Assembly (NCBI GenBank): GCA_963773065.1
Contig: CAVYZN010000019.1
Location: 14,247-78,246, forward strand
Source of the DNA: an uncultured Gammaproteobacteria bacterium
GTDB taxonomy: Bacteria; Pseudomonadota; Gammaproteobacteria; UBA9214
Direction of reading: 5' to 3'
DNA length: 64,000 bases
The notes beneath the pieces were generated by a model. It was not told where the DNA came from. It saw only the letters and a list, made by a program, of their open reading frames with translations, and did no database searches. Shown in pieces: positions 1 through 64,000 of the stretch (the stretch's first letter is position 1; each line of letters begins with the position of its first letter). The translations under genes and the position numbers were made by a program.

Positions 1-1388
1 CTGCGCGCGCATCAATTGCGCCCACGATGACCGCGCGACCTGGCGGCGGATGATCGGCAATATCCGCCGCGCCGAGGCGGAGACCGGCCGCCCGTGCCGG
101 ATATTGATGGACCTCGCCGGGCAGAAGCTGCGCACCGGGCCGATCGCCGCCGGTCCCGCGGTGCGTCACCTGAAGGTGAGGCGCGACCGCTACGGCGCCG
201 TCGTCGAACCGGCAACCGTGCTGATCGGCGCCGATACCCAGCCGGATGAACTGCCCGCCGGGGCGGCCGGCGCGGCACAGTACCGCCTGACGATACCCGC
301 GGCCATCCACGAGGAACTGCTGCCGGACGACCGCCTCAGTTTCACCGACACGCGCGGCAAACGCCGCCACCTCGAGATCGCCGGACGCAGCGCTCGGCGG
401 CGACCTGATCGCGTACTGCCGGCAGAGCGCCTATCTGGCGGCCGACACCTGCTTCGAATGGTACCGGCGCGGAGCGAGCGGGCATTACCGCTTCGGTCCG
501 GGCGTGCCCCTGACCCCCTTCCGGGGCGAACCGGTGCGCATACGCCTGTTTCGCGGCGACCCGCTGCTGCTGGTGGCCGATGGCGCACCCGGCCGCGACG
601 CCCGGCGCGATGACGGCGGGACCATCATCGAGCCGGCCCGCATCAGTTGCTCCCACGGTGAGGTCATCCGCGCACTCCGGCCCGGGCACACGGTCTGGAT
701 CGACGACGGCAAGATCGGCACGGTCGTCGAGACCGTGCAGGATCATGGCGCCCTGCTGCGGGTGGCGGAGGCGGCGCCGCGGGGGGCCGTGGTCCGCGAG
801 GACAAGGGACTCAACTTTCCCGACACGGAACTGAACCTGCCGGCGCTCACGGACAAGGATCTCGATGACCTGGATTTCGTCTGCGAACACGCCGACATGG
901 TGGGCTACTCCTTCGTGCAGAGCCACGAGGACGTACTGCAACTGGTCCGGGAACTGGAGCGTCGCGCCGCCGCCCACCTGCCGGTGATCGCCAAGATCGA
1001 GACCGGCAGGGCGGTCAGAAATCTTCCCGGGATCATCCTCGGCACCATCGGCCGCCACGCGCTCGGCATCATGATCGCCCGCGGCGACCTGGCGGTGGAA
1101 CTGGGCAGCGTGCGGCTGGCCGAGATCCAGGAGGAAATCCTGTGGCTGTGCGAGGCGGCGCACGTACCGGTGATCTGGGCGACCCAGGTGCTGGAGACGC
1201 TGGCGAAGCACGGGGCGAAATCCCGCCCCGAGATCACGGATGCCGCCATGAGCGTGCGCGCCGAATGCGTCATGCTGAACAAGGGCGACTACATCCTCGA
1301 CGCCCTGCGGGTGCTGGGCAATATCCTGTCGCGCATGGAGGCCCATCAGCATAAAAAGACCACGCGCCTGCGCGCGCTGCACTGGTAG
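1..1388 (+). pseudogene. Pyruvate kinase-family protein (barrel part only), 5' end outside the window, frame broken near nt ~385
   Basis: Frame 2 from nt 2 reads ARINCAHDD...CRILMDLAGQKLRTG, which are PK N-terminal motifs. The ORF ending at 1388 is open from ~357 and continues with KGLNFPDT, LPALTDKDLDDL, IAKIETGRAV, IMIARGDLAVE and ATQVLETL. Joining the halves (..LEIAGR / DAALGGDLIAYC..) needs a 1-nt shift at ~383-390. Confidence 0.6.
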
Positions 1389-1655
1389 AGCGGCCGGCTA
1401 TCGCCGCCCCCGCCCGGCGCCATGTCCGGCCACGCCGCGGATACACGTGCCGAGGTGGCGCCCCCCTGGAACGAAGTGTCGCTGCCCGCCGTCCTTGATC
1501 TGAAGCAATACATCGTCCGATAGTCGGCTATATACTCCCGTGAGTCGCTTGCTACCGTCACCGGCAATCCACACCCGATGTATGGGAAGTCCCTCCTCTC
1601 CGATGGCGATAGCTAACACCCGACACCCGTAGCAAAAACATCGGAGGAACACTTC

Positions 1656-1850
1656 ATGCGCAACGTTGAACTGGCCCAGACCGACATCGCCGAATGGATC
1701 GCGTCGTTACTCCCGCCTGAGCTTTGGGATCGTTATTGCTATCTCACCTATGCCCAAATGGCGGAGGTTCCCGAACTGGCGGAATATGCTGACGATTTAC
1801 GTGAGGCCGAGAGGGATTGGTATCGCGCGCGTAAGATACGGCGTCATTGA
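1656..1850 (+). CDS. Hypothetical small protein (64 aa)
   Basis: The ORF has GGAGGAA about 7 nt upstream of its ATG and lies in a visibly AT-richer stretch (about 1.4-2.9 kb). I recognise no family. Confidence 0.35.
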   Translation: MRNVELAQTDIAEWIASLLPPELWDRYCYLTYAQMAEVPELAEYADDLREAERDWYRARKIRRH

Positions 1851-2755
1851 GGTAGCCTTACCGCATGACATTAAGCGACTAGCAGGAAGCACACGAAGTC
1901 ATCTTTGATGAACTGCACCTGCCTCGCCTGCATAATCCGCTCATGCTCCCCCCGCTCCCACTGAGCCAGTAGCCGCAAGGGGACTGCCACTTGCTCACGG
2001 TCATTCGCTTGATGGCATCCCTGCGGGAAGCATGGCATGACGGGTGTGGCGCGTCTGTCGGCCTTGGTTGATGTTGATATATCGAGAAAGCTAAATAGGC
2101 GGGTTCGACCCCTAGTTGCCCTACGAGCGACCGTCGGAATTCCTAGCAGCTTTCCCGCTCCTCAACCGCCGACCCGGTGTGTAGCAACCGACAGAAGAGC
2201 CAGGGAGCGCGCGTGAGCCTAACGCTCTCCGATGGGCAAGACCTGATGAAGGGCAAGCGAGTTGCGGCATTCACGGACAACGAAGAACGTGCTGTCAGAC
2301 TCGACACAGTGGTGCGGTATCTGCGGGCGACAATGGCCCCGCAACGCGGCGGGAATCGGCGGCATTGGCCCCCTGGCGGCCGAAGCAGCCAGGGTGTGCA
2401 ACCGTCAGATCATTAGAGGGTAGGACCCGGTAAGGGAGCGCCCCCCGGATGTAGCTGCCCATCGTCACCGAGAATCTGGCCGTCCCACGTCGCCGGGCGG
2501 TGCGTAGTCTCAAATGCGAGGATTTGCACAGGAGCCCTATAAATACCACCGCGCACGGCCTGATGGCGGTGTTGACCGGAAAGTAGAGGTAGAGAGGAAG
2601 GATTCTTCGGCGGTAGTGGAGGAATTCAGTAAGATTTCGTGCCGATAGCGTGGCGGACGGCTGTCTACTACCTGTGAACGACACGTGGACTTTGGGAAAA
2701 ATGGATGTTTATACTTTCTTGTATCTCATGCTGCTAACGTTCTCCCACCGGATGA

Positions 2756-4691
2756 GGGCCCAGCGATTCAGACTTTTCAGCGTGCGCCCGGCACACCCGC
2801 ACTGCCGGCCACCCCGTTCCGCTTCATCTGTTATTTCGTAGCAGATACCGCTGGTGGTATCTCGGCATGCTGGTGTTTGAGACCGCCAACGCCACATGCG
2901 GCATCATGATCCCCTACGCGCTCTCGCGCATCATCAAGAGCGTGACCACGGCGCAGGAAACCTCGATGGCGGTGGTTGCCCATCTGCGGGGGCCGTTGCT
3001 GCTGTTCGTCGCCTTGTGTGTGGGTGAACTGGTATTCGGCCGGCTGGCCGGCGCCATCCAGATCCGCCTCGGTCCGCGCCAGCGCCAGAGCGTGACGCGC
3101 ATCGTTTATCATTACTTACAGCATCACTCTTATCGTTATTTCAGTAGCAACTTCGCGGGTGCGCTCGCGCATCGCATATCGGAAACCTCAATGGGCGTGA
3201 CACAGACACTGTGGGCGCTGATCACCGAATTCTGGCCTATCGCCATCGCGATCACTGTTGCGGTGGCGCTGTTGTTCCAGGCGCATGCGCAGTTGGGCTA
3301 TTTGCGCTGGCCTGGGCGATATTCTTTATCGGCGTGTCTTTTCTGCTGGCCAGGCGTTGCCGGCCGTATGCTCAGGCGGCCGCGGCCACGCGCAGCGAGA
3401 CCACCGGCACGGTGGTCGATTCGGTGACCAATCTCACCAGCGCGCGGCTATTCGCGCGCCTGGGCTTCGAGCGCGAGAATCTGGAGCACAATCTGATGCG
3501 CGAGATGAAGGCCATCCTAATATCCCATAAGTACTCCGAGGGCATTCGCTGGTTCCAGTTTTCGGCGGCGGCAGTGCTCAAGGTTGGGCTGCTGTACTAC
3601 GCCTTGCGTCTGTGGGGACAGGGGCAGATCGGCGTCGGCGACTTCGTCATGGCGGTCAGCCTGTCGCTGCTCGTCATCAACGAGGCGCGCAATCTGAGCC
3701 GGCGCTTCCTGGAATTCTTCGAATACGTGGGCAACGTTTCCAACGGCGTGTACACCATCGTGCGCGCGCACGAACTGATCGATACGCCGCAGGCTAAGGC
3801 CATCCCCATCCGCCGGGGCGACATCGAGTTTCGTGAAGTCGATTTCGGCTACACGCCGGGGCGCAAGGTCTTCGACAAACTCAGCGTGCACATCCCGGCC
3901 GGCCAGCGCGTGGGCCTGGTGGGCTTGTCGGGCTCGGGCAAGTCGAGCTTCGTGAGCCTGATCCTGCGCCTCTACGATCCACAGGGCGGCCGGATCCTCA
4001 TCGATGGCGTCGATATCCGCAGCATGACGCAGGATTCACTGCACACGCAGTTGAGCCTGATCCCGCAGGACCCCGGGTTGTTTCACCGCACGCTGCGCGA
4101 GAATATCCGCTACGGCCGGCTAGAGGCGAGCGACGAGGAGGTGGCCGTGGCCGCGCGCAAGGCGCATGCGCACGAATTCATTGCGCAGATCAAGGAAGGC
4201 TAGATTCACTGGTCGGCGAGCGCGGCGTCAAGCTCTCCGGCGGGCAGCGCCAGCGCATCGCGATCGCTCGCGTCATCCTCAAGAATGCGCCCATCCTGAT
4301 CCTGGATAAAGCCACCTCGGCCTTGGATTCCATCACCGAGCACGCGATCCAGGACACGCTCAATACGGTGATGCGCGGCAAGACCGTCATCGTCGTTGCG
4401 CACCGGCTCTCGACCATTGCCCACATGGATCGCATACTGGTGTTCGATGACGGCCGCATCATCGAGGATGGGTCGCATACCGAACTGCTGGCGCAGGGCG
4501 GCGCCTATTACCGTCTGTGGAGCCGGCAGGCGGGCGGCTTCCTGCCCGAGGCCATCGGCGGCGAATCCGCCGGCAAGACGGGAGGCCTGGCCACCTTGTC
4601 GGCGCACGAGGGCGGGTTGCTGATCGTCGACAAGGACATCCATGAAGACGATGACGAACCCGACGCCCCGGCGCCGCCGCCGCTGGTGTAA
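2756..4691 (+). pseudogene. ABC exporter (fused TMD-NBD, MsbA-like), no start codon for the conserved N-terminus and two frameshifts
   Basis: The gene runs through three successive frames. Frame one (2756/2867 to ~3296) has ..FRSRYRWWYLGMLVF.. and TM helices. Frame two (~3296 to 4203) has Walker [10 protein letters not shown] and Q-loop LIPQDP. Frame three (4206 to 4691) has [13 protein letters not shown], Walker [13 protein letters not shown] and VAHRLST. TAG at 4201-4203 sits where ..[12 protein letters not shown] is expected, consistent with a 1-nt deletion. There is no in-frame ATG/GTG/TTG between the stop at 2753 and the ATG at 2867. Confidence 0.75.
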
Positions 4692-4869
4692 GGCGCATAT
4701 CGAGATGACTTCCAGGCGGGCGACAAGCGCATCAGCCTGTACGTGTTCGGCGATGATTTCTCCAGCCCGATCTTCGCCGCGCTGATGTGCAAGCGGGCCG
4801 AGAACAACAACGGCGGCTTCGTGGGGCTCAGCAGCAAGCATTCCGCAGTTTCAAATTCGATCAGCCTGT

Positions 4870-5091
4870 CGTGAGAACGACATCGTCGCCTCCCGCATCA
4901 TCGGCCAGTTCGAGGGCACCATCGAAAAGATCGTGGCCCTGGCCGCGCTCATGCCCATCGTGGCAAGCGTCGGTGGCAATACCGGCCAGCAAACCCTGGC
5001 CCTGATGATCCAGGGCATGGCCCTGAAACAGGTAAATTCCGGCAACTTCCGCTACCTGCTGAGCAAGGAAGTGGGTGTGGCTTTGATTTTT
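4870..5091 (+). pseudogene. MgtE-type Mg2+ transporter membrane-domain fragment, interrupted by the ISL3 element
   Basis: It reads ASRIIGQFEGTIEKIVALAALMPIVASVGGNTGQQTLALMIQGMALKQV..SKEVGVALIF, which contains the MgtE PIVASxGGNxGxQ signature. There is no N-domain or CBS part upstream. The same frame resumes after the IS as LIFLGLAASFLSV* (6725-6766). Confidence 0.6.
5084..5091. repeat. Left copy of the 8-bp target-site duplication TGATTTTT
   Basis: An identical 8-mer lies at 6726-6733. Both copies encode the same L-I-F codons of the interrupted mgtE-like frame. Confidence 0.7.
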
Positions 5092-5092
5092 C

Positions 5093-6725
5093 GGCTATTC
5101 CGCACAAAATGTGGGTAGCCGGTGTGGCTAGTTGAGGTTTTTAAGGAAGATATTTCTTCCTATTTTGACACAGCGTTTGACCTTGGCTTGTCCCTCTGTG
5201 GTGGGCATGAGATGGCCACATTTTCGGTATTGATCAAGTTCAACACGGTAGACATCGATGCGTCTGCCGGCGAGCCTGCCATTAAGATCGACTGGGTAGG
5301 TGGCGATCTTACGTTTGAGCGAAGTGCTTGAGCACTGCTCGCAGATGCCAGAGGTGGCGTGGGGGTTTTTGCGCTTGAGTAGGGTGAGCCAGTTCCGCAT
5401 ACTCCGATTTTCCCAGAACTGGATGATCCATGCACCTTGCATTGAAGACGCTGCTCAACCGCGTTGAGCCGATGAAGGGGTTTGTCTATGAGTCGAGCCG
5501 AATCAGCACGGCGGTTGGCACTCGAAGGGGGAGCTTGTCCGCCTGTGTGCCGAGCATCGAGATCGGTCTTCGCGCGCATCAGGGCAAGCATGGCAAGTGC
5601 TCGCAGTGCCTGTTGCCGGCGCCGGGGTACGACAGGCTGGCGGAGCGGTGCTTTCAATTTGTGCCACTGTGGGGAATGACGACTTGGTTCGTGTACGCGC
5701 CACGGCGGCTGGAGTGCGTTCGGTGGGGTATTCACGTGGAGCATCTACCGTGGGCCTTGGGCAAGCGCCCGGTCACGCAGAGTTTTGCCTGGTTCCTCGC
5801 CAGTTGGGCCAAACTGCTGAGCTGGCAGGTGGTATCCCGGCGCTTCCAGACCAGCTGGGAGAGCGTATTTCGCTCCGTCGAGATGGCGGTGATCTGGGGA
5901 CGCGAACGCTGGATCTCACCGGTATTTCGGCTATCGGCGTGGATGAAATCTACTGGAAGAAGGGCAAGTTCCTCACGCTGGTGTATCAGATCAACCAGGG
6001 TATGAAGCGGCTGTTGTTTGTCATCGAGGATCGACAAGAGAAGAGCCTGCGTAAGTTCTTCGTCTGGTTCGGCAAGGAACGTAGTGCGCTCATCGAGTTC
6101 GTCTGCTCGGACATGTGGAAGCCCTATCTTAATGTCATCGCCAAGCACGCACCCAACGCGCTGAACATCCTGGATCGCTATCACATTGCCGCCAAGATGA
6201 ACAAAGCCATCGATGAGGTTCGCGCGAAGGAAACACACGCTCTGAAACTCCTCGCTAAAGGAGCGAAGGTGATCCTCACGCACTCGCGCTGGTGTCTGTT
6301 GAAGCGCCCTGAGAACTTGAACGAGAACCAGGCGACCAAGCTCAAGGATCTGCTCTTGTACAACCTGAAATCCATACGGGCCTACCTGCTCAAGGAAGAG
6401 TTCCAGCTGTTTTGGGAGTATGTCTCCCCGGCGTGGGCGGAAAAGTTCCTGGACCAATGGTGCAAAAAGGTGATGCGATCGCGCCTTGAGCCGATGAAGA
6501 AGATCGCACGGCCAGGATCCGTACGCACAAGCAGCATCATCCTGAACTGGTTCGAGGCGCGCGATGAAGTCTCACTCGGCGCAGTCGAGGGCCTGAACAA
6601 CAAACTCAAGGCGAGTATCAGAACATCCTACGGATTTCGAACCGCGAAGGCGATAAAGATTATGCTTTATCATAAACTTGGGGCGCTACCCGAGCCACAG
6701 CTCACCGACAGATTCGGTTAGGATC
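5093..6725 (+). mobile_element. ISL3-family insertion sequence (~1.63 kb)
   Basis: It is bounded by the TGATTTTT duplication. The left terminus GGCTATTCCGCACAAAATG resembles ISL3 termini (GGCT...). It carries an ISL3-type transposase. I could only see a weak match between the right end and the left inverted repeat. Confidence 0.7.
5430..6721 (+). pseudogene. ISL3-family DDE transposase, frameshifted near nt ~5895
   Basis: The N-terminal frame has CSQC...RRLECVRWG (zf-ISL3-like) and LPWALGKRPVTQSFAWFLASWAKLLSWQ. The C-terminal frame has AIGVDEIYWKKG, VCSDMWKPYLNVI, LDRYHI and GAVEGLNNKLK...SYGFR. The two ORFs (5430..6005 and 5597..6721) overlap in different frames. Confidence 0.75.
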
Positions 6726-6733
6726 TGATTTTT
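6726..6733. repeat. Right copy of the 8-bp target-site duplication TGATTTTT
   Basis: See 5084-5091. Confidence 0.7.
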
Positions 6734-7051
6734 CTCGGTCTCGCCGCAAGCTTTCTCAGCGTCTGAGCGATGGGCTGATGCTGCGGCTGACCCGGTGTTC
6801 TTCGACCCGTTGTAGTCCTTAGAACAAAATGCCGGAATGGCTGAAACGCAGGGAAAACCGGACGTTCACATCGTTATAGAACTCGTACTATAGTAATCGT
6901 ACGTGCTATCGGTTGGGGTAAATGACAACGGGCGAAGATCCCTGCCATGTTGAACGGCATTCATAACAATGCCTGCTTTACTAACGACTGGCACGCATAT
7001 GTGGCCCGCCGGCTCGAGATTCCGTCCGCGCCGGACCCGAAGGAGAATGAT

Positions 7052-7990
7052 ATGACCGACTCCAGCGCGAGCCACCCTGCCTGGCCCGAACTGCCGTACA
7101 CGGCATGGGTGGAAAGCTGTACCACGCTGCATCTTTGGACCCAGGTCGTCGGCAAGGTCCGTCTAGCCAAGTCGACCTGGATTAACCACTCCTGGCACGT
7201 GACCCTCTATGTGACCGCGCGGGGACTGACCACCTCCCCGATCCCGGACGGCCAGCGTCAGTTCCAGATCGACTTCGATTTCATCGATCACCGGCTGCTG
7301 GTGTCTGTGAGCAATGGCGAGACCAGGAGCCTGCCGCTGGCCCCGATGTCGGTTGCGGATTTCTACCAGGGCTTGATGGGATTGCTTGCGGAATTGGATA
7401 TAGACGTAAGCATCCATGAATTGCCAAACGAGATTCCGGACCCGGTCCCGTTCAGCCAGGACCATGTTCACGCCGCCTACGACGCCGACTACGCCAATCG
7501 GTACTGGCGGGTACTGCTGCAGGTGGACCGCGTGCTCAAGGAATTCCGGGCGTGTTTCACAGGCAAGTGCAGCCCGGTCCACTTCTTCTGGGGCAGCAAT
7601 GACATGGCGGTCACGCGCTTCTCCGGAGGACTGCGCCGCAACATCCGGGGGGCATTCCCCATCTGCCGGATCGCGTGACCCGCGAGGCCTATTCACACGA
7701 GGTCAGCAGCGCGGGCTTCTGGCCTGGGGGCGGTCCCATCGACTATGCCGCTTTCTACTCCTACGCCTATCCGGTGCCCGAGGGCTTCGCCGATCAGCCG
7801 GTCGGTCCGGAGGCGGCATTCTTCCACGATGACTTGGGCGAATTCCTCTTGCCCTACGACTGCCGTGCGGACCGCCACCGATCCTGACGCGACGCTACTC
7901 CGGTTTCTGCAAAGCACCTACGAAGCGGCGGCGAGGACCGCTGACTGGGATCGAGCGGCTCTGGAGCGTGAGCCCGGGCCGCCGACTTAG
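7052..7990 (+). pseudogene. DUF5996-family protein with two frameshifts
   Basis: AGGAG lies 6 nt upstream of the ATG at 7052. The sequence WINHSWHVTLYVTARGLTT..SPVHFFWGSNDMAVTRFSG is followed, after a shift, by RTAPQHPGGIPHLPDRVTREAYSHEVSSAGFWPGGGPIDYAAFYSYAYP. The first break is a 1-nt loss at ~7628. The second is an extra T at 7861, which breaks ..LLPYD/AVRTATDPDATLLRFLQSTYEAA. Confidence 0.65.
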
Positions 7991-8291
7991 CCGCGCTGGT
8001 AATGACCGATTACAGTAGACCTGCCGTTCCCATGAATTATGCGAATGACGTGTTCTGGCCGTTATGTACAATGTCGACCAATGTGCAGTGCGGTCGCTCA
8101 TCTCCGACCCACCCGGTGCCGGGCCGGCCACGCTGCGGATACGCGTGCCGTGACAGACAACCCACGGAATGAACTGTTGCCGCCAGCCAATTCGGCCAGA
8201 CTCCAGTGTCGTCATACCGGCTGTGGTCGTCGGCAATCGACTCCAATATCTGCCATTCATGCGTCGTTGGACTTGGACCCCGATTCCACCG

Positions 8292-9341
8292 CTAATGGCT
8301 GTGCCGGTGGTGCGTATCCGGAAAGTGGGGATGCGTATGTGTTAATGCTCCGTGCCGATGTAGATGGCGATGCTTTGTTCCTGGTGCAATTGGAACGTTG
8401 TGATTGTGCTGGTGATGTTCGTCATGAACATGTTCATGCTCATGCACGATATCCTCATGAGTGTGTTCGTGCTCATGGCGCTCGCTGAGATGTAGCCATG
8501 CGCCCAATGCCATCAAGGCACCGGCGGCGAGCAATTGAACCGTGACGGGGTCACCCATAAGCACAGCCACCAGCGCACCGAAGAACGGTGCGACGGAGAA
8601 ATAGGCTCCGGTCCGGGCCGTCCCAAGATGACGTAAGCCGACTACGAATAACACCAGACTCACACCGTAGGCAAGCAGACCAACGATTAATGCCCCTGCC
8701 AGGTTGGGCAGGGTTGGCATGGATGCGCCCAGGTACAAGGCCAGAATCAGATTGACAGTGCCGGATACCAGGCCTTTCACGGCGGCGATCCATGTGGCAT
8801 CGGCAAGCGAAATCTTGCGGGTGAGGTTGTTGTCAACACCCCACGCGAAACAGGCGCCCAAAACCGCAAGCGAGGACCACAGACCGGTGATCCGCGCTTC
8901 TCCCGGCCAACTTAGAACGACTGCGCCGGCGACGATTGCCATCATCCCCAGCGCAATGCGTCGGTCGAAATTTTCCTTGAAAACGAACCATGCCAGCAAT
9001 GCGGTGAATGCGCCTTCGGCATTCAGAAGCAGAGAAGCGCCCGATGCAGGCATGCCCGTCAGACCGATCATAAGAAGCACAGGGCCAACGATACCGCCCA
9101 CCAGAATTGCTCCCGCAAACCAGGACAGCTCGTTCCGTTGAAGATGAACGGCAGGCGCCCTGACCAAGCGCCGATAGAGCGTCAATCCTAGACCAGCCCC
9201 CAGATAGAGTAAGCCCGCCATCATCCAGGGACTGATGGCGTCAAGCAGCCACTTCGCAAGTGGGGTTCCAGCGCCAAACAACACTGCCGCCCCGAGAGCC
9301 GCGGAAATGCCCGACTGACGAAACGTCTTTTTCGATTCCAT
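8292..9341 (-). CDS. EamA/DMT-family transporter with a His-rich C-terminal tail
   Basis: The ORF is 349 aa with ten predicted TM helices in a duplicated EamA arrangement. The last ~60 aa read HEHEHTHEDIVHEHEHVHDEHHQHNHN...HRHLHRHGALTHTHPHFPDTHHRHSH. Confidence 0.8.
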   Translation of the reverse strand: MESKKTFRQSGISAALGAAVLFGAGTPLAKWLLDAISPWMMAGLLYLGAGLGLTLYRRLVRAPAVHLQRNELSWFAGAILVGGIVGPVLLMIGLTGMPASGASLLLNAEGAFTALLAWFVFKENFDRRIALGMMAIVAGAVVLSWPGEARITGLWSSLAVLGACFAWGVDNNLTRKISLADATWIAAVKGLVSGTVNLILALYLGASMPTLPNLAGALIVGLLAYGVSLVLFVVGLRHLGTARTGAYFSVAPFFGALVAVLMGDPVTVQLLAAGALMALGAWLHLSERHEHEHTHEDIVHEHEHVHDEHHQHNHNVPIAPGTKHRHLHRHGALTHTHPHFPDTHHRHSH

Positions 9342-9619
9342 GTTCGGTTCTTAATCGTGCGAACTAGCGAGGGTAAGCCTGTAACCTTCAAGTGTCCAAT
9401 GACGATTTTGGCCGTAAGCCGACCCCGGCCCTTTGTTTGGCGCTTAACTATCACAACCCAGGTGGATTGATCCAGCAAGTTGCCGGTCATTCATCACACG
9501 GGTTAATCGAGGGTTTATTGACAAAGCAGTTGCGAAACCCGTACCGCCCGTCAATGCAGGGCTTGCGTATTTCTAATAATGTACCTTCGTCTGCCGGTTC
9601 TGATCCGCATTACGACACC

Positions 9620-9850
9620 TCAGGAAAGCCGCGCCAGGCGCTGTTCCACCCGCTCCAGCTCTTCGGCCGTCGATCTCGCGATGGCTTCCAGCACCTCGGC
9701 GTTCGCCAGTTGCGTAGCGCGTTCTTCCGAATCGGATTCGAGACCTTGCCGGATATCCTGCTTGATGGCTTCGAGCCGGGCGCGCAGCGCCCCACGCCGT
9801 GCCATCAGGCGCGCCTTTTCAGCCGCCAGTTCATCGTCTGCATCTGCCAT
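9620..9850 (-). CDS. Hypothetical coiled-coil protein (76 aa)
   Basis: The ORF is charged with a heptad-like pattern (ELAAEKARLMARRGALRARLEAIKQDI...). No family was recognised. Confidence 0.4.
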   Translation of the reverse strand: MADADDELAAEKARLMARRGALRARLEAIKQDIRQGLESDSEERATQLANAEVLEAIARSTAEELERVEQRLARLS

Positions 9851-10072
9851 GGCTCTCCCCTATCCTGTTGCGATCAACGGGGCTGTTGGAAAAATGCGCT
9901 CCGCCTGCTACCCGTTGCCGTAATTCTACGGCATTCCCTGCCGGAAACCGATCTTCCGCTTTTTTTGCCGGTACAAACTGGTATGGTACGCCTCTGAGAC
10001 ACAGGCAGTCGCAGGCGAAACCGATCACCCGTCAACGCCCGCCTGGACACGCCCTGCACGAGAGACCGCCCG

Positions 10073-10572
10073 ATGGGACGTTACCGGCCACCCGCACCGA
10101 AATCCTCGCCCTACATCACCCCGGAGGGCCATCAGGCCCTGCAACAGGAGCTGAAGGACCTGTGGCTGCGCCGCGCCGAGGTCACCCGCGCCCTGACTGC
10201 CGCCGCCGCCGAGGGCGATCGCTCGGAGAACGCCGAATACATCTATCGCAAGAAGGAACTGCGCGAGATCGACTGGCGCCTGCGCTACCTGCAGAAGCGC
10301 CTGCCGGAGCTGAAGGTAGTGTCCAGTCCACCGTCCAATCCGGAGCTGATCTTTTTCGGCGCCTGGGTCACCCTGGAAGACGACGACGGCGTGGAGCGGG
10401 TCTATCGCATCGTGGGCGCGGACGAGTTCGACACCGCCCGCGGCTGGATCAGCATGGACGCCCCGCTGGCGCGCGCCCTGATGAAGAAGACGCTCGATGA
10501 CGAGTCCAGGTCGAGACGCCCGGTGGAGTCCGGCATTACCTCATCGTCGGGGTACGCTACGAGGCACCCTGA
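10073..10572 (+). pseudogene. greB: Transcription elongation factor GreB, frameshifted ~70 nt before its natural stop
   Basis: It reads [17 protein letters not shown]...[26 protein letters not shown]...[40 protein letters not shown]. The expected C-terminus [22 protein letters not shown] lies in the +1 frame from ~10503, with TGA at 10570-10572. Confidence 0.75.
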
Positions 10573-10766
10573 TCGCCGGCGCGGGCGAAACCGCGGCCGT
10601 GCCGGAATGCCATTAAATACAGCTCGGATTTTTCACGCAAAGACGCAAAGAATCTTTAGCGCTAACGAGGCGTTGCGTGAAACATCTTTGTAGTGAGTGC
10701 CGCGGAATTCGGGTTCGCACAAACGCGTGCCTAACCAGCCTCAACGGAACACCATGCAATCACTTT

Positions 10767-12005
10767 TCACTTCGTGGTTGCAGCCGGTGATATCCGCCGC
10801 AGGCGGAACAGCCCCTCGGTGGCGCCGCCGTCGCTGGTGAAATAGAGCGCGCCGTCGGGCCCGAAGGCGACGCCGACCGGGCGCGCCCAGCGCTCGCCAT
10901 TATCGAGCTGGAACCCGCTGACCAGATCTTCCACACCCTGCGCCACGCCGTCGCGGAAGCGCACCCGCACCAGCTTGGGAGGTCGGCGCGTGGCGGGATT
11001 GCCGAACGCCCCACCGGATGGCCGCGTGCCCCAGGAGCCGTGCAGGGCGACCACGGCATCGCCGGTGAATTGCGGATCGAGGGCGCCCGGCGGCACGAAT
11101 GCCACGGCCATCGGCGCATTGCGCGCGGGAAAGGTTGCGACCGGGATGGCGACATCGCTCTCCGGCCGCGGCGGCCGGCTCTTCACACACTCATCGCGGC
11201 GCAGCCGCTCCCCGTCGTACTGGAACCAGGGCATGCCGTGAAACGAGCCGGCATCGAGACGGCTGAAGTATTCCGGCGGCTGCTCGTAGCCGTGGTGGTC
11301 CGGCCCGTTGTTGCTGGCATACATAACCCCGGTCTCCGGCTGCCAGTCGAAGCCGACCGGGTTGCGCAGACCGGAGGCGTAGGGTTCGAAACGCGGCGTC
11401 GCGCCGTCCTCGCGCAGCACCAGCACGCCGCCGCGCCGTTGATCGAACGGATAATCGGCGCCCAGATACTCGTCGCTGCAATTCTGGCTGATGCCGAGGC
11501 TCACGTACACGCGCCCGTCCGGACCGATGCGCACGGTGCGGCTGTTGTGCCCGCCGTCAGGCGGCAATGCCGCCAGCAGGGTGAGCGTCTCCGGCGGAAT
11601 GGCCGTTTGACCCGGCCGGTAGGGCGCGCGATAGAGGCCGTCGGTCTGCGCGATCAGCATCTCGCCCTCGCGCAGCGCCACGCTGTGCGGGTAGTCGTTC
11701 AGGGTGATCAGCACCTCGGGATGCGTGTAGGGCGGCGCGAGCCGGTAGACCTTGCCGGATTTCGAGCCGATGAACAGATCACCGTTGGCGGCAAACGTCA
11801 GCAGACGCGGCCCATCCAGCTTCGCGGTCAGCAACTCGAGGGTATAACCCGACGGCAGAGTCACCCGCTGCCTGGCGCCGCCCTCGAGGATGAGTTCCTG
11901 TTGCCGGTACTCGAGCGCCGGGGCCGCGGCAACGTACAGGCCGCCGAGCAGGCAAGCGAGACGCGCCGTGTTGCCGAGTCGTCCGGTCGTGCTGAATACC
12001 CTCAT
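10767..12005 (-). CDS. PQQ-dependent sugar dehydrogenase (soluble glucose/sorbosone dehydrogenase-like beta-propeller)
   Basis: The ORF is 412 aa with a signal-like N-terminus. Family-typical segments are RTVRIGPDGRVYVSLG, GLRNPVGFDWQPETGVMYASNNGPD, HGMPWF, ALHGSW and PVGVAFGPDGALYFTSD. Confidence 0.75.
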   Translation of the reverse strand: MRVFSTTGRLGNTARLACLLGGLYVAAAPALEYRQQELILEGGARQRVTLPSGYTLELLTAKLDGPRLLTFAANGDLFIGSKSGKVYRLAPPYTHPEVLITLNDYPHSVALREGEMLIAQTDGLYRAPYRPGQTAIPPETLTLLAALPPDGGHNSRTVRIGPDGRVYVSLGISQNCSDEYLGADYPFDQRRGGVLVLREDGATPRFEPYASGLRNPVGFDWQPETGVMYASNNGPDHHGYEQPPEYFSRLDAGSFHGMPWFQYDGERLRRDECVKSRPPRPESDVAIPVATFPARNAPMAVAFVPPGALDPQFTGDAVVALHGSWGTRPSGGAFGNPATRRPPKLVRVRFRDGVAQGVEDLVSGFQLDNGERWARPVGVAFGPDGALYFTSDGGATEGLFRLRRISPAATTK

Positions 12006-12177
12006 GCGAAAACCCTCCCGGGTGGATAATTGACCCTGACTAGTATACCGGCCGGAACGGGCATTGCCGCATCGGGGTTTGTCCGTGATCGTCGCAACCG
12101 GAAACGTGGCTTGCTATGGCATGTCGGGAACTGTCATGCTAGAAATTGAATACATCCCTCACGATCCGGAGCCCGCT

Positions 12178-12809
12178 ATGAAGCCCTTGCCGTTTCGCGC
12201 CAATCGCCCCCTGCAGGGCATGTTGCTCTGGCTGATCCTGCTCTGGGCGATCACCGCGATCGATCCCTTCAACCGGCATGACTGGCTGCTCGAGAATCTG
12301 CTGGTCTTTATCTACGGATTCCTGCTGGTGATCAGCTACCGGCGCTTCGCCTTCTCCAACCTCTCCTATGGTCTGTTCACCGTGTTTATCAGCCTGCACC
12401 TGGTCGGCGCGCACTATACCTATTCCGAAACACCGTTCGGCTTCTGGCTCCAGGACCTGTTCGACCTGGAACGCAATCACTACGACCGCATCGTGCACTT
12501 TTCCTTCGGCCTGCTGATCGCCTACCCGTTTCGCGAACTGCTGCTGCGCGCCACGGGCATGCGCGCGGCATGGTCATACCTGCTCACCGTAACCGTCGTG
12601 CTGGCTTTCAGCAACTTCTATGAAATCATCGAGGCCATCGTCGCGGAAATCGTCAGTCCCGAACTGGGCTCCGCCTACCTCGGCACCCAGGGCGATACTT
12701 GGGATGCGCAGAAAGACGCTTCGTGGCCTTTCTCGGCAGCGTCATGGCCATGACCGTCACCTGGTTGAGGGTACGCGGGCGGCGCGCCGCGGCCGGTGAC
12801 ACGTATTAA
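12178..12809 (+). pseudogene. DUF2238 (YjdF-like) inner-membrane protein, frameshifted near ~12715
   Basis: From the ATG at 12178 it reads NRHDWLLENLLVF...LHLVGAHYTYSETPFGFW...YDRIVHFSFGLL...GTQGDTWDAQKD. The hydrophobic C-terminus FVAFLGSVMAMTVTWLRVRG...* continues in another frame to the TAA at 12807-12809. Confidence 0.6.
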
Positions 12810-13032
12810 CGACGCGCCTGCGCAACACGCCAGCGCGTGTCTTGAACTGGCGGGACTGTCGGTACGGGTAATATCGTGTATAAATAGCGCACCGGCTGAC
12901 ATCCAGAAAGTCACAATAAATGGGCATGCGAGACCTGACGACGATTCACGGAGATACTGATTTCCGCGCCGCGACGGTGCCCGTGTCCGCACTTGGGCGG
13001 AGGGCACATCAGCGAGCCGCAGACCGTCTTTC

Positions 13033-15693
13033 ATGAACAAGATCAACATCATCATCGCCGTGGCCATCACGGCGGTCACCATCAGCGTCTGGGCCTGGAT
13101 CAACCGCCCGGACACCGAGCCGCCGTGGCCGCCGGTCATCCAGGGCTTCTCGTTCTCGCCCATGCGGGCCCACAACAACCCGCTGCTCGGCAGCTATCCA
13201 ACCGTCCAGGAAATTGAGGAGGACCTGGTCTTGCTGAGGGGCAAGACCAACTCCGTGCGCACCTACACGCTGGAAGGAACGCTGGCAGAGATCCCGGCCC
13301 TGGCCGCCAAGCACGGCATCAACGTGGCACTGGGCGCGTGGCTCGATACCCGCCTCGATCACAACGACGCCGAGATCAAGCGGCTGCTAGAGATCGCACA
13401 AAAGCACCGGCGCAACGTGGTCCGGGTGATCGTCGGCAACGAGGCGGTGCTGCGCGGGGACATCCCGGTCGCCAAGTTGATCCAATACCTCGGCAAGGTG
13501 CGCGCCAAGGTGAAAATCCCAGTGAGCACCGCGGAGCCCTGGCACATCTGGAAGAAAAACCCGGAGCTGGTCAAGCACGTCGATTACCTCGCGGTGCACG
13601 TGCTGCCCTACTGGGAAGGCGTGCCCGTGCAGCGGGCGGTGGACTTCGTGGTCGAGCGCATCAATGAACTGCGGGTGATGTATCCCAACAAGCCGATCGT
13701 GATTACCGAGGTTGGCTGGCCCAGCAATGGACGCACGCGCCAGGGAGCGGTCGCCTCGGACGCGAATGAGGCGATCTTCCTGCGCCGCTTCATCCAACGG
13801 GCGGCGCAGGAAAATTACATTTACTACATCATGGAAGCCTTTGATCAACCTTGGAAAACGGCACGCCAGGCAGAAGGCGCCGTGGGCGCCTACTGGGGCG
13901 TGTTCGACGTCGAGAGGCAACCGAAATTCGCCTTTTCCGACCCCATTGTAGGAATCCCCGGCTGGCCCAAGCTGGCCGGGATCTCCGTGCTGCTCGCCGC
14001 CATCACCTTTGCCCTGCTGCTGATCGACAGCAAGACCCTGACCAGCCACGGCCGCAGCTTTCTCGCCATCATCGCCTATGCCGCCGCCACGGCCGCGGTG
14101 TGGATCGTCTATGAATATACCCATCAATACCTGACCCTCAGCACCATCCTCACAGGGCTGCTGATGCTGGTCGGCATGATCGGGGTGATCGTGGTGCTGC
14201 TGATCGAGGCGCATGAGTGGGCCGAGGCGCTGTGGGTGCAGGAACGGCGGCGGCTGTTCAAGCCGCGGCCGATGGCCGATGCGGACCTGCCGATGGTCTC
14301 GATACATGTGCCAGCCTACAACGAGCCGCCGGAGATGCTGATTGAAACGCTCGATACTCTCGCGCGGCTGAATTATCCCCGCTTCGAGGTCCTGCTCATC
14401 GACAACAATACCTGGGACCCCGCCGTCTGGAAGCCGGTCGAGGCGCACTGCCGGCGACTCGGCGAGCGCTTCCGCTTCTTTCACGTCGCCCCCCTCGCCG
14501 GCTTCAAGTCCGGGGCATTGAATTACGCGCTCGCGCACACGGCGGACGAGGCGCGGATCATCGCCGTCATCGACAGCGACTACAGCGTCGACCCGGACTG
14601 GCTGCGCGACCTGGTGCCCCGGTTCCAGCGGCCGCAGATCGCCATCGTGCAGGCGCCGCAGGATTACCGGGACGGCGGCGAGAACGCCTTCAAGGCGATG
14701 TGTTACGCGGAATATCGCGGCTTTTTCTTTATCGGCATGATCACCCGCAACGAGCGCAACGCGATCATCCAGCACGGCACCATGACCCTGGTTCGCAGGA
14801 CGGTGCTGGCCGAGGTCGGCGGCTGGAGCGAATGGAGCATTACCGAGGATGCCGAACTCGGCCTGCGCATCTTCGAGAAGGGTTACGAGGCGACCTATTT
14901 CCCGAACAGCTACGGCAAGGGCCTCATACCCGACACGTTCATGAGCTACAAAAACCAGCGCTTCCGCTGGGCGTATGGCGCCATGCAGATCATGCGCCGC
15001 CATGCGTCGAAATTGTTTGGCGGCGGCGCCAGCCGGCTGACCGCCGGTCAGCGCTATCACTTTCTGGCGGGGTGGCTGCCATGGATTGCCGACGGCGCGA
15101 ACCTGGTGTTCAACCTGGCTGCGCTGGGCTGGTCACTGGGGATGATCACGATGCCGGTACGCTTCGACCCCCCGTTGATCATTCTTTCCGTCCTGCCGCT
15201 GGCGCTCTTCAGTTTCAAGATCGCGAAGGTGATCTACCTGTACCGGGGCGCCCGGGTGGTCGGAACCGCGTGGCAGACACTGGCCGCCATACTGGCGGGA
15301 CTGGCGCTCTCGCACACTATCGCCAAGGCCATGCTGTTGGGGATGGTCACCAGCGGCAGGCCCTTTTTGCGCACACCCAAACGGGAACACAGCCTGGCGC
15401 TGGTGAAGGCCCTGGCGAGCGCGCGCGAAGAAAGCCTGTTCATGCTGGCATTGTGGGGCGCCGCCGCGGGTATCGTCATGAAGCACGGATCGGACAGCCT
15501 GGATCTCCTGCTCTGGATCATCGTCCTGATCGTGCAATCGATCCCCTACCTGGCGGCGTTGTTGATGTCCCTGATCAGCGGCCTGCCACGCATGCGCGCG
15601 AAACTGGTCTATGCGGATCATCCTGTCGCTACCGGGCAAGCACCGGCGGCGGTGAACGGCGATGCCGGCATGCCTTCGGCGCACCAGAAGTAA
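13033..15693 (+). CDS. Bifunctional GH17 glucanase/transglycosylase plus GT2 beta-glucan synthase (NdvB-like)
   Basis: The ORF is 886 aa. After an N-terminal TM helix come the GH17 motifs VIVGNEAV, YLAVHVLPYWEG and ITEVGWPSNG. TM helices follow, then the GT2 motifs VSIHVPAYNEP..VLLIDNNT, DSDY, QAPQDY, TEDAELGLR and QRFRWAYG (QxxRW), then C-terminal TM helices. Confidence 0.8.
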   Translation: MNKINIIIAVAITAVTISVWAWINRPDTEPPWPPVIQGFSFSPMRAHNNPLLGSYPTVQEIEEDLVLLRGKTNSVRTYTLEGTLAEIPALAAKHGINVALGAWLDTRLDHNDAEIKRLLEIAQKHRRNVVRVIVGNEAVLRGDIPVAKLIQYLGKVRAKVKIPVSTAEPWHIWKKNPELVKHVDYLAVHVLPYWEGVPVQRAVDFVVERINELRVMYPNKPIVITEVGWPSNGRTRQGAVASDANEAIFLRRFIQRAAQENYIYYIMEAFDQPWKTARQAEGAVGAYWGVFDVERQPKFAFSDPIVGIPGWPKLAGISVLLAAITFALLLIDSKTLTSHGRSFLAIIAYAAATAAVWIVYEYTHQYLTLSTILTGLLMLVGMIGVIVVLLIEAHEWAEALWVQERRRLFKPRPMADADLPMVSIHVPAYNEPPEMLIETLDTLARLNYPRFEVLLIDNNTWDPAVWKPVEAHCRRLGERFRFFHVAPLAGFKSGALNYALAHTADEARIIAVIDSDYSVDPDWLRDLVPRFQRPQIAIVQAPQDYRDGGENAFKAMCYAEYRGFFFIGMITRNERNAIIQHGTMTLVRRTVLAEVGGWSEWSITEDAELGLRIFEKGYEATYFPNSYGKGLIPDTFMSYKNQRFRWAYGAMQIMRRHASKLFGGGASRLTAGQRYHFLAGWLPWIADGANLVFNLAALGWSLGMITMPVRFDPPLIILSVLPLALFSFKIAKVIYLYRGARVVGTAWQTLAAILAGLALSHTIAKAMLLGMVTSGRPFLRTPKREHSLALVKALASAREESLFMLALWGAAAGIVMKHGSDSLDLLLWIIVLIVQSIPYLAALLMSLISGLPRMRAKLVYADHPVATGQAPAAVNGDAGMPSAHQK

Positions 15694-15783
15694 CCGTCGC
15701 GGGCGGCTTCGCCTTCATTCACACCCTTCCCGATACGAAGCCGGCACTGACGCGGAGGCGGTCATCGGGCAAAATACCCTGCC

Positions 15784-17611
15784 GTGAATACTGACAGCCG
15801 CGAAGACGATCATCCGCCGCCGGCCGACCAGGCGCGCGAGCTGCTCGCGCGAGTCATCGCCAGGCTGGCGCAGCGCTACCGCGATGCCCCTCCGCCGTTG
15901 AGTACGGATGAGTTGGCCCGGCGCCTGGCGGCATTGCAGTTGGCCGACGCGGCGCTGCGCGATCTCGCCGCCCTGGACGGCCCGACCACGCGTCCGCTGC
16001 AGGTGGCCGTGATGGGGCCGACCCAGGTCGGCAAGAGCACCGTCGTCAACCTGCTGCTCGGCAAGCGCGTTGCCGAGGTGAGCCCGCTGGCAGGTTACAC
16101 CATCCACCCGCAGGGTTTCGCCCTCAACCCGCGGGATGCGAGCCTGGCATGGATCAAGCCCTTCTTCCCCGGCTGGGAATGCCGCGACGGCGCGGCGCTG
16201 ACCCGCGACCGGCTCGACTGTTATGCCCTGCGTACCCTCGGCGGCGACACGGCCGGCATGGCTCCCGATACGGTGATCTGGGATACGCCCGACTTCGACT
16301 CCTTCAAGGCCCACAGCTATCAACGCGGCGTGCTGGAAGTCGCCGCCCTCGCCGATGTGATCGTGCTGGTGGTGAGCAAGGAGAAGTACGCGGACCTGTC
16401 GGTGTGGAAAACCCTGCAGTTGCTGGAACCCCTGCGGCGGTCCCTGGTGGTGTGCCTGAACAAGACCAACGGAGACGCCCGGGAGCTGCTGGTAGCGGCG
16501 CTGCGGACCCGGCTCGCCGAACTGACGGCGGCGGCCGGCACCATCGATGTCATCGTCATACCCTACTGCCCCGACATCGATGCGTTCGCGGCCGCGGGCC
16601 GCCCGCCGGAGGCGGCCGAACTGCGCGCGGCGCTGCGCCGTGCGCTGGATGGCGTGGACCGCCGCGGGCGTGGCGCCGGCGTGGGGGCGCTGCTGCAACG
16701 CCACTGGACGGACTGGATGGCGCCGGTCACGATTGAACTGGCGGCGGCCGGAATCTGGGAGCAATCCATCGACGCGGCCATCGGCCAGGCGCTGACAGCC
16801 TACCGGGATGAGTTCCTGGATCACCCGCAACGCTTCGACACCTTTCGCCTGGCCATACTCGAACTCCTGCAACTGCTGGAATTGCCCGGTCTTGCCAAGT
16901 CCCTGACACGCATCCGCCAGGCGCTCACCTGGCCGGCCCGCCAGCTCTTCGATTCCCGGCGCATGAAGACCCTCACGGGGCGCCTGCGCGGCAAGGCGGC
17001 TGCATGACCTGCCCGGTGAGGAACTGATCCTGCGCGACCTGCTGGGGCAATTGCTCACCACGCTGTCGCGCGATGCCCTGCGCCGCGGCGCGCCGCAAGC
17101 GCCGGGCGCCGCATTCTGGCAGGCGCTCGGCCTGCGCCTCGCCGAACGGCAGGCGGACCTGACCGGACAATTCGCCGCGGCCGCCCACCGGCACCACCTC
17201 GACTTCCAACCGGAAATCGAGACCGCGGCTCACGAACTCTATGCCAACCTGCAGCAGAAACCCGCCCTGCTCAACACCCTGCGCGCGGCGCGCCTCACCA
17301 CCGACGCCGCTGCCATCGTTCTGGCCCTGAAAACCGGGGGCGTGGGGCTGAATGACCTGCTGTTCGCACCGGCGATGGTGTCGCTGACCTCCATGCTGAC
17401 CGAGGGCGCCCTCGGGTCTTACATGACGCAGGTCGCCGGCCGGCTGAAGCAGGCCCAGTATGCCGCCGTAGAGCGGCGGCTATTCCACGGCCCGGTACGG
17501 GAGGCGTTAAGCGCGCTGGCCGAAAACCTCGAGGCGCCCGGCCTGTTCGGCATCTCGCGGCCGGAATACGCGGCGGCGGAGCAGGCGCTCAAGGCGTGGC
17601 GGCATGACTGA
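15784..17611 (+). pseudogene. Dynamin-like/large GTPase 1 (~609 codons if joined), apparent frameshift near ~16990
   Basis: It has the P-loop GPTQVGKST, DTPDFDS and LNKTN. ORF 15784..17007 ends in ..RLRGKAAA*. The next frame is already open from ~16979 (..RLHDLPGEELILRDLLGQLLTTL..) and runs to 17611, overlapping the next gene by 8 nt. Two separate genes is the alternative reading. Confidence 0.5.
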
Positions 17612-19322
17612 GCGGATCTCCCAACTGCGCGAGCGGGTCGGCGCCTGGATCGCCCGCGCGCAGGCCATGGCCTGGCTCGGCGAGACGGAACTCAAGGCGC
17701 TGCAGCAGGTGGAACAGCGCACGCCGGCCGACCTGTTCACCCGGGCGCAGCCTGCCCGCCCCCTGGTCGTCGCCTTTTTCGGCGGCACCGGCGTGGGCAA
17801 GAGCAGCCTGCTCAACCGCCTCGCCGGACAAGCCATCGCCCGCGTCGGCGTGGAGCGCCCGACATCCCACGAGGTCACGGTCTATGTGCACGCGGCGGTG
17901 GAACTGGCCACCCTGGCGGAACACTTCTCCGTGAACCAGGTGCGCATCGCGCGGCATGCCGATGCGTCGCGGCGCGATGTCCTGTGGATCGACATGCCGG
18001 ATATCGACAGCACCGAACAGCGCAACCGGGAACTGGCGTTTGCCTGGCTCCCCCATGTCGACCTGCTGATCTACGTGGTCAGCCCCGAACGCTACCGCGA
18101 CGACATCGGCTGGCGGGTATTGCACCGGCGCGGCCACCGCCATGGCTGGATGTTCGTCATGAATCACTGGGACGAGGGCGCGACCGAACAGCAGGCGGAT
18201 CTGCTCGCGATACTGCACGAGGCCGGTTTTGCCGACCCGCTGGTGCTGCACACCTGTTGCGGCGGCGGAACGTGCCCGGATGACCAGTTCAACGAGTTGG
18301 AGGCCGCAATCCGGACCGTTCAGGCTCAGCATGGCCAGCAGGAACTCGAGCGGCTCGGACACCGTGCCCATTTGCAGGACGTGGCCGCGGTTCTGGAGGC
18401 GGCGCTGCGACGCCTCGGGGAGACGGCTGACTGGCGGGACATAGGGAGCGGTTTTCTGCGGGACTGGTCGCACGCGGCGGCGGCGATCGCGGACGGCATG
18501 ATCTGGCCCATCCAGGAGATCGCCGCGGAATTCGCCAGCCGCGACGCCAGTCTGCTCACGCGCTTGCTGGGGGAACGCCATGACACGGCGGCAGCGGGAA
18601 CGGAACGCTCGCGGGAAGCGCCGCCCGCGCCGCGCACGGCCAGGGAACGTGAGGCGGCAACCGCGCTCTGGGACCCCTGGGCGCAGGGCAAGCTGACCGA
18701 GGTCTGCGATACCCTGGAGATCGCCCTGCGGCGCAACGGGGTGGCCCCGCAACCGCTGCTCGCACGCCTGCAGCCGGTGACCGGCACCGCCAGTCAAACG
18801 GTTAATGAGGAACTGCAACAGTCATTGCGCCAGGGACTGGCACGTCCCGGCATGCCGTGGCAACGCGCCCTGCGCCGCATCACGGGCGCGGCGCTCAGTC
18901 TGCTGCCCATCGCGGCCCTGCTGTGGGTGTCATACCGGGTGATCACCGGTTTCCTGCAAGGCGCCGCCGGGCAGGCGGCCTATCTTGGCGCCGACTTCGC
19001 CATCAACAGCCTCCTGCTGGTGCTGGTCGCCTGGCTCCTGCCCTTATTGCTGCACCGCCGCCTCAAGCCCTCCACGGAAGCGACGGTGATACGCGCGCTG
19101 CGCACGGGTCTCGGAGTGGGGCTGGAGGAACTCAACGTGAGGGCGGAGGCGGCGTTCGCGGCGACCAGCGCGGAACGCGGCGCGTTGCTGGTTGAGGCAA
19201 ACAGGCTCCGCGATGATTTGGGTCGGTACAGCGGCGCGCCGCATCCCGCCCCCAGCGCGGCGGTCGCACGCCTGCTGGCGGTGCCGGATCACCCCGGATC
19301 TGCCAAACCGCGATCCATGTGA
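17604..19322 (+). CDS. Dynamin-like/large GTPase 2 with a C-terminal TM hairpin
   Basis: The ORF is 572 aa, with the P-loop GGTGVGKSS, DMPDIDS and NHWD. Its two hydrophobic helices are LSLLPIAALLWVSYRVITGF and INSLLLVLVAWLLPLLL. Its start overlaps the stop of the upstream GTPase. Confidence 0.65.
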   Translation: MTERISQLRERVGAWIARAQAMAWLGETELKALQQVEQRTPADLFTRAQPARPLVVAFFGGTGVGKSSLLNRLAGQAIARVGVERPTSHEVTVYVHAAVELATLAEHFSVNQVRIARHADASRRDVLWIDMPDIDSTEQRNRELAFAWLPHVDLLIYVVSPERYRDDIGWRVLHRRGHRHGWMFVMNHWDEGATEQQADLLAILHEAGFADPLVLHTCCGGGTCPDDQFNELEAAIRTVQAQHGQQELERLGHRAHLQDVAAVLEAALRRLGETADWRDIGSGFLRDWSHAAAAIADGMIWPIQEIAAEFASRDASLLTRLLGERHDTAAAGTERSREAPPAPRTAREREAATALWDPWAQGKLTEVCDTLEIALRRNGVAPQPLLARLQPVTGTASQTVNEELQQSLRQGLARPGMPWQRALRRITGAALSLLPIAALLWVSYRVITGFLQGAAGQAAYLGADFAINSLLLVLVAWLLPLLLHRRLKPSTEATVIRALRTGLGVGLEELNVRAEAAFAATSAERGALLVEANRLRDDLGRYSGAPHPAPSAAVARLLAVPDHPGSAKPRSM

Positions 19323-19399
19323 ATGGGATGCGGGTAGCGCGACACCTTGCACCCGGCTTCTTTTCACATGCGGAAAAATGTACTCTGGACCCGTTCATC

Positions 19400-20116
19400 A
19401 TGCGCCCTAATCGAATAACACCGAAGATCCTGCCAGTCGCACTCGTCGCGTGCTGCATCGGCCTGGCCCTGGTTCTCATGCCGATCTGGGCGCAGGAGCA
19501 AAGCGTCAATCCCGGCATCAACCGTAATTACGAGAACCCCGACTGGGCGCAGTGGGTTGCCGCCTTCGAGAATGAAGGCCGCGAAGTCTACGCGCGGCGT
19601 CAGGCCATCGTCGACGCCACCGGTGTCCGTCCGGGCATGGCTGTGGCGGATATCGGCGCCGGCACCGGCCTGTTCACGCGGCTGTTTGCCGCCCGTGTGG
19701 CGCCCGCCGGCAAGGTCTATGCCGTGGACATTTCGGCCACCTTTATCGAGAACATCCTGCGCACCTGCCGCGAACAGGGACTCGGCAATGTGGAAGGCAT
19801 CGTCAACACATCCCGGGACGTCACCCTGCCGGATGCCTCAATCGACCTGGCTTTCATCACCGACACCTACCACCACTTCGAGTATCCCGCGAGTATGCTG
19901 GCCTCCATCCGCCGCGCGCTGCGCACGGACGGCGAGCTGGTCATCATCGATTTCCGGCGTGACCCCCGTGTCAGTCCGCCATGGATCATGGGCCATGTGC
20001 GCGCCGGCAAAGACACCGTGATCCGGGAGGTGCAGGCGGCCGGCTACGATTTCGTGGAAGAGAAACCCGTGCTGCGCAGCAATTACTTTCTGGTGTTTAA
20101 AAAGACTGGTCAGTGA
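19400..20116 (+). CDS. Class I SAM-dependent methyltransferase with an N-terminal signal/anchor
   Basis: It has motif I VADIGAGTGLFT, plus DLAFITDTYHHF and LRTDGELVIIDF. The hydrophobic N-terminus is ILPVALVACCIGLALVLMPIWA. Confidence 0.75.
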   Translation: MRPNRITPKILPVALVACCIGLALVLMPIWAQEQSVNPGINRNYENPDWAQWVAAFENEGREVYARRQAIVDATGVRPGMAVADIGAGTGLFTRLFAARVAPAGKVYAVDISATFIENILRTCREQGLGNVEGIVNTSRDVTLPDASIDLAFITDTYHHFEYPASMLASIRRALRTDGELVIIDFRRDPRVSPPWIMGHVRAGKDTVIREVQAAGYDFVEEKPVLRSNYFLVFKKTGQ

Positions 20117-20233
20117 ACCGCCCTGAACCTTCGACCGTTAAATGAAAAACTATCAGACAACTACTTACATTACATATCACGGAAGACCGATTAAGTCATA
20201 CGGCCTGAGCCCGCCTCTGGAGCGACACGACGC

Positions 20234-20611
20234 ATGAACGCTATCGAACAGAAAAACGTATTGGGAGAACCGCTGGAAACCTGTTCACTGCGACCGCTGA
20301 CCGGCTATACCCGCACCGGCTCCTGCGAAACCGGGCCACGGGATCCGGGCGTGCACACCGTGTGCGCCAATGTGACGCAGGCCTTTCTGGATTACAGCCG
20401 GACTCATGGCAATGATCTGGTCACGCCCATGCCGGAATTCGGGTTTCCCGGCCTCAAGCCCGGTGACCGCTGGTGCCTGTGCACGGCGCGCTGGAAAGAG
20501 GCATTTGCGGCCGGTTGCGCACCTCATGTCTGCCTGCGCGCCACCCACGCGCGGACACTCGAGGTGGTTGCGCTGGCCGATCTGAAGGCGCATGCCATCG
20601 ACCTGAGCTAA
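20234..20611 (+). CDS. DUF2237-family protein
   Basis: It reads NVLGEPLETCS..PLTGYTRTGSCETG..DPGVHTVCA..GNDLVTPMPEFGFPGLKPGDRWCLCTARW, which is the characteristic DUF2237 pattern. Confidence 0.7.
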   Translation: MNAIEQKNVLGEPLETCSLRPLTGYTRTGSCETGPRDPGVHTVCANVTQAFLDYSRTHGNDLVTPMPEFGFPGLKPGDRWCLCTARWKEAFAAGCAPHVCLRATHARTLEVVALADLKAHAIDLS

Positions 20612-20644
20612 GGCGCGTACCCCGCGCGGCGGAATTGTGATTGG

Positions 20645-20860
20645 GTGATGGACATCTCGAAATTGGGTTTCTGGGCCATGATTCTCTGCTGGCTGTCGGC
20701 GATAGGCGGCATTGCACTGGCCATCCTCTGGGCCGCTTCGAAAAGCCAGCATCCGGTTGACGACGAATTACTGGTCAAGTCCCTGCAACTGCGCCTGAAG
20801 GCCGGCGAGCTCAACCAGGAGGAGTACGAGAAAAAGCTTGCTGACCTGCATCGGGAATGA
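20645..20860 (+). CDS. Small membrane protein with a SHOCT-like C-terminus
   Basis: It has one TM helix followed by LRLKAGELNQEEYEKKLADL, a SHOCT-type short C-terminal motif. Confidence 0.5.
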   Translation: MMDISKLGFWAMILCWLSAIGGIALAILWAASKSQHPVDDELLVKSLQLRLKAGELNQEEYEKKLADLHRE

Positions 20861-20905
20861 CCTCGCCGAGTGGACCCTGCCTCGCAGGGGAAGCTACCGC
20901 CGGAA

Positions 20906-21127
20906 TCATTGCAGGTTCCGGCTCCGCAGGGCAGTGTAGGTGGCATGGCTGGGGAAGATCCGGCACTGCAACCCGAGTACCAGCGTATTGATCTGCCAGA
21001 ATTCCGGAAACAGCACCCAGTCAGCCGACCGGAGCAACGGCAGATGCCGGAGAAAAAGTTCCGGCTTGATGTAGGTGGCGCCGGGCAGTTTCAGCGTGCG
21101 CAGCGCATCGAAAGTAACCAGTTTCAT
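20906..21127 (-). pseudogene. N-terminal fragment (~73 aa) of a conserved hypothetical, possibly ATP-grasp-related, protein
   Basis: MKLVTFDALRTLKLPGATYIKPELFLRHLPLLRSADWVLFPEFWQINTLVLGLQCRIFPS matches from memory the N-termini of ~300-aa proteins. The frame stops after ~73 aa, and the downstream sequence belongs to the opposite-strand SHOCT gene. Confidence 0.35.
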
Positions 21128-21312
21128 ACCCAAAACAACGGTTGCCGGACACGCGCGGATTTTACCCGGCGGTGACGTACACGCGAAGCTACGCCTGCGG
21201 TGTGGCTCTCTACCCTTCGGTTTCTCAACAATCGCCGCCGGCAAGGTTGGTGCGGTTCGGCAGCCTGTGTATAGTTAGCGCCACTGTCAGCACCTACCCA
21301 GCGGACTCGATC

Positions 21313-22218
21313 ATGGCAGTTACGCCCCACGCAGCGCCGATAACACCGCCGCCCTCTCCGCTCAAGGAGATCGGGGTGAACCTCATCGACAATCCGCGCC
21401 TGTGGCTGGAGGGTGCGCTGCGCGAGTTGACGGTGGCTCTCAAGACTTTTCTGCCCCACCTGCTGGAGGCGCTGGCGCTGCTCGTCATCGGCTGGCTGGC
21501 GGCTTTCATCGTGCGTTGGCTGGTGCACCGTTTCGGCAAGGGACTGGACGTGATCCTGTCCGTCGTCCACCGCTGGCTCGGCCAGGAGGTCACCCGCGCG
21601 CGCTGGTCGGTCTCGAACCTGGTCGGCAACGTCGCCTTCTGGATAACGCTCACCTACGCCGTGAGCGCCGCCGCGGAGCAGCTCGGCCTCATCACCTTCG
21701 CCAACTGGGTGCTGGGACTGCTGGGTTACCTGCCGAAGGTGCTGATCAGCGCCTTCATCCTGTTCATCGGCTACCTGATCAGCAGCGGCATACGCAACAT
21801 GATCGTGGCGGTCGCCGACTCCAGCGGTTTTCAGCATGGACTCTCGCTCGGTCACCTGGTGGCGGGGCTTATCCTCGCCTTCGCGCTGCTGCTCGGGCTG
21901 AATCAGCTCGGGCTCGATGTGAGCCTGTTCGCCAACATCATCATTCTGGCGGCGGCGGCGCTCTTCGGCAGCGCCGCGATTGCCTTCGGCATCGGCGCCG
22001 CGGATGCGGTGCGTAACGTCATGGCATCGCACTATGTGCGCAAGGTCTATCGACCCGGACTGCGGGTGCGCGTGCAGGGGCTGGAGGGCGAGATTCTGGA
22101 GATGACCCAGGTGGCGGTGATGGTGGAGACCGCGGAGGGAGAGGCATGGATCCCGGCGCGCGCCTTTCTGGAAACCGTGTCATTGATCATCGAGGAACAG
22201 GAACCCGGCCGTGCTTGA
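21313..22218 (+). CDS. MscS-related 'conserved TM helix' channel-like protein
   Basis: It has repeated TM-helix segments and a C-terminal beta-domain-like GLRVRVQGLEGEILEMTQVAVMVETAEGEAWIPARAF. It overlaps the next gene by 8 nt. Confidence 0.55.
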   Translation: MAVTPHAAPITPPPSPLKEIGVNLIDNPRLWLEGALRELTVALKTFLPHLLEALALLVIGWLAAFIVRWLVHRFGKGLDVILSVVHRWLGQEVTRARWSVSNLVGNVAFWITLTYAVSAAAEQLGLITFANWVLGLLGYLPKVLISAFILFIGYLISSGIRNMIVAVADSSGFQHGLSLGHLVAGLILAFALLLGLNQLGLDVSLFANIIILAAAALFGSAAIAFGIGAADAVRNVMASHYVRKVYRPGLRVRVQGLEGEILEMTQVAVMVETAEGEAWIPARAFLETVSLIIEEQEPGRA

Positions 22219-23044
22219 CGCGCTCACCAAAGGTTACCTCACCCTGCACCCGGCCGCCGCGGCCCGCACCCTGGCGCGCCTCGATGGCCGCGACCTCAAG
22301 GCCATCTTCCAGGCCATGCCGCGCCCACTGGCGGCCAGCGTGCTGGTACACATGACGCCGGTTGCGTCCGCCCGCTGCCTCGGCCAACTGCAGACCAAGG
22401 CGGCGGCCGAGATACTCGGGCGCATTCCGTCGCTGTCGGCCGTGGCGGTGCTGCGCCTGATGAACGCCGAGCAGGTAAAAGGCCTGTTCTCGGCCATGCC
22501 GCGTCCGGCCGCGGCCCGGCTGCGCCTGCGCCTGCGCTACCCGGAAACGATGATCGGTTCTTACGTCGATGCGGATGCGCTGACCCTCAACCTGGACCAG
22601 CGCGTGGGCGACGCGCTGCGTCTGGTGCGCCGCGTCGGGCAGCGCACGGGACACACGCTTTGCGTGCTGGACGAACAACGCCGTCTGGCGGGCGTGGTTG
22701 ACCTGCGCGACCTGCTCGGCGAGCGCGACCGCAGCAAGATCCAGCGGGTGCTGCGCCCGGCGCCCGTGGTGCTGAACGCACGCGCCGCGCTGCAGACGGT
22801 CGCCAACCATCCCGCCTGGTTGACCCACGACAGCCTGCCGGTGGTCAACCGTGAGGGCCTGTACCAGGGTGTGCTGGCGCGCGCGAAGGTGATGACGGAA
22901 GAACAGCATCTGCTCACCGAGGTGGCGGAGCGCAACGAGCTTTCCGCCACCCGCACCGCGCTGGCGGACATCTTCTGGCTGGGCGTGGCGGCGCTGTTCA
23001 CCGGCAACCCCGGCGCGAGCGCACACCACAAGACGGAAGACTGA
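22211..23044 (+). CDS. Stand-alone MgtE-N-like plus CBS-pair protein without a transporter domain
   Basis: Helical repeats of the MgtE_N type (ARTLARLDGRDLKAIFQAMP..AAEILGRIP..) are followed by two CBS-like segments (LCVLDEQRRLAGVVDLRDLL and LPVVNREGLYQGVLARAKV). The stop lies 1 nt before the mgtE start. Confidence 0.6.
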   Translation: MLDALTKGYLTLHPAAAARTLARLDGRDLKAIFQAMPRPLAASVLVHMTPVASARCLGQLQTKAAAEILGRIPSLSAVAVLRLMNAEQVKGLFSAMPRPAAARLRLRLRYPETMIGSYVDADALTLNLDQRVGDALRLVRRVGQRTGHTLCVLDEQRRLAGVVDLRDLLGERDRSKIQRVLRPAPVVLNARAALQTVANHPAWLTHDSLPVVNREGLYQGVLARAKVMTEEQHLLTEVAERNELSATRTALADIFWLGVAALFTGNPGASAHHKTED

Positions 23045-23045
23045 C

Positions 23046-24353
23046 ATGAAACCGGGGATCGACAACGCCATCCATGTCCTGCAACGGGACCTCATCGAAG
23101 ACCACCCGGACGACGCCGTGCAGTTGCTGGAACGACTGCCGCCCGCGGACATCGCGGACGTCCTGTCCAGGCACCCCATCACGGTGACCGCGCGTGTCTG
23201 GGAACGGCTGTCCCCGGATGTCGGCTGGCGCGCCATCGATACCCTGGCGGAAGCCCGGGCGACGGAGGTGCTGCGCCACATGGGTACTCCCCGTGCGGCG
23301 GCGCTCCTCTCCATGGGTGATCCGCAGTCCCGCGAGACGCATCTGGCAAGGCTGCCGGCGGCGACCGCGGAGGAGCTGCGCGCCATTCTTTCCTATCCGG
23401 CCGACAGCGCGGGCGCCCTGATGGACCCGCGGGTGCTGCTGCTGCGCCCCGACACCACGGTGAATGAAGCCCTCGCCCGCATCCGCGCGCTGCGCCGGCG
23501 CGGCGTGCGCATGCTCTTCGTGGTGAACGCCGACAATCGTCTCGAGGGAGAGGTGGACATCCAGGACATCGCGACCGCGAGCACGACGACGCGGCTCGAT
23601 GAGATCCAGCGCCCGGTGCGGGCGGTGGTCGGCGCGGTGGCGCCGCGCGAGGAGGTGGTGGATATCCTGGAGCGCTACCGCCTCACCGACCTGCCGGTGG
23701 TGGACACAGAAGAGCGCCTTATCGGCGTGGTCCGCTACCGCAACCTCATGGCCGCCGCCGAGGACGAGGCCACCGTGGCCATGCAAACGATGGTGGGCGT
23801 CAGCAAAGACGAACGCGCCCTGTCGAAGGTGTCCTTTGCCGTGCGCAAACGCCTCCCGTGGCTGCAAATAAACCTGGCCACCGCCTTCCTGGCCGCCTCC
23901 GTCGTCGGGCTGTTCGAGGGCACCATCGCCAAATACACCGCGCTGGCGGTGCTCATGCCGGTCGTGGCCGGACAATCCGGGAACACCGGCGCCCAGGCGC
24001 TCGCCGTCACCATGCGCGGCCTGGCGCTGCGCGAGATCCGCGTCCAGCACTGGCCGCGGGTCATCTTCAAGGAAATGTCCACCGGTTTCTTGAATGGCAT
24101 CGCCGTCGCCGCCACCACCGCGCTCGGGGTCTGGGTGTGGAGCGGGTCCCCCGGCCTGGCGGGGATCATCGGCGTCTCCATGATCCTCTCCATGGTCATC
24201 GCCGGCATCTTCGGCGCGGCCATCCCGCTGCTGATGACGGCAATCGGCCAGGACCCCGCCCAATCCTCGACCATCGTGCTGACCACGGTGACCGACGTGA
24301 CCGGGTTCTTCAGTTTCCTCGGCATCGCCACACTGTTCTCGGGCCTGCTGTAA
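23046..24353 (+). CDS. mgtE: Magnesium transporter MgtE (full length)
   Basis: The ORF is 435 aa with an N-domain and a CBS pair (LFVVNADNRLEGEVDIQDI and LPVVDTEERLIGVV). The membrane domain has RLPWLQINLATAFLAASVVGLFE, MPVVAGQSGNTGAQ and TTVTDVTGFFSFLG. Confidence 0.85.
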   Translation: MKPGIDNAIHVLQRDLIEDHPDDAVQLLERLPPADIADVLSRHPITVTARVWERLSPDVGWRAIDTLAEARATEVLRHMGTPRAAALLSMGDPQSRETHLARLPAATAEELRAILSYPADSAGALMDPRVLLLRPDTTVNEALARIRALRRRGVRMLFVVNADNRLEGEVDIQDIATASTTTRLDEIQRPVRAVVGAVAPREEVVDILERYRLTDLPVVDTEERLIGVVRYRNLMAAAEDEATVAMQTMVGVSKDERALSKVSFAVRKRLPWLQINLATAFLAASVVGLFEGTIAKYTALAVLMPVVAGQSGNTGAQALAVTMRGLALREIRVQHWPRVIFKEMSTGFLNGIAVAATTALGVWVWSGSPGLAGIIGVSMILSMVIAGIFGAAIPLLMTAIGQDPAQSSTIVLTTVTDVTGFFSFLGIATLFSGLL

Positions 24354-24443
24354 CGCACGCGGCGGTTCGCGGTGAGGGCGCAGTGGATTCCCGCGGAATG
24401 GGTGGGTTATGCTTTCCCAGTCAGCTCCAGGAGTCTGCGGGCC

Positions 24444-24734
24444 ATGCGATTGTCAGTGACGGAACGGCGCGAAATCCGCGCAGCGGCGTCGAAATATTTC
24501 GGCGCCGAGGTATATCTTTTCGGCTCGCGCCTGGATGACACCCGCCGCGGTGGCGATATCGACCTTTATATCGAAACATCGCTCGACGACGGCAGCGCCG
24601 CACGCGCGAAGATCGCCATGCTGGGGTATCTCTATCATCGCATCGGCGAGCGCAAGATCGACATCGTCGTCAATAACGGACGCGGCGATTTGCCCATCTA
24701 CCGACTCGCCCGGCAAAGCGGGGAACGCCTGTGA
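24444..24734 (+). CDS. Nucleotidyltransferase (MNT/MntA-type antitoxin)
   Basis: It carries LFGSRLDDTRRGGDIDLYI, the GSx10-15DxD minimal NTase motif. It overlaps the next ORF by 4 nt. Confidence 0.65.
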   Translation: MRLSVTERREIRAAASKYFGAEVYLFGSRLDDTRRGGDIDLYIETSLDDGSAARAKIAMLGYLYHRIGERKIDIVVNNGRGDLPIYRLARQSGERL

Positions 24735-25179
24735 CGCCGAAGCTGCGTGCGGTGATCGAGGAATGTGGCCGGCATGTGCGTTACATGAACTACGCCCGGT
24801 CGCGACTGCCGCGCTCGGTAAGCGAAGCGCACTTCGCCGATTCCCGTGACGAGTTTATCGCGGCGCTGGATCAGTTCGCGTTCCGGTTATCCGGTTTCAG
24901 GATGCGCTGGGATGGGGAGCGCTGCGGCTCGTGCTCGTCGAGGTGTTTCGCGAGCCATTGGAAGATGCGCCGTTCCGCGATGTCCTTGACCGGCTGGAGA
25001 AACTCGGCGTGAATCCAGACGCCCAACGATGGGAGGAGAGCCGGGCCATCCGCAACATGTTTACCCATGACTACCCCGAGACACCGGCCGCCAAGGCGGC
25101 GTCCCTCAATGCGGCCCTGGACATGGCGGACGAGCTGGAACGGATCTATCTGAGCATCAAGGCGAGAAGTGACGGCTGA
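24731..25179 (+). pseudogene. HEPN (HepT/DUF86-like) toxin, frameshifted near ~24890
   Basis: The second frame contains the Rx4H motif in SRAIRNMFTHDYPE. The N-terminal part (24731..~24890) and the C-terminal part (..RFQDALGWGALRLVLVEVFREPL.. onward) are in different frames. Confidence 0.6.
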
Positions 25180-25363
25180 ATCCTGGGGACAGCGTCGCGT
25201 TCGCGACCAAGGCCGCTCCGGAAAAATTCCCGATTTTCCGTGCTGACCTCAAGGAGGCGACCTGAGGTGAGTGACGGCGACAACATCGCCCGGAGCGACT
25301 GCGGCCGGCGAGCCTCCAGGGACGGATTTACGGCGAGTCCCGCTCGACCCCTCCTGCCCTGTG

Positions 25364-27139
25364 TCAGAACCTCCAGACGAAGGGCACGATGGCGAGCGTC
25401 ACCGCGGCCATCAGCAGGTTGAGCGGTATCCCCACCCTGAAGTAGTCGGTGAAGCGGTAACCGCCGGGGCCGTACACCATCAGATTGCACTGGTAGCCGA
25501 TGGGCGTGGAGAAGCTCGCCGAGGCGGCCATCATGATCGCGATGGCGAACGGCATGAAACTCACGCCGAGGCTCTCGCTGGTCGAGAGCGCGATGGGGAA
25601 CATCAGCACGGCGGCGGCGTTGTTGGTGATGAGCTCGGTGAACAGCATGGTCACTAGGTAGACGACGGCGAGCGTGCCCCACGGGCCGCCCTGCGCCAGC
25701 GCGATCAGGTTCTCCGCGATGAACTGCGCCGCGCCGGTCTTCTCCAGGGCGAAACCCAGGCCGAAAGAGGCGGCGATGGCGATGAGCACCTGCCAGTCCA
25801 CCGCGGCCCGGGCCGCCCCGCCGCTGATGCACCGGGTCGCCAGCATGAGTCCGGCCGCCACCAGCGCGCCCTGCAGCATCGAGACCCATGAGGCGCTTAC
25901 CGCAACGACCATCCCCGCCAGGATCACCAGGGCCGCCAGGGCCCGGTCATGGCGCAGCGGGTGGGCGTTCTCCAGACGGCTCACCAGGTAGAAGTCCCGC
26001 GAGTTGCGCTGGCGCTCGACGAACGAGGGATCGGCCTCGAGCAGCAGCGTGTCGCCCGGGCGCAGCACGATGTCCCCGATCTTCTTCTGCAAGCGTTCGC
26101 CGTTGCGTGCCACCGCGATGACAGCGGCATTGTAAATATTGCGAAAGCGACCCTCGCGGATGCTCTTGCCGACCAGGGGTCCGCTGTCGGAGACCACGGC
26201 CTCGACGAGTGATCTTTCCGGGCGCGGGAGTCCCAGCTTGAACACCTGATCGGTGGCCGGCACCAGCCCGCGGAACCGCTGCAGATCCACCACGGAATCG
26301 AGGATGCCGGCGAACACCAGCCGGTCGTTGGCCTTCAGCCGGTGATGCGGGGCGATGGCGGGGAACACATCGCCGTCGCGTTCGATCTCCACCAGATACA
26401 TGCCCGGGAGGTGGCGCAGCCCTGCCTCCTCGACGCTCTTGCCTACCAGGGGACTGGCCGGCTGCACCAGCATCTCGACCGTATAGCGGCGCGGGTCGTC
26501 CTGGGGATCCATCACCGGGCGGCGGTCCGGCAGCAGCCAGCGTCCGAGCAGCACGATGTAGGCGATGCCGATGAGCGCAGACGGCAGGCCCACCCAGGTG
26601 ATGTCGAACATGCCGAGCCCCGGGAGATTGGTGCGGCTGAGCAGCAGGCCGTTGACGACCAGGTTGGTGCTGGTCCCGATGAGCGTGCAGGTGCCGCCGA
26701 GGATCGCGGCATAGCTTAAGGGGATGAGGAGCTTCGACACCGGCAGGCGGTTCTGGCGCGCCCAGTCGATCACGGCAGGCAGGAACATGGCCACCACCGG
26801 GGTGTTGTTCAGAAAACCGCTCACCGCCGCCACCGGGGCCATGAGCCGCAGTTGGGCGTGCAACAGATTCCGGGGCCGGCCGAGCACCCACTGGACCAGC
26901 CAGGCGACGGCGCCGGTCTCCCGCAGGCCGGCGGCGATCACGTACAGCACGGCGACCGTCACCATGCCCTCGTTGGATAAGCCCGCGAGGGCCTCCTGGG
27001 GGGAGATCACCCCGGTGATGAGCAGCAGCGTCACCCCCGCCACCAGCACCACATCGGCGGCGAACCGGGTGAACACGAGCAGCCCGATCACCATCGCCAC
27101 CACGGCCAGAGCGATCCATGCATCCAGGGTCATCAGCAC
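25364..27139 (-). CDS. SLC13/DASS-family permease with two central TrkA-C (RCK_C) domains
   Basis: The ORF is 591 aa. TM bundles flank two repeats of the type VE..V...SPLVGKS..E.....Y...V..I.R.G......P...L...D.L...G. Confidence 0.8.
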   Translation of the reverse strand: MLMTLDAWIALAVVAMVIGLLVFTRFAADVVLVAGVTLLLITGVISPQEALAGLSNEGMVTVAVLYVIAAGLRETGAVAWLVQWVLGRPRNLLHAQLRLMAPVAAVSGFLNNTPVVAMFLPAVIDWARQNRLPVSKLLIPLSYAAILGGTCTLIGTSTNLVVNGLLLSRTNLPGLGMFDITWVGLPSALIGIAYIVLLGRWLLPDRRPVMDPQDDPRRYTVEMLVQPASPLVGKSVEEAGLRHLPGMYLVEIERDGDVFPAIAPHHRLKANDRLVFAGILDSVVDLQRFRGLVPATDQVFKLGLPRPERSLVEAVVSDSGPLVGKSIREGRFRNIYNAAVIAVARNGERLQKKIGDIVLRPGDTLLLEADPSFVERQRNSRDFYLVSRLENAHPLRHDRALAALVILAGMVVAVSASWVSMLQGALVAAGLMLATRCISGGAARAAVDWQVLIAIAASFGLGFALEKTGAAQFIAENLIALAQGGPWGTLAVVYLVTMLFTELITNNAAAVLMFPIALSTSESLGVSFMPFAIAIMMAASASFSTPIGYQCNLMVYGPGGYRFTDYFRVGIPLNLLMAAVTLAIVPFVWRF

Positions 27140-27310
27140 ACTCCTCTACCGGTACCGGTCCGCCGGGCGGATCGGGCTCAGCCCAGCGGGGCGGCAGTAT
27201 ACGCCGGCGGGTCCGTTCAGGCCATGCGGGACGACGCGCGACGGGAGGAGAGAACCCAACAGCGAGCCCGCTGTTGGGCGCTCCGGTTGAACGGCGGGTT
27301 CGGCGTCTCC

Positions 27311-27523
27311 CTAGAGGAGTGCGCGGAACTGCTCGACGGTGAGCCCGGCATCACGAACCAGACCGCCCATCGTGAATGCGTTGATTGGATTGTGACGCGG
27401 GACAGTGAGGATCCGCTGGCCATTGGTCATCACGATATGCTTGCTCTGGCGGGCAACCCAAAACCCTGCCTTTTCGAAGGCGCGCACTGCATCGAGATGA
27501 TTGATGCCTGGGATCTTGGGCAA
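27311..27523 (-). CDS. hicA: HicA-family (YcfA-like) mRNA interferase toxin
   Basis: The 70-aa ORF reads AVRAFEKAGFWVARQSKHIVMTNGQRILTVPRHNPINAFTMGGLVRDAGL. It lies 3 nt downstream of hicB. Confidence 0.7.
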   Translation of the reverse strand: MPKIPGINHLDAVRAFEKAGFWVARQSKHIVMTNGQRILTVPRHNPINAFTMGGLVRDAGLTVEQFRALL

Positions 27524-27526
27524 AGG

Positions 27527-27724
27527 CTACACCGTTATCTCGACTTCCCGAATCCCTTCACCCTTTAGCTGCTCGTCAACCACAGCCAGGTACTCTCGGA
27601 TCGCATCCCGAATGTTTTCCAGAGCTTCTGCCTCGGTAGCACCCTGAGACCAACAGCCCGGCAATCCCGGCACGGAGACGCTATAGCCTTCGTCAGATTC
27701 GTGAATCGCAATCTTGTACTTCAT
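27527..27724 (-). CDS. hicB: HicB-family (UPF0150) antitoxin
   Basis: The 65-aa ORF reads YKIAIHESDEGYSVSVPGLPGCWSQGATEAEALENIRDAIREYL, a typical HicB N-domain. Confidence 0.7.
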   Translation of the reverse strand: MKYKIAIHESDEGYSVSVPGLPGCWSQGATEAEALENIRDAIREYLAVVDEQLKGEGIREVEITV

Positions 27725-27907
27725 GGGTACCTCCTCTGGCAGTATAGCTCGCCCACCCGCGAGACGCCGAACGCCCAGGTTCAGCGGCGCGGCGCAGCTA
27801 ACAGGTGCAAGGGGTCAGACCCCTTGATCGGACTTCTCCACGGTATTCAGCGCCAGTTTCCCAACGCCCAGCTTCGGTCCTCCGAAGCACCGGGGAGATA
27901 TCCCGGG

Positions 27908-28438
27908 TTAAGACACGTTACCTTCACTGCATAGACGGACCAGCCCCACGAGCGCGGCCTTGATCATGGCGTAAACGGCGCCGCCCACAAACGGCACGCG
28001 CTCGGCGTTGCAACTGCCGATCATGATGATGCGCCCGCCCGTCTTCATGTGCTTGACGGCAGTCTGCGTGGCGACGAACACGGCGCGCAGGTTGATAGCC
28101 AACGCACGATCGAAGTCTTCCAGGCGATAGTCGTCGATGGGGGCCATTACACCAATGCCGGCGTTGTTCACCAGGATGTCGATGCCGCCCAACTCCGCTA
28201 CCGTTTGCTCCACGGCGGCAATCACCGCCTTGGCATCCGCGCTGTCGGCCTGGATGGCGATCGCCGGCACGCCGAACGCTTGCGCCGCCTTTGCCGTTTC
28301 GTTGGCCTGATCGGACCTGCCAACATAGGTCAGCGCGACGTGGGCGCCTTCGCGTGCGAGACGCTTGACGATCGCAGCGCCGATGCCGTGGCTGCCGCCG
28401 GTGACCAGCGCCCGCTTGTTTTCGAGTGGTCGATCCAT
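27908..28438 (-). pseudogene. SDR-family oxidoreductase, C-terminally truncated (~176 of ~245 aa)
   Basis: It has TGGSHGIGAAI (a TGxxxGIG-type nucleotide-binding motif), NNAG and YAMIKAAL (YxxxK). It then ends as ..VGLVRLCSEGNVS*, before the usual substrate-binding third. Confidence 0.65.
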
Positions 28439-28569
28439 ACTGTTCCTAATACAACTTCAGTTTAGCAGTTTGACCCGCATTGCAAGGCGTTTTCCACAGC
28501 TTGAACGTACCGCCTGAGCGGCGGCGCGACAACGCCGCGCGATGGAATGGTCAGGCGATGGTTGGCACA

Positions 28570-29127
28570 TTACCTTAGCTTCATCTGCATGACATGGCGC
28601 CGCGTGCCTGCCCGCCCGACCTCGCAAAAGCCAGCCTTCTCGAAAACGGGCACGAACCCCATGAAACGGTAACTCGGAGAATCCGGATCCACGGGGTATG
28701 CCTCGACAATCGAGGCGCCGTGCGCTCGGGCATGCTCGACGGCGGCCTTGATGATGCGTTGCGTAATCCCTTGACCTCGCAGCCTTCGCAGCACGAAGAA
28801 ACACGCAATCGACCAGATGCCGTCGTCATTGCTGTCAGCGACGAGTCGCCGATAGGTGGACCGCGGGGCCACCGAGCACCATGCCACAGGCTCACCATCC
28901 AGGTATCCGAGCAGTCCAATCGGGAGTCCCGCAGATACCCGTTTCGCGATAGCCGCCTTGCGGCTCGCGCCGTCCTTGTGCTTCGCCTCAGCAGGCGTCG
29001 CTCTCCAGAGCATGCACCAGCACGCCTTCGGCCCCCCGCGACTTTCGAACAGACGCTCGAAGTCCGCCCACCGCCGGGAATTCACCTCGTGAAACGCGAG
29101 ACGGTCGAGTTCAGCGTGATCAGTCAT
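28570..29127 (-). CDS. GNAT-family N-acetyltransferase
   Basis: The ORF is 185 aa. It has the acetyl-CoA motif LRRLRGQGITQRIIKAAVEHARAHGA and EAYP..RFMGFVPVFEKAGF. Confidence 0.7.
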   Translation of the reverse strand: MTDHAELDRLAFHEVNSRRWADFERLFESRGGPKACWCMLWRATPAEAKHKDGASRKAAIAKRVSAGLPIGLLGYLDGEPVAWCSVAPRSTYRRLVADSNDDGIWSIACFFVLRRLRGQGITQRIIKAAVEHARAHGASIVEAYPVDPDSPSYRFMGFVPVFEKAGFCEVGRAGTRRHVMQMKLR

Positions 29128-29194
29128 CCGATGCTCAAGCCAACGAGTCTAAAGTGCGTACGCCATAATTGCGTAAAGGGGGACACGTTTTCGT

Positions 29195-29365
29195 GTGATC
29201 GCTGAAATTCGTACTGCCACAAATGATAATCACTTCTTGGGTAACGAACGCTTCAAGGCAGAAGTGTCCCGCATGCTGCAACGACGTGTCACTCCCGGAA
29301 AAGCCAGAAGACTTACAAAGCCAGAGTATAAACGTGGTCTGTCCCCCATTCTTATGCCGCAATAT
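29195..29365 (+). pseudogene. C-terminal remnant of a Y1 (REP-associated/IS200-like) transposase
   Basis: ..NHFLGNERFKAEVSRMLQRRVTPGKARRLTK....KRGLSPIL resembles the conserved tail of that family. There is no catalytic N-terminal part. A second ..KGSDPL.. hairpin scrap lies at ~27810-27830. Confidence 0.35.
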
Positions 29366-29392
29366 CAGCGCACTTTGAAGCCGGCGCGCGGC

Positions 29393-31030
29393 CTAAAGTT
29401 TGATCTGGCGAATCGCAGCTTTGACACCCGGCACCAGCGGCGGCGCGACGCTGAGGGTACGGAGGCCCAGCTCCAACAAGGAAGGAAGGGCACTCAACTG
29501 TCGTGCCAGTTCGCCGCACAACGCGACAGGCACTTGGCCGGCCTCTTCGACAATGATGCGCAGCAACCGCAAAACCGACGGGTGATCCTCCTGGAAATAA
29601 TCGTTCACCAGTGGGTTCTCCCGCCCGGCCGCCATCGTGTATTGGGTCAGATCGTTCGTGCCGATACTGAGAAAATCGGCATGCGCCTTGATCTCGGCCA
29701 CGCTTAACGCGGCAGCCGGAGTTTCGATCATGGCTCCAAGAGGTGGAAGTTTTTCCCGACCGATGCCGTTCGCCACCGCTGCCAAACGGCTGCGGACCTG
29801 CACCATTTCGTCAGCCAGTGTCACCATCGGCACCATGATGCGCACATCGTGATCCTGCGAGAATTGCCCAAGGGCTTGCAACTGCGTATCGAGCAGGTCC
29901 GGATACCGCAGGAGCAAACGCACGCCGCGCTGGCCGAGGAACGGATTGTCTTCGGGCGGGAGTTTCAGAAATGGCAACGGTTTGTCCCCGCCCAGATCCA
30001 GCAGGCGCACGGTGATTGGCTTTCCCTTCATGGGCGCGAAGGTCGCCCGCAACTCGGCCAGCAGCTCGGCTGCAGACGGCGGAGTTTTACGCGACAGATA
30101 AAACTGTTCGAGCCGATACAGCCCGACGCCCTCCGCACCATTGTCGGCGGCCGCGCTCACGTCTTCGCGGCAGCCCACGTTGGCCAGCACGCTGACGGCG
30201 GTGCCATCCAGCGTTTGCGCGGGTTGGCGGGCAGATTCCATGACCTGAATGGTTCTGCACTGCGCACTCCGGATTTCTTCGGTGTAGGTCGTTTGGGTGG
30301 CCGCGTTGGGATTGATCAACACTTCGCCGCGGAAACCATCCACGATCAACACATCCTCGTCGGCAACTTTCTCCGTCACCTTCGCGACTTGGGCCACGGT
30401 CGGAATTCCCAACGCTTCCGCCAACAACGCGGCGTGCGATCCCGGTCCGCCAAACTCCACGACGATCCCTACCACCGAGCGGCGCGGCAGCGCCACCGTG
30501 TCGGAGGGTAACAGCCGCCGCGCGACCAGCACACGGCCCGGCGGCATTTTTTCCAACGGCGTGGTTTTGACGCCTGCCATTTCCCGCAACAACCGCCGTC
30601 TCAAATCCGCCACGTCGTCCGCGTGTTGCTGGTGCGTCTGCTCAGATATCTCGCGAAATTTGCGTTCCCAGCGGCGGAATACGCGGGTCAACGCTTGCGC
30701 TCCGCAAATCAATTCTTCCTCCACCACTTCGTGGATTTCCCGGCGCAAATCCGGATCCTCAAGCATCGCTTCGTGCGCCTCAAAAATCGCCGCCAGCTTC
30801 GTGTTGGTGTCGGTTTCGATGCGGCGGGAGGAAACACGTAAATCCTCGCCCACCGTTCTCATCGCGCGTTCGAGGCATTGAAGTTCATCCCCGACTTGGT
30901 GCTGTTCGATGTCGTAAGTCCCCGCGAGCGCCTCAAGTCGTTCCCTGTGGTAAACAAACGCTGGACCTATCACCAATCCCGGCGAAATGGTGCGCCCGAC
31001 GATTTTAATGTTGCTGTTCTGTTCAGTCAT
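29393..31030 (-). CDS. PEP-protein phosphotransferase (PTS enzyme I-like)
   Basis: The ORF is 545 aa, with the active-site region GGPGSHAALLAEALGIPTV, LSIGTNDLTQYTMA and CGELA. No HPr or EII gene is adjacent. Confidence 0.75.
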   Translation of the reverse strand: MTEQNSNIKIVGRTISPGLVIGPAFVYHRERLEALAGTYDIEQHQVGDELQCLERAMRTVGEDLRVSSRRIETDTNTKLAAIFEAHEAMLEDPDLRREIHEVVEEELICGAQALTRVFRRWERKFREISEQTHQQHADDVADLRRRLLREMAGVKTTPLEKMPPGRVLVARRLLPSDTVALPRRSVVGIVVEFGGPGSHAALLAEALGIPTVAQVAKVTEKVADEDVLIVDGFRGEVLINPNAATQTTYTEEIRSAQCRTIQVMESARQPAQTLDGTAVSVLANVGCREDVSAAADNGAEGVGLYRLEQFYLSRKTPPSAAELLAELRATFAPMKGKPITVRLLDLGGDKPLPFLKLPPEDNPFLGQRGVRLLLRYPDLLDTQLQALGQFSQDHDVRIMVPMVTLADEMVQVRSRLAAVANGIGREKLPPLGAMIETPAAALSVAEIKAHADFLSIGTNDLTQYTMAAGRENPLVNDYFQEDHPSVLRLLRIIVEEAGQVPVALCGELARQLSALPSLLELGLRTLSVAPPLVPGVKAAIRQIKL

Positions 31031-31671
31031 TTGAATGACTTGAGCTTCCCCTTGGTTTTTACAGCGAGAGACTTCGACTCAATAGTGACATGGCGATTCA
31101 GGCATTACACAAGCCGCTAACGTATATCGTTTATCCGCCGCGCAGATAGAGCTGTATCGGAGCGCGGTCTTGTTTCGCGGTGGATAAACCTCGTCGGACT
31201 GCACTGCCGCAGTGACGGTTGATAAGGGGATTGTAAGCCTCGGGAGGCGATGTGCGTCAAGCGGCTGCTATCGATGATCAAACTATTGCGGCGGATGGGA
31301 GGGGGAAAGCGATTTCCGGCGGGCAGTATGGAGCAACCACAGTGGGTGGCGGCGGTCCGTCAATGGGGCTGAGGCTGGCGCGGGGCGCACGCCACCCTGG
31401 CACCGTAGCAACACAACGCATTTTTAATGAGTGCCTGGCGACAGCCGGTGGGTTACGGCACAAACGACGTGCCTAACCCGCCTACATCGATTATGGAACC
31501 GCCATCGTCAGTCAGGCAAAGACATAGACCATCTTCATCTGACGCTCCTTGGCCCCCGCGTCGCGCACGGGCTCTGGAAAAGCCGCGGCGCAACCCGGAT
31601 AATCCCCTCAGCCATAGACGCCCGGCCGATGCCTGCCGGCATACCCCTATCCGTCACACGAGGACCGACCC

Positions 31672-32076
31672 ATGACTGAAGACATCACCATCAAAAGCGA
31701 CCAGAAGGGCTTGCGGATCTTCAACAAGCTCCCCTACACCCTGCTCCTCATCGCCTACCTGCTCGTCGTGCGTTTCACCGGCCTGGACATGCACGGCATC
31801 ACCGGCTACATCTTCATCGGACTCTGCCTGTTCGTGCTGTTCATCGAGTTCTTCAAGTCCGGTGACATCAGTACCGCGTACTTTCTGTCCGATATCTTCT
31901 TCGCGGTGCTGGCGGTGGTCATCGCCACCGCCCTGATGTCCTACGCGGTGTTCAAGCTGGGCGAGACGCCCACCTTCTATCACTGGCTGGGCTACGCGGT
32001 CATCATCGGTGACGCGGTATTCAGCCCCTTCAACTCCTTCCGCACCGCCCTGCGCAACTTCGGCGTGGGGAGCTGA
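31672..32076 (+). CDS. Hypothetical 4-TM membrane protein (134 aa)
   Basis: The ORF is clean and hydrophobic. No family was recognised. Confidence 0.45.
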   Translation: MTEDITIKSDQKGLRIFNKLPYTLLLIAYLLVVRFTGLDMHGITGYIFIGLCLFVLFIEFFKSGDISTAYFLSDIFFAVLAVVIATALMSYAVFKLGETPTFYHWLGYAVIIGDAVFSPFNSFRTALRNFGVGS

Positions 32077-33735
32077 CTGCCGGACACGATCGCCTGGCGC
32101 CCGGGCGCCGACGGACGACCAGGCCCAGGCCGGAGAAGAACACCAGCAGCGGAAACAGCGGATCGCGACCGCCGGCACGCCGGAGTGCGCATCCGCCGCC
32201 CCCGCCCGCCGCCACCACCACCGCCTCCGCCACTATTTGCGGTGTTCATCTGCGGCACACTGCAGCCGTCGGGATCCACGGGTGACCCGGCCGGCGTGCC
32301 CGGACACAGATCGTTGATATCCATCACCCCGTCGGCGTCGCTGTCCGGGCTGCCCGGTGTCGTGACGGACTGCTGCACGGCGGCGCTGGCGTCGACGATC
32401 CCGGCGCCGCAGAGCAAGGGGTCGCAACTGGCATCCGGGAACGCGCGGGCGCTCTGCACCAGGATGTCACGCACCTGCTGCGGGTTCAGTTCCCCGTTGA
32501 CCGACAACATCAACCCGGCAATACCGCTGACCTGGCCGGTCGCGAAGCTGGTACCCGCCACCGGCTGGTAATCATCCGCCGCCGCCACGGTGCCGCCGGT
32601 GTTGGAGAGCGCGGGCAGACCCTCGCCGGCGTCACCGCCGGGTGCGCTCAGATCGACCCCGCTGCCGGTGTTGGTGTAGGCGGCGCGGGCTCCGCTGCGC
32701 GTCGTGGCCGCCACGGTCACCACGCCCTGGCAATTGGCGGGATTCTGACCGGCGACATCGCCCCCCGCGTTACCCGCCGCCGTCACGACCACCACTCCCC
32801 GCGCATTCACCTCATCGATGGCGTCCTGCTCCAGGCGGGTACAGGGGCCATCCCCGCCGAGACTCAGATTGATCACCCGCACGGGATTGGCGTTGTCCGG
32901 CACGTTGGGAACCCGCAGGCCGGCGGCCCAGCGCAGCGCATCGACGATGTCCGAGGTAAAACCGCCGCACTTGCCGAGCACGCGTGCCATCAGCAGGCGT
33001 GACCCGTGGTTCACGCCGGCGATGCCCACGCCATTGTCGGTCGCCGCACCGATGACGCCGGCGACCCGTGTCCCGTGCCAGGAACTGCGTTCGGCCGGCT
33101 CGCCCGAACCGCATTCACCGGCGGCGACCCAGTCACCCGGGTCGGCGAAATCGGCATCGCGCCCATCGCCGTCATTGGCCAAATCCCGATCGCTGATAAA
33201 GTCATAACCGGGCACCCACCGCGCGGGGTCGAGATCGGCATGCGCCAGGATGCCGGTGTCGAGCAGCCCGATCACGACCGCGGGGGCGCCGCGCTCCTGG
33301 TCCCAGGCATCCGGCAGGCGCACCCCGCCCGCATCCTCGAACAGGTTCCACTGCTGGGCATACAAGGGGTCGTTGGGAACGAACAAGGGCTTCATCATGC
33401 GATCCGGTATCGCGTAGGCGACGGCGGGATCGGCGGCCAGACGCGCGGCCATGGCGGCCGCCACCGCCTCGGGCACCCGCGCCGGCAACGCGAAAACCCG
33501 GGCGTTGTAAGACATGGCGTGAAGTGGCGTGAGGATTCGTGCCGGCACGCCGGTTCAACCGCCCGAGCAGCACGGCATCGACCCCTGCCGGTGTTCCGCC
33601 ATCCGCCGGGTTGACGAACCTGACGATCAGGCGATGGGTCGATGCATGGCCGCCGGCATCGACGCCTGGGGAAGGCAGCGCCAACGCGGCGGCGAGCAGG
33701 ACGGCAGCAAGCCGGGTGCGGCGTCTAATCGGCAC
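32030..33735 (-). pseudogene. Secreted S8 subtilisin-like protease with a GlyGly-CTERM-like tail, at least two frameshifts
   Basis: The signal peptide and propeptide are in one frame (33735..~33545, MPIRRRTRLAAVLLAAALALP..). The catalytic frame has LLDTGI (Asp), HGTRVAG (His) and GTSFATGQVSG (Ser). After a poly-Gly run at ~32195-32225, the hydrophobic tail ..AGGRDPLFPLLVFFSGLGLVVRRR is in another frame. Confidence 0.7.
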
Positions 33736-33822
33736 GGTAGGCGAGTGTTGCGGTCAGCGGCGCCCGCTCCCCGGTGCGCCCTCCCGGCACGTCCGCTACG
33801 ATCACCCGAATCCGGCAGACGA

Positions 33823-35196
33823 CTAGCGTGGCGGGGCCTGTGGATAAGCGGATTGGTAGTAGGGTTGCCAGGAAGATTGCGGCGGATAGTAACCATAGCC
33901 GTAGCCGTTTGCGGGGTAGCGCGGCGGGGTTGCGGCCGGCGGCGGCGACGGCTTCTTTGGTGCGGCAACTTCGGCTTCGGTTGCTGGCGGGGACGCCGCC
34001 GCGGGACGCCCCTCATCCGGCAATGTGGCGGACGCCGGATTCGTCTGCACCGGTTGCGGGGCATTACCGGCCACCGCCTCCTCCTGCGGACCGGCCGCCG
34101 GTGTTACCGGCTCGTTGTGTTCCGTGGTCGCGGCAGGCGGCGCATCGGCCGCCGGCTCGCGTGATGGCGCCGCATCAGTGTCGGCGGAAGGTGTCTCGGT
34201 GCGCCCGGCAGTCGATTCCGGCACAGCCACCACGCTGATGGGCGGCGCCGTCATCTCCACTCCCGTCACCGGTCCGTTCGGCTCGATGATCGCCGATGTC
34301 GCGGCGGGCACGTCGCTTGCCGCGTGATCAACGGCGATCCAGTGCCGGTAGCCCAGCCAGCCGATCATCATCAGGATACCCAGCATGACGGTCATGCTCG
34401 CCGATATGCGACGCGCGGTTACCCAGCGGGCAACGGCAGGGATCCGCGGAGGGGTCGCGGCCATCCCGGGCTGAACGGCAGGGGGTGTATCCGCGGATAG
34501 CACTCCCCGGCATCGAATGCCTGACGGCAGGATTACATCGCTGGGCATCCCCGGAGATGCGGCCAGCGTCTGGATGAATTCCCCGGGGATGCCCGCCGGT
34601 TCACCGGCATCGAGGGTGGTACCGTCATCCTCCCACGCCAGTGCTTGCTCACCCTGGGAAGTTTCCGCACTGGCCTTGAGCGCCAGCGCCTGTTCCAACT
34701 GTGAAGCCTTGACAGCATCCAGCGCCTTGACCGCCTGCGTAGCCATCCAGGAAAGTGATTTCGCGTCATCCGGCGCCGTAGCGGGCGCCTTCGCGCGCGT
34801 ACCGGGAAGTATTCCGCGCCGCCTGGGGGGTCGTTCGGCGGCCGCCGGCCCGGCATCAACCGCGGCCTGTCCGGGGGCCTGTGGCGGTTGGCTGGAACCG
34901 TCCTTTGAAGCAGTGGCCGTTTTGTTGGCGGCAGGGACTCTGCTTTCGGTGAGTTTCTTTTTGGCGGCGGATATCCTGCCGGTGTCGGCCTTTTCCTCGA
35001 CAGGGGTCTGCTTCTTCACGGCCGCCTTCTTGGCGGCCGCCTGCTTCTTCCCATCGGCAATCTTCCGCTCTGGCGGAGCGTCAGCGGATTTATTGCCGCC
35101 GGCCCCGCCGATGAGTTTCTTCTTACTCTTGCCAGCGCCCGTATTCAATTCCTTCGCCGCCTGATCCCGCGCCTCAGTCGTTTTCGCAATACTCAT
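33823..35196 (-). CDS. Low-complexity bitopic protein: Lys/Ala-rich N-terminus, one TM helix, Pro/Ala/Thr-rich region with a Tyr/Gly/Pro tail
   Basis: GGAGG lies 5 nt upstream of the ATG at 35196. It reads KKKLIGGAGG..KKQAAAKKAAVKKQ, then the TM helix ISASMTVMLGILMMIGWLGY, and ends in ..RYPANGYGYGYYPPQSSWQPYYQSAYPQAPPR. Confidence 0.5.
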   Translation of the reverse strand: MSIAKTTEARDQAAKELNTGAGKSKKKLIGGAGGNKSADAPPERKIADGKKQAAAKKAAVKKQTPVEEKADTGRISAAKKKLTESRVPAANKTATASKDGSSQPPQAPGQAAVDAGPAAAERPPRRRGILPGTRAKAPATAPDDAKSLSWMATQAVKALDAVKASQLEQALALKASAETSQGEQALAWEDDGTTLDAGEPAGIPGEFIQTLAASPGMPSDVILPSGIRCRGVLSADTPPAVQPGMAATPPRIPAVARWVTARRISASMTVMLGILMMIGWLGYRHWIAVDHAASDVPAATSAIIEPNGPVTGVEMTAPPISVVAVPESTAGRTETPSADTDAAPSREPAADAPPAATTEHNEPVTPAAGPQEEAVAGNAPQPVQTNPASATLPDEGRPAAASPPATEAEVAAPKKPSPPPAATPPRYPANGYGYGYYPPQSSWQPYYQSAYPQAPPR

Positions 35197-35575
35197 AAGG
35201 ACCTCCGCTTTCAATCCATGGCCAACAAAGAGCGCCATCATTCCCAAAACGGGGGGCGATTACAACCCATACCCCGGCCACACGGTCTCGTCATCCGCAC
35301 GGATTCCCCGGCCAGTGTAGCGGATATTATATACAATGACATTAATAATTATTAACTTATGAAATATTTATAATGCATACTCTCCGTCACACGTCGTGTT
35401 TCCAACGTGGTCAATTGGCGAGGGCGGATCGGATAAATAATCGCGTGTTATCCCGGATAACACGAGACGGCAGGCGGGTTCCAACATCAAGGTGCAAGAG
35501 CCGCTTGAAAAATCAGCGGAGGATGGCCGTGTGTATTCAGCGTAACGGCAGCGACCGTTTCAAGGTGCCCCGCCA

Positions 35576-36379
35576 TCAACTACCGCGCACAAACAGCTCG
35601 TAGAGCGTCAGCAGGATCTCCACGACGATCAGAACGACGATATACCATTCGACGCGCAGCGAGCGTTTCGCCTGCAGCAGCTCCAGTTGGGTTTCGACGG
35701 TGCGTGAAATCAGCTCCAGCTTGCGCTCCAGAGCCAGCTTGCGCTCACGGATCTCGAATTCCCGTTCCAGCCGCACGTACAGCGGTTCCAGCTCGGGATG
35801 GTCCCAGAGGATTTCCGGCTTCTCGCCGACCTCCACCCGTCCCACCATGCGATACAGGCTCAGCAGGGTGTCGCCCATGTTCCGCCTCAATTTGCCGGCG
35901 GCCCAGGTGGTGGTGCCCCGGTATTTCATCTCTTCCGCCAGCGGTTCCACCCGGTCGAAGGTGGCGGCGATACTGTCCTCGTATTCCGCCAAGACCATGC
36001 TCTGCGCCAGGACCTCGGCGACCGTCTGCAGGCGGTCCATCGAGGCCTCGTGGATCTGCAGGATTCCGCCGCTGAATCCCTCATCGGTCGCCGGGTCGAC
36101 CCGGATATCGAGTTCCTCCGTCTCCATTCTGGCCACGCTCTCGCTCACCAGCGGGGTCAGCGAGGCAATCAGTTCGGCCTCCTGCTCGACCGGGACATCG
36201 AACAGCACCACCGCGCCGTAGCGGAACAAAACCGCCAGCCCCTTTTCTCCCGAGGACAGCGTCAGGGATTGCACGGCTACCCGCTTGGCCTGGCCCAGGC
36301 TTCTGAGGTCGAGCTGCTTACCGATCAGCCTCCCCCGCGCCTTGACCGTAGGCAACGTGGATTTTGAGGTCGCATTCAT
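35576..36379 (-). CDS. RMD1/DUF155-family protein
   Basis: The ORF is 267 aa. It reads LFRYGAVVLFDV, LAQSMVLAEYE and a C-terminal TM helix WYIVVLIVVEILLTLYELF, which is the typical DUF155 layout. Confidence 0.65.
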   Translation of the reverse strand: MNATSKSTLPTVKARGRLIGKQLDLRSLGQAKRVAVQSLTLSSGEKGLAVLFRYGAVVLFDVPVEQEAELIASLTPLVSESVARMETEELDIRVDPATDEGFSGGILQIHEASMDRLQTVAEVLAQSMVLAEYEDSIAATFDRVEPLAEEMKYRGTTTWAAGKLRRNMGDTLLSLYRMVGRVEVGEKPEILWDHPELEPLYVRLEREFEIRERKLALERKLELISRTVETQLELLQAKRSLRVEWYIVVLIVVEILLTLYELFVRGS

Positions 36380-36494
36380 CGTGTTCTTCGTGGCGAATAG
36401 TGACGATTTGATTTTTATCGAGGCACCGTCATGCCAGGAGGGTCGGTGCGTTTGTTACCGGCTTAGCGTCATCGTTGCAGACCGAACAGCCGCT

Positions 36495-37643
36495 TCACGC
36501 CGCGGCTTTTCCGACCGTGCCTTTGTTACCGCCTTTGGCACGCGCTGCCTTGGCGCGCCGTTTGAGGATCAGGGCGGCTTCCTGCCCGGCCTTGCCGTAG
36601 CGGGCCATGCGCTCGAAATCCTTTTTCAGGATCGGCATATTGATGCTATCGGTGGCGGTCTTCCCCGCCTCATAATCCACGTAGGGGTCGTGCACGTAAA
36701 TGTACTTTTCATCGAATCCGGTCACCACCACCCAGTGCGGGAATTTTTCCCGGTAGATCCGGTAGGAGCTGATCAGCACGATGGGCATGCCGCCGGCCTC
36801 GAATATTCTCTGGATCTCATGCACCCGCAAGGCCCGGTGGCTCAACTTGATCGGCAGCTTCGCCAGTTCGCCGATGAAGTCCTCCTGCACCAGGCGCATG
36901 ACTTCCTTCTTTTCATCATTGCGCACGGAATCCACGAACAGCACGCCCGGCTCCTTGACATAGACCTCGACATCGAAGCCGCGGTGATAAGCCGACAGCG
37001 CCATGCCGTAGGGACCGCAGCCGCCGTGACCGGAGGTCATGAAGATGGTGGTGGATTCCCGCCACAGGCGCAGCTCCAGCAGACGGCTGAGTTCGACCTT
37101 CGGATCCAGCACCTTCATGGCCATGAGCAGCGCCGATGGCCCGCAGGTGAAATCCAGAGTCTGCTCGTAGTACGGCACCCGGACCATGTCCGGTTCCAGA
37201 TGCGGCGCCAGCAGTTTCTCGTGGCGCAGGGCCTCCATGTGGTCTTCGTAATAATCCGGCAGGGAGCCGATCCGCTTATAACCCAGCTTCTCATAGAGGC
37301 GTATCGCCGTGGCATTGTCCTGGCGCACCTCCAGGCGCAGGTAAATGCAGTCATGCGCGACGGCGGATTCCTCGGCGGCCGCTATCAGGACGCTGCCGAC
37401 GCCCCTGCCCCTGAGCTCCGGATCGACGGCCAGCGAATAGAGCCGCGCGAGCGACGTGCCGGTGTTAAACAGCAGCATGACATAGGCAAGCACCCGTTCC
37501 TGCTCCGCGTAGACCAGGGTTTCGGCATTGGCCTTGGTCAGCAGATAACGGAAACTGCGGCGACTGAAACGGTCGACGTCAAAGGAGCGGTTTTCGATGG
37601 CTACCAGGGCTTCCAGGTCCTGCAGCCGGGCTGGGCGAATCAT
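36495..37643 (-). CDS. GNAT N-acetyltransferase fused to a peptidase C39-like domain
   Basis: The N-terminus is RimI-like (LYSLAVDPELRGRGVGSVLI..LEVRQDNATAIRLYEKLGY). The C-terminus has TLDFTCGPSALLMAM (Cys) and HWVVVTGFDEKYIYVHDPY (His), a papain-like C39-type signature. Confidence 0.7.
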   Translation of the reverse strand: MIRPARLQDLEALVAIENRSFDVDRFSRRSFRYLLTKANAETLVYAEQERVLAYVMLLFNTGTSLARLYSLAVDPELRGRGVGSVLIAAAEESAVAHDCIYLRLEVRQDNATAIRLYEKLGYKRIGSLPDYYEDHMEALRHEKLLAPHLEPDMVRVPYYEQTLDFTCGPSALLMAMKVLDPKVELSRLLELRLWRESTTIFMTSGHGGCGPYGMALSAYHRGFDVEVYVKEPGVLFVDSVRNDEKKEVMRLVQEDFIGELAKLPIKLSHRALRVHEIQRIFEAGGMPIVLISSYRIYREKFPHWVVVTGFDEKYIYVHDPYVDYEAGKTATDSINMPILKKDFERMARYGKAGQEAALILKRRAKAARAKGGNKGTVGKAAA

Positions 37644-37784
37644 AACTGGCCTTTTTGGTTGACTGATGACAGGGGGTCACCGGAACGAACCCCTGATTTT
37701 GAAGTACCCTGAGCGGTTTGCCATGTTTCTTGGCGATGACGGCGCGAGTATAGTCGCGCCGTCATCGGCTGCAAGGAGTTTACC

Positions 37785-39476
37785 GTGGAAGCTGCCTGTT
37801 TTGATACCTATTATCGCTACGATAAACTCAGCCGGGTGCTGTACAACTACGCGGCGCGGCACCCCGGGCTGACCCGGCTGGAGAGCATCGGCAAGAGCTT
37901 CGAAGGCCGTGACATCTGGCTGGTCACCATCACCAACTTCGCGACCGGTGCGGACACGGACAAACCGGCGCTGTGGGTCGATGCCAACATCCACAGCGCG
38001 GAGTTGGTGGCCTCGATGGCCGCGCTGCGGCTCATCGAACACCTGCTGAGCGGGTATGCGGCGGACCCGGACGTGACGCGCTGTCTCGACAGCCGCGCCT
38101 TCTATATCTGCCCGCGGGCGAATCCGGACGGGGCCGAATGGGCGCTCGCGGACATCCCGAAACTGATCCGCTCCAGCACCCGCCCCTACCCGTTCGAGGA
38201 AACGCCCGTCGGCGGCCTCGTCACCGAGGACATCGACGGCGACGGGCGCATCCTGACCATGCGCATCACCGATCCCAACGGCCCCTGGAAGGCGTGCCCG
38301 CAGGAACCGCGGCTGCTGGTGCGACGCGACCCGACGGAAACCGGCGGCGTCTACTACCGGCTCCTGCCGGAAGGCCGGCTGGAAGACTACGACGGCCTCA
38401 CCATCGGCCTGCGGCCACTGCGGGAAAATCTCGACCTCAACCGCAACTTTCCCGGCCGCTGGCGCGGCGAGCACGAGCAGAAGGGGGCCGGTCACTACCC
38501 GACCTCCGAGCCCGAAGTGCATGCCCTGGTCGATTTCGTGGCCCGGCATCCAAATGTCTGCGCCGGCCTCGCCCTGCACTCCTACAGCGGCGTGCTGCTG
38601 CGCCCCTATTCCTACCAGGCGGACGAGGCCATGCCGGTCGAGGACCTGTGGACGTTTGAAAAAATCGGCGCCGCGGGCAGCGCGCTGACCGGCTACCCCG
38701 CCGTGTCCGCCTACCACGAGTTCCGCTATCACCCGCAGCAGGTCATCACCGGCGCAATGGATGACTGGCTCTATGAGGAACTCGGCCTGTTTGCATGGAC
38801 GGTGGAAATCTGGAGCCCGCAACATCAGGCGGGCATCGAGGATTACAAGTTCATCGACTGGTATCGCGAACATCCGCTCGCCGATGATCTCAAGCTGCTC
38901 GCCTGGAGCGACACCACGCTTTCGGGACAGGGCTATGTCGACTGGTATGCCTGGGACCATCCGCAACTGGGCGCCATCGAGCTGGGCGGCTGGAATCCGC
39001 TGTATTCGTTCTGGAACCCGCCGCCGCATCTGCTGCAACGGGAGGTCGAGCGGCTGCCCCGCTGGCTGGTCTGGCACAACCTGATCTCCCCGCGCCTGGA
39101 GATTCCGCGGTGCGGTTCGGAAGCGTTGTCACCCGACACCTACCGGGTGTGGTGCGTGGTGCAGAACAGCGGCTGGCTGCCGACCTACGTCACCCGGCAT
39201 GCCCGCGACAAGAACCTGCTGCGCGGCATCGTATGCGAGATCGAACTGCCGGAGGGGGCGACGCTGGTCGGCGACCCGCCGCGCCGGGTACTGGGGCAGC
39301 TCGAAGGCCGGGCCGGCAAATCCTCTTCGCCCTCGGGCTGGGCCGGTCAGGCCGCCGACGTGACCGATGATCGCCTCAAGGTGGAATGGCTGGTGCGCGC
39401 CGCCGCCGGCATGACGCTGCGCCTGCGCGCAAAACACGAGCGCGCGGGCGTCGCGGCGACAACCATAACTCTGTAA
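37785..39476 (+). CDS. M14-family zinc carboxypeptidase
   Basis: The ORF is 563 aa. It reads SIGKSFEGRDIWLVTIT and VDANIHSAELV (the HxxE zinc site), and has a later H in LALHSYSGVLLRPY. Confidence 0.8.
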   Translation: MEAACFDTYYRYDKLSRVLYNYAARHPGLTRLESIGKSFEGRDIWLVTITNFATGADTDKPALWVDANIHSAELVASMAALRLIEHLLSGYAADPDVTRCLDSRAFYICPRANPDGAEWALADIPKLIRSSTRPYPFEETPVGGLVTEDIDGDGRILTMRITDPNGPWKACPQEPRLLVRRDPTETGGVYYRLLPEGRLEDYDGLTIGLRPLRENLDLNRNFPGRWRGEHEQKGAGHYPTSEPEVHALVDFVARHPNVCAGLALHSYSGVLLRPYSYQADEAMPVEDLWTFEKIGAAGSALTGYPAVSAYHEFRYHPQQVITGAMDDWLYEELGLFAWTVEIWSPQHQAGIEDYKFIDWYREHPLADDLKLLAWSDTTLSGQGYVDWYAWDHPQLGAIELGGWNPLYSFWNPPPHLLQREVERLPRWLVWHNLISPRLEIPRCGSEALSPDTYRVWCVVQNSGWLPTYVTRHARDKNLLRGIVCEIELPEGATLVGDPPRRVLGQLEGRAGKSSSPSGWAGQAADVTDDRLKVEWLVRAAAGMTLRLRAKHERAGVAATTITL

Positions 39477-39623
39477 GGCAACGTGCCGCCGCCGGATGGG
39501 TGGCATGATCGGAACACGCCTGCGCGGGCGCATTGTTATTTTTATCCCCAGCATAGCGGGATATTGAACCCCAGTCCGCTACCCTATCCAGCGAAGATAC
39601 TCACAATCGCCGCGGGTGTGGAT

Positions 39624-40310
39624 CTAATCTTCCGACTGCTGGCTGACGGCCTTGATCCCCTTGTAGGGAATGAACAGCCCGCAACCGAAATAGCGGCAGG
39701 ATCCCAGGCCGTGCTGCTGCAAGCGAAGAGATTCCTCCGCGGCGAGATCGGCCACCATCAGGCTGCGGGTGGTGAGCGGACCGTCCGTGGTGTTGATCAC
39801 GCCGATCCGGCCGGGCAGCATCTTGCGTACCAGGATGCCCAGCCGCTGCAACTGGTCCGCCGCCGCCTGCAGGAAACCGTCCTCGTCATCCGCGCTCAGC
39901 GCCACGTTACGGGAATAGAGCGTGGCGTTCGGCAGCAATGGTCTCACGACGGGTGCCGCGGTAACGACCAGGTGCTGTCCGCGCACATCGAGCCGTTGCC
40001 CGACCAGCGCTTTAGCGTCGTCCGCGCGGTGGCGCGGAACCCGGATCACCAGGCGCGTGCGCTTCGACAGATGCAGCAGATCGTCGGCGCCGGCGGGACG
40101 CTCCCAGCCATGCGCGGAGATCGCGACCTGGATCGGGTGCACGCCGGCGCCCTCCTCATCCGGCAACCAGGACAGCACCTGCGCAACCGCCTGGCCCAAC
40201 GCATAGTTGTGATCGACCGGCAGATAGTGGCAGTCGATCGGATAGACCAGATCGACCACGTCATCCGGCCAACTCACCGTGTCTTTCTTTTTACGTTCTT
40301 CCCAGTACAT
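39624..40310 (-). CDS. Cas6/Cmx6-like (type I-MYXAN Cas6 family) protein, orphan
   Basis: AGGA lies 7 nt upstream of the ATG at 40310. MYWEE..WPDDVVDLVYPIDCHYLPVDHNYAL...LHLSKRTRLVIRVP...TRSLMVADL..EESLRLQQHGLGSCRYFGCGLFIPYKGI matches my recollection of TIGR02807-type proteins, including the C-terminal Gly-rich RAMP loop. No profile search was run. Confidence 0.6.
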   Translation of the reverse strand: MYWEERKKKDTVSWPDDVVDLVYPIDCHYLPVDHNYALGQAVAQVLSWLPDEEGAGVHPIQVAISAHGWERPAGADDLLHLSKRTRLVIRVPRHRADDAKALVGQRLDVRGQHLVVTAAPVVRPLLPNATLYSRNVALSADDEDGFLQAAADQLQRLGILVRKMLPGRIGVINTTDGPLTTRSLMVADLAAEESLRLQQHGLGSCRYFGCGLFIPYKGIKAVSQQSED

Positions 40311-40343
40311 CGTCATTCCTGTTTCATAACACGCCCAGGCCGC

Positions 40344-43300
40344 CTAATCACTATCCCGCTGCCCCGCCGCGCCCGTGGATTCCGGCCCGGACCTGCCCGG
40401 CGGTTGGAAATGGACCGCATGCCACAGGCCGTGGGTGGTGAAACAGGTCCAGCCCCATTTCAGCCAGCGCAGCAGGGAGAGCGCCAGCCAGAGCGCCCAG
40501 GCGAGCATCAGGAAACGATAGAACAGGATCGGCACCGATACGATCCAGGCTTGCGGCAGGATCTCTCCGGCGCGGTCCTGGTACCAGTTCAGCGCATAGG
40601 CCGTCGACTCATTGCCCGCGACCTGCATCTCCGGCAGACCGAGCAGCCCCGTCTCGACGGCCGAATACAGCATCACCAGGGCAACCAGGGTCAACAGGCC
40701 AAGCCCGATCTGGGCGAGATTGAAAACTCTGGTGTCGCGCTCCGGTTCCAGCCTCGCCCGCAGTCCAAGCGCCAGCAGCCAGCCCACCACGATCAGGCCG
40801 ACCTGGATGGGGGACTGGCTGAGACCGATGCCGAGCAGAAACCAATGCCGCATTCTAAGCGGCGTCAGGCCGGTGCGCGCCAGCCCGAAGGACACCAGCA
40901 CGATGATCGCGATGACGGACCAGTACAAAACCGCCGGCCCCAGTCGCGGGCCACCGGCCCACAGCAGCCAGCGGTTCTCCCCCAGCGTAAGCGTGATCGA
41001 ACTGTTGACGCTGGGCGCACCCAGGTCCGCCGCGGGTGTCCTGAAGTAGTTATTGATACCCGCCGGTTCGCGCCATTGCAGCGCCACGTGCTGCGTACCC
41101 GGGGAAACCGGCAGGGTTACGGCGCGCCCCTCCTGGCGGATCGGCTGGGCCCGATCGTCGATGGTCACCGCCTGGAGCTGTGCTCCTTCCGGGAGTCGCA
41201 GCGTGTGCTGTCCTCCCTGGCTGCTGCGCAGGGTGAAACCGAGATCGACGTCGGTGGAGCGCATACCGGGGCTGACCTCGATCCGGCTGGCATCGATGGT
41301 CAGGGTCGGGCCTTCTCTCGCCTCGGGCCGCGTGATGGCAAGCCGTATCTCCTCCCACGGCCAGGGCCGCCATTGCGGCAACCAGGTGCTGTCGCGGTCC
41401 TGGTGGTGCGTCACGGCGATCCCGGAGGTGACGACATGCCAGACGGGGCTGATCTCCGCCTGCCACACCTCGCTCCAGGACAGGGTGTCCGGCGCGCGCA
41501 GGGTCAGCACCGGGCGCTTGTCGAGCCTTGAACTCCACCAGAAGACCTGTTGGCCGGCGGGCAGACTCACCTGCACCTGGCCGTCGTTCACGCGCACGCC
41601 TTCGCTGATCACCGCCTCGCCGTCGAGCAGCGGCACTTCCAGCACGATGGCGTTGTCGGCCGGCGACAGGCGCACGACGCGCGTCTCCACGCTCCAGTCC
41701 AGTCCGAGGTGCAGGGTGCGCTCGACCCGGACAAACGGCGGCAGCGTGCCCGGCTCCAGTGCGGACAATTCCCCGGCGCCTGCGCCGCTCACCCGTGTGA
41801 ATTGCAGCGGCCCATCCGCGATGCCACCCTCGTTCAGACCGGCAATGGCCCAACCTTCTGATTCGATCTCAATCCGGTGCGGTCTCAGCGGCAGCGGCAA
41901 CTGAAAGGTATCGCGCGGCGGCACGGGACCCGCCAGCGTGAGCTGGTGGCGGCCGCGCGGCAGTTCGATCCACAACTCGCCCGCGGGTGTGCGGAACAGG
42001 GCGGCTGCCGGCGCACCGTCCACCGCCACCTGCGCCGGAAGCCACTGCCGTGTATCGGCCGGCAAAACCACCGCGGTATCCTCCAGGGCATGTATCTCGA
42101 TGCGGGCCTGCAGCGACTTCTCGTTCAACACGATCCGCATGAGTGGAATCTGGGCGCAGGCGGGCAGGCATCGGGGGGGTTCCAGCAGGCGCGTCTTAAG
42201 CTCCTGCAGCAAACCGGTGTCCGGGTAATCAGCCTTGCCGTCGGGCGGCGCGAGCAGCAACAGGGGCGCAAGGAGCAGTGCACTCGCCACGGCCCCGGTC
42301 CGGGACGGCCAGTCGAATCCATGGCCCGGTTTCCAAGACAGCAGGCGTAACGCCAACGCACTCACCAGCAACACCCGCAGCAGGTTAAGCGCGAGGTTGA
42401 CCGGGGGTGAGAGCAGCGTGAGATTGAGGGTCTGTCCCCGCTCCACCGGCCCGTTCCAGCTCAGGCCGACGTACGTCCAGCGCCAGTCCGGCAGGCCCGG
42501 CCCGGTCTGTATCCTGGCCTTCGGGTCGATGCTCTCGAATACCGATTTGGCGTTCGACTTAACCTCCGACACGGCCGCCTCCCCCGACTCGGTCGCCATC
42601 TCCTTGCGCAGGACGGGTTCATTCCTGCCGGACGACGCAGGCGCCAGGGACTGCGCGGGCATCGCCTGATCGTAAACGGCCATCGGGCCGCCGGGGCTCT
42701 CCAACTGGGGGTAGATGCCGGTACGGACTTCATCAACCAGGAACGGCACCGCGATCACGGCGAGGGCCAGCAGGCCGAGATTGCGGTACCACATTACGGC
42801 GGCGCGGAAGCGGTTGGGTGGCAGAACCCGCAGCAGCGCGATGGCCGCCAGAATGTTGAGCCACACGAAGCGCGGCGCAGCCGGTTCGTGCCAGATGAGC
42901 GCCAGTGTCAGCAGCGCCAGCAATCCCCAGGGCCAGCCCCACAGACGCATCACGGCCAGGGCCCCCATCAACACCAGGAACAGATCCAGCAGGGTCCAAC
43001 GCTGCAGCCATGTCGTGGTGACCTGATCGACGCCGGTCGCCGCCAGCAGTTTCCAGCCGGGCGGCAGGTTCAGCGTGGCGCTCACCTGCTGGAAATCGTG
43101 GTCCCAGCCCGCGACCGGCAGCGTGCCGGTCGCGCCGTCATAACGACTGTCCGCGCTGAGGCGGATGGCGCCGCGGCGCACTTCGACGCCGGCCTCATTC
43201 GAGTCGGGCAGGGTCGTGATCAGTTGCGGCATGCCGTCGATGACGACCTGGCCGAGTTGGATGCCAGGCTCGGCCTCCAGGCGCCAGGCGCTCGTCATGC

Positions 43301-44423
43301 TGCCGGAAATCTCGTCCCGCAGCGTGTAGCCCTTGCCGTCGAAATCGAGCCACAGGGTGCGGCCAAGTACCAGCCGATCCGGCTCGGGCTCGGGATCGCC
43401 GCGCCGGATCACCTTGAAGCGCAGGGTATCATCCGGCAGGACGCGATAGGCCGGAAGGTTCCGCCAGTCCGTCGGCAAACGCGTCTGGCTGGGATCGACG
43501 GCCGCCAACCCTTCCAGCTCCACGAGGCGCAGGCTGTTGTTCGCCTCGAAGACCCACACCTCTTCTCCGGGCCACGGGGCGCCCTCGGCCGTGCGGGACA
43601 GTTCCGTGACATAGCCACTGGCGCGGGCGGCCACCTCCACCGTCCAGCGGCCCGGGCGCACCTGCACACGCAGCCGTCCGTCCGGTTCGAGTCGCGCCGG
43701 AATCTGGCTGGTGATGCGCAGCGGCAGAAAGCCTTCCAGCAGCGTCTTGCCGAGGATCACCTCACGCTGCACGCCCGAAACATCCATGTCGATGCGGGTC
43801 AGCACCTGCAGCGGGTTGTCATCGACGATGCGGCGAAAGACCTGGAGTTCGAGGCGGTCCCCGTCCTGTGTCTGATCACCGGCCTGCCGTCCGCGCAGCC
43901 ACAAGCGGCCATCCCCCTCCAGTTCGGGAAACGCCACCTCCGCCCCGTCGACGCTCAGCGCGAGCAGTCCCGAAGCCGGCGGTATCTGCAGCGTTTCCGG
44001 CAACCGCTCCCACAGGAACTGACCCTCCACGCGGTAGCCGCCCGCCGGCAACCGGAGGGCGGGCCTACCCTCGTCAAGGCTCACCAATCCGGGTTCGCCA
44101 TTGACCGTCACCGTCTGCGGCCAGTGTTCGGCATCGCCGGGAAGCTGGAGCCAGGATTCGGCATAGAGCTGCCACTGCTGCGTGAATCGCCCGCCCGTGT
44201 CGTCCAGTTTCAATTCCAGGCGGGCCGGCCAGGCGCAATGGCGCTGCGGCGCATTGTAGAGAAAGGGACACTGCGCCTGCGGCGTATCGTGCAATACCCA
44301 GTCCACCCATGGCCGCAGCGGCTCCGGGACCTGAACCGCCGGGACCTGAACCGCGGCGCCTGCACGAACGGACTGGAAAGGAATGCAGAGCAGAACCAGC
44401 GGAATGAGCCATCGGTGTCGCAT
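40344..44423 (-). CDS. Very large (~1,359 aa) polytopic membrane protein of unknown function
   Basis: This is an uninterrupted 4.08-kb frame. The ATG at 44423 gives a signal peptide, MRHRWLIPLVLLCIPFQSVRAGA. Two large soluble, beta-rich-looking regions are separated by a TM cluster (~res 560-660 and ~780-830), and a C-terminal 6-7-TM cluster follows. The ORF is open further upstream to 44666. Confidence 0.7.
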   Translation of the reverse strand: MRHRWLIPLVLLCIPFQSVRAGAAVQVPAVQVPEPLRPWVDWVLHDTPQAQCPFLYNAPQRHCAWPARLELKLDDTGGRFTQQWQLYAESWLQLPGDAEHWPQTVTVNGEPGLVSLDEGRPALRLPAGGYRVEGQFLWERLPETLQIPPASGLLALSVDGAEVAFPELEGDGRLWLRGRQAGDQTQDGDRLELQVFRRIVDDNPLQVLTRIDMDVSGVQREVILGKTLLEGFLPLRITSQIPARLEPDGRLRVQVRPGRWTVEVAARASGYVTELSRTAEGAPWPGEEVWVFEANNSLRLVELEGLAAVDPSQTRLPTDWRNLPAYRVLPDDTLRFKVIRRGDPEPEPDRLVLGRTLWLDFDGKGYTLRDEISGSMTSAWRLEAEPGIQLGQVVIDGMPQLITTLPDSNEAGVEVRRGAIRLSADSRYDGATGTLPVAGWDHDFQQVSATLNLPPGWKLLAATGVDQVTTTWLQRWTLLDLFLVLMGALAVMRLWGWPWGLLALLTLALIWHEPAAPRFVWLNILAAIALLRVLPPNRFRAAVMWYRNLGLLALAVIAVPFLVDEVRTGIYPQLESPGGPMAVYDQAMPAQSLAPASSGRNEPVLRKEMATESGEAAVSEVKSNAKSVFESIDPKARIQTGPGLPDWRWTYVGLSWNGPVERGQTLNLTLLSPPVNLALNLLRVLLVSALALRLLSWKPGHGFDWPSRTGAVASALLLAPLLLLAPPDGKADYPDTGLLQELKTRLLEPPRCLPACAQIPLMRIVLNEKSLQARIEIHALEDTAVVLPADTRQWLPAQVAVDGAPAAALFRTPAGELWIELPRGRHQLTLAGPVPPRDTFQLPLPLRPHRIEIESEGWAIAGLNEGGIADGPLQFTRVSGAGAGELSALEPGTLPPFVRVERTLHLGLDWSVETRVVRLSPADNAIVLEVPLLDGEAVISEGVRVNDGQVQVSLPAGQQVFWWSSRLDKRPVLTLRAPDTLSWSEVWQAEISPVWHVVTSGIAVTHHQDRDSTWLPQWRPWPWEEIRLAITRPEAREGPTLTIDASRIEVSPGMRSTDVDLGFTLRSSQGGQHTLRLPEGAQLQAVTIDDRAQPIRQEGRAVTLPVSPGTQHVALQWREPAGINNYFRTPAADLGAPSVNSSITLTLGENRWLLWAGGPRLGPAVLYWSVIAIIVLVSFGLARTGLTPLRMRHWFLLGIGLSQSPIQVGLIVVGWLLALGLRARLEPERDTRVFNLAQIGLGLLTLVALVMLYSAVETGLLGLPEMQVAGNESTAYALNWYQDRAGEILPQAWIVSVPILFYRFLMLAWALWLALSLLRWLKWGWTCFTTHGLWHAVHFQPPGRSGPESTGAAGQRDSD

Positions 44424-44894
44424 GCGGAGCCTCGCCTCAAGGATGAAGGGACGGAAATGTCGGTGCCGCCTGCCGGGGACGCACAGCGAACCCGGGCAGA
44501 GCGGGAATCTACCGGATATTCGTCCGGGTGGCCAATCCTGTCTGAGCGGCATCAGGAAATATATTTCGCGCACGACGGCGGGAGGGACGGTGACGACACC
44601 GGCGGCGGGGACCAGGCGACCACCCTCACCAATAAGGTCAGGTGATTGACAGACAGTGCAGAGCAAGGAATCCGGCAGGAACCGGCCGCGCGGAGATCAT
44701 GGGCAGCGGCGGTGCTTCCTTGCAAAATTTGAAAATCCCTCTGGGCAATATACTATGAACCCGACTTCATGAATCATGGGCAAGAAGAATTTCGGAAATA
44801 CCCAAATGGAAAAATCCACTTTTTACTATTGGGCAAGCTATTTGTACGTTAGTCTCTTATGACTTTACTGTTGACAGAAATGGCGAAGAGTTTG

Positions 44895-46421
44895 TTACTT
44901 TGCAGTGGCCAAAGCGGGAACGATACTGAATTCCGTGAGCGAGCAGGCGGCGGCGATGGCGGCGCGCCCCAAGCGCGTGAGGTAGTAACGATAAGTTCCG
45001 GTGACCCGTTTGATCACGCCGAGGGCAAGCAGCCGTTTCAGCTCTCGCGAGAGCGCAGCCGCCGAGGCGTGGGGCAGCAAAGCCATCAGATCGGCGCGCC
45101 GCAGACCGTGGATATTGAACTGCGGACGTTGCAGTGCCCGCAGCAGTTGCTGCTCGGTGCGCTTGAAGAAGTTCAGGCCCTTGATCGGCCGGTCGCTCTC
45201 GCACCGCTCGTCGGTCAGACGCGAGAGCGCGCGCTGTCCGGCGCTGTGATCGTCCAGCGCGGACAGATACTCCAGGTAGCGGCGATTGCATCCCAGGAGG
45301 ATCTGGCGCAGATCGATCAGGCTGTAGATGGATTTCTTCAGCGGCGCCAGTTGCCGCGTGCTGGGTCTATCTCGATGTTCCACCTTGCGGTGGTGCTTGA
45401 AGAAGGAGACGTCGTTGACGGTGGTTTCGATGCGCAGCACACGGGCGTATTTGTCGTACATCTTCACCTGAACCTTGCCCAGGCGATGTTTGATGCAGGT
45501 CCCTTCGATGCGGGTGGCAAAGCGGTTGCCGATCTCCTGCGCCAGCGGCGGGGTGATCTTCTTGCCGAGAAAGGTGGCAATCTGTTCGGCCTTCACCCCC
45601 AGCACCGCCTGGCGGGAGAGCTGTTCATACAGGGGCGCCAGCATCTCTTGGGAGCGGAACACCAGATCGGTAGCGTACTCCACCTGCAGCAGGCTCCAGT
45701 GATAGCCTTGCCCGAAGCTCTTGTGCACCGGGCAGCACTGGCGCGCGTAACGATCCAGGATGCGGTGCAGTTGCTCGGGCTTGAAGCCATCGGCCAACTG
45801 TTGCGCGCGCGCGAAGTCATCCAGGCGCACAAAGGCATTGTCCACCTGGGTAAAGCCGATGCGCCGGGTTTTAAGCTTCTGCGCCAGCCAACCATGGCCG
45901 TTGCAATAGAACTGCAATTTGAACGGGCACCAAGTCGGCACCCGCAGGTAACACAGGCCGACGAGCGGGTCGATGAAGTAAAAATAGTAGTGCAGGCATT
46001 TGCCCGTATCGGGCTTGAGGTAGGTCTTGCCGCTCGCCTTGTCATGCCAGGGCTTGTAGCTTTGACAGGCTTCCATCGCCGAAATGATGTGCACCAGACC
46101 CGGATGATCGCCGCGCCGCTCAAGCACCTTGGCGACCACATCTTCCTTGCGGATGTGGGCTTTGGCGATATGCTCGATCTCGATCCCCGCCGACTGCGCC
46201 AGCTCCTGCGCGCGCTCGCGGAGCGCCTCGCGCAAGGGCTCGGCAAACCGGGGATAGTCGAAAATCCGAATGCCCCTCGCGTACAAAAACGCCGTCATGC
46301 CCTGCGCATAGCAGGCCCCCGGCAACGTGCCCGTCATCACGATGCGGTCGTAACAGGAGAGCACCCCATGCAACCGATCTGCGTACCGTTCCACCAACGC
46401 CTGTGTCATCGTCGCCACCAC
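44895..46421 (-). CDS. Uncharacterised 508-aa protein with a C-terminal winged-helix-like segment
   Basis: The frame is intact. The conserved-looking core reads CLHYYFYFIDPLVGLCYLRVPTWCPFKLQFYCNGHGWLAQKL. The C-terminus LSRELKRLLALGVIKRVTGTYRYYLTRLGR looks MarR/wHTH-like. I recognise no catalytic motif. Confidence 0.55.
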   Translation of the reverse strand: MVATMTQALVERYADRLHGVLSCYDRIVMTGTLPGACYAQGMTAFLYARGIRIFDYPRFAEPLREALRERAQELAQSAGIEIEHIAKAHIRKEDVVAKVLERRGDHPGLVHIISAMEACQSYKPWHDKASGKTYLKPDTGKCLHYYFYFIDPLVGLCYLRVPTWCPFKLQFYCNGHGWLAQKLKTRRIGFTQVDNAFVRLDDFARAQQLADGFKPEQLHRILDRYARQCCPVHKSFGQGYHWSLLQVEYATDLVFRSQEMLAPLYEQLSRQAVLGVKAEQIATFLGKKITPPLAQEIGNRFATRIEGTCIKHRLGKVQVKMYDKYARVLRIETTVNDVSFFKHHRKVEHRDRPSTRQLAPLKKSIYSLIDLRQILLGCNRRYLEYLSALDDHSAGQRALSRLTDERCESDRPIKGLNFFKRTEQQLLRALQRPQFNIHGLRRADLMALLPHASAAALSRELKRLLALGVIKRVTGTYRYYLTRLGRAAIAAACSLTEFSIVPALATAK

Positions 46422-46486
46422 CGCTTAGCCCGTGCGTACAATACCTCTTCCTGTTTGGTTCCGGCTATGCCGGCTTAGGCGTCTCC

Positions 46487-47060
46487 ATGTCGGCACATAG
46501 TCCCGAAGTCGCAAAGAAGTTCTGCCAACTTTGCGATTGGCTTCTTCAGGTCTGGCAGATGCGGAAGTTCCTGTTCGACGAGAACACCGACGTGGCCGTT
46601 CTCAGAAAGCCGAGACATGCGCACTTCTTCTTTCGATTGCAAGAAGTCCTGCAAGAGAACTGGTTGCATCAGTTGGCCAAGCTTCACGACCCTGCCGTAC
46701 AAGGTGGCCCGAAGGGGCATATCAATCTCTCCGTTGAGTACATGATTGAATACGGCCAGTGGGACACTTCGATCAAAGCCGAGTTGCTTTCATTGCAGAC
46801 GGAGATGCTTCGTCTGGCAAAGCCCATTAAGTACGCACGCAACAAGGTCCTTTCGCACAACGATCTTGCTATCTTGCTGGCCGATCAAGAACTAGGTGCG
46901 TTTGATCCCGGAGAAGACGAGAATCTACTTCGAGGCACTTCGCTCTTTTGCTTCGGTTGTGTCGGAGCGGGTTCTTGGTGAACCATTCACGTACGATGAT
47001 CTGGTAGCGAACGATGTCGCCATGTTCATGCACGATTTTCTTCGTGGCGCCGACGCCTAA
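46487..47060 (+). pseudogene. AbiU2-like HEPN-domain protein, frameshifted near ~46915
   Basis: The ORF is AT-richer. LAKLHDPAVQGGPKGHINLSVEYMI and the Rx5H motif in YARNKVLSHNDL fit the HEPN/AbiU2 pattern. The tail ..RIYFEALRSFASVVSERVLGEPFTYDDLVANDVAMFMHDFLRGADA* lies in another frame and ends at the TAA at 47058-47060. Confidence 0.5.
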
Positions 47061-47063
47061 TCG

Positions 47064-47660
47064 GATAGCCGGGGGGTTCTCCCCCCCGGCCTCCACAACA
47101 CCCCGCATGCGGGTCCGCACGGGGCGTTTCCTTCAGAGTGAAAAGGACCGCCATTGACTGGCGACCATCAACGCTGGCTACGTGGCGAACCGCCAACGCC
47201 GTTTCACCCGCTCGGGTGTCCTACGGCCGTTGAGGCTCGCACGGCTCGCTCGTTGCCGAAGGTTCAGGCCTTCACCGTGTCCCACCCATTACGGTGGGCG
47301 TTTGGCTACTATGCCGTCTGCTGACTTCTGTCCCGTCACACCAAGCGTTACCGCAGGGCGCGCTGCTCGAGTCACGGTAGGGTTCGATGGTAATTCCAGT
47401 CCTTTCGGACTGGCCCTCAGTTCGACTCCCGTAGCGGCACGAGCCGCACGCGGGACAAATCTCCCCGGATAAGAACATGAACTTTCCGTGCACAACCGCC
47501 GCATTTACCCTATCCCCTGCACCTGACGGGTTTCGTCATCTTGTGCTGACTCACCCGGGGACTGAGCCTTCTATCTATGCGGTTTCTGTTCGTCGGCTCG
47601 CACCTTTGCGCTCGGGCTTCCTTCAGACATCCCCTCGCGGGTTTGCCCTTGCCGTTCCGA
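47064..47660. other. Hairpin-dense GC-rich non-coding block (candidate structured RNA or element terminus)
   Basis: No credible ORF lies here. The perfect or near-perfect hairpins include GCCGGGGGG-TTCT-CCCCCCCGGC (47068-47090), ACCCG-CATG-CGGGT, CCCACC-CATTAC-GGTGGG, CCAGTCC-TTTC-GGACTGG and GCGGC-ACGA-GCCGC. There is also a long-range TGTCCCG...CGGGACA pairing. Read on the minus strand, several loops become GNRA-type (GAAA, GAGA). Confidence 0.3.
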
Positions 47661-47665
47661 ATACG

Positions 47666-48140
47666 GCGGATGCGGATGACGACAACGACGGGCTCTCAGA
47701 CAGCCTGGAGGCCTCCCTCGGGACCAATCCCCTGCGTGCGGATACCGACGGCGACGGTCTGACGGACTATGACGAAGTCGCCTGGGGCGGCAATGCTTCA
47801 ATCTACACTCCGGGTGTGCATCCTCAACCCGCTGGCCGCCGACACGGACACCGACGGCTTCAGGGACGGCATGGAGTTCGCGGCGGGCTACAATCCGTTG
47901 AGCGCCGCGAGCTTCCCGGTATGGGGCGACATCAACGACGACCGGGTCGTCGACACGGCCGATGTGCTGCTCGCTACGCGTGCCGTCCTCGGGCTGGTGA
48001 CGCTGACCGGCGCCGAACTGGCGCGCGGCAACGTCGCGCCGCTCGTCAACGGAACGCCCCACCCGCCTGCCGTCGATGCCTTCGATCTCGCCGATCTCCT
48101 GCTGATCGAGCGCAAGGCGCTGGGTGAGGTTGCCTACTGA
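47666..48140 (+). pseudogene. 3' fragment of a secreted protein with thrombospondin type-3-like Ca-binding repeats and a dockerin-like C-terminus, frameshifted ~47815
   Basis: DADDDNDGLSDSLEASLGTNPLRADTDGDGLTDYDEV shifts frame into NPLAADTDTDGFRDGMEF...GDINDDRVVDTADVLLATRAVLG...LADLLLIERKALG. No N-terminal part or signal peptide lies upstream. Confidence 0.6.
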
Positions 48141-48413
48141 TTGCCCGGGAACAATTTGCCGGACGAACAATAGCGGTTGTTCAACCTAAAAAACTCAACG
48201 CAAAGAACGCATGAACTCTGGGTTATGCGCGCCATGCCCGAATAACCAAGCAGTCAGGAAAAGCTAATTTTTTGTCGATTAACTTTACGTTATCGGCTAT
48301 GGCTTTACATGAATAGGTAATCCCAAGCTATTGTTTGATAACAATCCGGCTTTCGCGGCGCGGTTCTTGCATTTCTTTAATCTTTGTAAGACTTCTGTTA
48401 GGAGAACACGCTT

Positions 48414-48686
48414 ATGATCCGCTGCCCTCACTGTGAGAAACCCGGTATTACTCCGCTGCGCAAGGCGATATTGAGCCCCGGAATTTCCGCCGCTTGCAAG
48501 GTCTGTGGAAAGCTCTCCGGCGTAAGCTACCCCGCTTGGCTGACTGCCATGCTGCCCGGGTCGGTGCTGATGATCGCGGCCCTCTATGTCAATTCGTCAC
48601 GCATCGAGTGGACCCTCAATACCGTGGGCTTCGTCCTGATGATCGTGATTCCGCTACTGTTTACCCCGTTGCACAAAGAACGTTAA
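48414..48686 (+). CDS. Small membrane protein with an N-terminal CxxC...CxxC zinc-ribbon (90 aa)
   Basis: AGGAG lies ~8 nt upstream of the start. It has CPHC..(24 residues)..CKVC followed by two TM helices. An AT-rich upstream region carries inverted repeats. Confidence 0.5.
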   Translation: MIRCPHCEKPGITPLRKAILSPGISAACKVCGKLSGVSYPAWLTAMLPGSVLMIAALYVNSSRIEWTLNTVGFVLMIVIPLLFTPLHKER

Positions 48687-48719
48687 GAATTGGCTTGCGG
48701 CAACAGGTAGCATCCTCCG

Positions 48720-48905
48720 TCAAAGCGTCTTTGTCTTCATGGCCCCGCAGCGACTGCAGCGGTATACGGTCACCAGGCGCCCCCGCCTGACGTCGAACTG
48801 CTTGTCGCAGAAGACGGCCCACCGATGAAAACCCTCCCGGCAAAGGCTCTTGCCCTGCGCCTTCTCCGACGGTTTCGGTTTCCTGAACCGGACTACCTCA
48901 CCCAT
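48720..48905 (-). CDS. Small conserved hypothetical protein (~61 aa), Cys/His-containing
   Basis: MGEVVRFRKPKPSEKAQGKSLCREGFHRWAVF...VTVYRCSRCG resembles a small family that I recall only as hypothetical. Confidence 0.4.
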   Translation of the reverse strand: MGEVVRFRKPKPSEKAQGKSLCREGFHRWAVFCDKQFDVRRGRLVTVYRCSRCGAMKTKTL

Positions 48906-49307
48906 GTACACCACCCCGCATCATGGAAACCCGCTCCAGCGCCGTCCCTGACGGTTCATGAGCCACCCGGGATGAAGACCGGTTGGATGGCAGAAACCGC
49001 AGAGGACGGTCAATCCATGCGTCATACGGAAACACCGGCGCACCCGGTTATCCGGTAGGAAACCGATGGCTGTTTAATCTCAGTATATACCGGGTATGAT
49101 GCGCCGCCCCGCGAGCGTAGCCTCGTCATCATACTTGTCCTTCATTTTGCGTTTTCTAGCCATCGATACGCCTCTTCATGGAACCAGTGAGTTTACGGCG
49201 GGATGCGCAGCGAATGTCTGCACCGATGATCTCCCGACGGCGGCACGAGCATACCAGACCGTTGCATCAACTGAAGACAACCGTGCGCCTGGCCGCGGTG
49301 GAGGCGG

Positions 49308-52300
49308 TCATGCAACGACCCGTTGATCTCCGCGCGGTTGTTGCACCACCATGCAACAGGCAGGTTTCAACGGGTCGGCGCCAATGGTTCCCACCAAGCT
49401 CGCCAGGTATTCCTGGCTCTGGACCTGCATGAGTTTATTCCTGGCGGCTTCGAAGCGCTCGCCGATGCAAAGACGTTCCGCCTCGTCCCGGTATTCGCTA
49501 TCGTTCAGGAACCGCTGGAGGTTGTACACATGGCGCTTCCACAGGTCGATGTCGCGGCTCTGCTTGACCGCCAGGCGTTCGTGATACCAGACGGATTCCA
49601 GCAGGTAGTCACGCGTGAACATGGCGCGAATTCCGGGGTGATGCGCGTCCATACCCCGGTAGGTGCCGGCCGCCATGATATGCAGCAGCGCCTGCAAGCG
49701 GCGGACAGGCATCCGCAATGCAGCCACCGTCCAGGTAGCGCTGCGCCACGCGCTGCTGGGCCTCGACGATGTTGTCTATGCCCTCGACGAACAGATCCAT
49801 TCCCTGGGTTTCCGGCTTGAGGATCTCCTCGGTGAATACGGCCCGGGGATTGTCGAATATCTTGCCCATAAATCCATGCACGAAATGCCCGGTGATGCGG
49901 TAACCCAGGCGGCTGGCGAGCACCTTCCTGCCGTTGTAGTCGAAGTCCTCCAGCGGTTCCAGGTAGCCGTGTTCGATGAGATACGCCGGGTCGCGCTCCT
50001 CGGGGGATAGCCGGGCCCAGATTTCCGGAATCAGCAGGCTGATGTCGTGGTCGACCCGCACATCGGGGCCCACGTAACCGGCGGAACTGGAAAAGCCCGC
50101 ATAACCGGTAAGAATGAACGACACCAGGGCGTTGTTGAGGTCCGCCGTGGCGCGCAGTGCATTGAACGGACCCTTGGTGAGCGCGCCCTCGCTGCCGGTG
50201 CCGGTGGTGGATGGCGACTTGCCGGTCAGGCTGCAGATGAAGTCCATGAACAGTTCCGGCAGCTCCTGGTAGTGGATGGGATTGTAAACCGCCAGGGAGC
50301 GTATGCCCGGTTCGGGCGGATTGTTGCGCCGCCCGGTCAGCACGGCATCCACCGTGTGACAGATGGCATCCCGCAAACCCAGCTTGCGGTGAAAGCGCAC
50401 GCCCATCTCGGCGATGTATGTTCGCACCGGCTGAACCAGATCGGGCCGGGTCTGCAGGTAGCGCGGATTCATGGAAGGCTTGCCGTCAACCAGGCGCGGG
50501 TGCGCGGAGGAAACGACGTAACCGCGTCCTTCATCGTAAACCCCCTTCAACAGCCCCTGCATGGAGGGAGTAAACCGGTGGAAGATGTTGACGTCTTCGA
50601 CCAGCGCGGCCAGCCGCGCGCCCGTTATCGGCTCGTAGTTGGCGATAAAGTTTCCGGGCCCGGAGAGATCCTGTTCGGTCTGCTTGTCGAAACCGGGATG
50701 GATGGCCTCGTCCGGCCGCTGGAACAGCCGGTATTCGCAATTCTTCACCAGCTTGACGCTGTGATTCCCGCGCTGCGCCGGGCCGCAACTGGCGATGCAC
50801 TCGGCCGGCACCACGACGGAGGCGCTGATGTCGTCCTCCATCTGCATTTTTTCGGTGGCGATGAAGTCCTGGCGGACCTTGAAGGTTCGCCATTTGGATT
50901 CCCGGTCGAAGCCGACGCGCAGGTAGGAGGCGATGATGGTGCGGTCGTAAAGCTTCAGCTCGTGCGCGGGGGCGCCGTCCACATCATCCACCGAAAGATG
51001 GTCACGCCAGCGCTCACCCCATTCCGGCCGATAGAAGCGTTTGATCAGATACGCCAGCGCCAGGATGCGCGGGGGTATGGATTCCAGCCAGGCATTGAAC
51101 TCGTCGGTGTATTTGGGTGATGGCGTCAGCAGCTTGATGACCGAACCGAGGCTGCGCTCGGTGACTTAGCGGCCTGCGGTTGGCATCGTGGTCTTCGCCG
51201 GCGTAAGCGGACTTGTAGCGCGTGGTGTAGTCCCGCGTTGAAGATTTCCTGCACCATGTCCAGGTCCTTGTCCAGGTCATCGACGAACAGCGGCCGGTAG
51301 ATGATGCCATCGTCGAGCGATTTGGATATCTCGGACTTGCCGCCGCCCGAGACCGTGCAGGGCTTGTGACAGAAGGTGCCCTCCGGATCCGTGCCGATGA
51401 GTCGCCAGGAGGGGGCATCCGGGTGCTTCTGCATCTCGAGCTTGTAGCCGTTCGGCTGGATGTAGACCCTGTCGGGACGCAGACGGATCGACTGCGGAAC
51501 GCCGTTCACTTCCCAGGTGATGGTCTGGGCGATGAGATCCATGCGCAGTTTCTGCGGCACGTAAATGACTTCGGGATAGCGCTTGTCGATGCCGTAGCCC
51601 TCCGGCTGCAGCTCCATGATGTCGCCGTAGCGCTCGACGACCTCCTCGAATGAATACCCGGGCTCGTGCGAGCGGCTGTCCGCCCCGTACTCCTCGCCAT
51701 GGTTGCGGCGCGGGAAGGCGAGCGCCCCGCCGGCATGCTCCTCCTCCGCCAGCCCGAAGAGATTGGCGGAAAAACTGATCTGCGTCTTGACCTCTTTCTT
51801 GCAATAACCGAAGTAATTGTCGGCGAGCAGGGTGACGATGACGCCCGACTCGTCGCGCGCGGTGAGTTTGAATGTCTGGTCGTCGTTGTAGAGTTCGTCG
51901 GCAGACTTCCAGCACATGCCGTCCCGGCGCTGGCGTTCGCTGGCCTCCCCCCAGTGCGGCAGACCGAGCTCCCGTTTGGTCAGTCCGACGAGATGGGGCG
52001 CGAGGATGACGCAGCCGGTGTGTCCGGTCCAGTGATCGACATCCAGCGCGGCATCGAAGTCGGCCAGATGGGGATTGCCGCCGTTGCCGAAGATGCTCTC
52101 CACGAAATCCAGGTTGCTCACCAGGTTGCCTGGCGCGAAGAACCGGATCTCCATGGTCTTCTCCGCTTCCAGCCCGGGGATCTCCGGACACACGATGGGA
52201 CGCAGCAGCAGGGATACGAACATACGGGCGGGTTTCGGCAGGCCGGCGGTGAACGGTATGGTCAGCAGTTCCGGCGGCGGATTGAGCGCGCGCTCCAGCA

Positions 52301-52817
52301 GGAGCGCGAAGGTGCGCTTGGGCACGGCTATCTTGTCGCCGGGAACCGGCAGCCCGCCTTCGGTGATGTGGAACGAACCCTCGGACGTGCGCCGGTCGCT
52401 CGCGGGATTGTGGAGCACGCCCTGCTTCACCCGATAGCTGGAGATGATCTGCGAGTGGAATTCGTCCTCGCCCAGCGGCAATGAAAGCTCGCGCGCCACG
52501 CCATGGCGGTCGAGAATCAACGTCTGGGTCGGCAGTCTGGGCACCGGTACGGGTTGCAGATCTTCCAGGTAGCGATTCAGGAAATTCTGGATGCGCTGGT
52601 CGATGCGGCATTGATAGTTCGAGAGCAGGCGGTTCTTCTCCCGGTAGCTCTTGAGCAGGTCTCGGGAAATAGCAAAGAACCGGGCGGTTTCGCGTGAAAT
52701 GCAGGTGGGTTGCCCCGAAGACGCCAGCTTCAGATTGATGTAGAGCTGAAGGTTTTCACGCTCTTCCTGTGGATCGTCGGGCGCCTTGTTCAAACCCAGG
52801 GCTTGTGCATAATCCAT
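49308..52817 (-). pseudogene. ~1,170-codon conserved giant enzyme, candidate PPi-type PEP carboxykinase homologue, split over at least four frames
   Basis: GGAGG lies 7 nt upstream of the ATG at 52817. The protein reads through successive minus-strand frames. The first runs 52817 to ~51250 (..YFGYCKKEVKTQISFSANL.., P-loop-like CTVSGGGKSEISKS). A short piece follows (DYTTRYKSAYAGEDHDANRRPLS). The next runs ~51170 to ~49700 (..LTGKSPSTTGTGSEGALTKGPFNAL..). The last runs ~49700 to 49308. The size matches the ~1,100-1,200-aa PPi-PEPCK class. The functional call rests on size and the P-loop from memory, so it is weak. Confidence 0.45.
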
Positions 52818-53404
52818 GGTCATCCTCCGCATTGGTATTCTCATGCCGCGTACCCCGGTTGACCTCTCCGGCAGGACGGCAGTGACTAAATCAAAACCGG
52901 GATGGCACATCAAGACAAGTATTCACCGAATTGCAGCAAAAGACAGACCACGTAGCTATGTTATTAATTAAAAATGGAATCAGGTATATCCACCCGGTTT
53001 GAGAGCCGCTCATTTGCACCGGAACAGGGCTCATTATGCACCAAGTACATCCAGTATTCGAGCCAACGGCGCAGGTCACCGACCCACGGCACGGGCGAAA
53101 TTCTCAGTCGCCAATCGGTTGCAACATCGACTGCTCTGGCTTGATTCATGACGCCGGGAGTGCAACCATCCCTGCCGTGTCAACGATGGGTAACGCCATG
53201 AGCCGGACTTTTGATACCCCCAGGACGCCCCGACGCTTCCCCCAACTGGCCGGATGCCCCCGAAGGACCGGTGAAAACCGGCCCTGGACAAAGTTCCGGT
53301 TGCCGGTGATGGGAATGACGGTGCGGTTCGTCCATTACCCGGCAGGGTAATCAATCGGGAAGCGGACCAACTCGCGGTTGTAAACACCGGCTCGCGGAAC
53401 GCCG

Positions 53405-53869
53405 TCAGGACTTCCGCCGGATGAAATCGAGGAGCCTGCGCGCATGGTCCTTCGGGACGACGCCATATTCCGCATACCGGATCACGCCCCCGGGATCGAT
53501 GATGAACGTCGATCGCACAATGCCAGTCTTTTTGACCCCGTCCTTCTCCTTTTCCTGGATAACGCCGTAATTGCCGCACGCCTCGCGTTCGACATCGGCG
53601 AGCAGGGTTATCTTGAGACCGAATTTCTCCCTGAAGGTCTGGTGGCTGAAACAGTCATCGCCGCTGACACCGACAATCTGCGCCCCCGCCATTTCAAACT
53701 CGTCCATGAGGTCGGTGAAATCATTGGCCTGTATCGTGCAACCGGGCGTGTCATCCTTGGGATAGAAATACAGGATCACCGTCTTGCCCGCGAAATCGGC
53801 CAGCGTCCGGTATTCCATGTCGGCATCCGGCAGGAAGAATTCCGGGGCCTTGTCACCCACATGCAGCAT
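53405..53869 (-). CDS. bcp: Thiol peroxidase Bcp (peroxiredoxin)
   Basis: AGGAGAA lies 6 nt upstream of the ATG at 53869. It reads GDKAPEFFLPD, ILYFYPKDDTPGCT (the peroxidatic Cys motif) and STFIIDPGGVI. Confidence 0.85.
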   Translation of the reverse strand: MLHVGDKAPEFFLPDADMEYRTLADFAGKTVILYFYPKDDTPGCTIQANDFTDLMDEFEMAGAQIVGVSGDDCFSHQTFREKFGLKITLLADVEREACGNYGVIQEKEKDGVKKTGIVRSTFIIDPGGVIRYAEYGVVPKDHARRLLDFIRRKS

Positions 53870-54713
53870 TTCCGTTCTCCTATCTTTCATTCAGTCAAAA
53901 CGTAGGTATCGATGAGCAATCCCTGCGGAAGCGAGCCGGGTTCCCTGGCGGTCGGTGAATCAACCCCGTTCTGTCCGCACACGCTAACGCCATTCCCGAA
54001 TAATGTGTTGAATTCAGGACTGGTGCAAATACTTTTGCGGGCCCTTCCCATTGTCCGCCCTGCGGTGTCCTGCCCGGTTGAGACGCCGTCATGGCCGTCG
54101 TGCTTGCCGGGCGGCGTCAGAAACAGATTGTACGTGAGGACAATATACTGATCCCGCGGTGATCACTATTCTGTTAGTCAGTGGCGTACGAACAATAATA
54201 AACACCCTCCCTACTACGCCACTAACACGCCCCGCACCACAACCCGCGGGGCGTGTTTCTATGTCTGTTGCTAAAACTATGACAATCCGTTTGCCACACG
54301 GATTTCATGGAAAAGTGTTTTCATGATGGCGCCGCGGATCCTGGACGCGAAGCATTTCGTCACGCCAGGAGATCGCGCGGATGGCTGCCGCCCGCGGCGG
54401 AGACCATGGTCGTGAGCCGCATTTCCGTGGCAATTCGTCGCAACGATTCCCTGGCCTATGACGAGTGGATTTCAAGGCAATATTTACGGGAAATTACCTA
54501 TAGCCGCCTTTCGATCCGTGAACTACGTTTTGATTATCACTTGCCCCGGCGATAACCGCTTGCCTGAATCGCCGGGCAAGCGCAGGGGCACCCTACGGCG
54601 TGGTTACATGAACTGCCACGTGGATAGCCTGTCTATAGGATTGTCAATCGGCATCCTGGCGGTTGGAAGGGTGGAAAGGACCCGCTATCCGGGATGTGAC
54701 AGGGAGAACAGGT

Positions 54714-55485
54714 ATGTTCGCTACACGTTGTCTCAGCCTTCCTGCTATTGCCGTTAAGACTGGCTGTTTTATCTGCCTGCTGCTGGTGCTCTGCTCGCTC
54801 CCGCCTGCCATCGCGGGCGCATCTGACCGATATCGAGGTGAACGAGCAGGCAGGCAGCTATCGGGTCAGAATGATCATGCTGGTCCATGCGCCGGCGATC
54901 ATCGTCCACCGTGTGTTGACGGATTACGCGCATATTTACCGGATGAATCCCTCGATCACGGAAAGCGAGATCCTCCCTTCACCGGATAATGAAACGGTCC
55001 GGGTGAGAACCCGCATTGAAGGATGTGTCTTTTTTTTCTGCAAGGATATTGATCGCGTGGAGGATGTACGCGAAGTGAGCCCGGGACATTTACAGGCCGT
55101 CATTGTTCCGGCACATAGCGACTTCACCTCAGGCCAGGCCGATTGGCGCATCCATCCCGTCGGTGAAGACAGCCAAGTCGTCTACCAAGCGGAAATCACA
55201 CCGGCTTTTTTCATTCCGCCGGTCATCGGCGACTATTTCGTCAAGCGAACGATCGCCAGGGAAGTCGTGACCAGTTTTGCGAAGCTTGAATGCATCGCGC
55301 GCATCAAGGCGGGACTCGATACCCGCTCACGGCAGTACCTCGCGGATGCCTACGTCCGACGCAAAGGATGTCGATGCCATTCAGGCGGCGATGCTGACCG
55401 GCGAGGATCCCTCAACCCAGGCACAGGCCACGGCTTCCGGTGGAAACTACGAAGCGGATGCAGCGGGATGTCCCGGAACCTGTGA
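54714..55485 (+). pseudogene. SRPBCC (START/polyketide-cyclase-like) protein with a signal peptide, frameshifted near ~54820
   Basis: The signal peptide MFATRCLSLPAIAVKTGCFICLLLVLCSLPPAIAGA is in one frame. The SRPBCC body (YRVRMIMLVHAPAIIVHRVLTDYAHIYRMNPSI...ADWRIHPVGEDSQVVYQAEITPAFFIPPVIGDYFVKR) is in the next. The C-terminal end is uncertain. Confidence 0.5.
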
Positions 55486-55509
55486 CCAACATGGCAGCGG
55501 GTGTTGACG

Positions 55510-55887
55510 ATGGATTATCGTCACGCCTTCCTGGGCAGTGTCCATATCGTCTTGCTTGCCGGCTGCGCTACCGAACAAACGATCAGTTACCAGCAGACTG
55601 TCTACCCGATCCTGGCAACCAACTGCCTTGAATGCCATCGGCCGCCCGACGGCACGGGTTATCTGCAGACACGGCTCAACCTGGAAACCTATCAGAGCCT
55701 GATGCAGGGCGCGGTTTACGGTCCGGTGATCGTGCCCGGAAACAGCCGCCAAAGCATCCTCAACAGGCTGGTGGAAGGGCGCGCGGGCGCCTCGCTTCGC
55801 ATGCCGCATCAGCGGGACCAGCCCCTCACGGCGCATGAGATCGAGATTCTGCGCCAGTGGGTCGATCAAGGCGCGCACGATAACTGA
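55510..55887 (+). CDS. Lipoprotein with a PSCyt1-like c-type cytochrome domain
   Basis: It has the lipobox LLAGC, the haem motif CLECH within VYPILATNCLECHRPP, then VIVPGNSRQSIL and LTAHEIEILRQWVDQGA. Confidence 0.55.
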   Translation: MDYRHAFLGSVHIVLLAGCATEQTISYQQTVYPILATNCLECHRPPDGTGYLQTRLNLETYQSLMQGAVYGPVIVPGNSRQSILNRLVEGRAGASLRMPHQRDQPLTAHEIEILRQWVDQGAHDN

Positions 55888-55936
55888 CCCCGTTTCACCC
55901 GCAGTCCTCGGGTTTTTGGAATCCCTGAAAAATGCT

Positions 55937-56200
55937 GCAGGGCAGATAATTGCTCCTGCATTATCTGCATTCCCCACATCCCTGTGGGTCATACGGAAGC
56001 TTTGCCTACACGGACGTAGGCAAGGAGCGTGAGCAGGGCAAATAGTTGCTCCTGCACTATCTGCATTCCCCACATCCCTGTGGGTCAGGCGGAAGCTTTC
56101 CTACACGGATGTAGGCAAGGAGCGTGAGCAGAGCGGAAGCTTTGCCTACACGGACGTAGGCAAGTAGCGTGAGCAGGACGCGGAAGCTTTGGCGTCTTGG
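55937..56200. repeat. Tandem repeat array: two 96-bp units, one ~47-bp partial unit and a degenerate stub
   Basis: The unit GCAGGGCA(G/A)ATA(A/G)TTGCTCCTGCA.TATCTGCATTCCCCACATCCCTGTGGGTCA..CGGAAGCTTT(G)CCTACACGGA.GTAGGCAAGGAGCGTGA starts at 55937 and at 56033. The sub-unit CGGAAGCTTTGCCTACACGGACGTAGGCAAG.AGCGTGAGCAG recurs at ~56133 and decays at ~56180. Each unit holds the hairpin GCCTAC-n6-GTAGGC. Confidence 0.85.
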
Positions 56201-56270
56201 CGATTAATAACTATAGTTAAAGACAAATGGCCCGAGCCTGACATGATCGCGTCAGCAGCGAGTAGCAACG

Positions 56271-56576
56271 ATGAGCAGTGACACCGCACCGACACAGGAA
56301 ACCGGCCATTCCGGAGAGAAACCAGCCGCGATCCACGTCGAGTGCTACGCCGGTCACCGCGCGGAAGAATCCCCACGCCGGTTTTTCATCGGTCGGCGCA
56401 CCATCGAGGTAAGCGAGGTCATCGACCGCTGGCTGGAGCCGGAGCATGGCTACTTCAAGCTGCGCGGCGACGACGGCGGCATCTACATACTGCGTTATGA
56501 ACAGGCCACCGACACCTGGGAGATGATTCTGTACGACAGCGGCACACGGCGTGAAACCCGCCTCTCCTCGACCTGA
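56271..56576 (+). CDS. Hypothetical protein (101 aa)
   Basis: The ORF is clean (..IHVECYAGHRAEESPRRFFIGRRTIEVSEVIDRWLEPEHGYFKLRGDDGGIYILRYE..). It lies immediately upstream of the rtcA remnant. No family was recognised. Confidence 0.4.
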   Translation: MSSDTAPTQETGHSGEKPAAIHVECYAGHRAEESPRRFFIGRRTIEVSEVIDRWLEPEHGYFKLRGDDGGIYILRYEQATDTWEMILYDSGTRRETRLSST

Positions 56577-56641
56577 CACCCGTTTAGCCATAAGACCGTC
56601 GGAATCGGGTACCCTGCCCCGGTACCCGGAATGATCGCGAC

Positions 56642-57399
56642 ATGACCAGACACGGCACACGGCAGCGGCTGCGCATCGATGGCGCCATGGGCGAAGGCGG
56701 CGGCCAGATCCTGCGCTCGGCTCTCGCCCTGTCGGTATGCCTGGGCATACCCTTCCACCTGACGCGGGTGCGGGCTGCACGCCGCAAGCCGGGCCTGCAG
56801 CCCCAGCACCTCGCCGCCGTCAAGGCCGCGGCCGAGATCAGCGGCGCCACGCTGGAAGGCGCCACCCCCGGCTCCGGCGAACTGACATTCGATCCGGGCA
56901 CGTCTCGGAGGTATTCACCTGCTTCGGGGAACGCGGCGTGCGCGCGGAAGTCGTGGCGACGCAAGCGGCGGCACAGGTGCGCCGTTACCTGGCCGCGGGC
57001 GTGCCGGTCGGTGAGCAACTGGCGGACCAGTTGCTGCTGCCCCTGGCGCTGGCCAGCGGCAGCTATGTAACGCTGCGGCCCAGCCGGCACACCACGACGA
57101 ATATCGCCGTGCTGCGGATGTTCATGGCGCTGCAGGTTGACTGCGAGGAACTGGGTCCAGACCGCTGGCGCATTGCGCTGCGCGACCGCCATGGATTCCA
57201 CCGATTGCGATTCATGGATGACTACGAACGGACCAGAACAGTGGAAGGTGTTCGTTTGCGGCTAAATGCAATGGTCCCGCGCTTTCCTCGTGGCTGCGTT
57301 TTCGAAACCAATATCTGCTCTGAACCAACAAAACGCGGGCTGGAAGCTCTTGCGCGGCGCACCCGGCTAAAGGTGCATGCCCGCGGAAGACAAGCGTAA
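56642..57399 (+). pseudogene. rtcA: RNA 3'-terminal phosphate cyclase RtcA with a ~175-codon internal deletion and frame change
   Basis: The N-terminus [69 protein letters not shown] runs directly (~56900) into the C-terminal segment ..[50 protein letters not shown], in another frame. The central domain is absent. Homology ends at ~57190 and the frame runs on to 57399. Confidence 0.7.
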
Positions 57400-57450
57400 C
57401 ATAGGAACGGGACTCCTCTCTCCGGGGGGTGACTAGCCTGGGCTTCCGAC

Positions 57451-58110
57451 ATGCCGCCACTCTACCTGCTGGTGTTTCTCGCTCTCGGCGTATTTCTTGC
57501 GGCCGTCATCCAACTGCAGTTGCTGAGCATCGCCTTCCAGAAGCTGGGGCTGTCACCCCACGGCGCCCTGTGGCTGATGCTGGGCGCGTTGTTCGGGAGC
57601 GGCATCAATATCCCGGTGGCGACGGTGAAAACCACGACGGACTTCCCGCTGCCCCTGGATATTCCCCGCCGGGGCCGCATGTGGCCGCCCGCCGATCTAC
57701 CGCCAAGCGGACAGACGATCATCGCCGTCAACCTGGGCGGCTGCATCATCCCCGTGGGTATCGCCCTGTACCTGCTGGCCCGGCAACTGGTCAACCCGCT
57801 CGACCTGCTGCCGGCCCTGCTGGTGGTGACCGCGGCGAGCTATGCATTCAGCCGCCCGGTGCCGGGCTTGGGCATCGCCATGCCGCTCCTCCTGGCCCCG
57901 CTGGTGACGGTGGTGACCGCGCTGCTCCTGGCGCCGGAGAATGCCGCGCCGCTCGCCTTCTCCAGCGGCGTCCTCGGCGTGCTGCTGGGCGCCGACATCC
58001 TGCGCCTGCGCGAAATCGGCCGCATGGGTGTGAGGATCGCCTCGATCGGCGGCGCTGGGACCTTTGACGGCGTGTTCCTCACCGGCGTCATCGCCGTGCT
58101 GCTGGCGTGA
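57451..58110 (+). CDS. DUF1614-family integral membrane protein
   Basis: The ORF is 219 aa. It reads GSGINIPV, IAVNLGGCIIPVGIALYLL and SIGGAGTFDGVFLTGVIAVLL, which are typical of DUF1614. Confidence 0.65.
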   Translation: MPPLYLLVFLALGVFLAAVIQLQLLSIAFQKLGLSPHGALWLMLGALFGSGINIPVATVKTTTDFPLPLDIPRRGRMWPPADLPPSGQTIIAVNLGGCIIPVGIALYLLARQLVNPLDLLPALLVVTAASYAFSRPVPGLGIAMPLLLAPLVTVVTALLLAPENAAPLAFSSGVLGVLLGADILRLREIGRMGVRIASIGGAGTFDGVFLTGVIAVLLA

Positions 58111-58619
58111 CCCACGGTTTCTCGCCCTGTGGACATCAGCCGTTTGCGGAGGGCGCACCCGGCAGGCCAGCGCGCACTCACGATTTTATGTGCGGGTGCG
58201 GTATCCCTGGCATTCAGATACTCTCGGTTCGCAGCCTCCTGTCCCTGGCTGCGCGAAGACCGCAAGCCTGTTATCATTCACCGTCACGGCCATGGAGATA
58301 GCTGATGAATGACCGGCACAATTCACTCGCGGCGGTTTTCGTCGCCACCCGCCCTCGCTCTGCTTGCCGGCTGCACCGTCATCAATGGCGGCGATGCCGC
58401 AATGCGGCGGCCCCCGTCCCTCCACCCCCGGGCGAGTCCACCGGCGCGGTTCAGAAGGGCAAGGAAATTCAAAGCCGCAGACGAAGACTTGCCCGACCGC
58501 TTGTTTGCACGGCTGGATAACGGCGTTAAAGATCTCAACCGTGATATCGGCCGCGAGATCGACCGCGGATTCCCCACCCGTCACGAAGAACGCGACCCCG
58601 GAATCGAGTGACTGACCAG

Positions 58620-58845
58620 CCGTTTCAAGGGTCAAACCGATGGGTTTGCCGGTCAGGCGGCGGATATAGCGCAGGCCCGCACGGAATTCATGACCGTGCA
58701 CGTAGGTCAGGCTGAGCGGTTGCACGATGCCGATCGCGCCCGCCGCGGACGCCGCCGCCACCAGTTCCGGATTGGAACAGGGATACATGGCGCCGCAGAT
58801 CAGCGGCACCTCGATGCCCAGCGTCCGGGTGAACTCAGTGTGCAC
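58620..58845 (-). pseudogene. N-terminal fragment of a nitronate monooxygenase (NMO/2-nitropropane dioxygenase) family protein
   Basis: FTRTLGIEVPLICGAMYPCSNPELVAAASAAGAIGIV...RRLTGKPIGLTLE matches the NMO N-terminus. Downstream of ~58620 no frame retains family motifs. Confidence 0.5.
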
Positions 58846-59527
58846 GCTCAGATGATGCTGCCTTCGAGCGGCCGGAAGCCGCCTTCCCGGTTCCGGCGCG
58901 CTTACCGGTCATCGATCATGACATAGTCGCGCCGCGCCGGACCCACGTACAACTGCCGCGGCCGGCCGATACGCAGATCTTCCTCGCCGATCATTTCCAT
59001 CCACTGGGCCACCCACCCCACCGTGCGGGCAATGGCGAACATCACCGTGAACATATTGGCGGGTATGCCCAGCGCCCGGTAGATGAGGCCGGAATAGAAA
59101 TCCACATTGGGATAGAGCTTGCGCTCGATGAAATAGTCATCATGCAGCGCGATCTCCTCCAGCCGCATCGCCAGCTCGACCATCGGGTCAGCCTTATTGC
59201 AGAGCTTTCCCAGCACCTCGTGGCACATCCTGCGGATGATGCGGGCGCGCGGATCGTAGTTCCTGTAGACCCGGTGCCCGAAACCCATGAGCAGGAAGGG
59301 ATCGTTCCGGTCCTTGGCGCGCGCCACATATCTTGCGGCATTCTTGACGTCGCCGATCTCTTTCAGCATGGCGAGCACGGCTTCATTCGCGCCCCCGTGC
59401 GCGGGACCCCAAAGCGCCGCGATGCCCGCCGCGATGCAGGCAAACGGGTTGGCGCCGGAACTGCCGGTGAGGCGCACGGTCGAGGTGCTGGCGTTCTGCT
59501 CATGGTCGATGTGCAGCATGAAAATCA

Positions 59528-59538
59528 GGTCCAGGGCC
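59528..59538. repeat. Left copy of the 11-bp direct repeat GGTCCAGGGCC flanking the gltA insertion
   Basis: An identical 11-mer lies at 60121-60131. Both correspond to the gltA codons for ..ALD.. Confidence 0.9.
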
Positions 59539-60120
<582 letters not shown>

Positions 60121-60131
60121 GGTCCAGGGCC
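60121..60131. repeat. Right copy of the 11-bp direct repeat GGTCCAGGGCC
   Basis: See 59528-59538. Confidence 0.9.
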
Positions 60132-61004
60132 TTTTCCGCCGCCGGGTCGAGCGCGTACCGTTCGCAGGGCACCGAGAACATCATGTTAAGCAGATTGCCG
60201 ACATAGCTCAGGCTGTTGTCGGGATAGACCTGCGGCTCGCCGATCGAGTGCTTGTAGCTCGCCGCCGCGATGGTCGGCATTTTCGCGATCAGGCGATGCG
60301 CGGCGATCTCGCGGTGCCTTGGGTTGTTGATATCGGTCGAGTCGTGGTAGAAGGCCGACAACGATCCCACCACGCCGACCATGATGGCCATCGGGTGGGC
60401 GTCGTGATAGAAGCCCTTGAAAAAGGCCTTCAATGCCTCATTGAGCATGGTGTGATGCAGGATGATGTCGTTGAAGCCCTTGAGCTGTGCGCGGTCCGGC
60501 AGCTCGCCGTAGAGCATCAGGTAGGCCACCTCGATGAAACTGCTGTGTTGCGCCAGTTGTTCGATGGGATAGCCGCGGTAATAGAGCAGACCCTGCTCGC
60601 CATCGAGATAGGTCAGCCGGCTATGACAGCTCGCGGTGGACAGGAAGCCCGGGTCATAGGTGAAATAGCCCGTGTCGCGGTAAAACCGGCCGATATCCAC
60701 GGCGTTCGGTCCCTGGGTGGATTTCCTGACCGGCAATTCGAACCGCCGGCCGGTGGCGTTGTCGATGACGGTGAGCGTGTCTTCGTTCATCTGTAATTAC
60801 CCTCCAGACCTGCCAGCGGTGATCATGGCTGGCAATCGATAGCTACTGAAGAACTACCAGACTGAAGAACTACCAGTAAGAGTATAGATTTCAGACCGTT
60901 TTCCCGCCTTCCAGGTTCACGGCGCCGGGTGCGGCCCGGGCATATCCAGCCGGTGGCGAGATCGGAATCGCCAGGCTGCGTATCACCCATCCCCGAGTCC
61001 ATCC

Positions 61005-61382
61005 TCAATGTAGCGGTGTGAAAGGTACCGCGACCTGCTTGCGGTAGTCCTCATCGTAGACCAGTTCAATGGTAACCTCTCCCGCGTCATCCCTGATTCT
61101 GACCTGTCTCAGATCCGGCTGGCGAACCGCCAGATAGCTGCACAGGGCGGCGGCCAGGGGCTCGTCGTTGCGCTTGATGGCATGCACCAGGTTGGCGGCG
61201 ACGAATTGCGCGCGCTGGTTCCGGTCGGGGTTGATGATCGATTCCTCGCCGATCCGGATACCCGTGTCCATCCGGGCATCCATCCTGTCCAGATAAACCG
61301 CCTGATAATCCGGCAAGGGCTGGTCGCGGTCATATTCCAGTTCCGCCAGATCGTTCAGCAGCACGGCCATGATATGGCTCAT
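61005..61382 (-). CDS. Hypothetical protein (~125 aa)
   Basis: GAGGGA lies ~5 nt upstream of the ATG at 61382. The frame is clean, acidic and soluble-looking. No family was recognised. Confidence 0.4.
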   Translation of the reverse strand: MSHIMAVLLNDLAELEYDRDQPLPDYQAVYLDRMDARMDTGIRIGEESIINPDRNQRAQFVAANLVHAIKRNDEPLAAALCSYLAVRQPDLRQVRIRDDAGEVTIELVYDEDYRKQVAVPFTPLH

Positions 61383-61585
61383 GGTTTCCCTCACCCCTCG
61401 TCGATTGCCGTCGCCGCGCCAGTATACCGTCCGGGCACACTGGCATGTGCACTACCGCGCTGTTACCCTGACATCTTGGCCCGGGTCGATTACCATCGAA
61501 ACGGCAACTTCCCTCGATATTCCGCTACACCCGGCAAGGCAAGCTGCCCGGCCGACTGACATACGCCCAGCAACGCACTGACCCC

Positions 61586-62605
61586 ATGCGCGTCATCACA
61601 CCAACCCGCGGCCGGCCTGCCGGTATCAACGGCCGCAGGCCGCCGCCGCCCGGTTCGGGATACCTCCGGTTCCGCCTGTTGCTGCTGCTCTGCTGCCTGC
61701 CGCCGGGTGCGGCCATGGCGCTTGAGCCGATGCCGGAAAAACCGCCGGCGGCGGCGATCAGTCACATCAACCGCCTCGCCGCGGCGCTTGTCGATGCCCC
61801 GGAGGCGATGCGCGCCGATTTCGCCGTGGCCGCCATCGCGGAGATGGTGGCGGACTATAACAAGGAGGCCGACCGCGCGCGGCGGGAGTCGCGCAGCCAT
61901 GCCAAAGACCGCGGCTTGGGACGTTGGGCAATCGCCGTGGATGCCTATGCCGCGGAACTCACGGCGATCGCCAACAGTGTGACTCCCGCCACGCCGGTGA
62001 GGGTGGCGGTCGGCGCGGATAACGGCATCTCCCTCGACATCGATGGCAAACAGGTGCTGGTGAGCAGCCCGCGGGTCAGGGAACAGTCGGCCTTTGAACG
62101 GCGCGTACTCGATCGCTTCTGTAATCTCTACCCGTGTGATGACCTCATCACCGAGTACCGGCCGCCGCAGCCGGCGGCAAGCACCGCGGACTCGGAAACC
62201 TACTGGAGTTTCAGCCAGCAGGCGGGCCCCGCCTGCAGCACCGGTGACGGCTTGGAATTCCAGTTCCAGGACATGACGGACCTCGGACAGAAACGCGAGG
62301 CCTGCGCGCGGATCGTCAAGGAACTGAACGCCCTCGCCGCGGCGCTTGCCTGGAATCTCTCCAACGGCAGCCGCATCGACTGGAACCGGCTCGCCATCCA
62401 TGCGCTGCCGGGGGAGGAGGAGCACCAGGTCGAACTGGCCGGCGACGGCGGCACCCTCCGCCTGCCGCTGCCCGCCCTCGCCGCGACGACGAAGCTCTTC
62501 GAGCTGGTGCGTCCCTGGCTGGCGGCGAAGGTGGGCGGGCAGCCGAGTTATCGGCTGGTGGTGATCAACGCCGACAGCCTCATGGCCCCGCTGATCCATC
62601 CCTGA
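61586..62605 (+). CDS. Hypothetical exported protein (339 aa)
   Basis: It has an Arg-rich N-terminus followed by the hydrophobic FRLLLLLCCLPPGAAMA. No recognised domain. Confidence 0.45.
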   Translation: MRVITPTRGRPAGINGRRPPPPGSGYLRFRLLLLLCCLPPGAAMALEPMPEKPPAAAISHINRLAAALVDAPEAMRADFAVAAIAEMVADYNKEADRARRESRSHAKDRGLGRWAIAVDAYAAELTAIANSVTPATPVRVAVGADNGISLDIDGKQVLVSSPRVREQSAFERRVLDRFCNLYPCDDLITEYRPPQPAASTADSETYWSFSQQAGPACSTGDGLEFQFQDMTDLGQKREACARIVKELNALAAALAWNLSNGSRIDWNRLAIHALPGEEEHQVELAGDGGTLRLPLPALAATTKLFELVRPWLAAKVGGQPSYRLVVINADSLMAPLIHP

Positions 62606-62684
62606 CCACCCGCCGCGCCCGGTTTTGCATCACGCGGAACCGGAGGAAACCTGCCGGTGTCCGGCTCACGGCGGCTCAACCCGG

Positions 62685-63740
62685 TCATGACGCGGCCCGC
62701 CGCAATTGTTCGAGGCGCTGCTCCTTCGGTAAAGCGCCGATCGCGGCCGCTGCCCGGTAGAAGGCCGCGAAATCGCCGCCGGTCTGCTGGAACAACTGCC
62801 GGAACAGTGGCACATAGTCGCGGTAGGTGCTCACTGCCGCCAGTTTCGCGTTGTTTAGCCCGGCGGCGAACCAGGCATCATAGCCGGCATAGCCACCCCA
62901 GGACTGTCGCAGATTTTCGTACGCCGCACGCATGGCCGCGAGGAGGCGTTGTTTCTCGCGACGCTTTTCCTCCGCCGTGGCCTCGCTCCCATACAGCGCC
63001 TGTAACTGCTCCCGCGTTCGCATCACCAGGTCGATGAAATCCTCCTGGCGACCGAGGAACAGGCGATATTCCGCGACCTCCGCCGCATTGCCGTTTGACT
63101 TCAGCCAGACACCCACCCCCTCGAGTTCCACGGTCATGGCGAAGCCCTCGTTGAAGGCCGTGTCATCCCCGATGTAAAGCTGTTGGTGCGCCAGCTCATG
63201 GAAGATCACCCCCGCGAGGCGCGCATCGCTGAAGCCGATCAGCGTGCTGAACACGGGATCGTCGAACCAGCCCAGCGTGGAATAGGCCACCGCCCCGCCG
63301 ACAGAGGTGTCGTAGCCCGCGGCGGCAAGCCCGTTCGCGTAGTCGCGCGCGGCGCTTTCCCGGAAATAGCCGCGGTAGCGCACGCAGCCCGCGATCGGAA
63401 AACACCACTCCTCAAGTTGCAGCGAAAACTCGGGTGCGGCGAAGACATTCCACACCGCGAAGGGCCGCTCCAGCTTCACATAGCTGGTATAGCTGCCGTT
63501 GTCCGGGAGTTTGAGCACCGCGCTCGCGTAGCGGCGGATGCGCACCACCGTTTCCAGCTTGTCCTTGAGTTCTTGTGACTGCGTATCGTCGTGCAGCAGC
63601 CGCGGTATCGGCTGGCGGCGGCCCAGCACATCCAGTTGGCCGCCTACCATCTGCGTGTAGTACCCAAGCGTGTTACAGGCGCTCAGTAAGAACGCCATGC
63701 CCGCCGCCAGCAGGAGATGCCATCGACAGGATGTGGTCAT
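62685..63740 (-). CDS. Putative lipoprotein aminopeptidase (zinc metalloprotease, DUF2268/PF10023-like)
   Basis: It has the lipobox LLSAC after the ATG at 63740, the HExxH motif in VIFHELAHQQLY, and FNEGFAMTVE downstream. Confidence 0.65.
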   Translation of the reverse strand: MTTSCRWHLLLAAGMAFLLSACNTLGYYTQMVGGQLDVLGRRQPIPRLLHDDTQSQELKDKLETVVRIRRYASAVLKLPDNGSYTSYVKLERPFAVWNVFAAPEFSLQLEEWCFPIAGCVRYRGYFRESAARDYANGLAAAGYDTSVGGAVAYSTLGWFDDPVFSTLIGFSDARLAGVIFHELAHQQLYIGDDTAFNEGFAMTVELEGVGVWLKSNGNAAEVAEYRLFLGRQEDFIDLVMRTREQLQALYGSEATAEEKRREKQRLLAAMRAAYENLRQSWGGYAGYDAWFAAGLNNAKLAAVSTYRDYVPLFRQLFQQTGGDFAAFYRAAAAIGALPKEQRLEQLRRAAS

Positions 63741-63847
63741 ACCTGCTACCCGCCGCGCTCTCGGTGGCAGGGCCGGTGTCACACCGGGAACACACTCCGG
63801 TGTGTCTCTCAGACGCGACCCCTCCCCTCCCCGGCCCGCAACCGCCG

Positions 63848-64000
63848 TCAGCGCAGCTCGAAGCGGCGGATGTCCTCGCTGGCGTAATTGGCCACCGTGC
63901 CGTCGATGACGGCCGTGGTCTTGATCCGCCGCACCGCCTCGGCGAGGCGCGCGCCCGGGATGGCGCAGGTCATCTCGGTGTTCGGCATGCCGGTGCGCAC
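63848..64000 (-). CDS. 3' end of a gene whose start lies outside the window (unknown function)
   Basis: The minus frame is open from the window edge: VRTGMPNTEMTCAIPGARLAEAVRRIKTTAVIDGTVANYASEDIRRFELR*, with TGA at 63850-63848. No family was recognised from 50 aa. Confidence 0.3.
   Translation of the reverse strand: MRTGMPNTEMTCAIPGARLAEAVRRIKTTAVIDGTVANYASEDIRRFELR

Follow-up and report, generated by a model that had tools for sequence, protein, structure and literature searches.

What does a Cas6-type protein do beside the gene for a giant envelope protein, away from any CRISPR array? The question is raised by the 64-kb stretch of DNA analyzed here (the window), in which the gene for a Cas6-like protein (Cas6L) follows, on the same strand, the long gene BIG. 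An earlier note on this DNA had read the two as a module, in which a co-opted Cas6 fold works together with the envelope protein. The features concerned are the following.

39624..40310, minus strand: Cas6L, 228 aa, stop codon included, starting with MYWEE (39624..40316 in the list of open reading frames)
40311..40343, minus strand: BIG-Cas6L spacer, 33 nt from the TAG of BIG to the ATG of Cas6L, holding AGGA at 40320-40317
40344..44423, minus strand: BIG, 1,359 aa, uninterrupted, with the stop TAG at 40346-40344

A Cas6 fold

The best start of Cas6L is the ATG at 40310, 6 nt past the AGGA; a second in-frame ATG, at 40316, gives two extra residues (MT). The 228-aa product had been called Cas6/Cmx6-like, and the profiles agree, with PF09559 (Cas6; E-value 2.2e-58, 197.8 bits, cut-off 26.7) and TIGR02807 (cas6_cmx6; 125.1 bits, cut-off 98.85) both matched above their curated cut-offs and six Cas6 models of PADLOC matching as well. 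The Cas6 motifs quoted in the earlier note are present, except that one of them reads SWPDDVVDL in the window and not VPDDVVDL. The AF2 model (pLDDT 87.3, or about 87; pTM 0.83) displays two tandem ferredoxin-like (RRM) domains and a C-terminal glycine-rich loop (GLGSCRYFGCGLFIP). In a Foldseek search with this model, the first 26 matches are all Cas6/Cse3 structures and the best one is the Cas6 of a type I-B CAST (8fcu_B, TM 0.74/0.79). On the profile matches and the predicted structure, Cas6L is a genuine Cas6-fold protein of the PF09559/TIGR02807 family.

The Cas6 of the type I-B CAST (8FCJ/8FCU chain B) belongs to the same Pfam family and shares the fold (Foldseek E-value 1e-16, TM 0.74-0.79, rmsd 2.7 Å), but its identity to Cas6L is 25-26%. 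Both have the C-terminal loop G-x-G...CG-x-F-x-P, His58, and Arg90/Arg134. The CAST protein, however, has N34, Q84, and S143 and no W69-R71-P72 insert, whereas Cas6L has features of its own in the N-terminal MxW-x-E, His34 (Asn in 8FCJ), the G-W-x-R-P insert, Arg84, and Glu143. The same double ferredoxin-like (RRM) architecture is found in the Cas6 of Pyrococcus furiosus (3PKM/3I4H) and in the Cas6e/Cse3 of Thermus (2Y8W), with Foldseek E-values of 1e-6 to 1e-8 but only ~10-14% identity and TM scores of 0.44-0.60. The substrates of these stand-alone enzymes are CRISPR repeats, whereas none was found at Cas6L.

Absence of a CRISPR-Cas locus

The earlier note saw neither a CRISPR array nor another cas gene in the 64 kb, and the scans lead to the same result. 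Tandem Repeats Finder, Rfam, and a k-mer array scan give no CRISPR array in the window, and the Cas models of PADLOC have no match among 43 further ORFs of the window (a set that does not include all of the small ORFs). There are no CRISPR arrays in 171 related loci and no array or cas gene within 8-10 kb of Cas6L in 146 unique loci; the gene tables of L006-L012, L171, L247, and L248 are likewise free of cas genes and arrays. Neither in the window nor in those 146 related loci does Cas6L belong to a CRISPR-Cas locus, unlike the type I-B Cas6 with its array and cas operon. The idea of a Cas6 fold co-opted outside CRISPR is therefore credible as far as the non-CRISPR use goes; the partnership with the envelope protein is unsupported, as set out below.

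An ordinary displaced cas6 could still serve a CRISPR-Cas locus beyond the ends of the window by processing its crRNAs in trans, and type III systems are known to use Cas6 supplied in this way (PMC12669027). Such a reading would accommodate the score of Cas6L above the equivalog cut-off of TIGR02807 and the name, "type I-MYXAN CRISPR-associated protein Cas6/Cmx6," that close relatives bear in public records. That cut-off, however, fails to split Cas6L from CRISPR Cas6. Members of the Cas6L subfamily score 66-136 bits on the profile, far less than the 189 bits that the CAST protein, a true I-B Cas6, obtains. With the 146 loci that lack arrays and cas genes, an invariant signature of their own, and conserved neighbors that are genes of sulfur metabolism, a displaced cas6 is very improbable.

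BIG and the short gap

The 4.08-kb gene upstream of Cas6L is, as described earlier, uninterrupted and ends in TAG, and its product has no family match in Pfam, NCBIfam, or PADLOC, in line with the statement that no motif could be assigned to it. Hydropathy and an AlphaFold model (pLDDT 77) agree with the predicted layout of a signal peptide, two beta-rich periplasmic regions (residues ~25-475 and ~730-1160), and two transmembrane clusters of ~4 helices each. In this layout, residues ~568-670 and the C-terminal tail would be cytoplasmic. The family is large, with more than 2,400 homologues of ~1,350 aa; the 120 listed have 96-100% coverage and 49-85% identity, and a search of species genomes gives 560 matches. 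Pairs of cysteines and the transmembrane clusters are conserved in it. The N-terminal and C-terminal halves of BIG show no significant internal duplication by BLASTP (E-value 0.18). With the Foldseek search of the model, only generic beta-sandwich matches are obtained (ribophorin I/OST1, integrin, an aminopeptidase domain). The luminal domain of ribophorin I/OST1 and other beta-sandwich ectodomains match the periplasmic regions locally with a probability of 1.0, but with TM scores of 0.1-0.23 and 8-12% identity. Since this similarity is generic, the function of BIG cannot be read from it. The best explanation is that BIG is a conserved gammaproteobacterial inner-membrane protein with large predicted periplasmic beta-sandwich arrays, unrelated to Cas6L.

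The gap between the two genes is exactly 33 nt with the AGGA inside, as had been noted. No promoter-like or terminator-like site is found in it, in a scan of 39.3-45 kb that stays at chance level. In all six other close relatives (Cas6L 78-86% identical), a gene for a 101-aa membrane protein and ~60-300 nt precede Cas6L. The order is BIG, the 101-aa gene, 110-300 nt, and Cas6L on four of these contigs (L002, L012, L247, L248); in L001 and L013, the 101-aa gene stands 62 and 112 nt ahead of Cas6L at the start of the contig. The tight spacing is thus not ancestral, since the 101-aa gene and its spacers amount to ~0.5 kb in all in the relatives, and among the relatives compared the 33-nt spacing is found in the window alone. 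A DNA alignment with L001, L002, L012, and L013 places ~0.45-0.65 kb, including the 101-aa gene, where the window has the spacer. GCGTG-like microhomology is present at both edges of the deleted segment, and the junction lies around GGGCGTG (40336-40330). As judged from these alignments, the gap results from a deletion of ~0.5 kb that took out the 101-aa gene.

A dedicated two-gene module, with the Cas6 fold recruited to the giant envelope protein, would agree with the short same-strand gap free of terminator-like sites and with the position of BIG upstream of Cas6L on the four related contigs. Conservation of the neighborhood had been set beforehand as a possible refutation, and the pairing is not conserved in related genomes. 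The short gap is a deletion proper to the window, and even the relatives with BIG have the 101-aa gene in between. Outside the close clade, Cas6L is a neighbor at none of 81 loci of BIG homologues (67 of which extend 1 kb or more downstream), and BIG is present at none of 140 loci of Cas6L homologues of 37-54% identity. Two closer loci, L171 and L172 (Cas6L 75% and M14 84% identical; for M14 see below), have neither BIG nor the 101-aa gene within 10 kb. In two MAGs, BIG and Cas6L occur on separate contigs (Granulosicoccaceae Bin_64, with L096 and L089; ES_Gamma_036, with L104 and L239). Lastly, BIG is common in the methanotroph genera Methylobacter and Methylomonas, and neither genus is among the Cas6L loci retrieved. 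Because the pairing is not conserved, the module is unsupported, and we consider it extremely improbable. Within the sub-lineage of at least 78% identity, the order of BIG, the 101-aa gene, and Cas6L is stable on four contigs; some co-regulation of BIG and Cas6L is therefore conceivable there and may occur. The pair of a Cas6 and a giant membrane protein in the window is a by-product of the deletion, and there is no reason to treat it as a system.

The two sides of the pair contain the following features.

37785..39476, plus strand: M14 zinc carboxypeptidase gene (PF00246, 4.7e-50), convergent with Cas6L
44895..47644, no strand assigned: lower-GC insert upstream of BIG, with a 508-aa ORF without family, a HEPN gene, and intron fragments
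46403-46981, plus strand: AbiU2-type HEPN gene (Pfam PF18734)
47267-47644, minus strand: group II intron RNA fragments (Rfam RF02001/RF01998)

Copies of the M14 gene, 83-84% identical, are separated from Cas6L by 0.8-6.4 kb in L002, L013, L012, and L171, whereas the distance in the window is 154 nt; the gene is a syntenic anchor of the window's lineage and not a member of a module. On the other side, the AT-richer islet with defense-type genes described earlier is indeed there: the GC content is 0.55-0.63 across 44.9-56 kb compared with 0.65-0.69 over Cas6L and BIG, and the islet holds the AbiU2-type gene. In L012, L171, L247, and L248, genes for S8 peptidases occupy the place of the lower-GC insert.

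The usual setting of the subfamily

Away from the close clade, Cas6L is usually found in an operon transcribed divergently from dsrAB, with the order dsrQ (TauD-like), a 70-aa gene, in some cases a gene for a 233-aa helical protein, Cas6L, a gene for a DsrC-like protein without cysteines, and in some cases a rhodanese gene. Counts were made on those of the 140 distant loci (37-54% identity) with enough flank; the very distant loci were located with a four-sequence alignment. The 70-aa gene is upstream of Cas6L in 128 of 134 loci, the DsrC-like gene downstream in 119 of 129, and dsrA within 5 kb in 89/99. A TauD-like gene heads the operon in 104 of 124 loci, exactly at the position of dsrQ, the tauD-like gene that is transcribed divergently from dsrAB in sulfur oxidizers (Lenk et al. 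2012, via PMC7596348). In the parts of the published text on dsrQ considered here (PMC7596348), the 70-aa gene and the Cas6-like gene downstream from dsrQ are not mentioned. The arrangement occurs across Chromatiales, Acidiferrobacterales, Thiotrichales, and MAGs labeled Betaproteobacteria; it is therefore unlikely that the synteny merely stems from shared ancestry in one narrow taxon. A. palmeri, a species of Allochromatium (L049), has the 70-aa gene, the 233-aa gene, and Cas6L in this arrangement next to dsrA. The DsrC-like neighbor lacks, in its sequence, both functional cysteines. Regulatory roles have been proposed for DsrC-like proteins of this kind.

The window departs from this setting, since it contains no dsrQ, no dsrAB in its 64 kb, no 70-aa gene, and no DsrC-like gene; these 64 kb are the part of the genome covered, and a dsr locus may lie elsewhere. 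The 70-aa and DsrC-like genes are absent by tblastn from the window and from the close-clade loci, and profile HMMs of the 70-aa, 233-aa, DsrC-like, and TauD-like proteins find nothing at E ≤ 10 when the window and close relatives are searched as six-frame ORFs. In the searchable literature, a dsr-linked or CRISPR-free Cas6 was not found described, and dsrQ alone is. Cas6L belongs to a distinct and large CRISPR-independent branch of Cas6, which we found described nowhere and which is adjacent to dsr genes in well over a hundred sulfur-oxidizing bacteria.

Signature and selection

The 150 cluster representatives of Cas6L have in common W3, H34, H58, W69, R71, R84, R90, R134, and E143, and the signature further includes W48, G68-W69-x-R71-P72, and the G-loop. 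His34, His58, and Arg71/84/90/134 are (nearly) invariant in the subfamily. With the partners missing from the window and its close relatives even at the permissive threshold, with deletions on both sides of the gene, and with a dN/dS of ~0.3, which is only moderately low, one could see in Cas6L a decaying, non-functional remnant of a dsr-linked gene after loss of the operon. But an unbroken frame is seen in the window as well as in eleven other sequences of the close clade (seven loci, four database proteins), and the ribosome-binding site is retained. In addition, of the 43 positions with a conservation of 85% or more among 221 distant members, the window keeps 40, differing by P47S, N67H, and H216Y, and dN/dS against relatives is 0.25-0.37, plainly under 1 with dS reaching 0.63. 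A remnant is accordingly very improbable; by these sequence comparisons, the Cas6L of the window appears intact and selectively maintained.

The likely overall reading is that Cas6L is an intact, selected, CRISPR-independent member of the Cas6/Cmx6 family, and that it owes its place beside BIG to chance events in the local history of the genome. Ancestrally and typically, the gene would belong to the operon divergent from dsrAB. The window's lineage would have left that setting without giving up the conserved core that marks the subfamily. BIG and the 101-aa membrane-protein gene stand upstream of Cas6L in a single narrow lineage. In the window, the microhomology deletion would then have taken away the 101-aa gene together with much the greater part of the sequence upstream of Cas6L, down to the present 33 nt, so that Cas6L is probably now read through from BIG.

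Candidate RNA target and catalysis

The most likely mechanism would have Cas6L recognize RNA in trans by its sequence or structure, possibly as a metal-independent endoribonuclease, with a cellular transcript and not a CRISPR repeat as the target. For this it would rely on the invariant His34 and His58, on several invariant arginines, and on the glycine-rich loop. A histidine stands early in the first RRM, where many Cas6 enzymes hold their catalytic histidine; a catalytic role of H34/H58 is possibly to be predicted from position and conservation. The intergenic stretches that separate Cas6L from the DsrC-like gene contain no conserved repeat-like hairpin, and the sole conserved motif there is a sigma-70 promoter, TTGGAT-17-TATCAT. 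In 46 aligned regions upstream of dsrA, a ribosome-binding site and no hairpin is apparent, and single-sequence folds of the close-clade flanks of Cas6L, viewed by eye, have nothing in common.

These hairpin searches would suit another role for Cas6L, that of an adaptor that binds RNA or protein without catalysis; it might, for example, regulate at the dsr promoter region together with the 70-aa and the cysteine-less DsrC-like proteins. In the CAST Cas6, the closest relative with a solved structure, Asn takes the place of His34, and the neighboring DsrC-like protein, with its missing cysteines and proposed regulatory roles, points the same way. On the other hand, two histidines and many arginines are invariant in the subfamily, a pattern that an active site would explain no less well than a binding surface. 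We regard the adaptor as unlikely, although it deserves to be weighed seriously, and we infer that Cas6L is a trans-acting protein that binds or cleaves RNA.

Significance

Exapted parts of CRISPR-Cas, such as type IV systems and Tn7-like CASTs, have been discussed as "repeated exaptation" (PMC12669027). Like Cas6L, they are cases of Cas-derived proteins outside adaptive immunity, but they keep a crRNA and several Cas subunits, whereas Cas6L is single, accompanied by metabolic genes, and without a guide RNA locus. It is conceivable, though less likely than not, that an ancient exaptation made Cas6L a factor of oxidative sulfur metabolism that processes RNA or regulates independently of CRISPR, with the 70-aa and cysteine-less DsrC-like partners in the dsrQ operon. 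In the window's lineage, it would have been uncoupled from dsr, kept under selection, and transcriptionally fused to the envelope-protein gene.

For annotation, the Cas6/Cmx6 label is attached to genes at no fewer than 146 loci, and to several hundred matches among species-representative genomes, for which no array was found within 8-10 kb, and counting such genes as CRISPR-associated inflates surveys of CRISPR-Cas. The steady place of Cas6L in the dsrQ operon, next to dsrAB, suggests that dissimilatory sulfur oxidation includes a component at the level of RNA; no description of such a component was found in the searchable literature. If the exaptation is true, a Cas6 endoribonuclease would be in widespread housekeeping use apart from immunity, with Cas6L as a candidate for the post-transcriptional regulation of the dsr system.

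The Cas6-like gene and its fold

The minus-strand open reading frame at 39624..40316 is confirmed. With the ATG at 40310, the product (Cas6L, a name used here also for its CRISPR-independent subfamily) begins with MYWEE and has the length of 228 aa claimed for it. Upstream lies BIG, the gene for a 1359-aa envelope protein, and the junction sequence between the two reads as follows.

40344–44423, minus strand: BIG
40346–40344, minus strand: stop codon TAG of BIG
40320–40317, minus strand: AGGA, within the gap of 33 nt between the TAG of BIG and the ATG of Cas6L
40310, minus strand: start codon ATG of Cas6L

The Pfam family PF09559 ("Cas6") covers Cas6L from end to end (E = 2.2e-58), the NCBIfam model TIGR02807 ("type I-MYXAN Cas6/Cmx6") gives 125.1 bits for a cut-off of 98.85, and six Cas6 models of PADLOC match. 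No CRISPR array is found in the window by Tandem Repeats Finder, Rfam, or a k-mer array scan, and no Cas model of PADLOC matches any of 43 other window ORFs scanned. The earlier note had described a Cas6-like gene 33 bp after a large membrane-protein gene, with neither CRISPR array nor other cas genes found; junction sequence, profile matches, array scans, and PADLOC confirm that description.

The Cas6 fold that it proposed is borne out as well, by both profiles (PF09559 and TIGR02807) and by the AlphaFold model with Foldseek. The model, built from 25 homologs, has a pLDDT of 87.3 and a pTM of 0.83. Against the PDB, Foldseek places first the Cas6 subunit of the type I-B CAST Cascade (8fcu_B/8fcj_B; E ∼1e-16, TM 0.74–0.79, rmsd 2.7 Å), followed by the Pyrococcus Cas6 and the Thermus and E. 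coli Cas6e. The same type I-B CAST chain is the sole relative of Cas6L in a sequence search of the PDB (E = 8.5e-13). By sequence and predicted fold, Cas6L thus belongs to the Pfam Cas6 family.

Within that family, Cas6L forms a subfamily of its own. Common to its 150 best cluster representatives are W3, D33–H34, W48, H58, G68–W69–x–R71–P72, R84, R90, R134, E143, and the G-rich loop, whereas the solved type I-B CAST Cas6 has Asn34, Gln84, and Ser143 and is without the GWxRP insert. On TIGR02807, that CAST Cas6 scores 189 bits and the Cas6L members 66–136 bits. The latter straddle the "equivalog" cut-off of 98.85 bits, which is why Cas6L is named "type I-MYXAN CRISPR-associated protein Cas6/Cmx6" in public records. 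This cut-off lets in many CRISPR-free Cas6-like proteins (101–136 bits). At the loci examined, the gene context of Cas6L is not that of a "CRISPR-associated" protein, and Cas6L is better not classed as a Cmx6 equivalog.

The envelope protein BIG

BIG matches no family in Pfam, NCBIfam, or PADLOC. Hydropathy and the AlphaFold model (residues 25–1224, mean pLDDT 77) concur on its layout: an N-terminal signal peptide, a β-rich region (∼25–475), a first transmembrane cluster of about four helices followed by a disordered loop, a second β-rich region (∼730–1160), and a second transmembrane cluster of four helices. Pairs of Cys are conserved at the beginning of each β-sandwich array, and BIG is predicted to be an inner-membrane protein with both arrays facing the periplasm. 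Foldseek with the BIG model returns generic likenesses only (ribophorin I/OST1, integrin, an aminopeptidase domain). More than 2400 homologs of ∼1350 aa occur, with 560 matches in species-representative genomes; among the organisms that carry BIG are Methylobacter, Methylomonas, Oceanisphaera, Zobellella, and Thiomargarita, together with many uncultured Gammaproteobacteria. Just past the signal peptide, a perfect 15-nt tandem duplication (44324–44354, minus strand) encodes the repeated peptide VQVPA–VQVPE. None of the evidence here links BIG to RNA or to Cas6.

Pairing of BIG and Cas6L

The earlier note took Cas6L and BIG for a two-gene module, which is not supported; conservation of the neighborhood was looked for and is absent outside the close clade (relatives with Cas6L 75%–86% identical to that of the window). 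Beyond that clade, tblastn finds a Cas6-like gene at 0 of 81 BIG loci (in 67 of them, the downstream sequence extends for 1 kb or more), and BIG is present at none of the 140 unique Cas6-like loci with 37%–54% identity. Three annotated BIG loci (51%–54% identity) have unrelated neighbors and no Cas6. In two MAGs both genes occur unlinked on separate contigs: Granulosicoccaceae Bin_64 (loci L096 and L089) and ES_Gamma_036 (L104 and L239).

Within the close clade, a 101-aa gene stands between BIG and Cas6L in every relative with BIG. The order BIG/101-aa gene/110–300 nt/Cas6L is found in L002, L012, L247, and L248 (Cas6L 78%–81% identical), with the 101-aa gene at 5743–6045, 9586–9891, 9396–9701, and 9420–9725, respectively. 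In L001 and L013 (80%–86%), it lies at the contig start, 62 and 112 nt ahead of Cas6L. In L171 and L172 (Cas6L 75%; 84% for M14, the zinc carboxypeptidase convergent with Cas6L), two divergent S8 peptidase genes and a 550-nt intergenic region precede Cas6L, and BIG and the 101-aa gene are absent within 10 kb. The 101-aa gene is also absent from the distant BIG loci. Its product consists of one transmembrane helix and a Met/Glu-rich coiled coil.

By DNA alignment, the window has lost a segment of ∼0.5 kb, including the 101-aa gene and the greater part of the sequence ahead of Cas6L. Since similar GCGTG-containing motifs (GGGCGTG, AGGCGTG, GAGCGTG) flank this segment in the relatives, the alignment points to a microhomology-mediated deletion in the window, with a junction at ∼40330–40336. 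The 33-nt spacing is therefore derived and unique to the window. No promoter- or terminator-like site is found in the gap, so that Cas6L now probably depends on read-through from BIG. The tight spacing is a by-product of the deletion, not evidence for a module.

The stable synteny of this lineage runs S8 peptidases, (BIG and 101-aa gene), Cas6L, variable genes, M14 peptidase, GNAT-C39-like, DUF155, a 470-aa ORF, and S8 peptidase. The window keeps this order, with deletions on each side of Cas6L, and has a lower-GC insert upstream of BIG with an AbiU2 HEPN gene and group II intron fragments.

Other features of the window

15784–17007 and 17604–19322, plus strand: two adjacent GTPase genes (MMR_HSR1/Dynamin_N) with weak PADLOC LeoA matches
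44895–46421, minus strand: 508-aa ORF without family match, adjoining the HEPN gene
46403–46981, plus strand: AbiU2-type HEPN protein (PF18734, E = 2e-9)
47267–47644, minus strand: group II intron domains (Rfam RF02001, 126 bits; RF01998, 61 bits)
47477–48127, plus strand: TSP3-repeat ORF
58902–60790, minus strand: citrate synthase gene

The HEPN gene and the 508-aa ORF both lie within the lower-GC insert. No long reverse-transcriptase ORF occurs near the intron domains; the TSP3-repeat ORF overlapping the intron region could be what is left of the S8 peptidase gene present there in relatives. An 886-aa GT2 glycosyltransferase gene precedes the two GTPase genes, which resemble a pair of bacterial dynamin-like genes. 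Matches to PADLOC mad2/mad3 also occur among the window ORFs. Inside the citrate synthase gene, a near-pure G/A tract of ∼560 nt on the plus strand (59564–60122, GC skew +0.49) looks like a sequencing or assembly artifact, or an odd insertion splitting gltA: ORF 59525–60790 matches positions 1–171 of Pfam Citrate_synt, followed by low-complexity sequence, and ORF 58902–59519 matches positions 175–357.

A Cas6 subfamily at the dsr locus

A word-indexed search gives 654 clusters of Cas6L homologs; at 50% identity, there are 1006 cluster representatives at E ≤ 1e-3 and 136 at E ≤ 1e-30. Two overlapping scans of species-representative genomes give 468 and 572 confirmed matches. The hosts are sulfur oxidizers, including Acidiferrobacterales, Sulfuricaulis, Thiogranum, Chromatiales (with Allochromatium palmeri), Ectothiorhodospiraceae, Thiohalomonas, Thiomargarita, Marithrix, Parabeggiatoa, "Muproteobacteria," and some MAGs labeled Betaproteobacteria. 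No CRISPR-like array is present at any of the 171 loci examined.

Over the 140 unique distant loci, the gene context is near-constant: dsrC…dsrB–dsrA and, in the opposite direction, TauD-like/70-aa/(233-aa helical)/Cas6L/DsrC-like/(rhodanese). The operon is seen, in ∼8 kb around each Cas6L, at L006, L008, L010, L014–L090, and L173–L246. Among distant loci with enough flank, the 70-aa gene is upstream of Cas6L in 128/134 and the DsrC-like gene downstream in 119/129; dsrA is within 5 kb in 89/99, the TauD-like gene nearby in 104/124, and the 233-aa gene in 71/136. The large sulfur bacteria (L238, L241, L244, L246) do not have dsrAB adjacent, yet Cas6L still follows the 70-aa gene there; of all partners, the 70-aa gene is thus the most constant. 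Neither the 70-aa nor the 233-aa protein falls into a Pfam or NCBIfam family. PF04358 and TIGR03342 both match the DsrC-like protein, and neither of the two cysteines of functional DsrC/TusE is present in its C-terminal arm.

In the Acidiferrobacterales/Sulfuricaulis group, the spacer between Cas6L and the DsrC-like gene contains a conserved TTGGAT/17 nt/TATCAT (L006 10688–10783, L018, L047, L081, and relatives). Because this motif is of the σ70 promoter type, as judged from its sequence, the DsrC-like gene is probably transcribed from a promoter of its own in this group.

The TauD-like gene at such a position has been named dsrQ (Lenk et al. 2012, summarized in PMC7596348), and the text on dsrQ in PMC7596348 has no mention of a 70-aa or Cas6-like gene. 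Searches of the openly readable literature gave no account of a Cas6 that is free of CRISPR or linked to dsr.

In the 64-kb window and the loci of its close relatives, tblastn finds no dsrQ-like, 70-aa, 233-aa, or DsrC-like genes, and profile HMMs built from 70–210 partner sequences find none even at E ≤ 10. The Cas6L frame is intact in all close-clade sequences examined, with pairwise dN/dS of 0.25–0.37 (dS up to 0.63). Of the 43 positions with at least 85% conservation among 221 distant members, Cas6L of the window retains 40; the exceptions are P47S, N67H, and H216Y. The gene is under purifying selection but outside its usual gene context.

Possible function

By inference, Cas6L most likely works in trans as an RNA-binding protein specific for structure or sequence; the arginines and the G-rich loop would hold the RNA. 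It could be a metal-independent endoribonuclease acting through His34/His58, with a cellular transcript linked to sulfur oxidation as the supposed target. The search for such a target gave none: no hairpin is common to the Cas6L/DsrC-like spacers, and the regions upstream of dsrA have only the RBS in common. A role as adaptor or regulator without catalysis is a serious alternative. A CRISPR-independent branch of Cas6 tied to the dsr locus is widespread and testable, and a broader outcome than the pairing with BIG.
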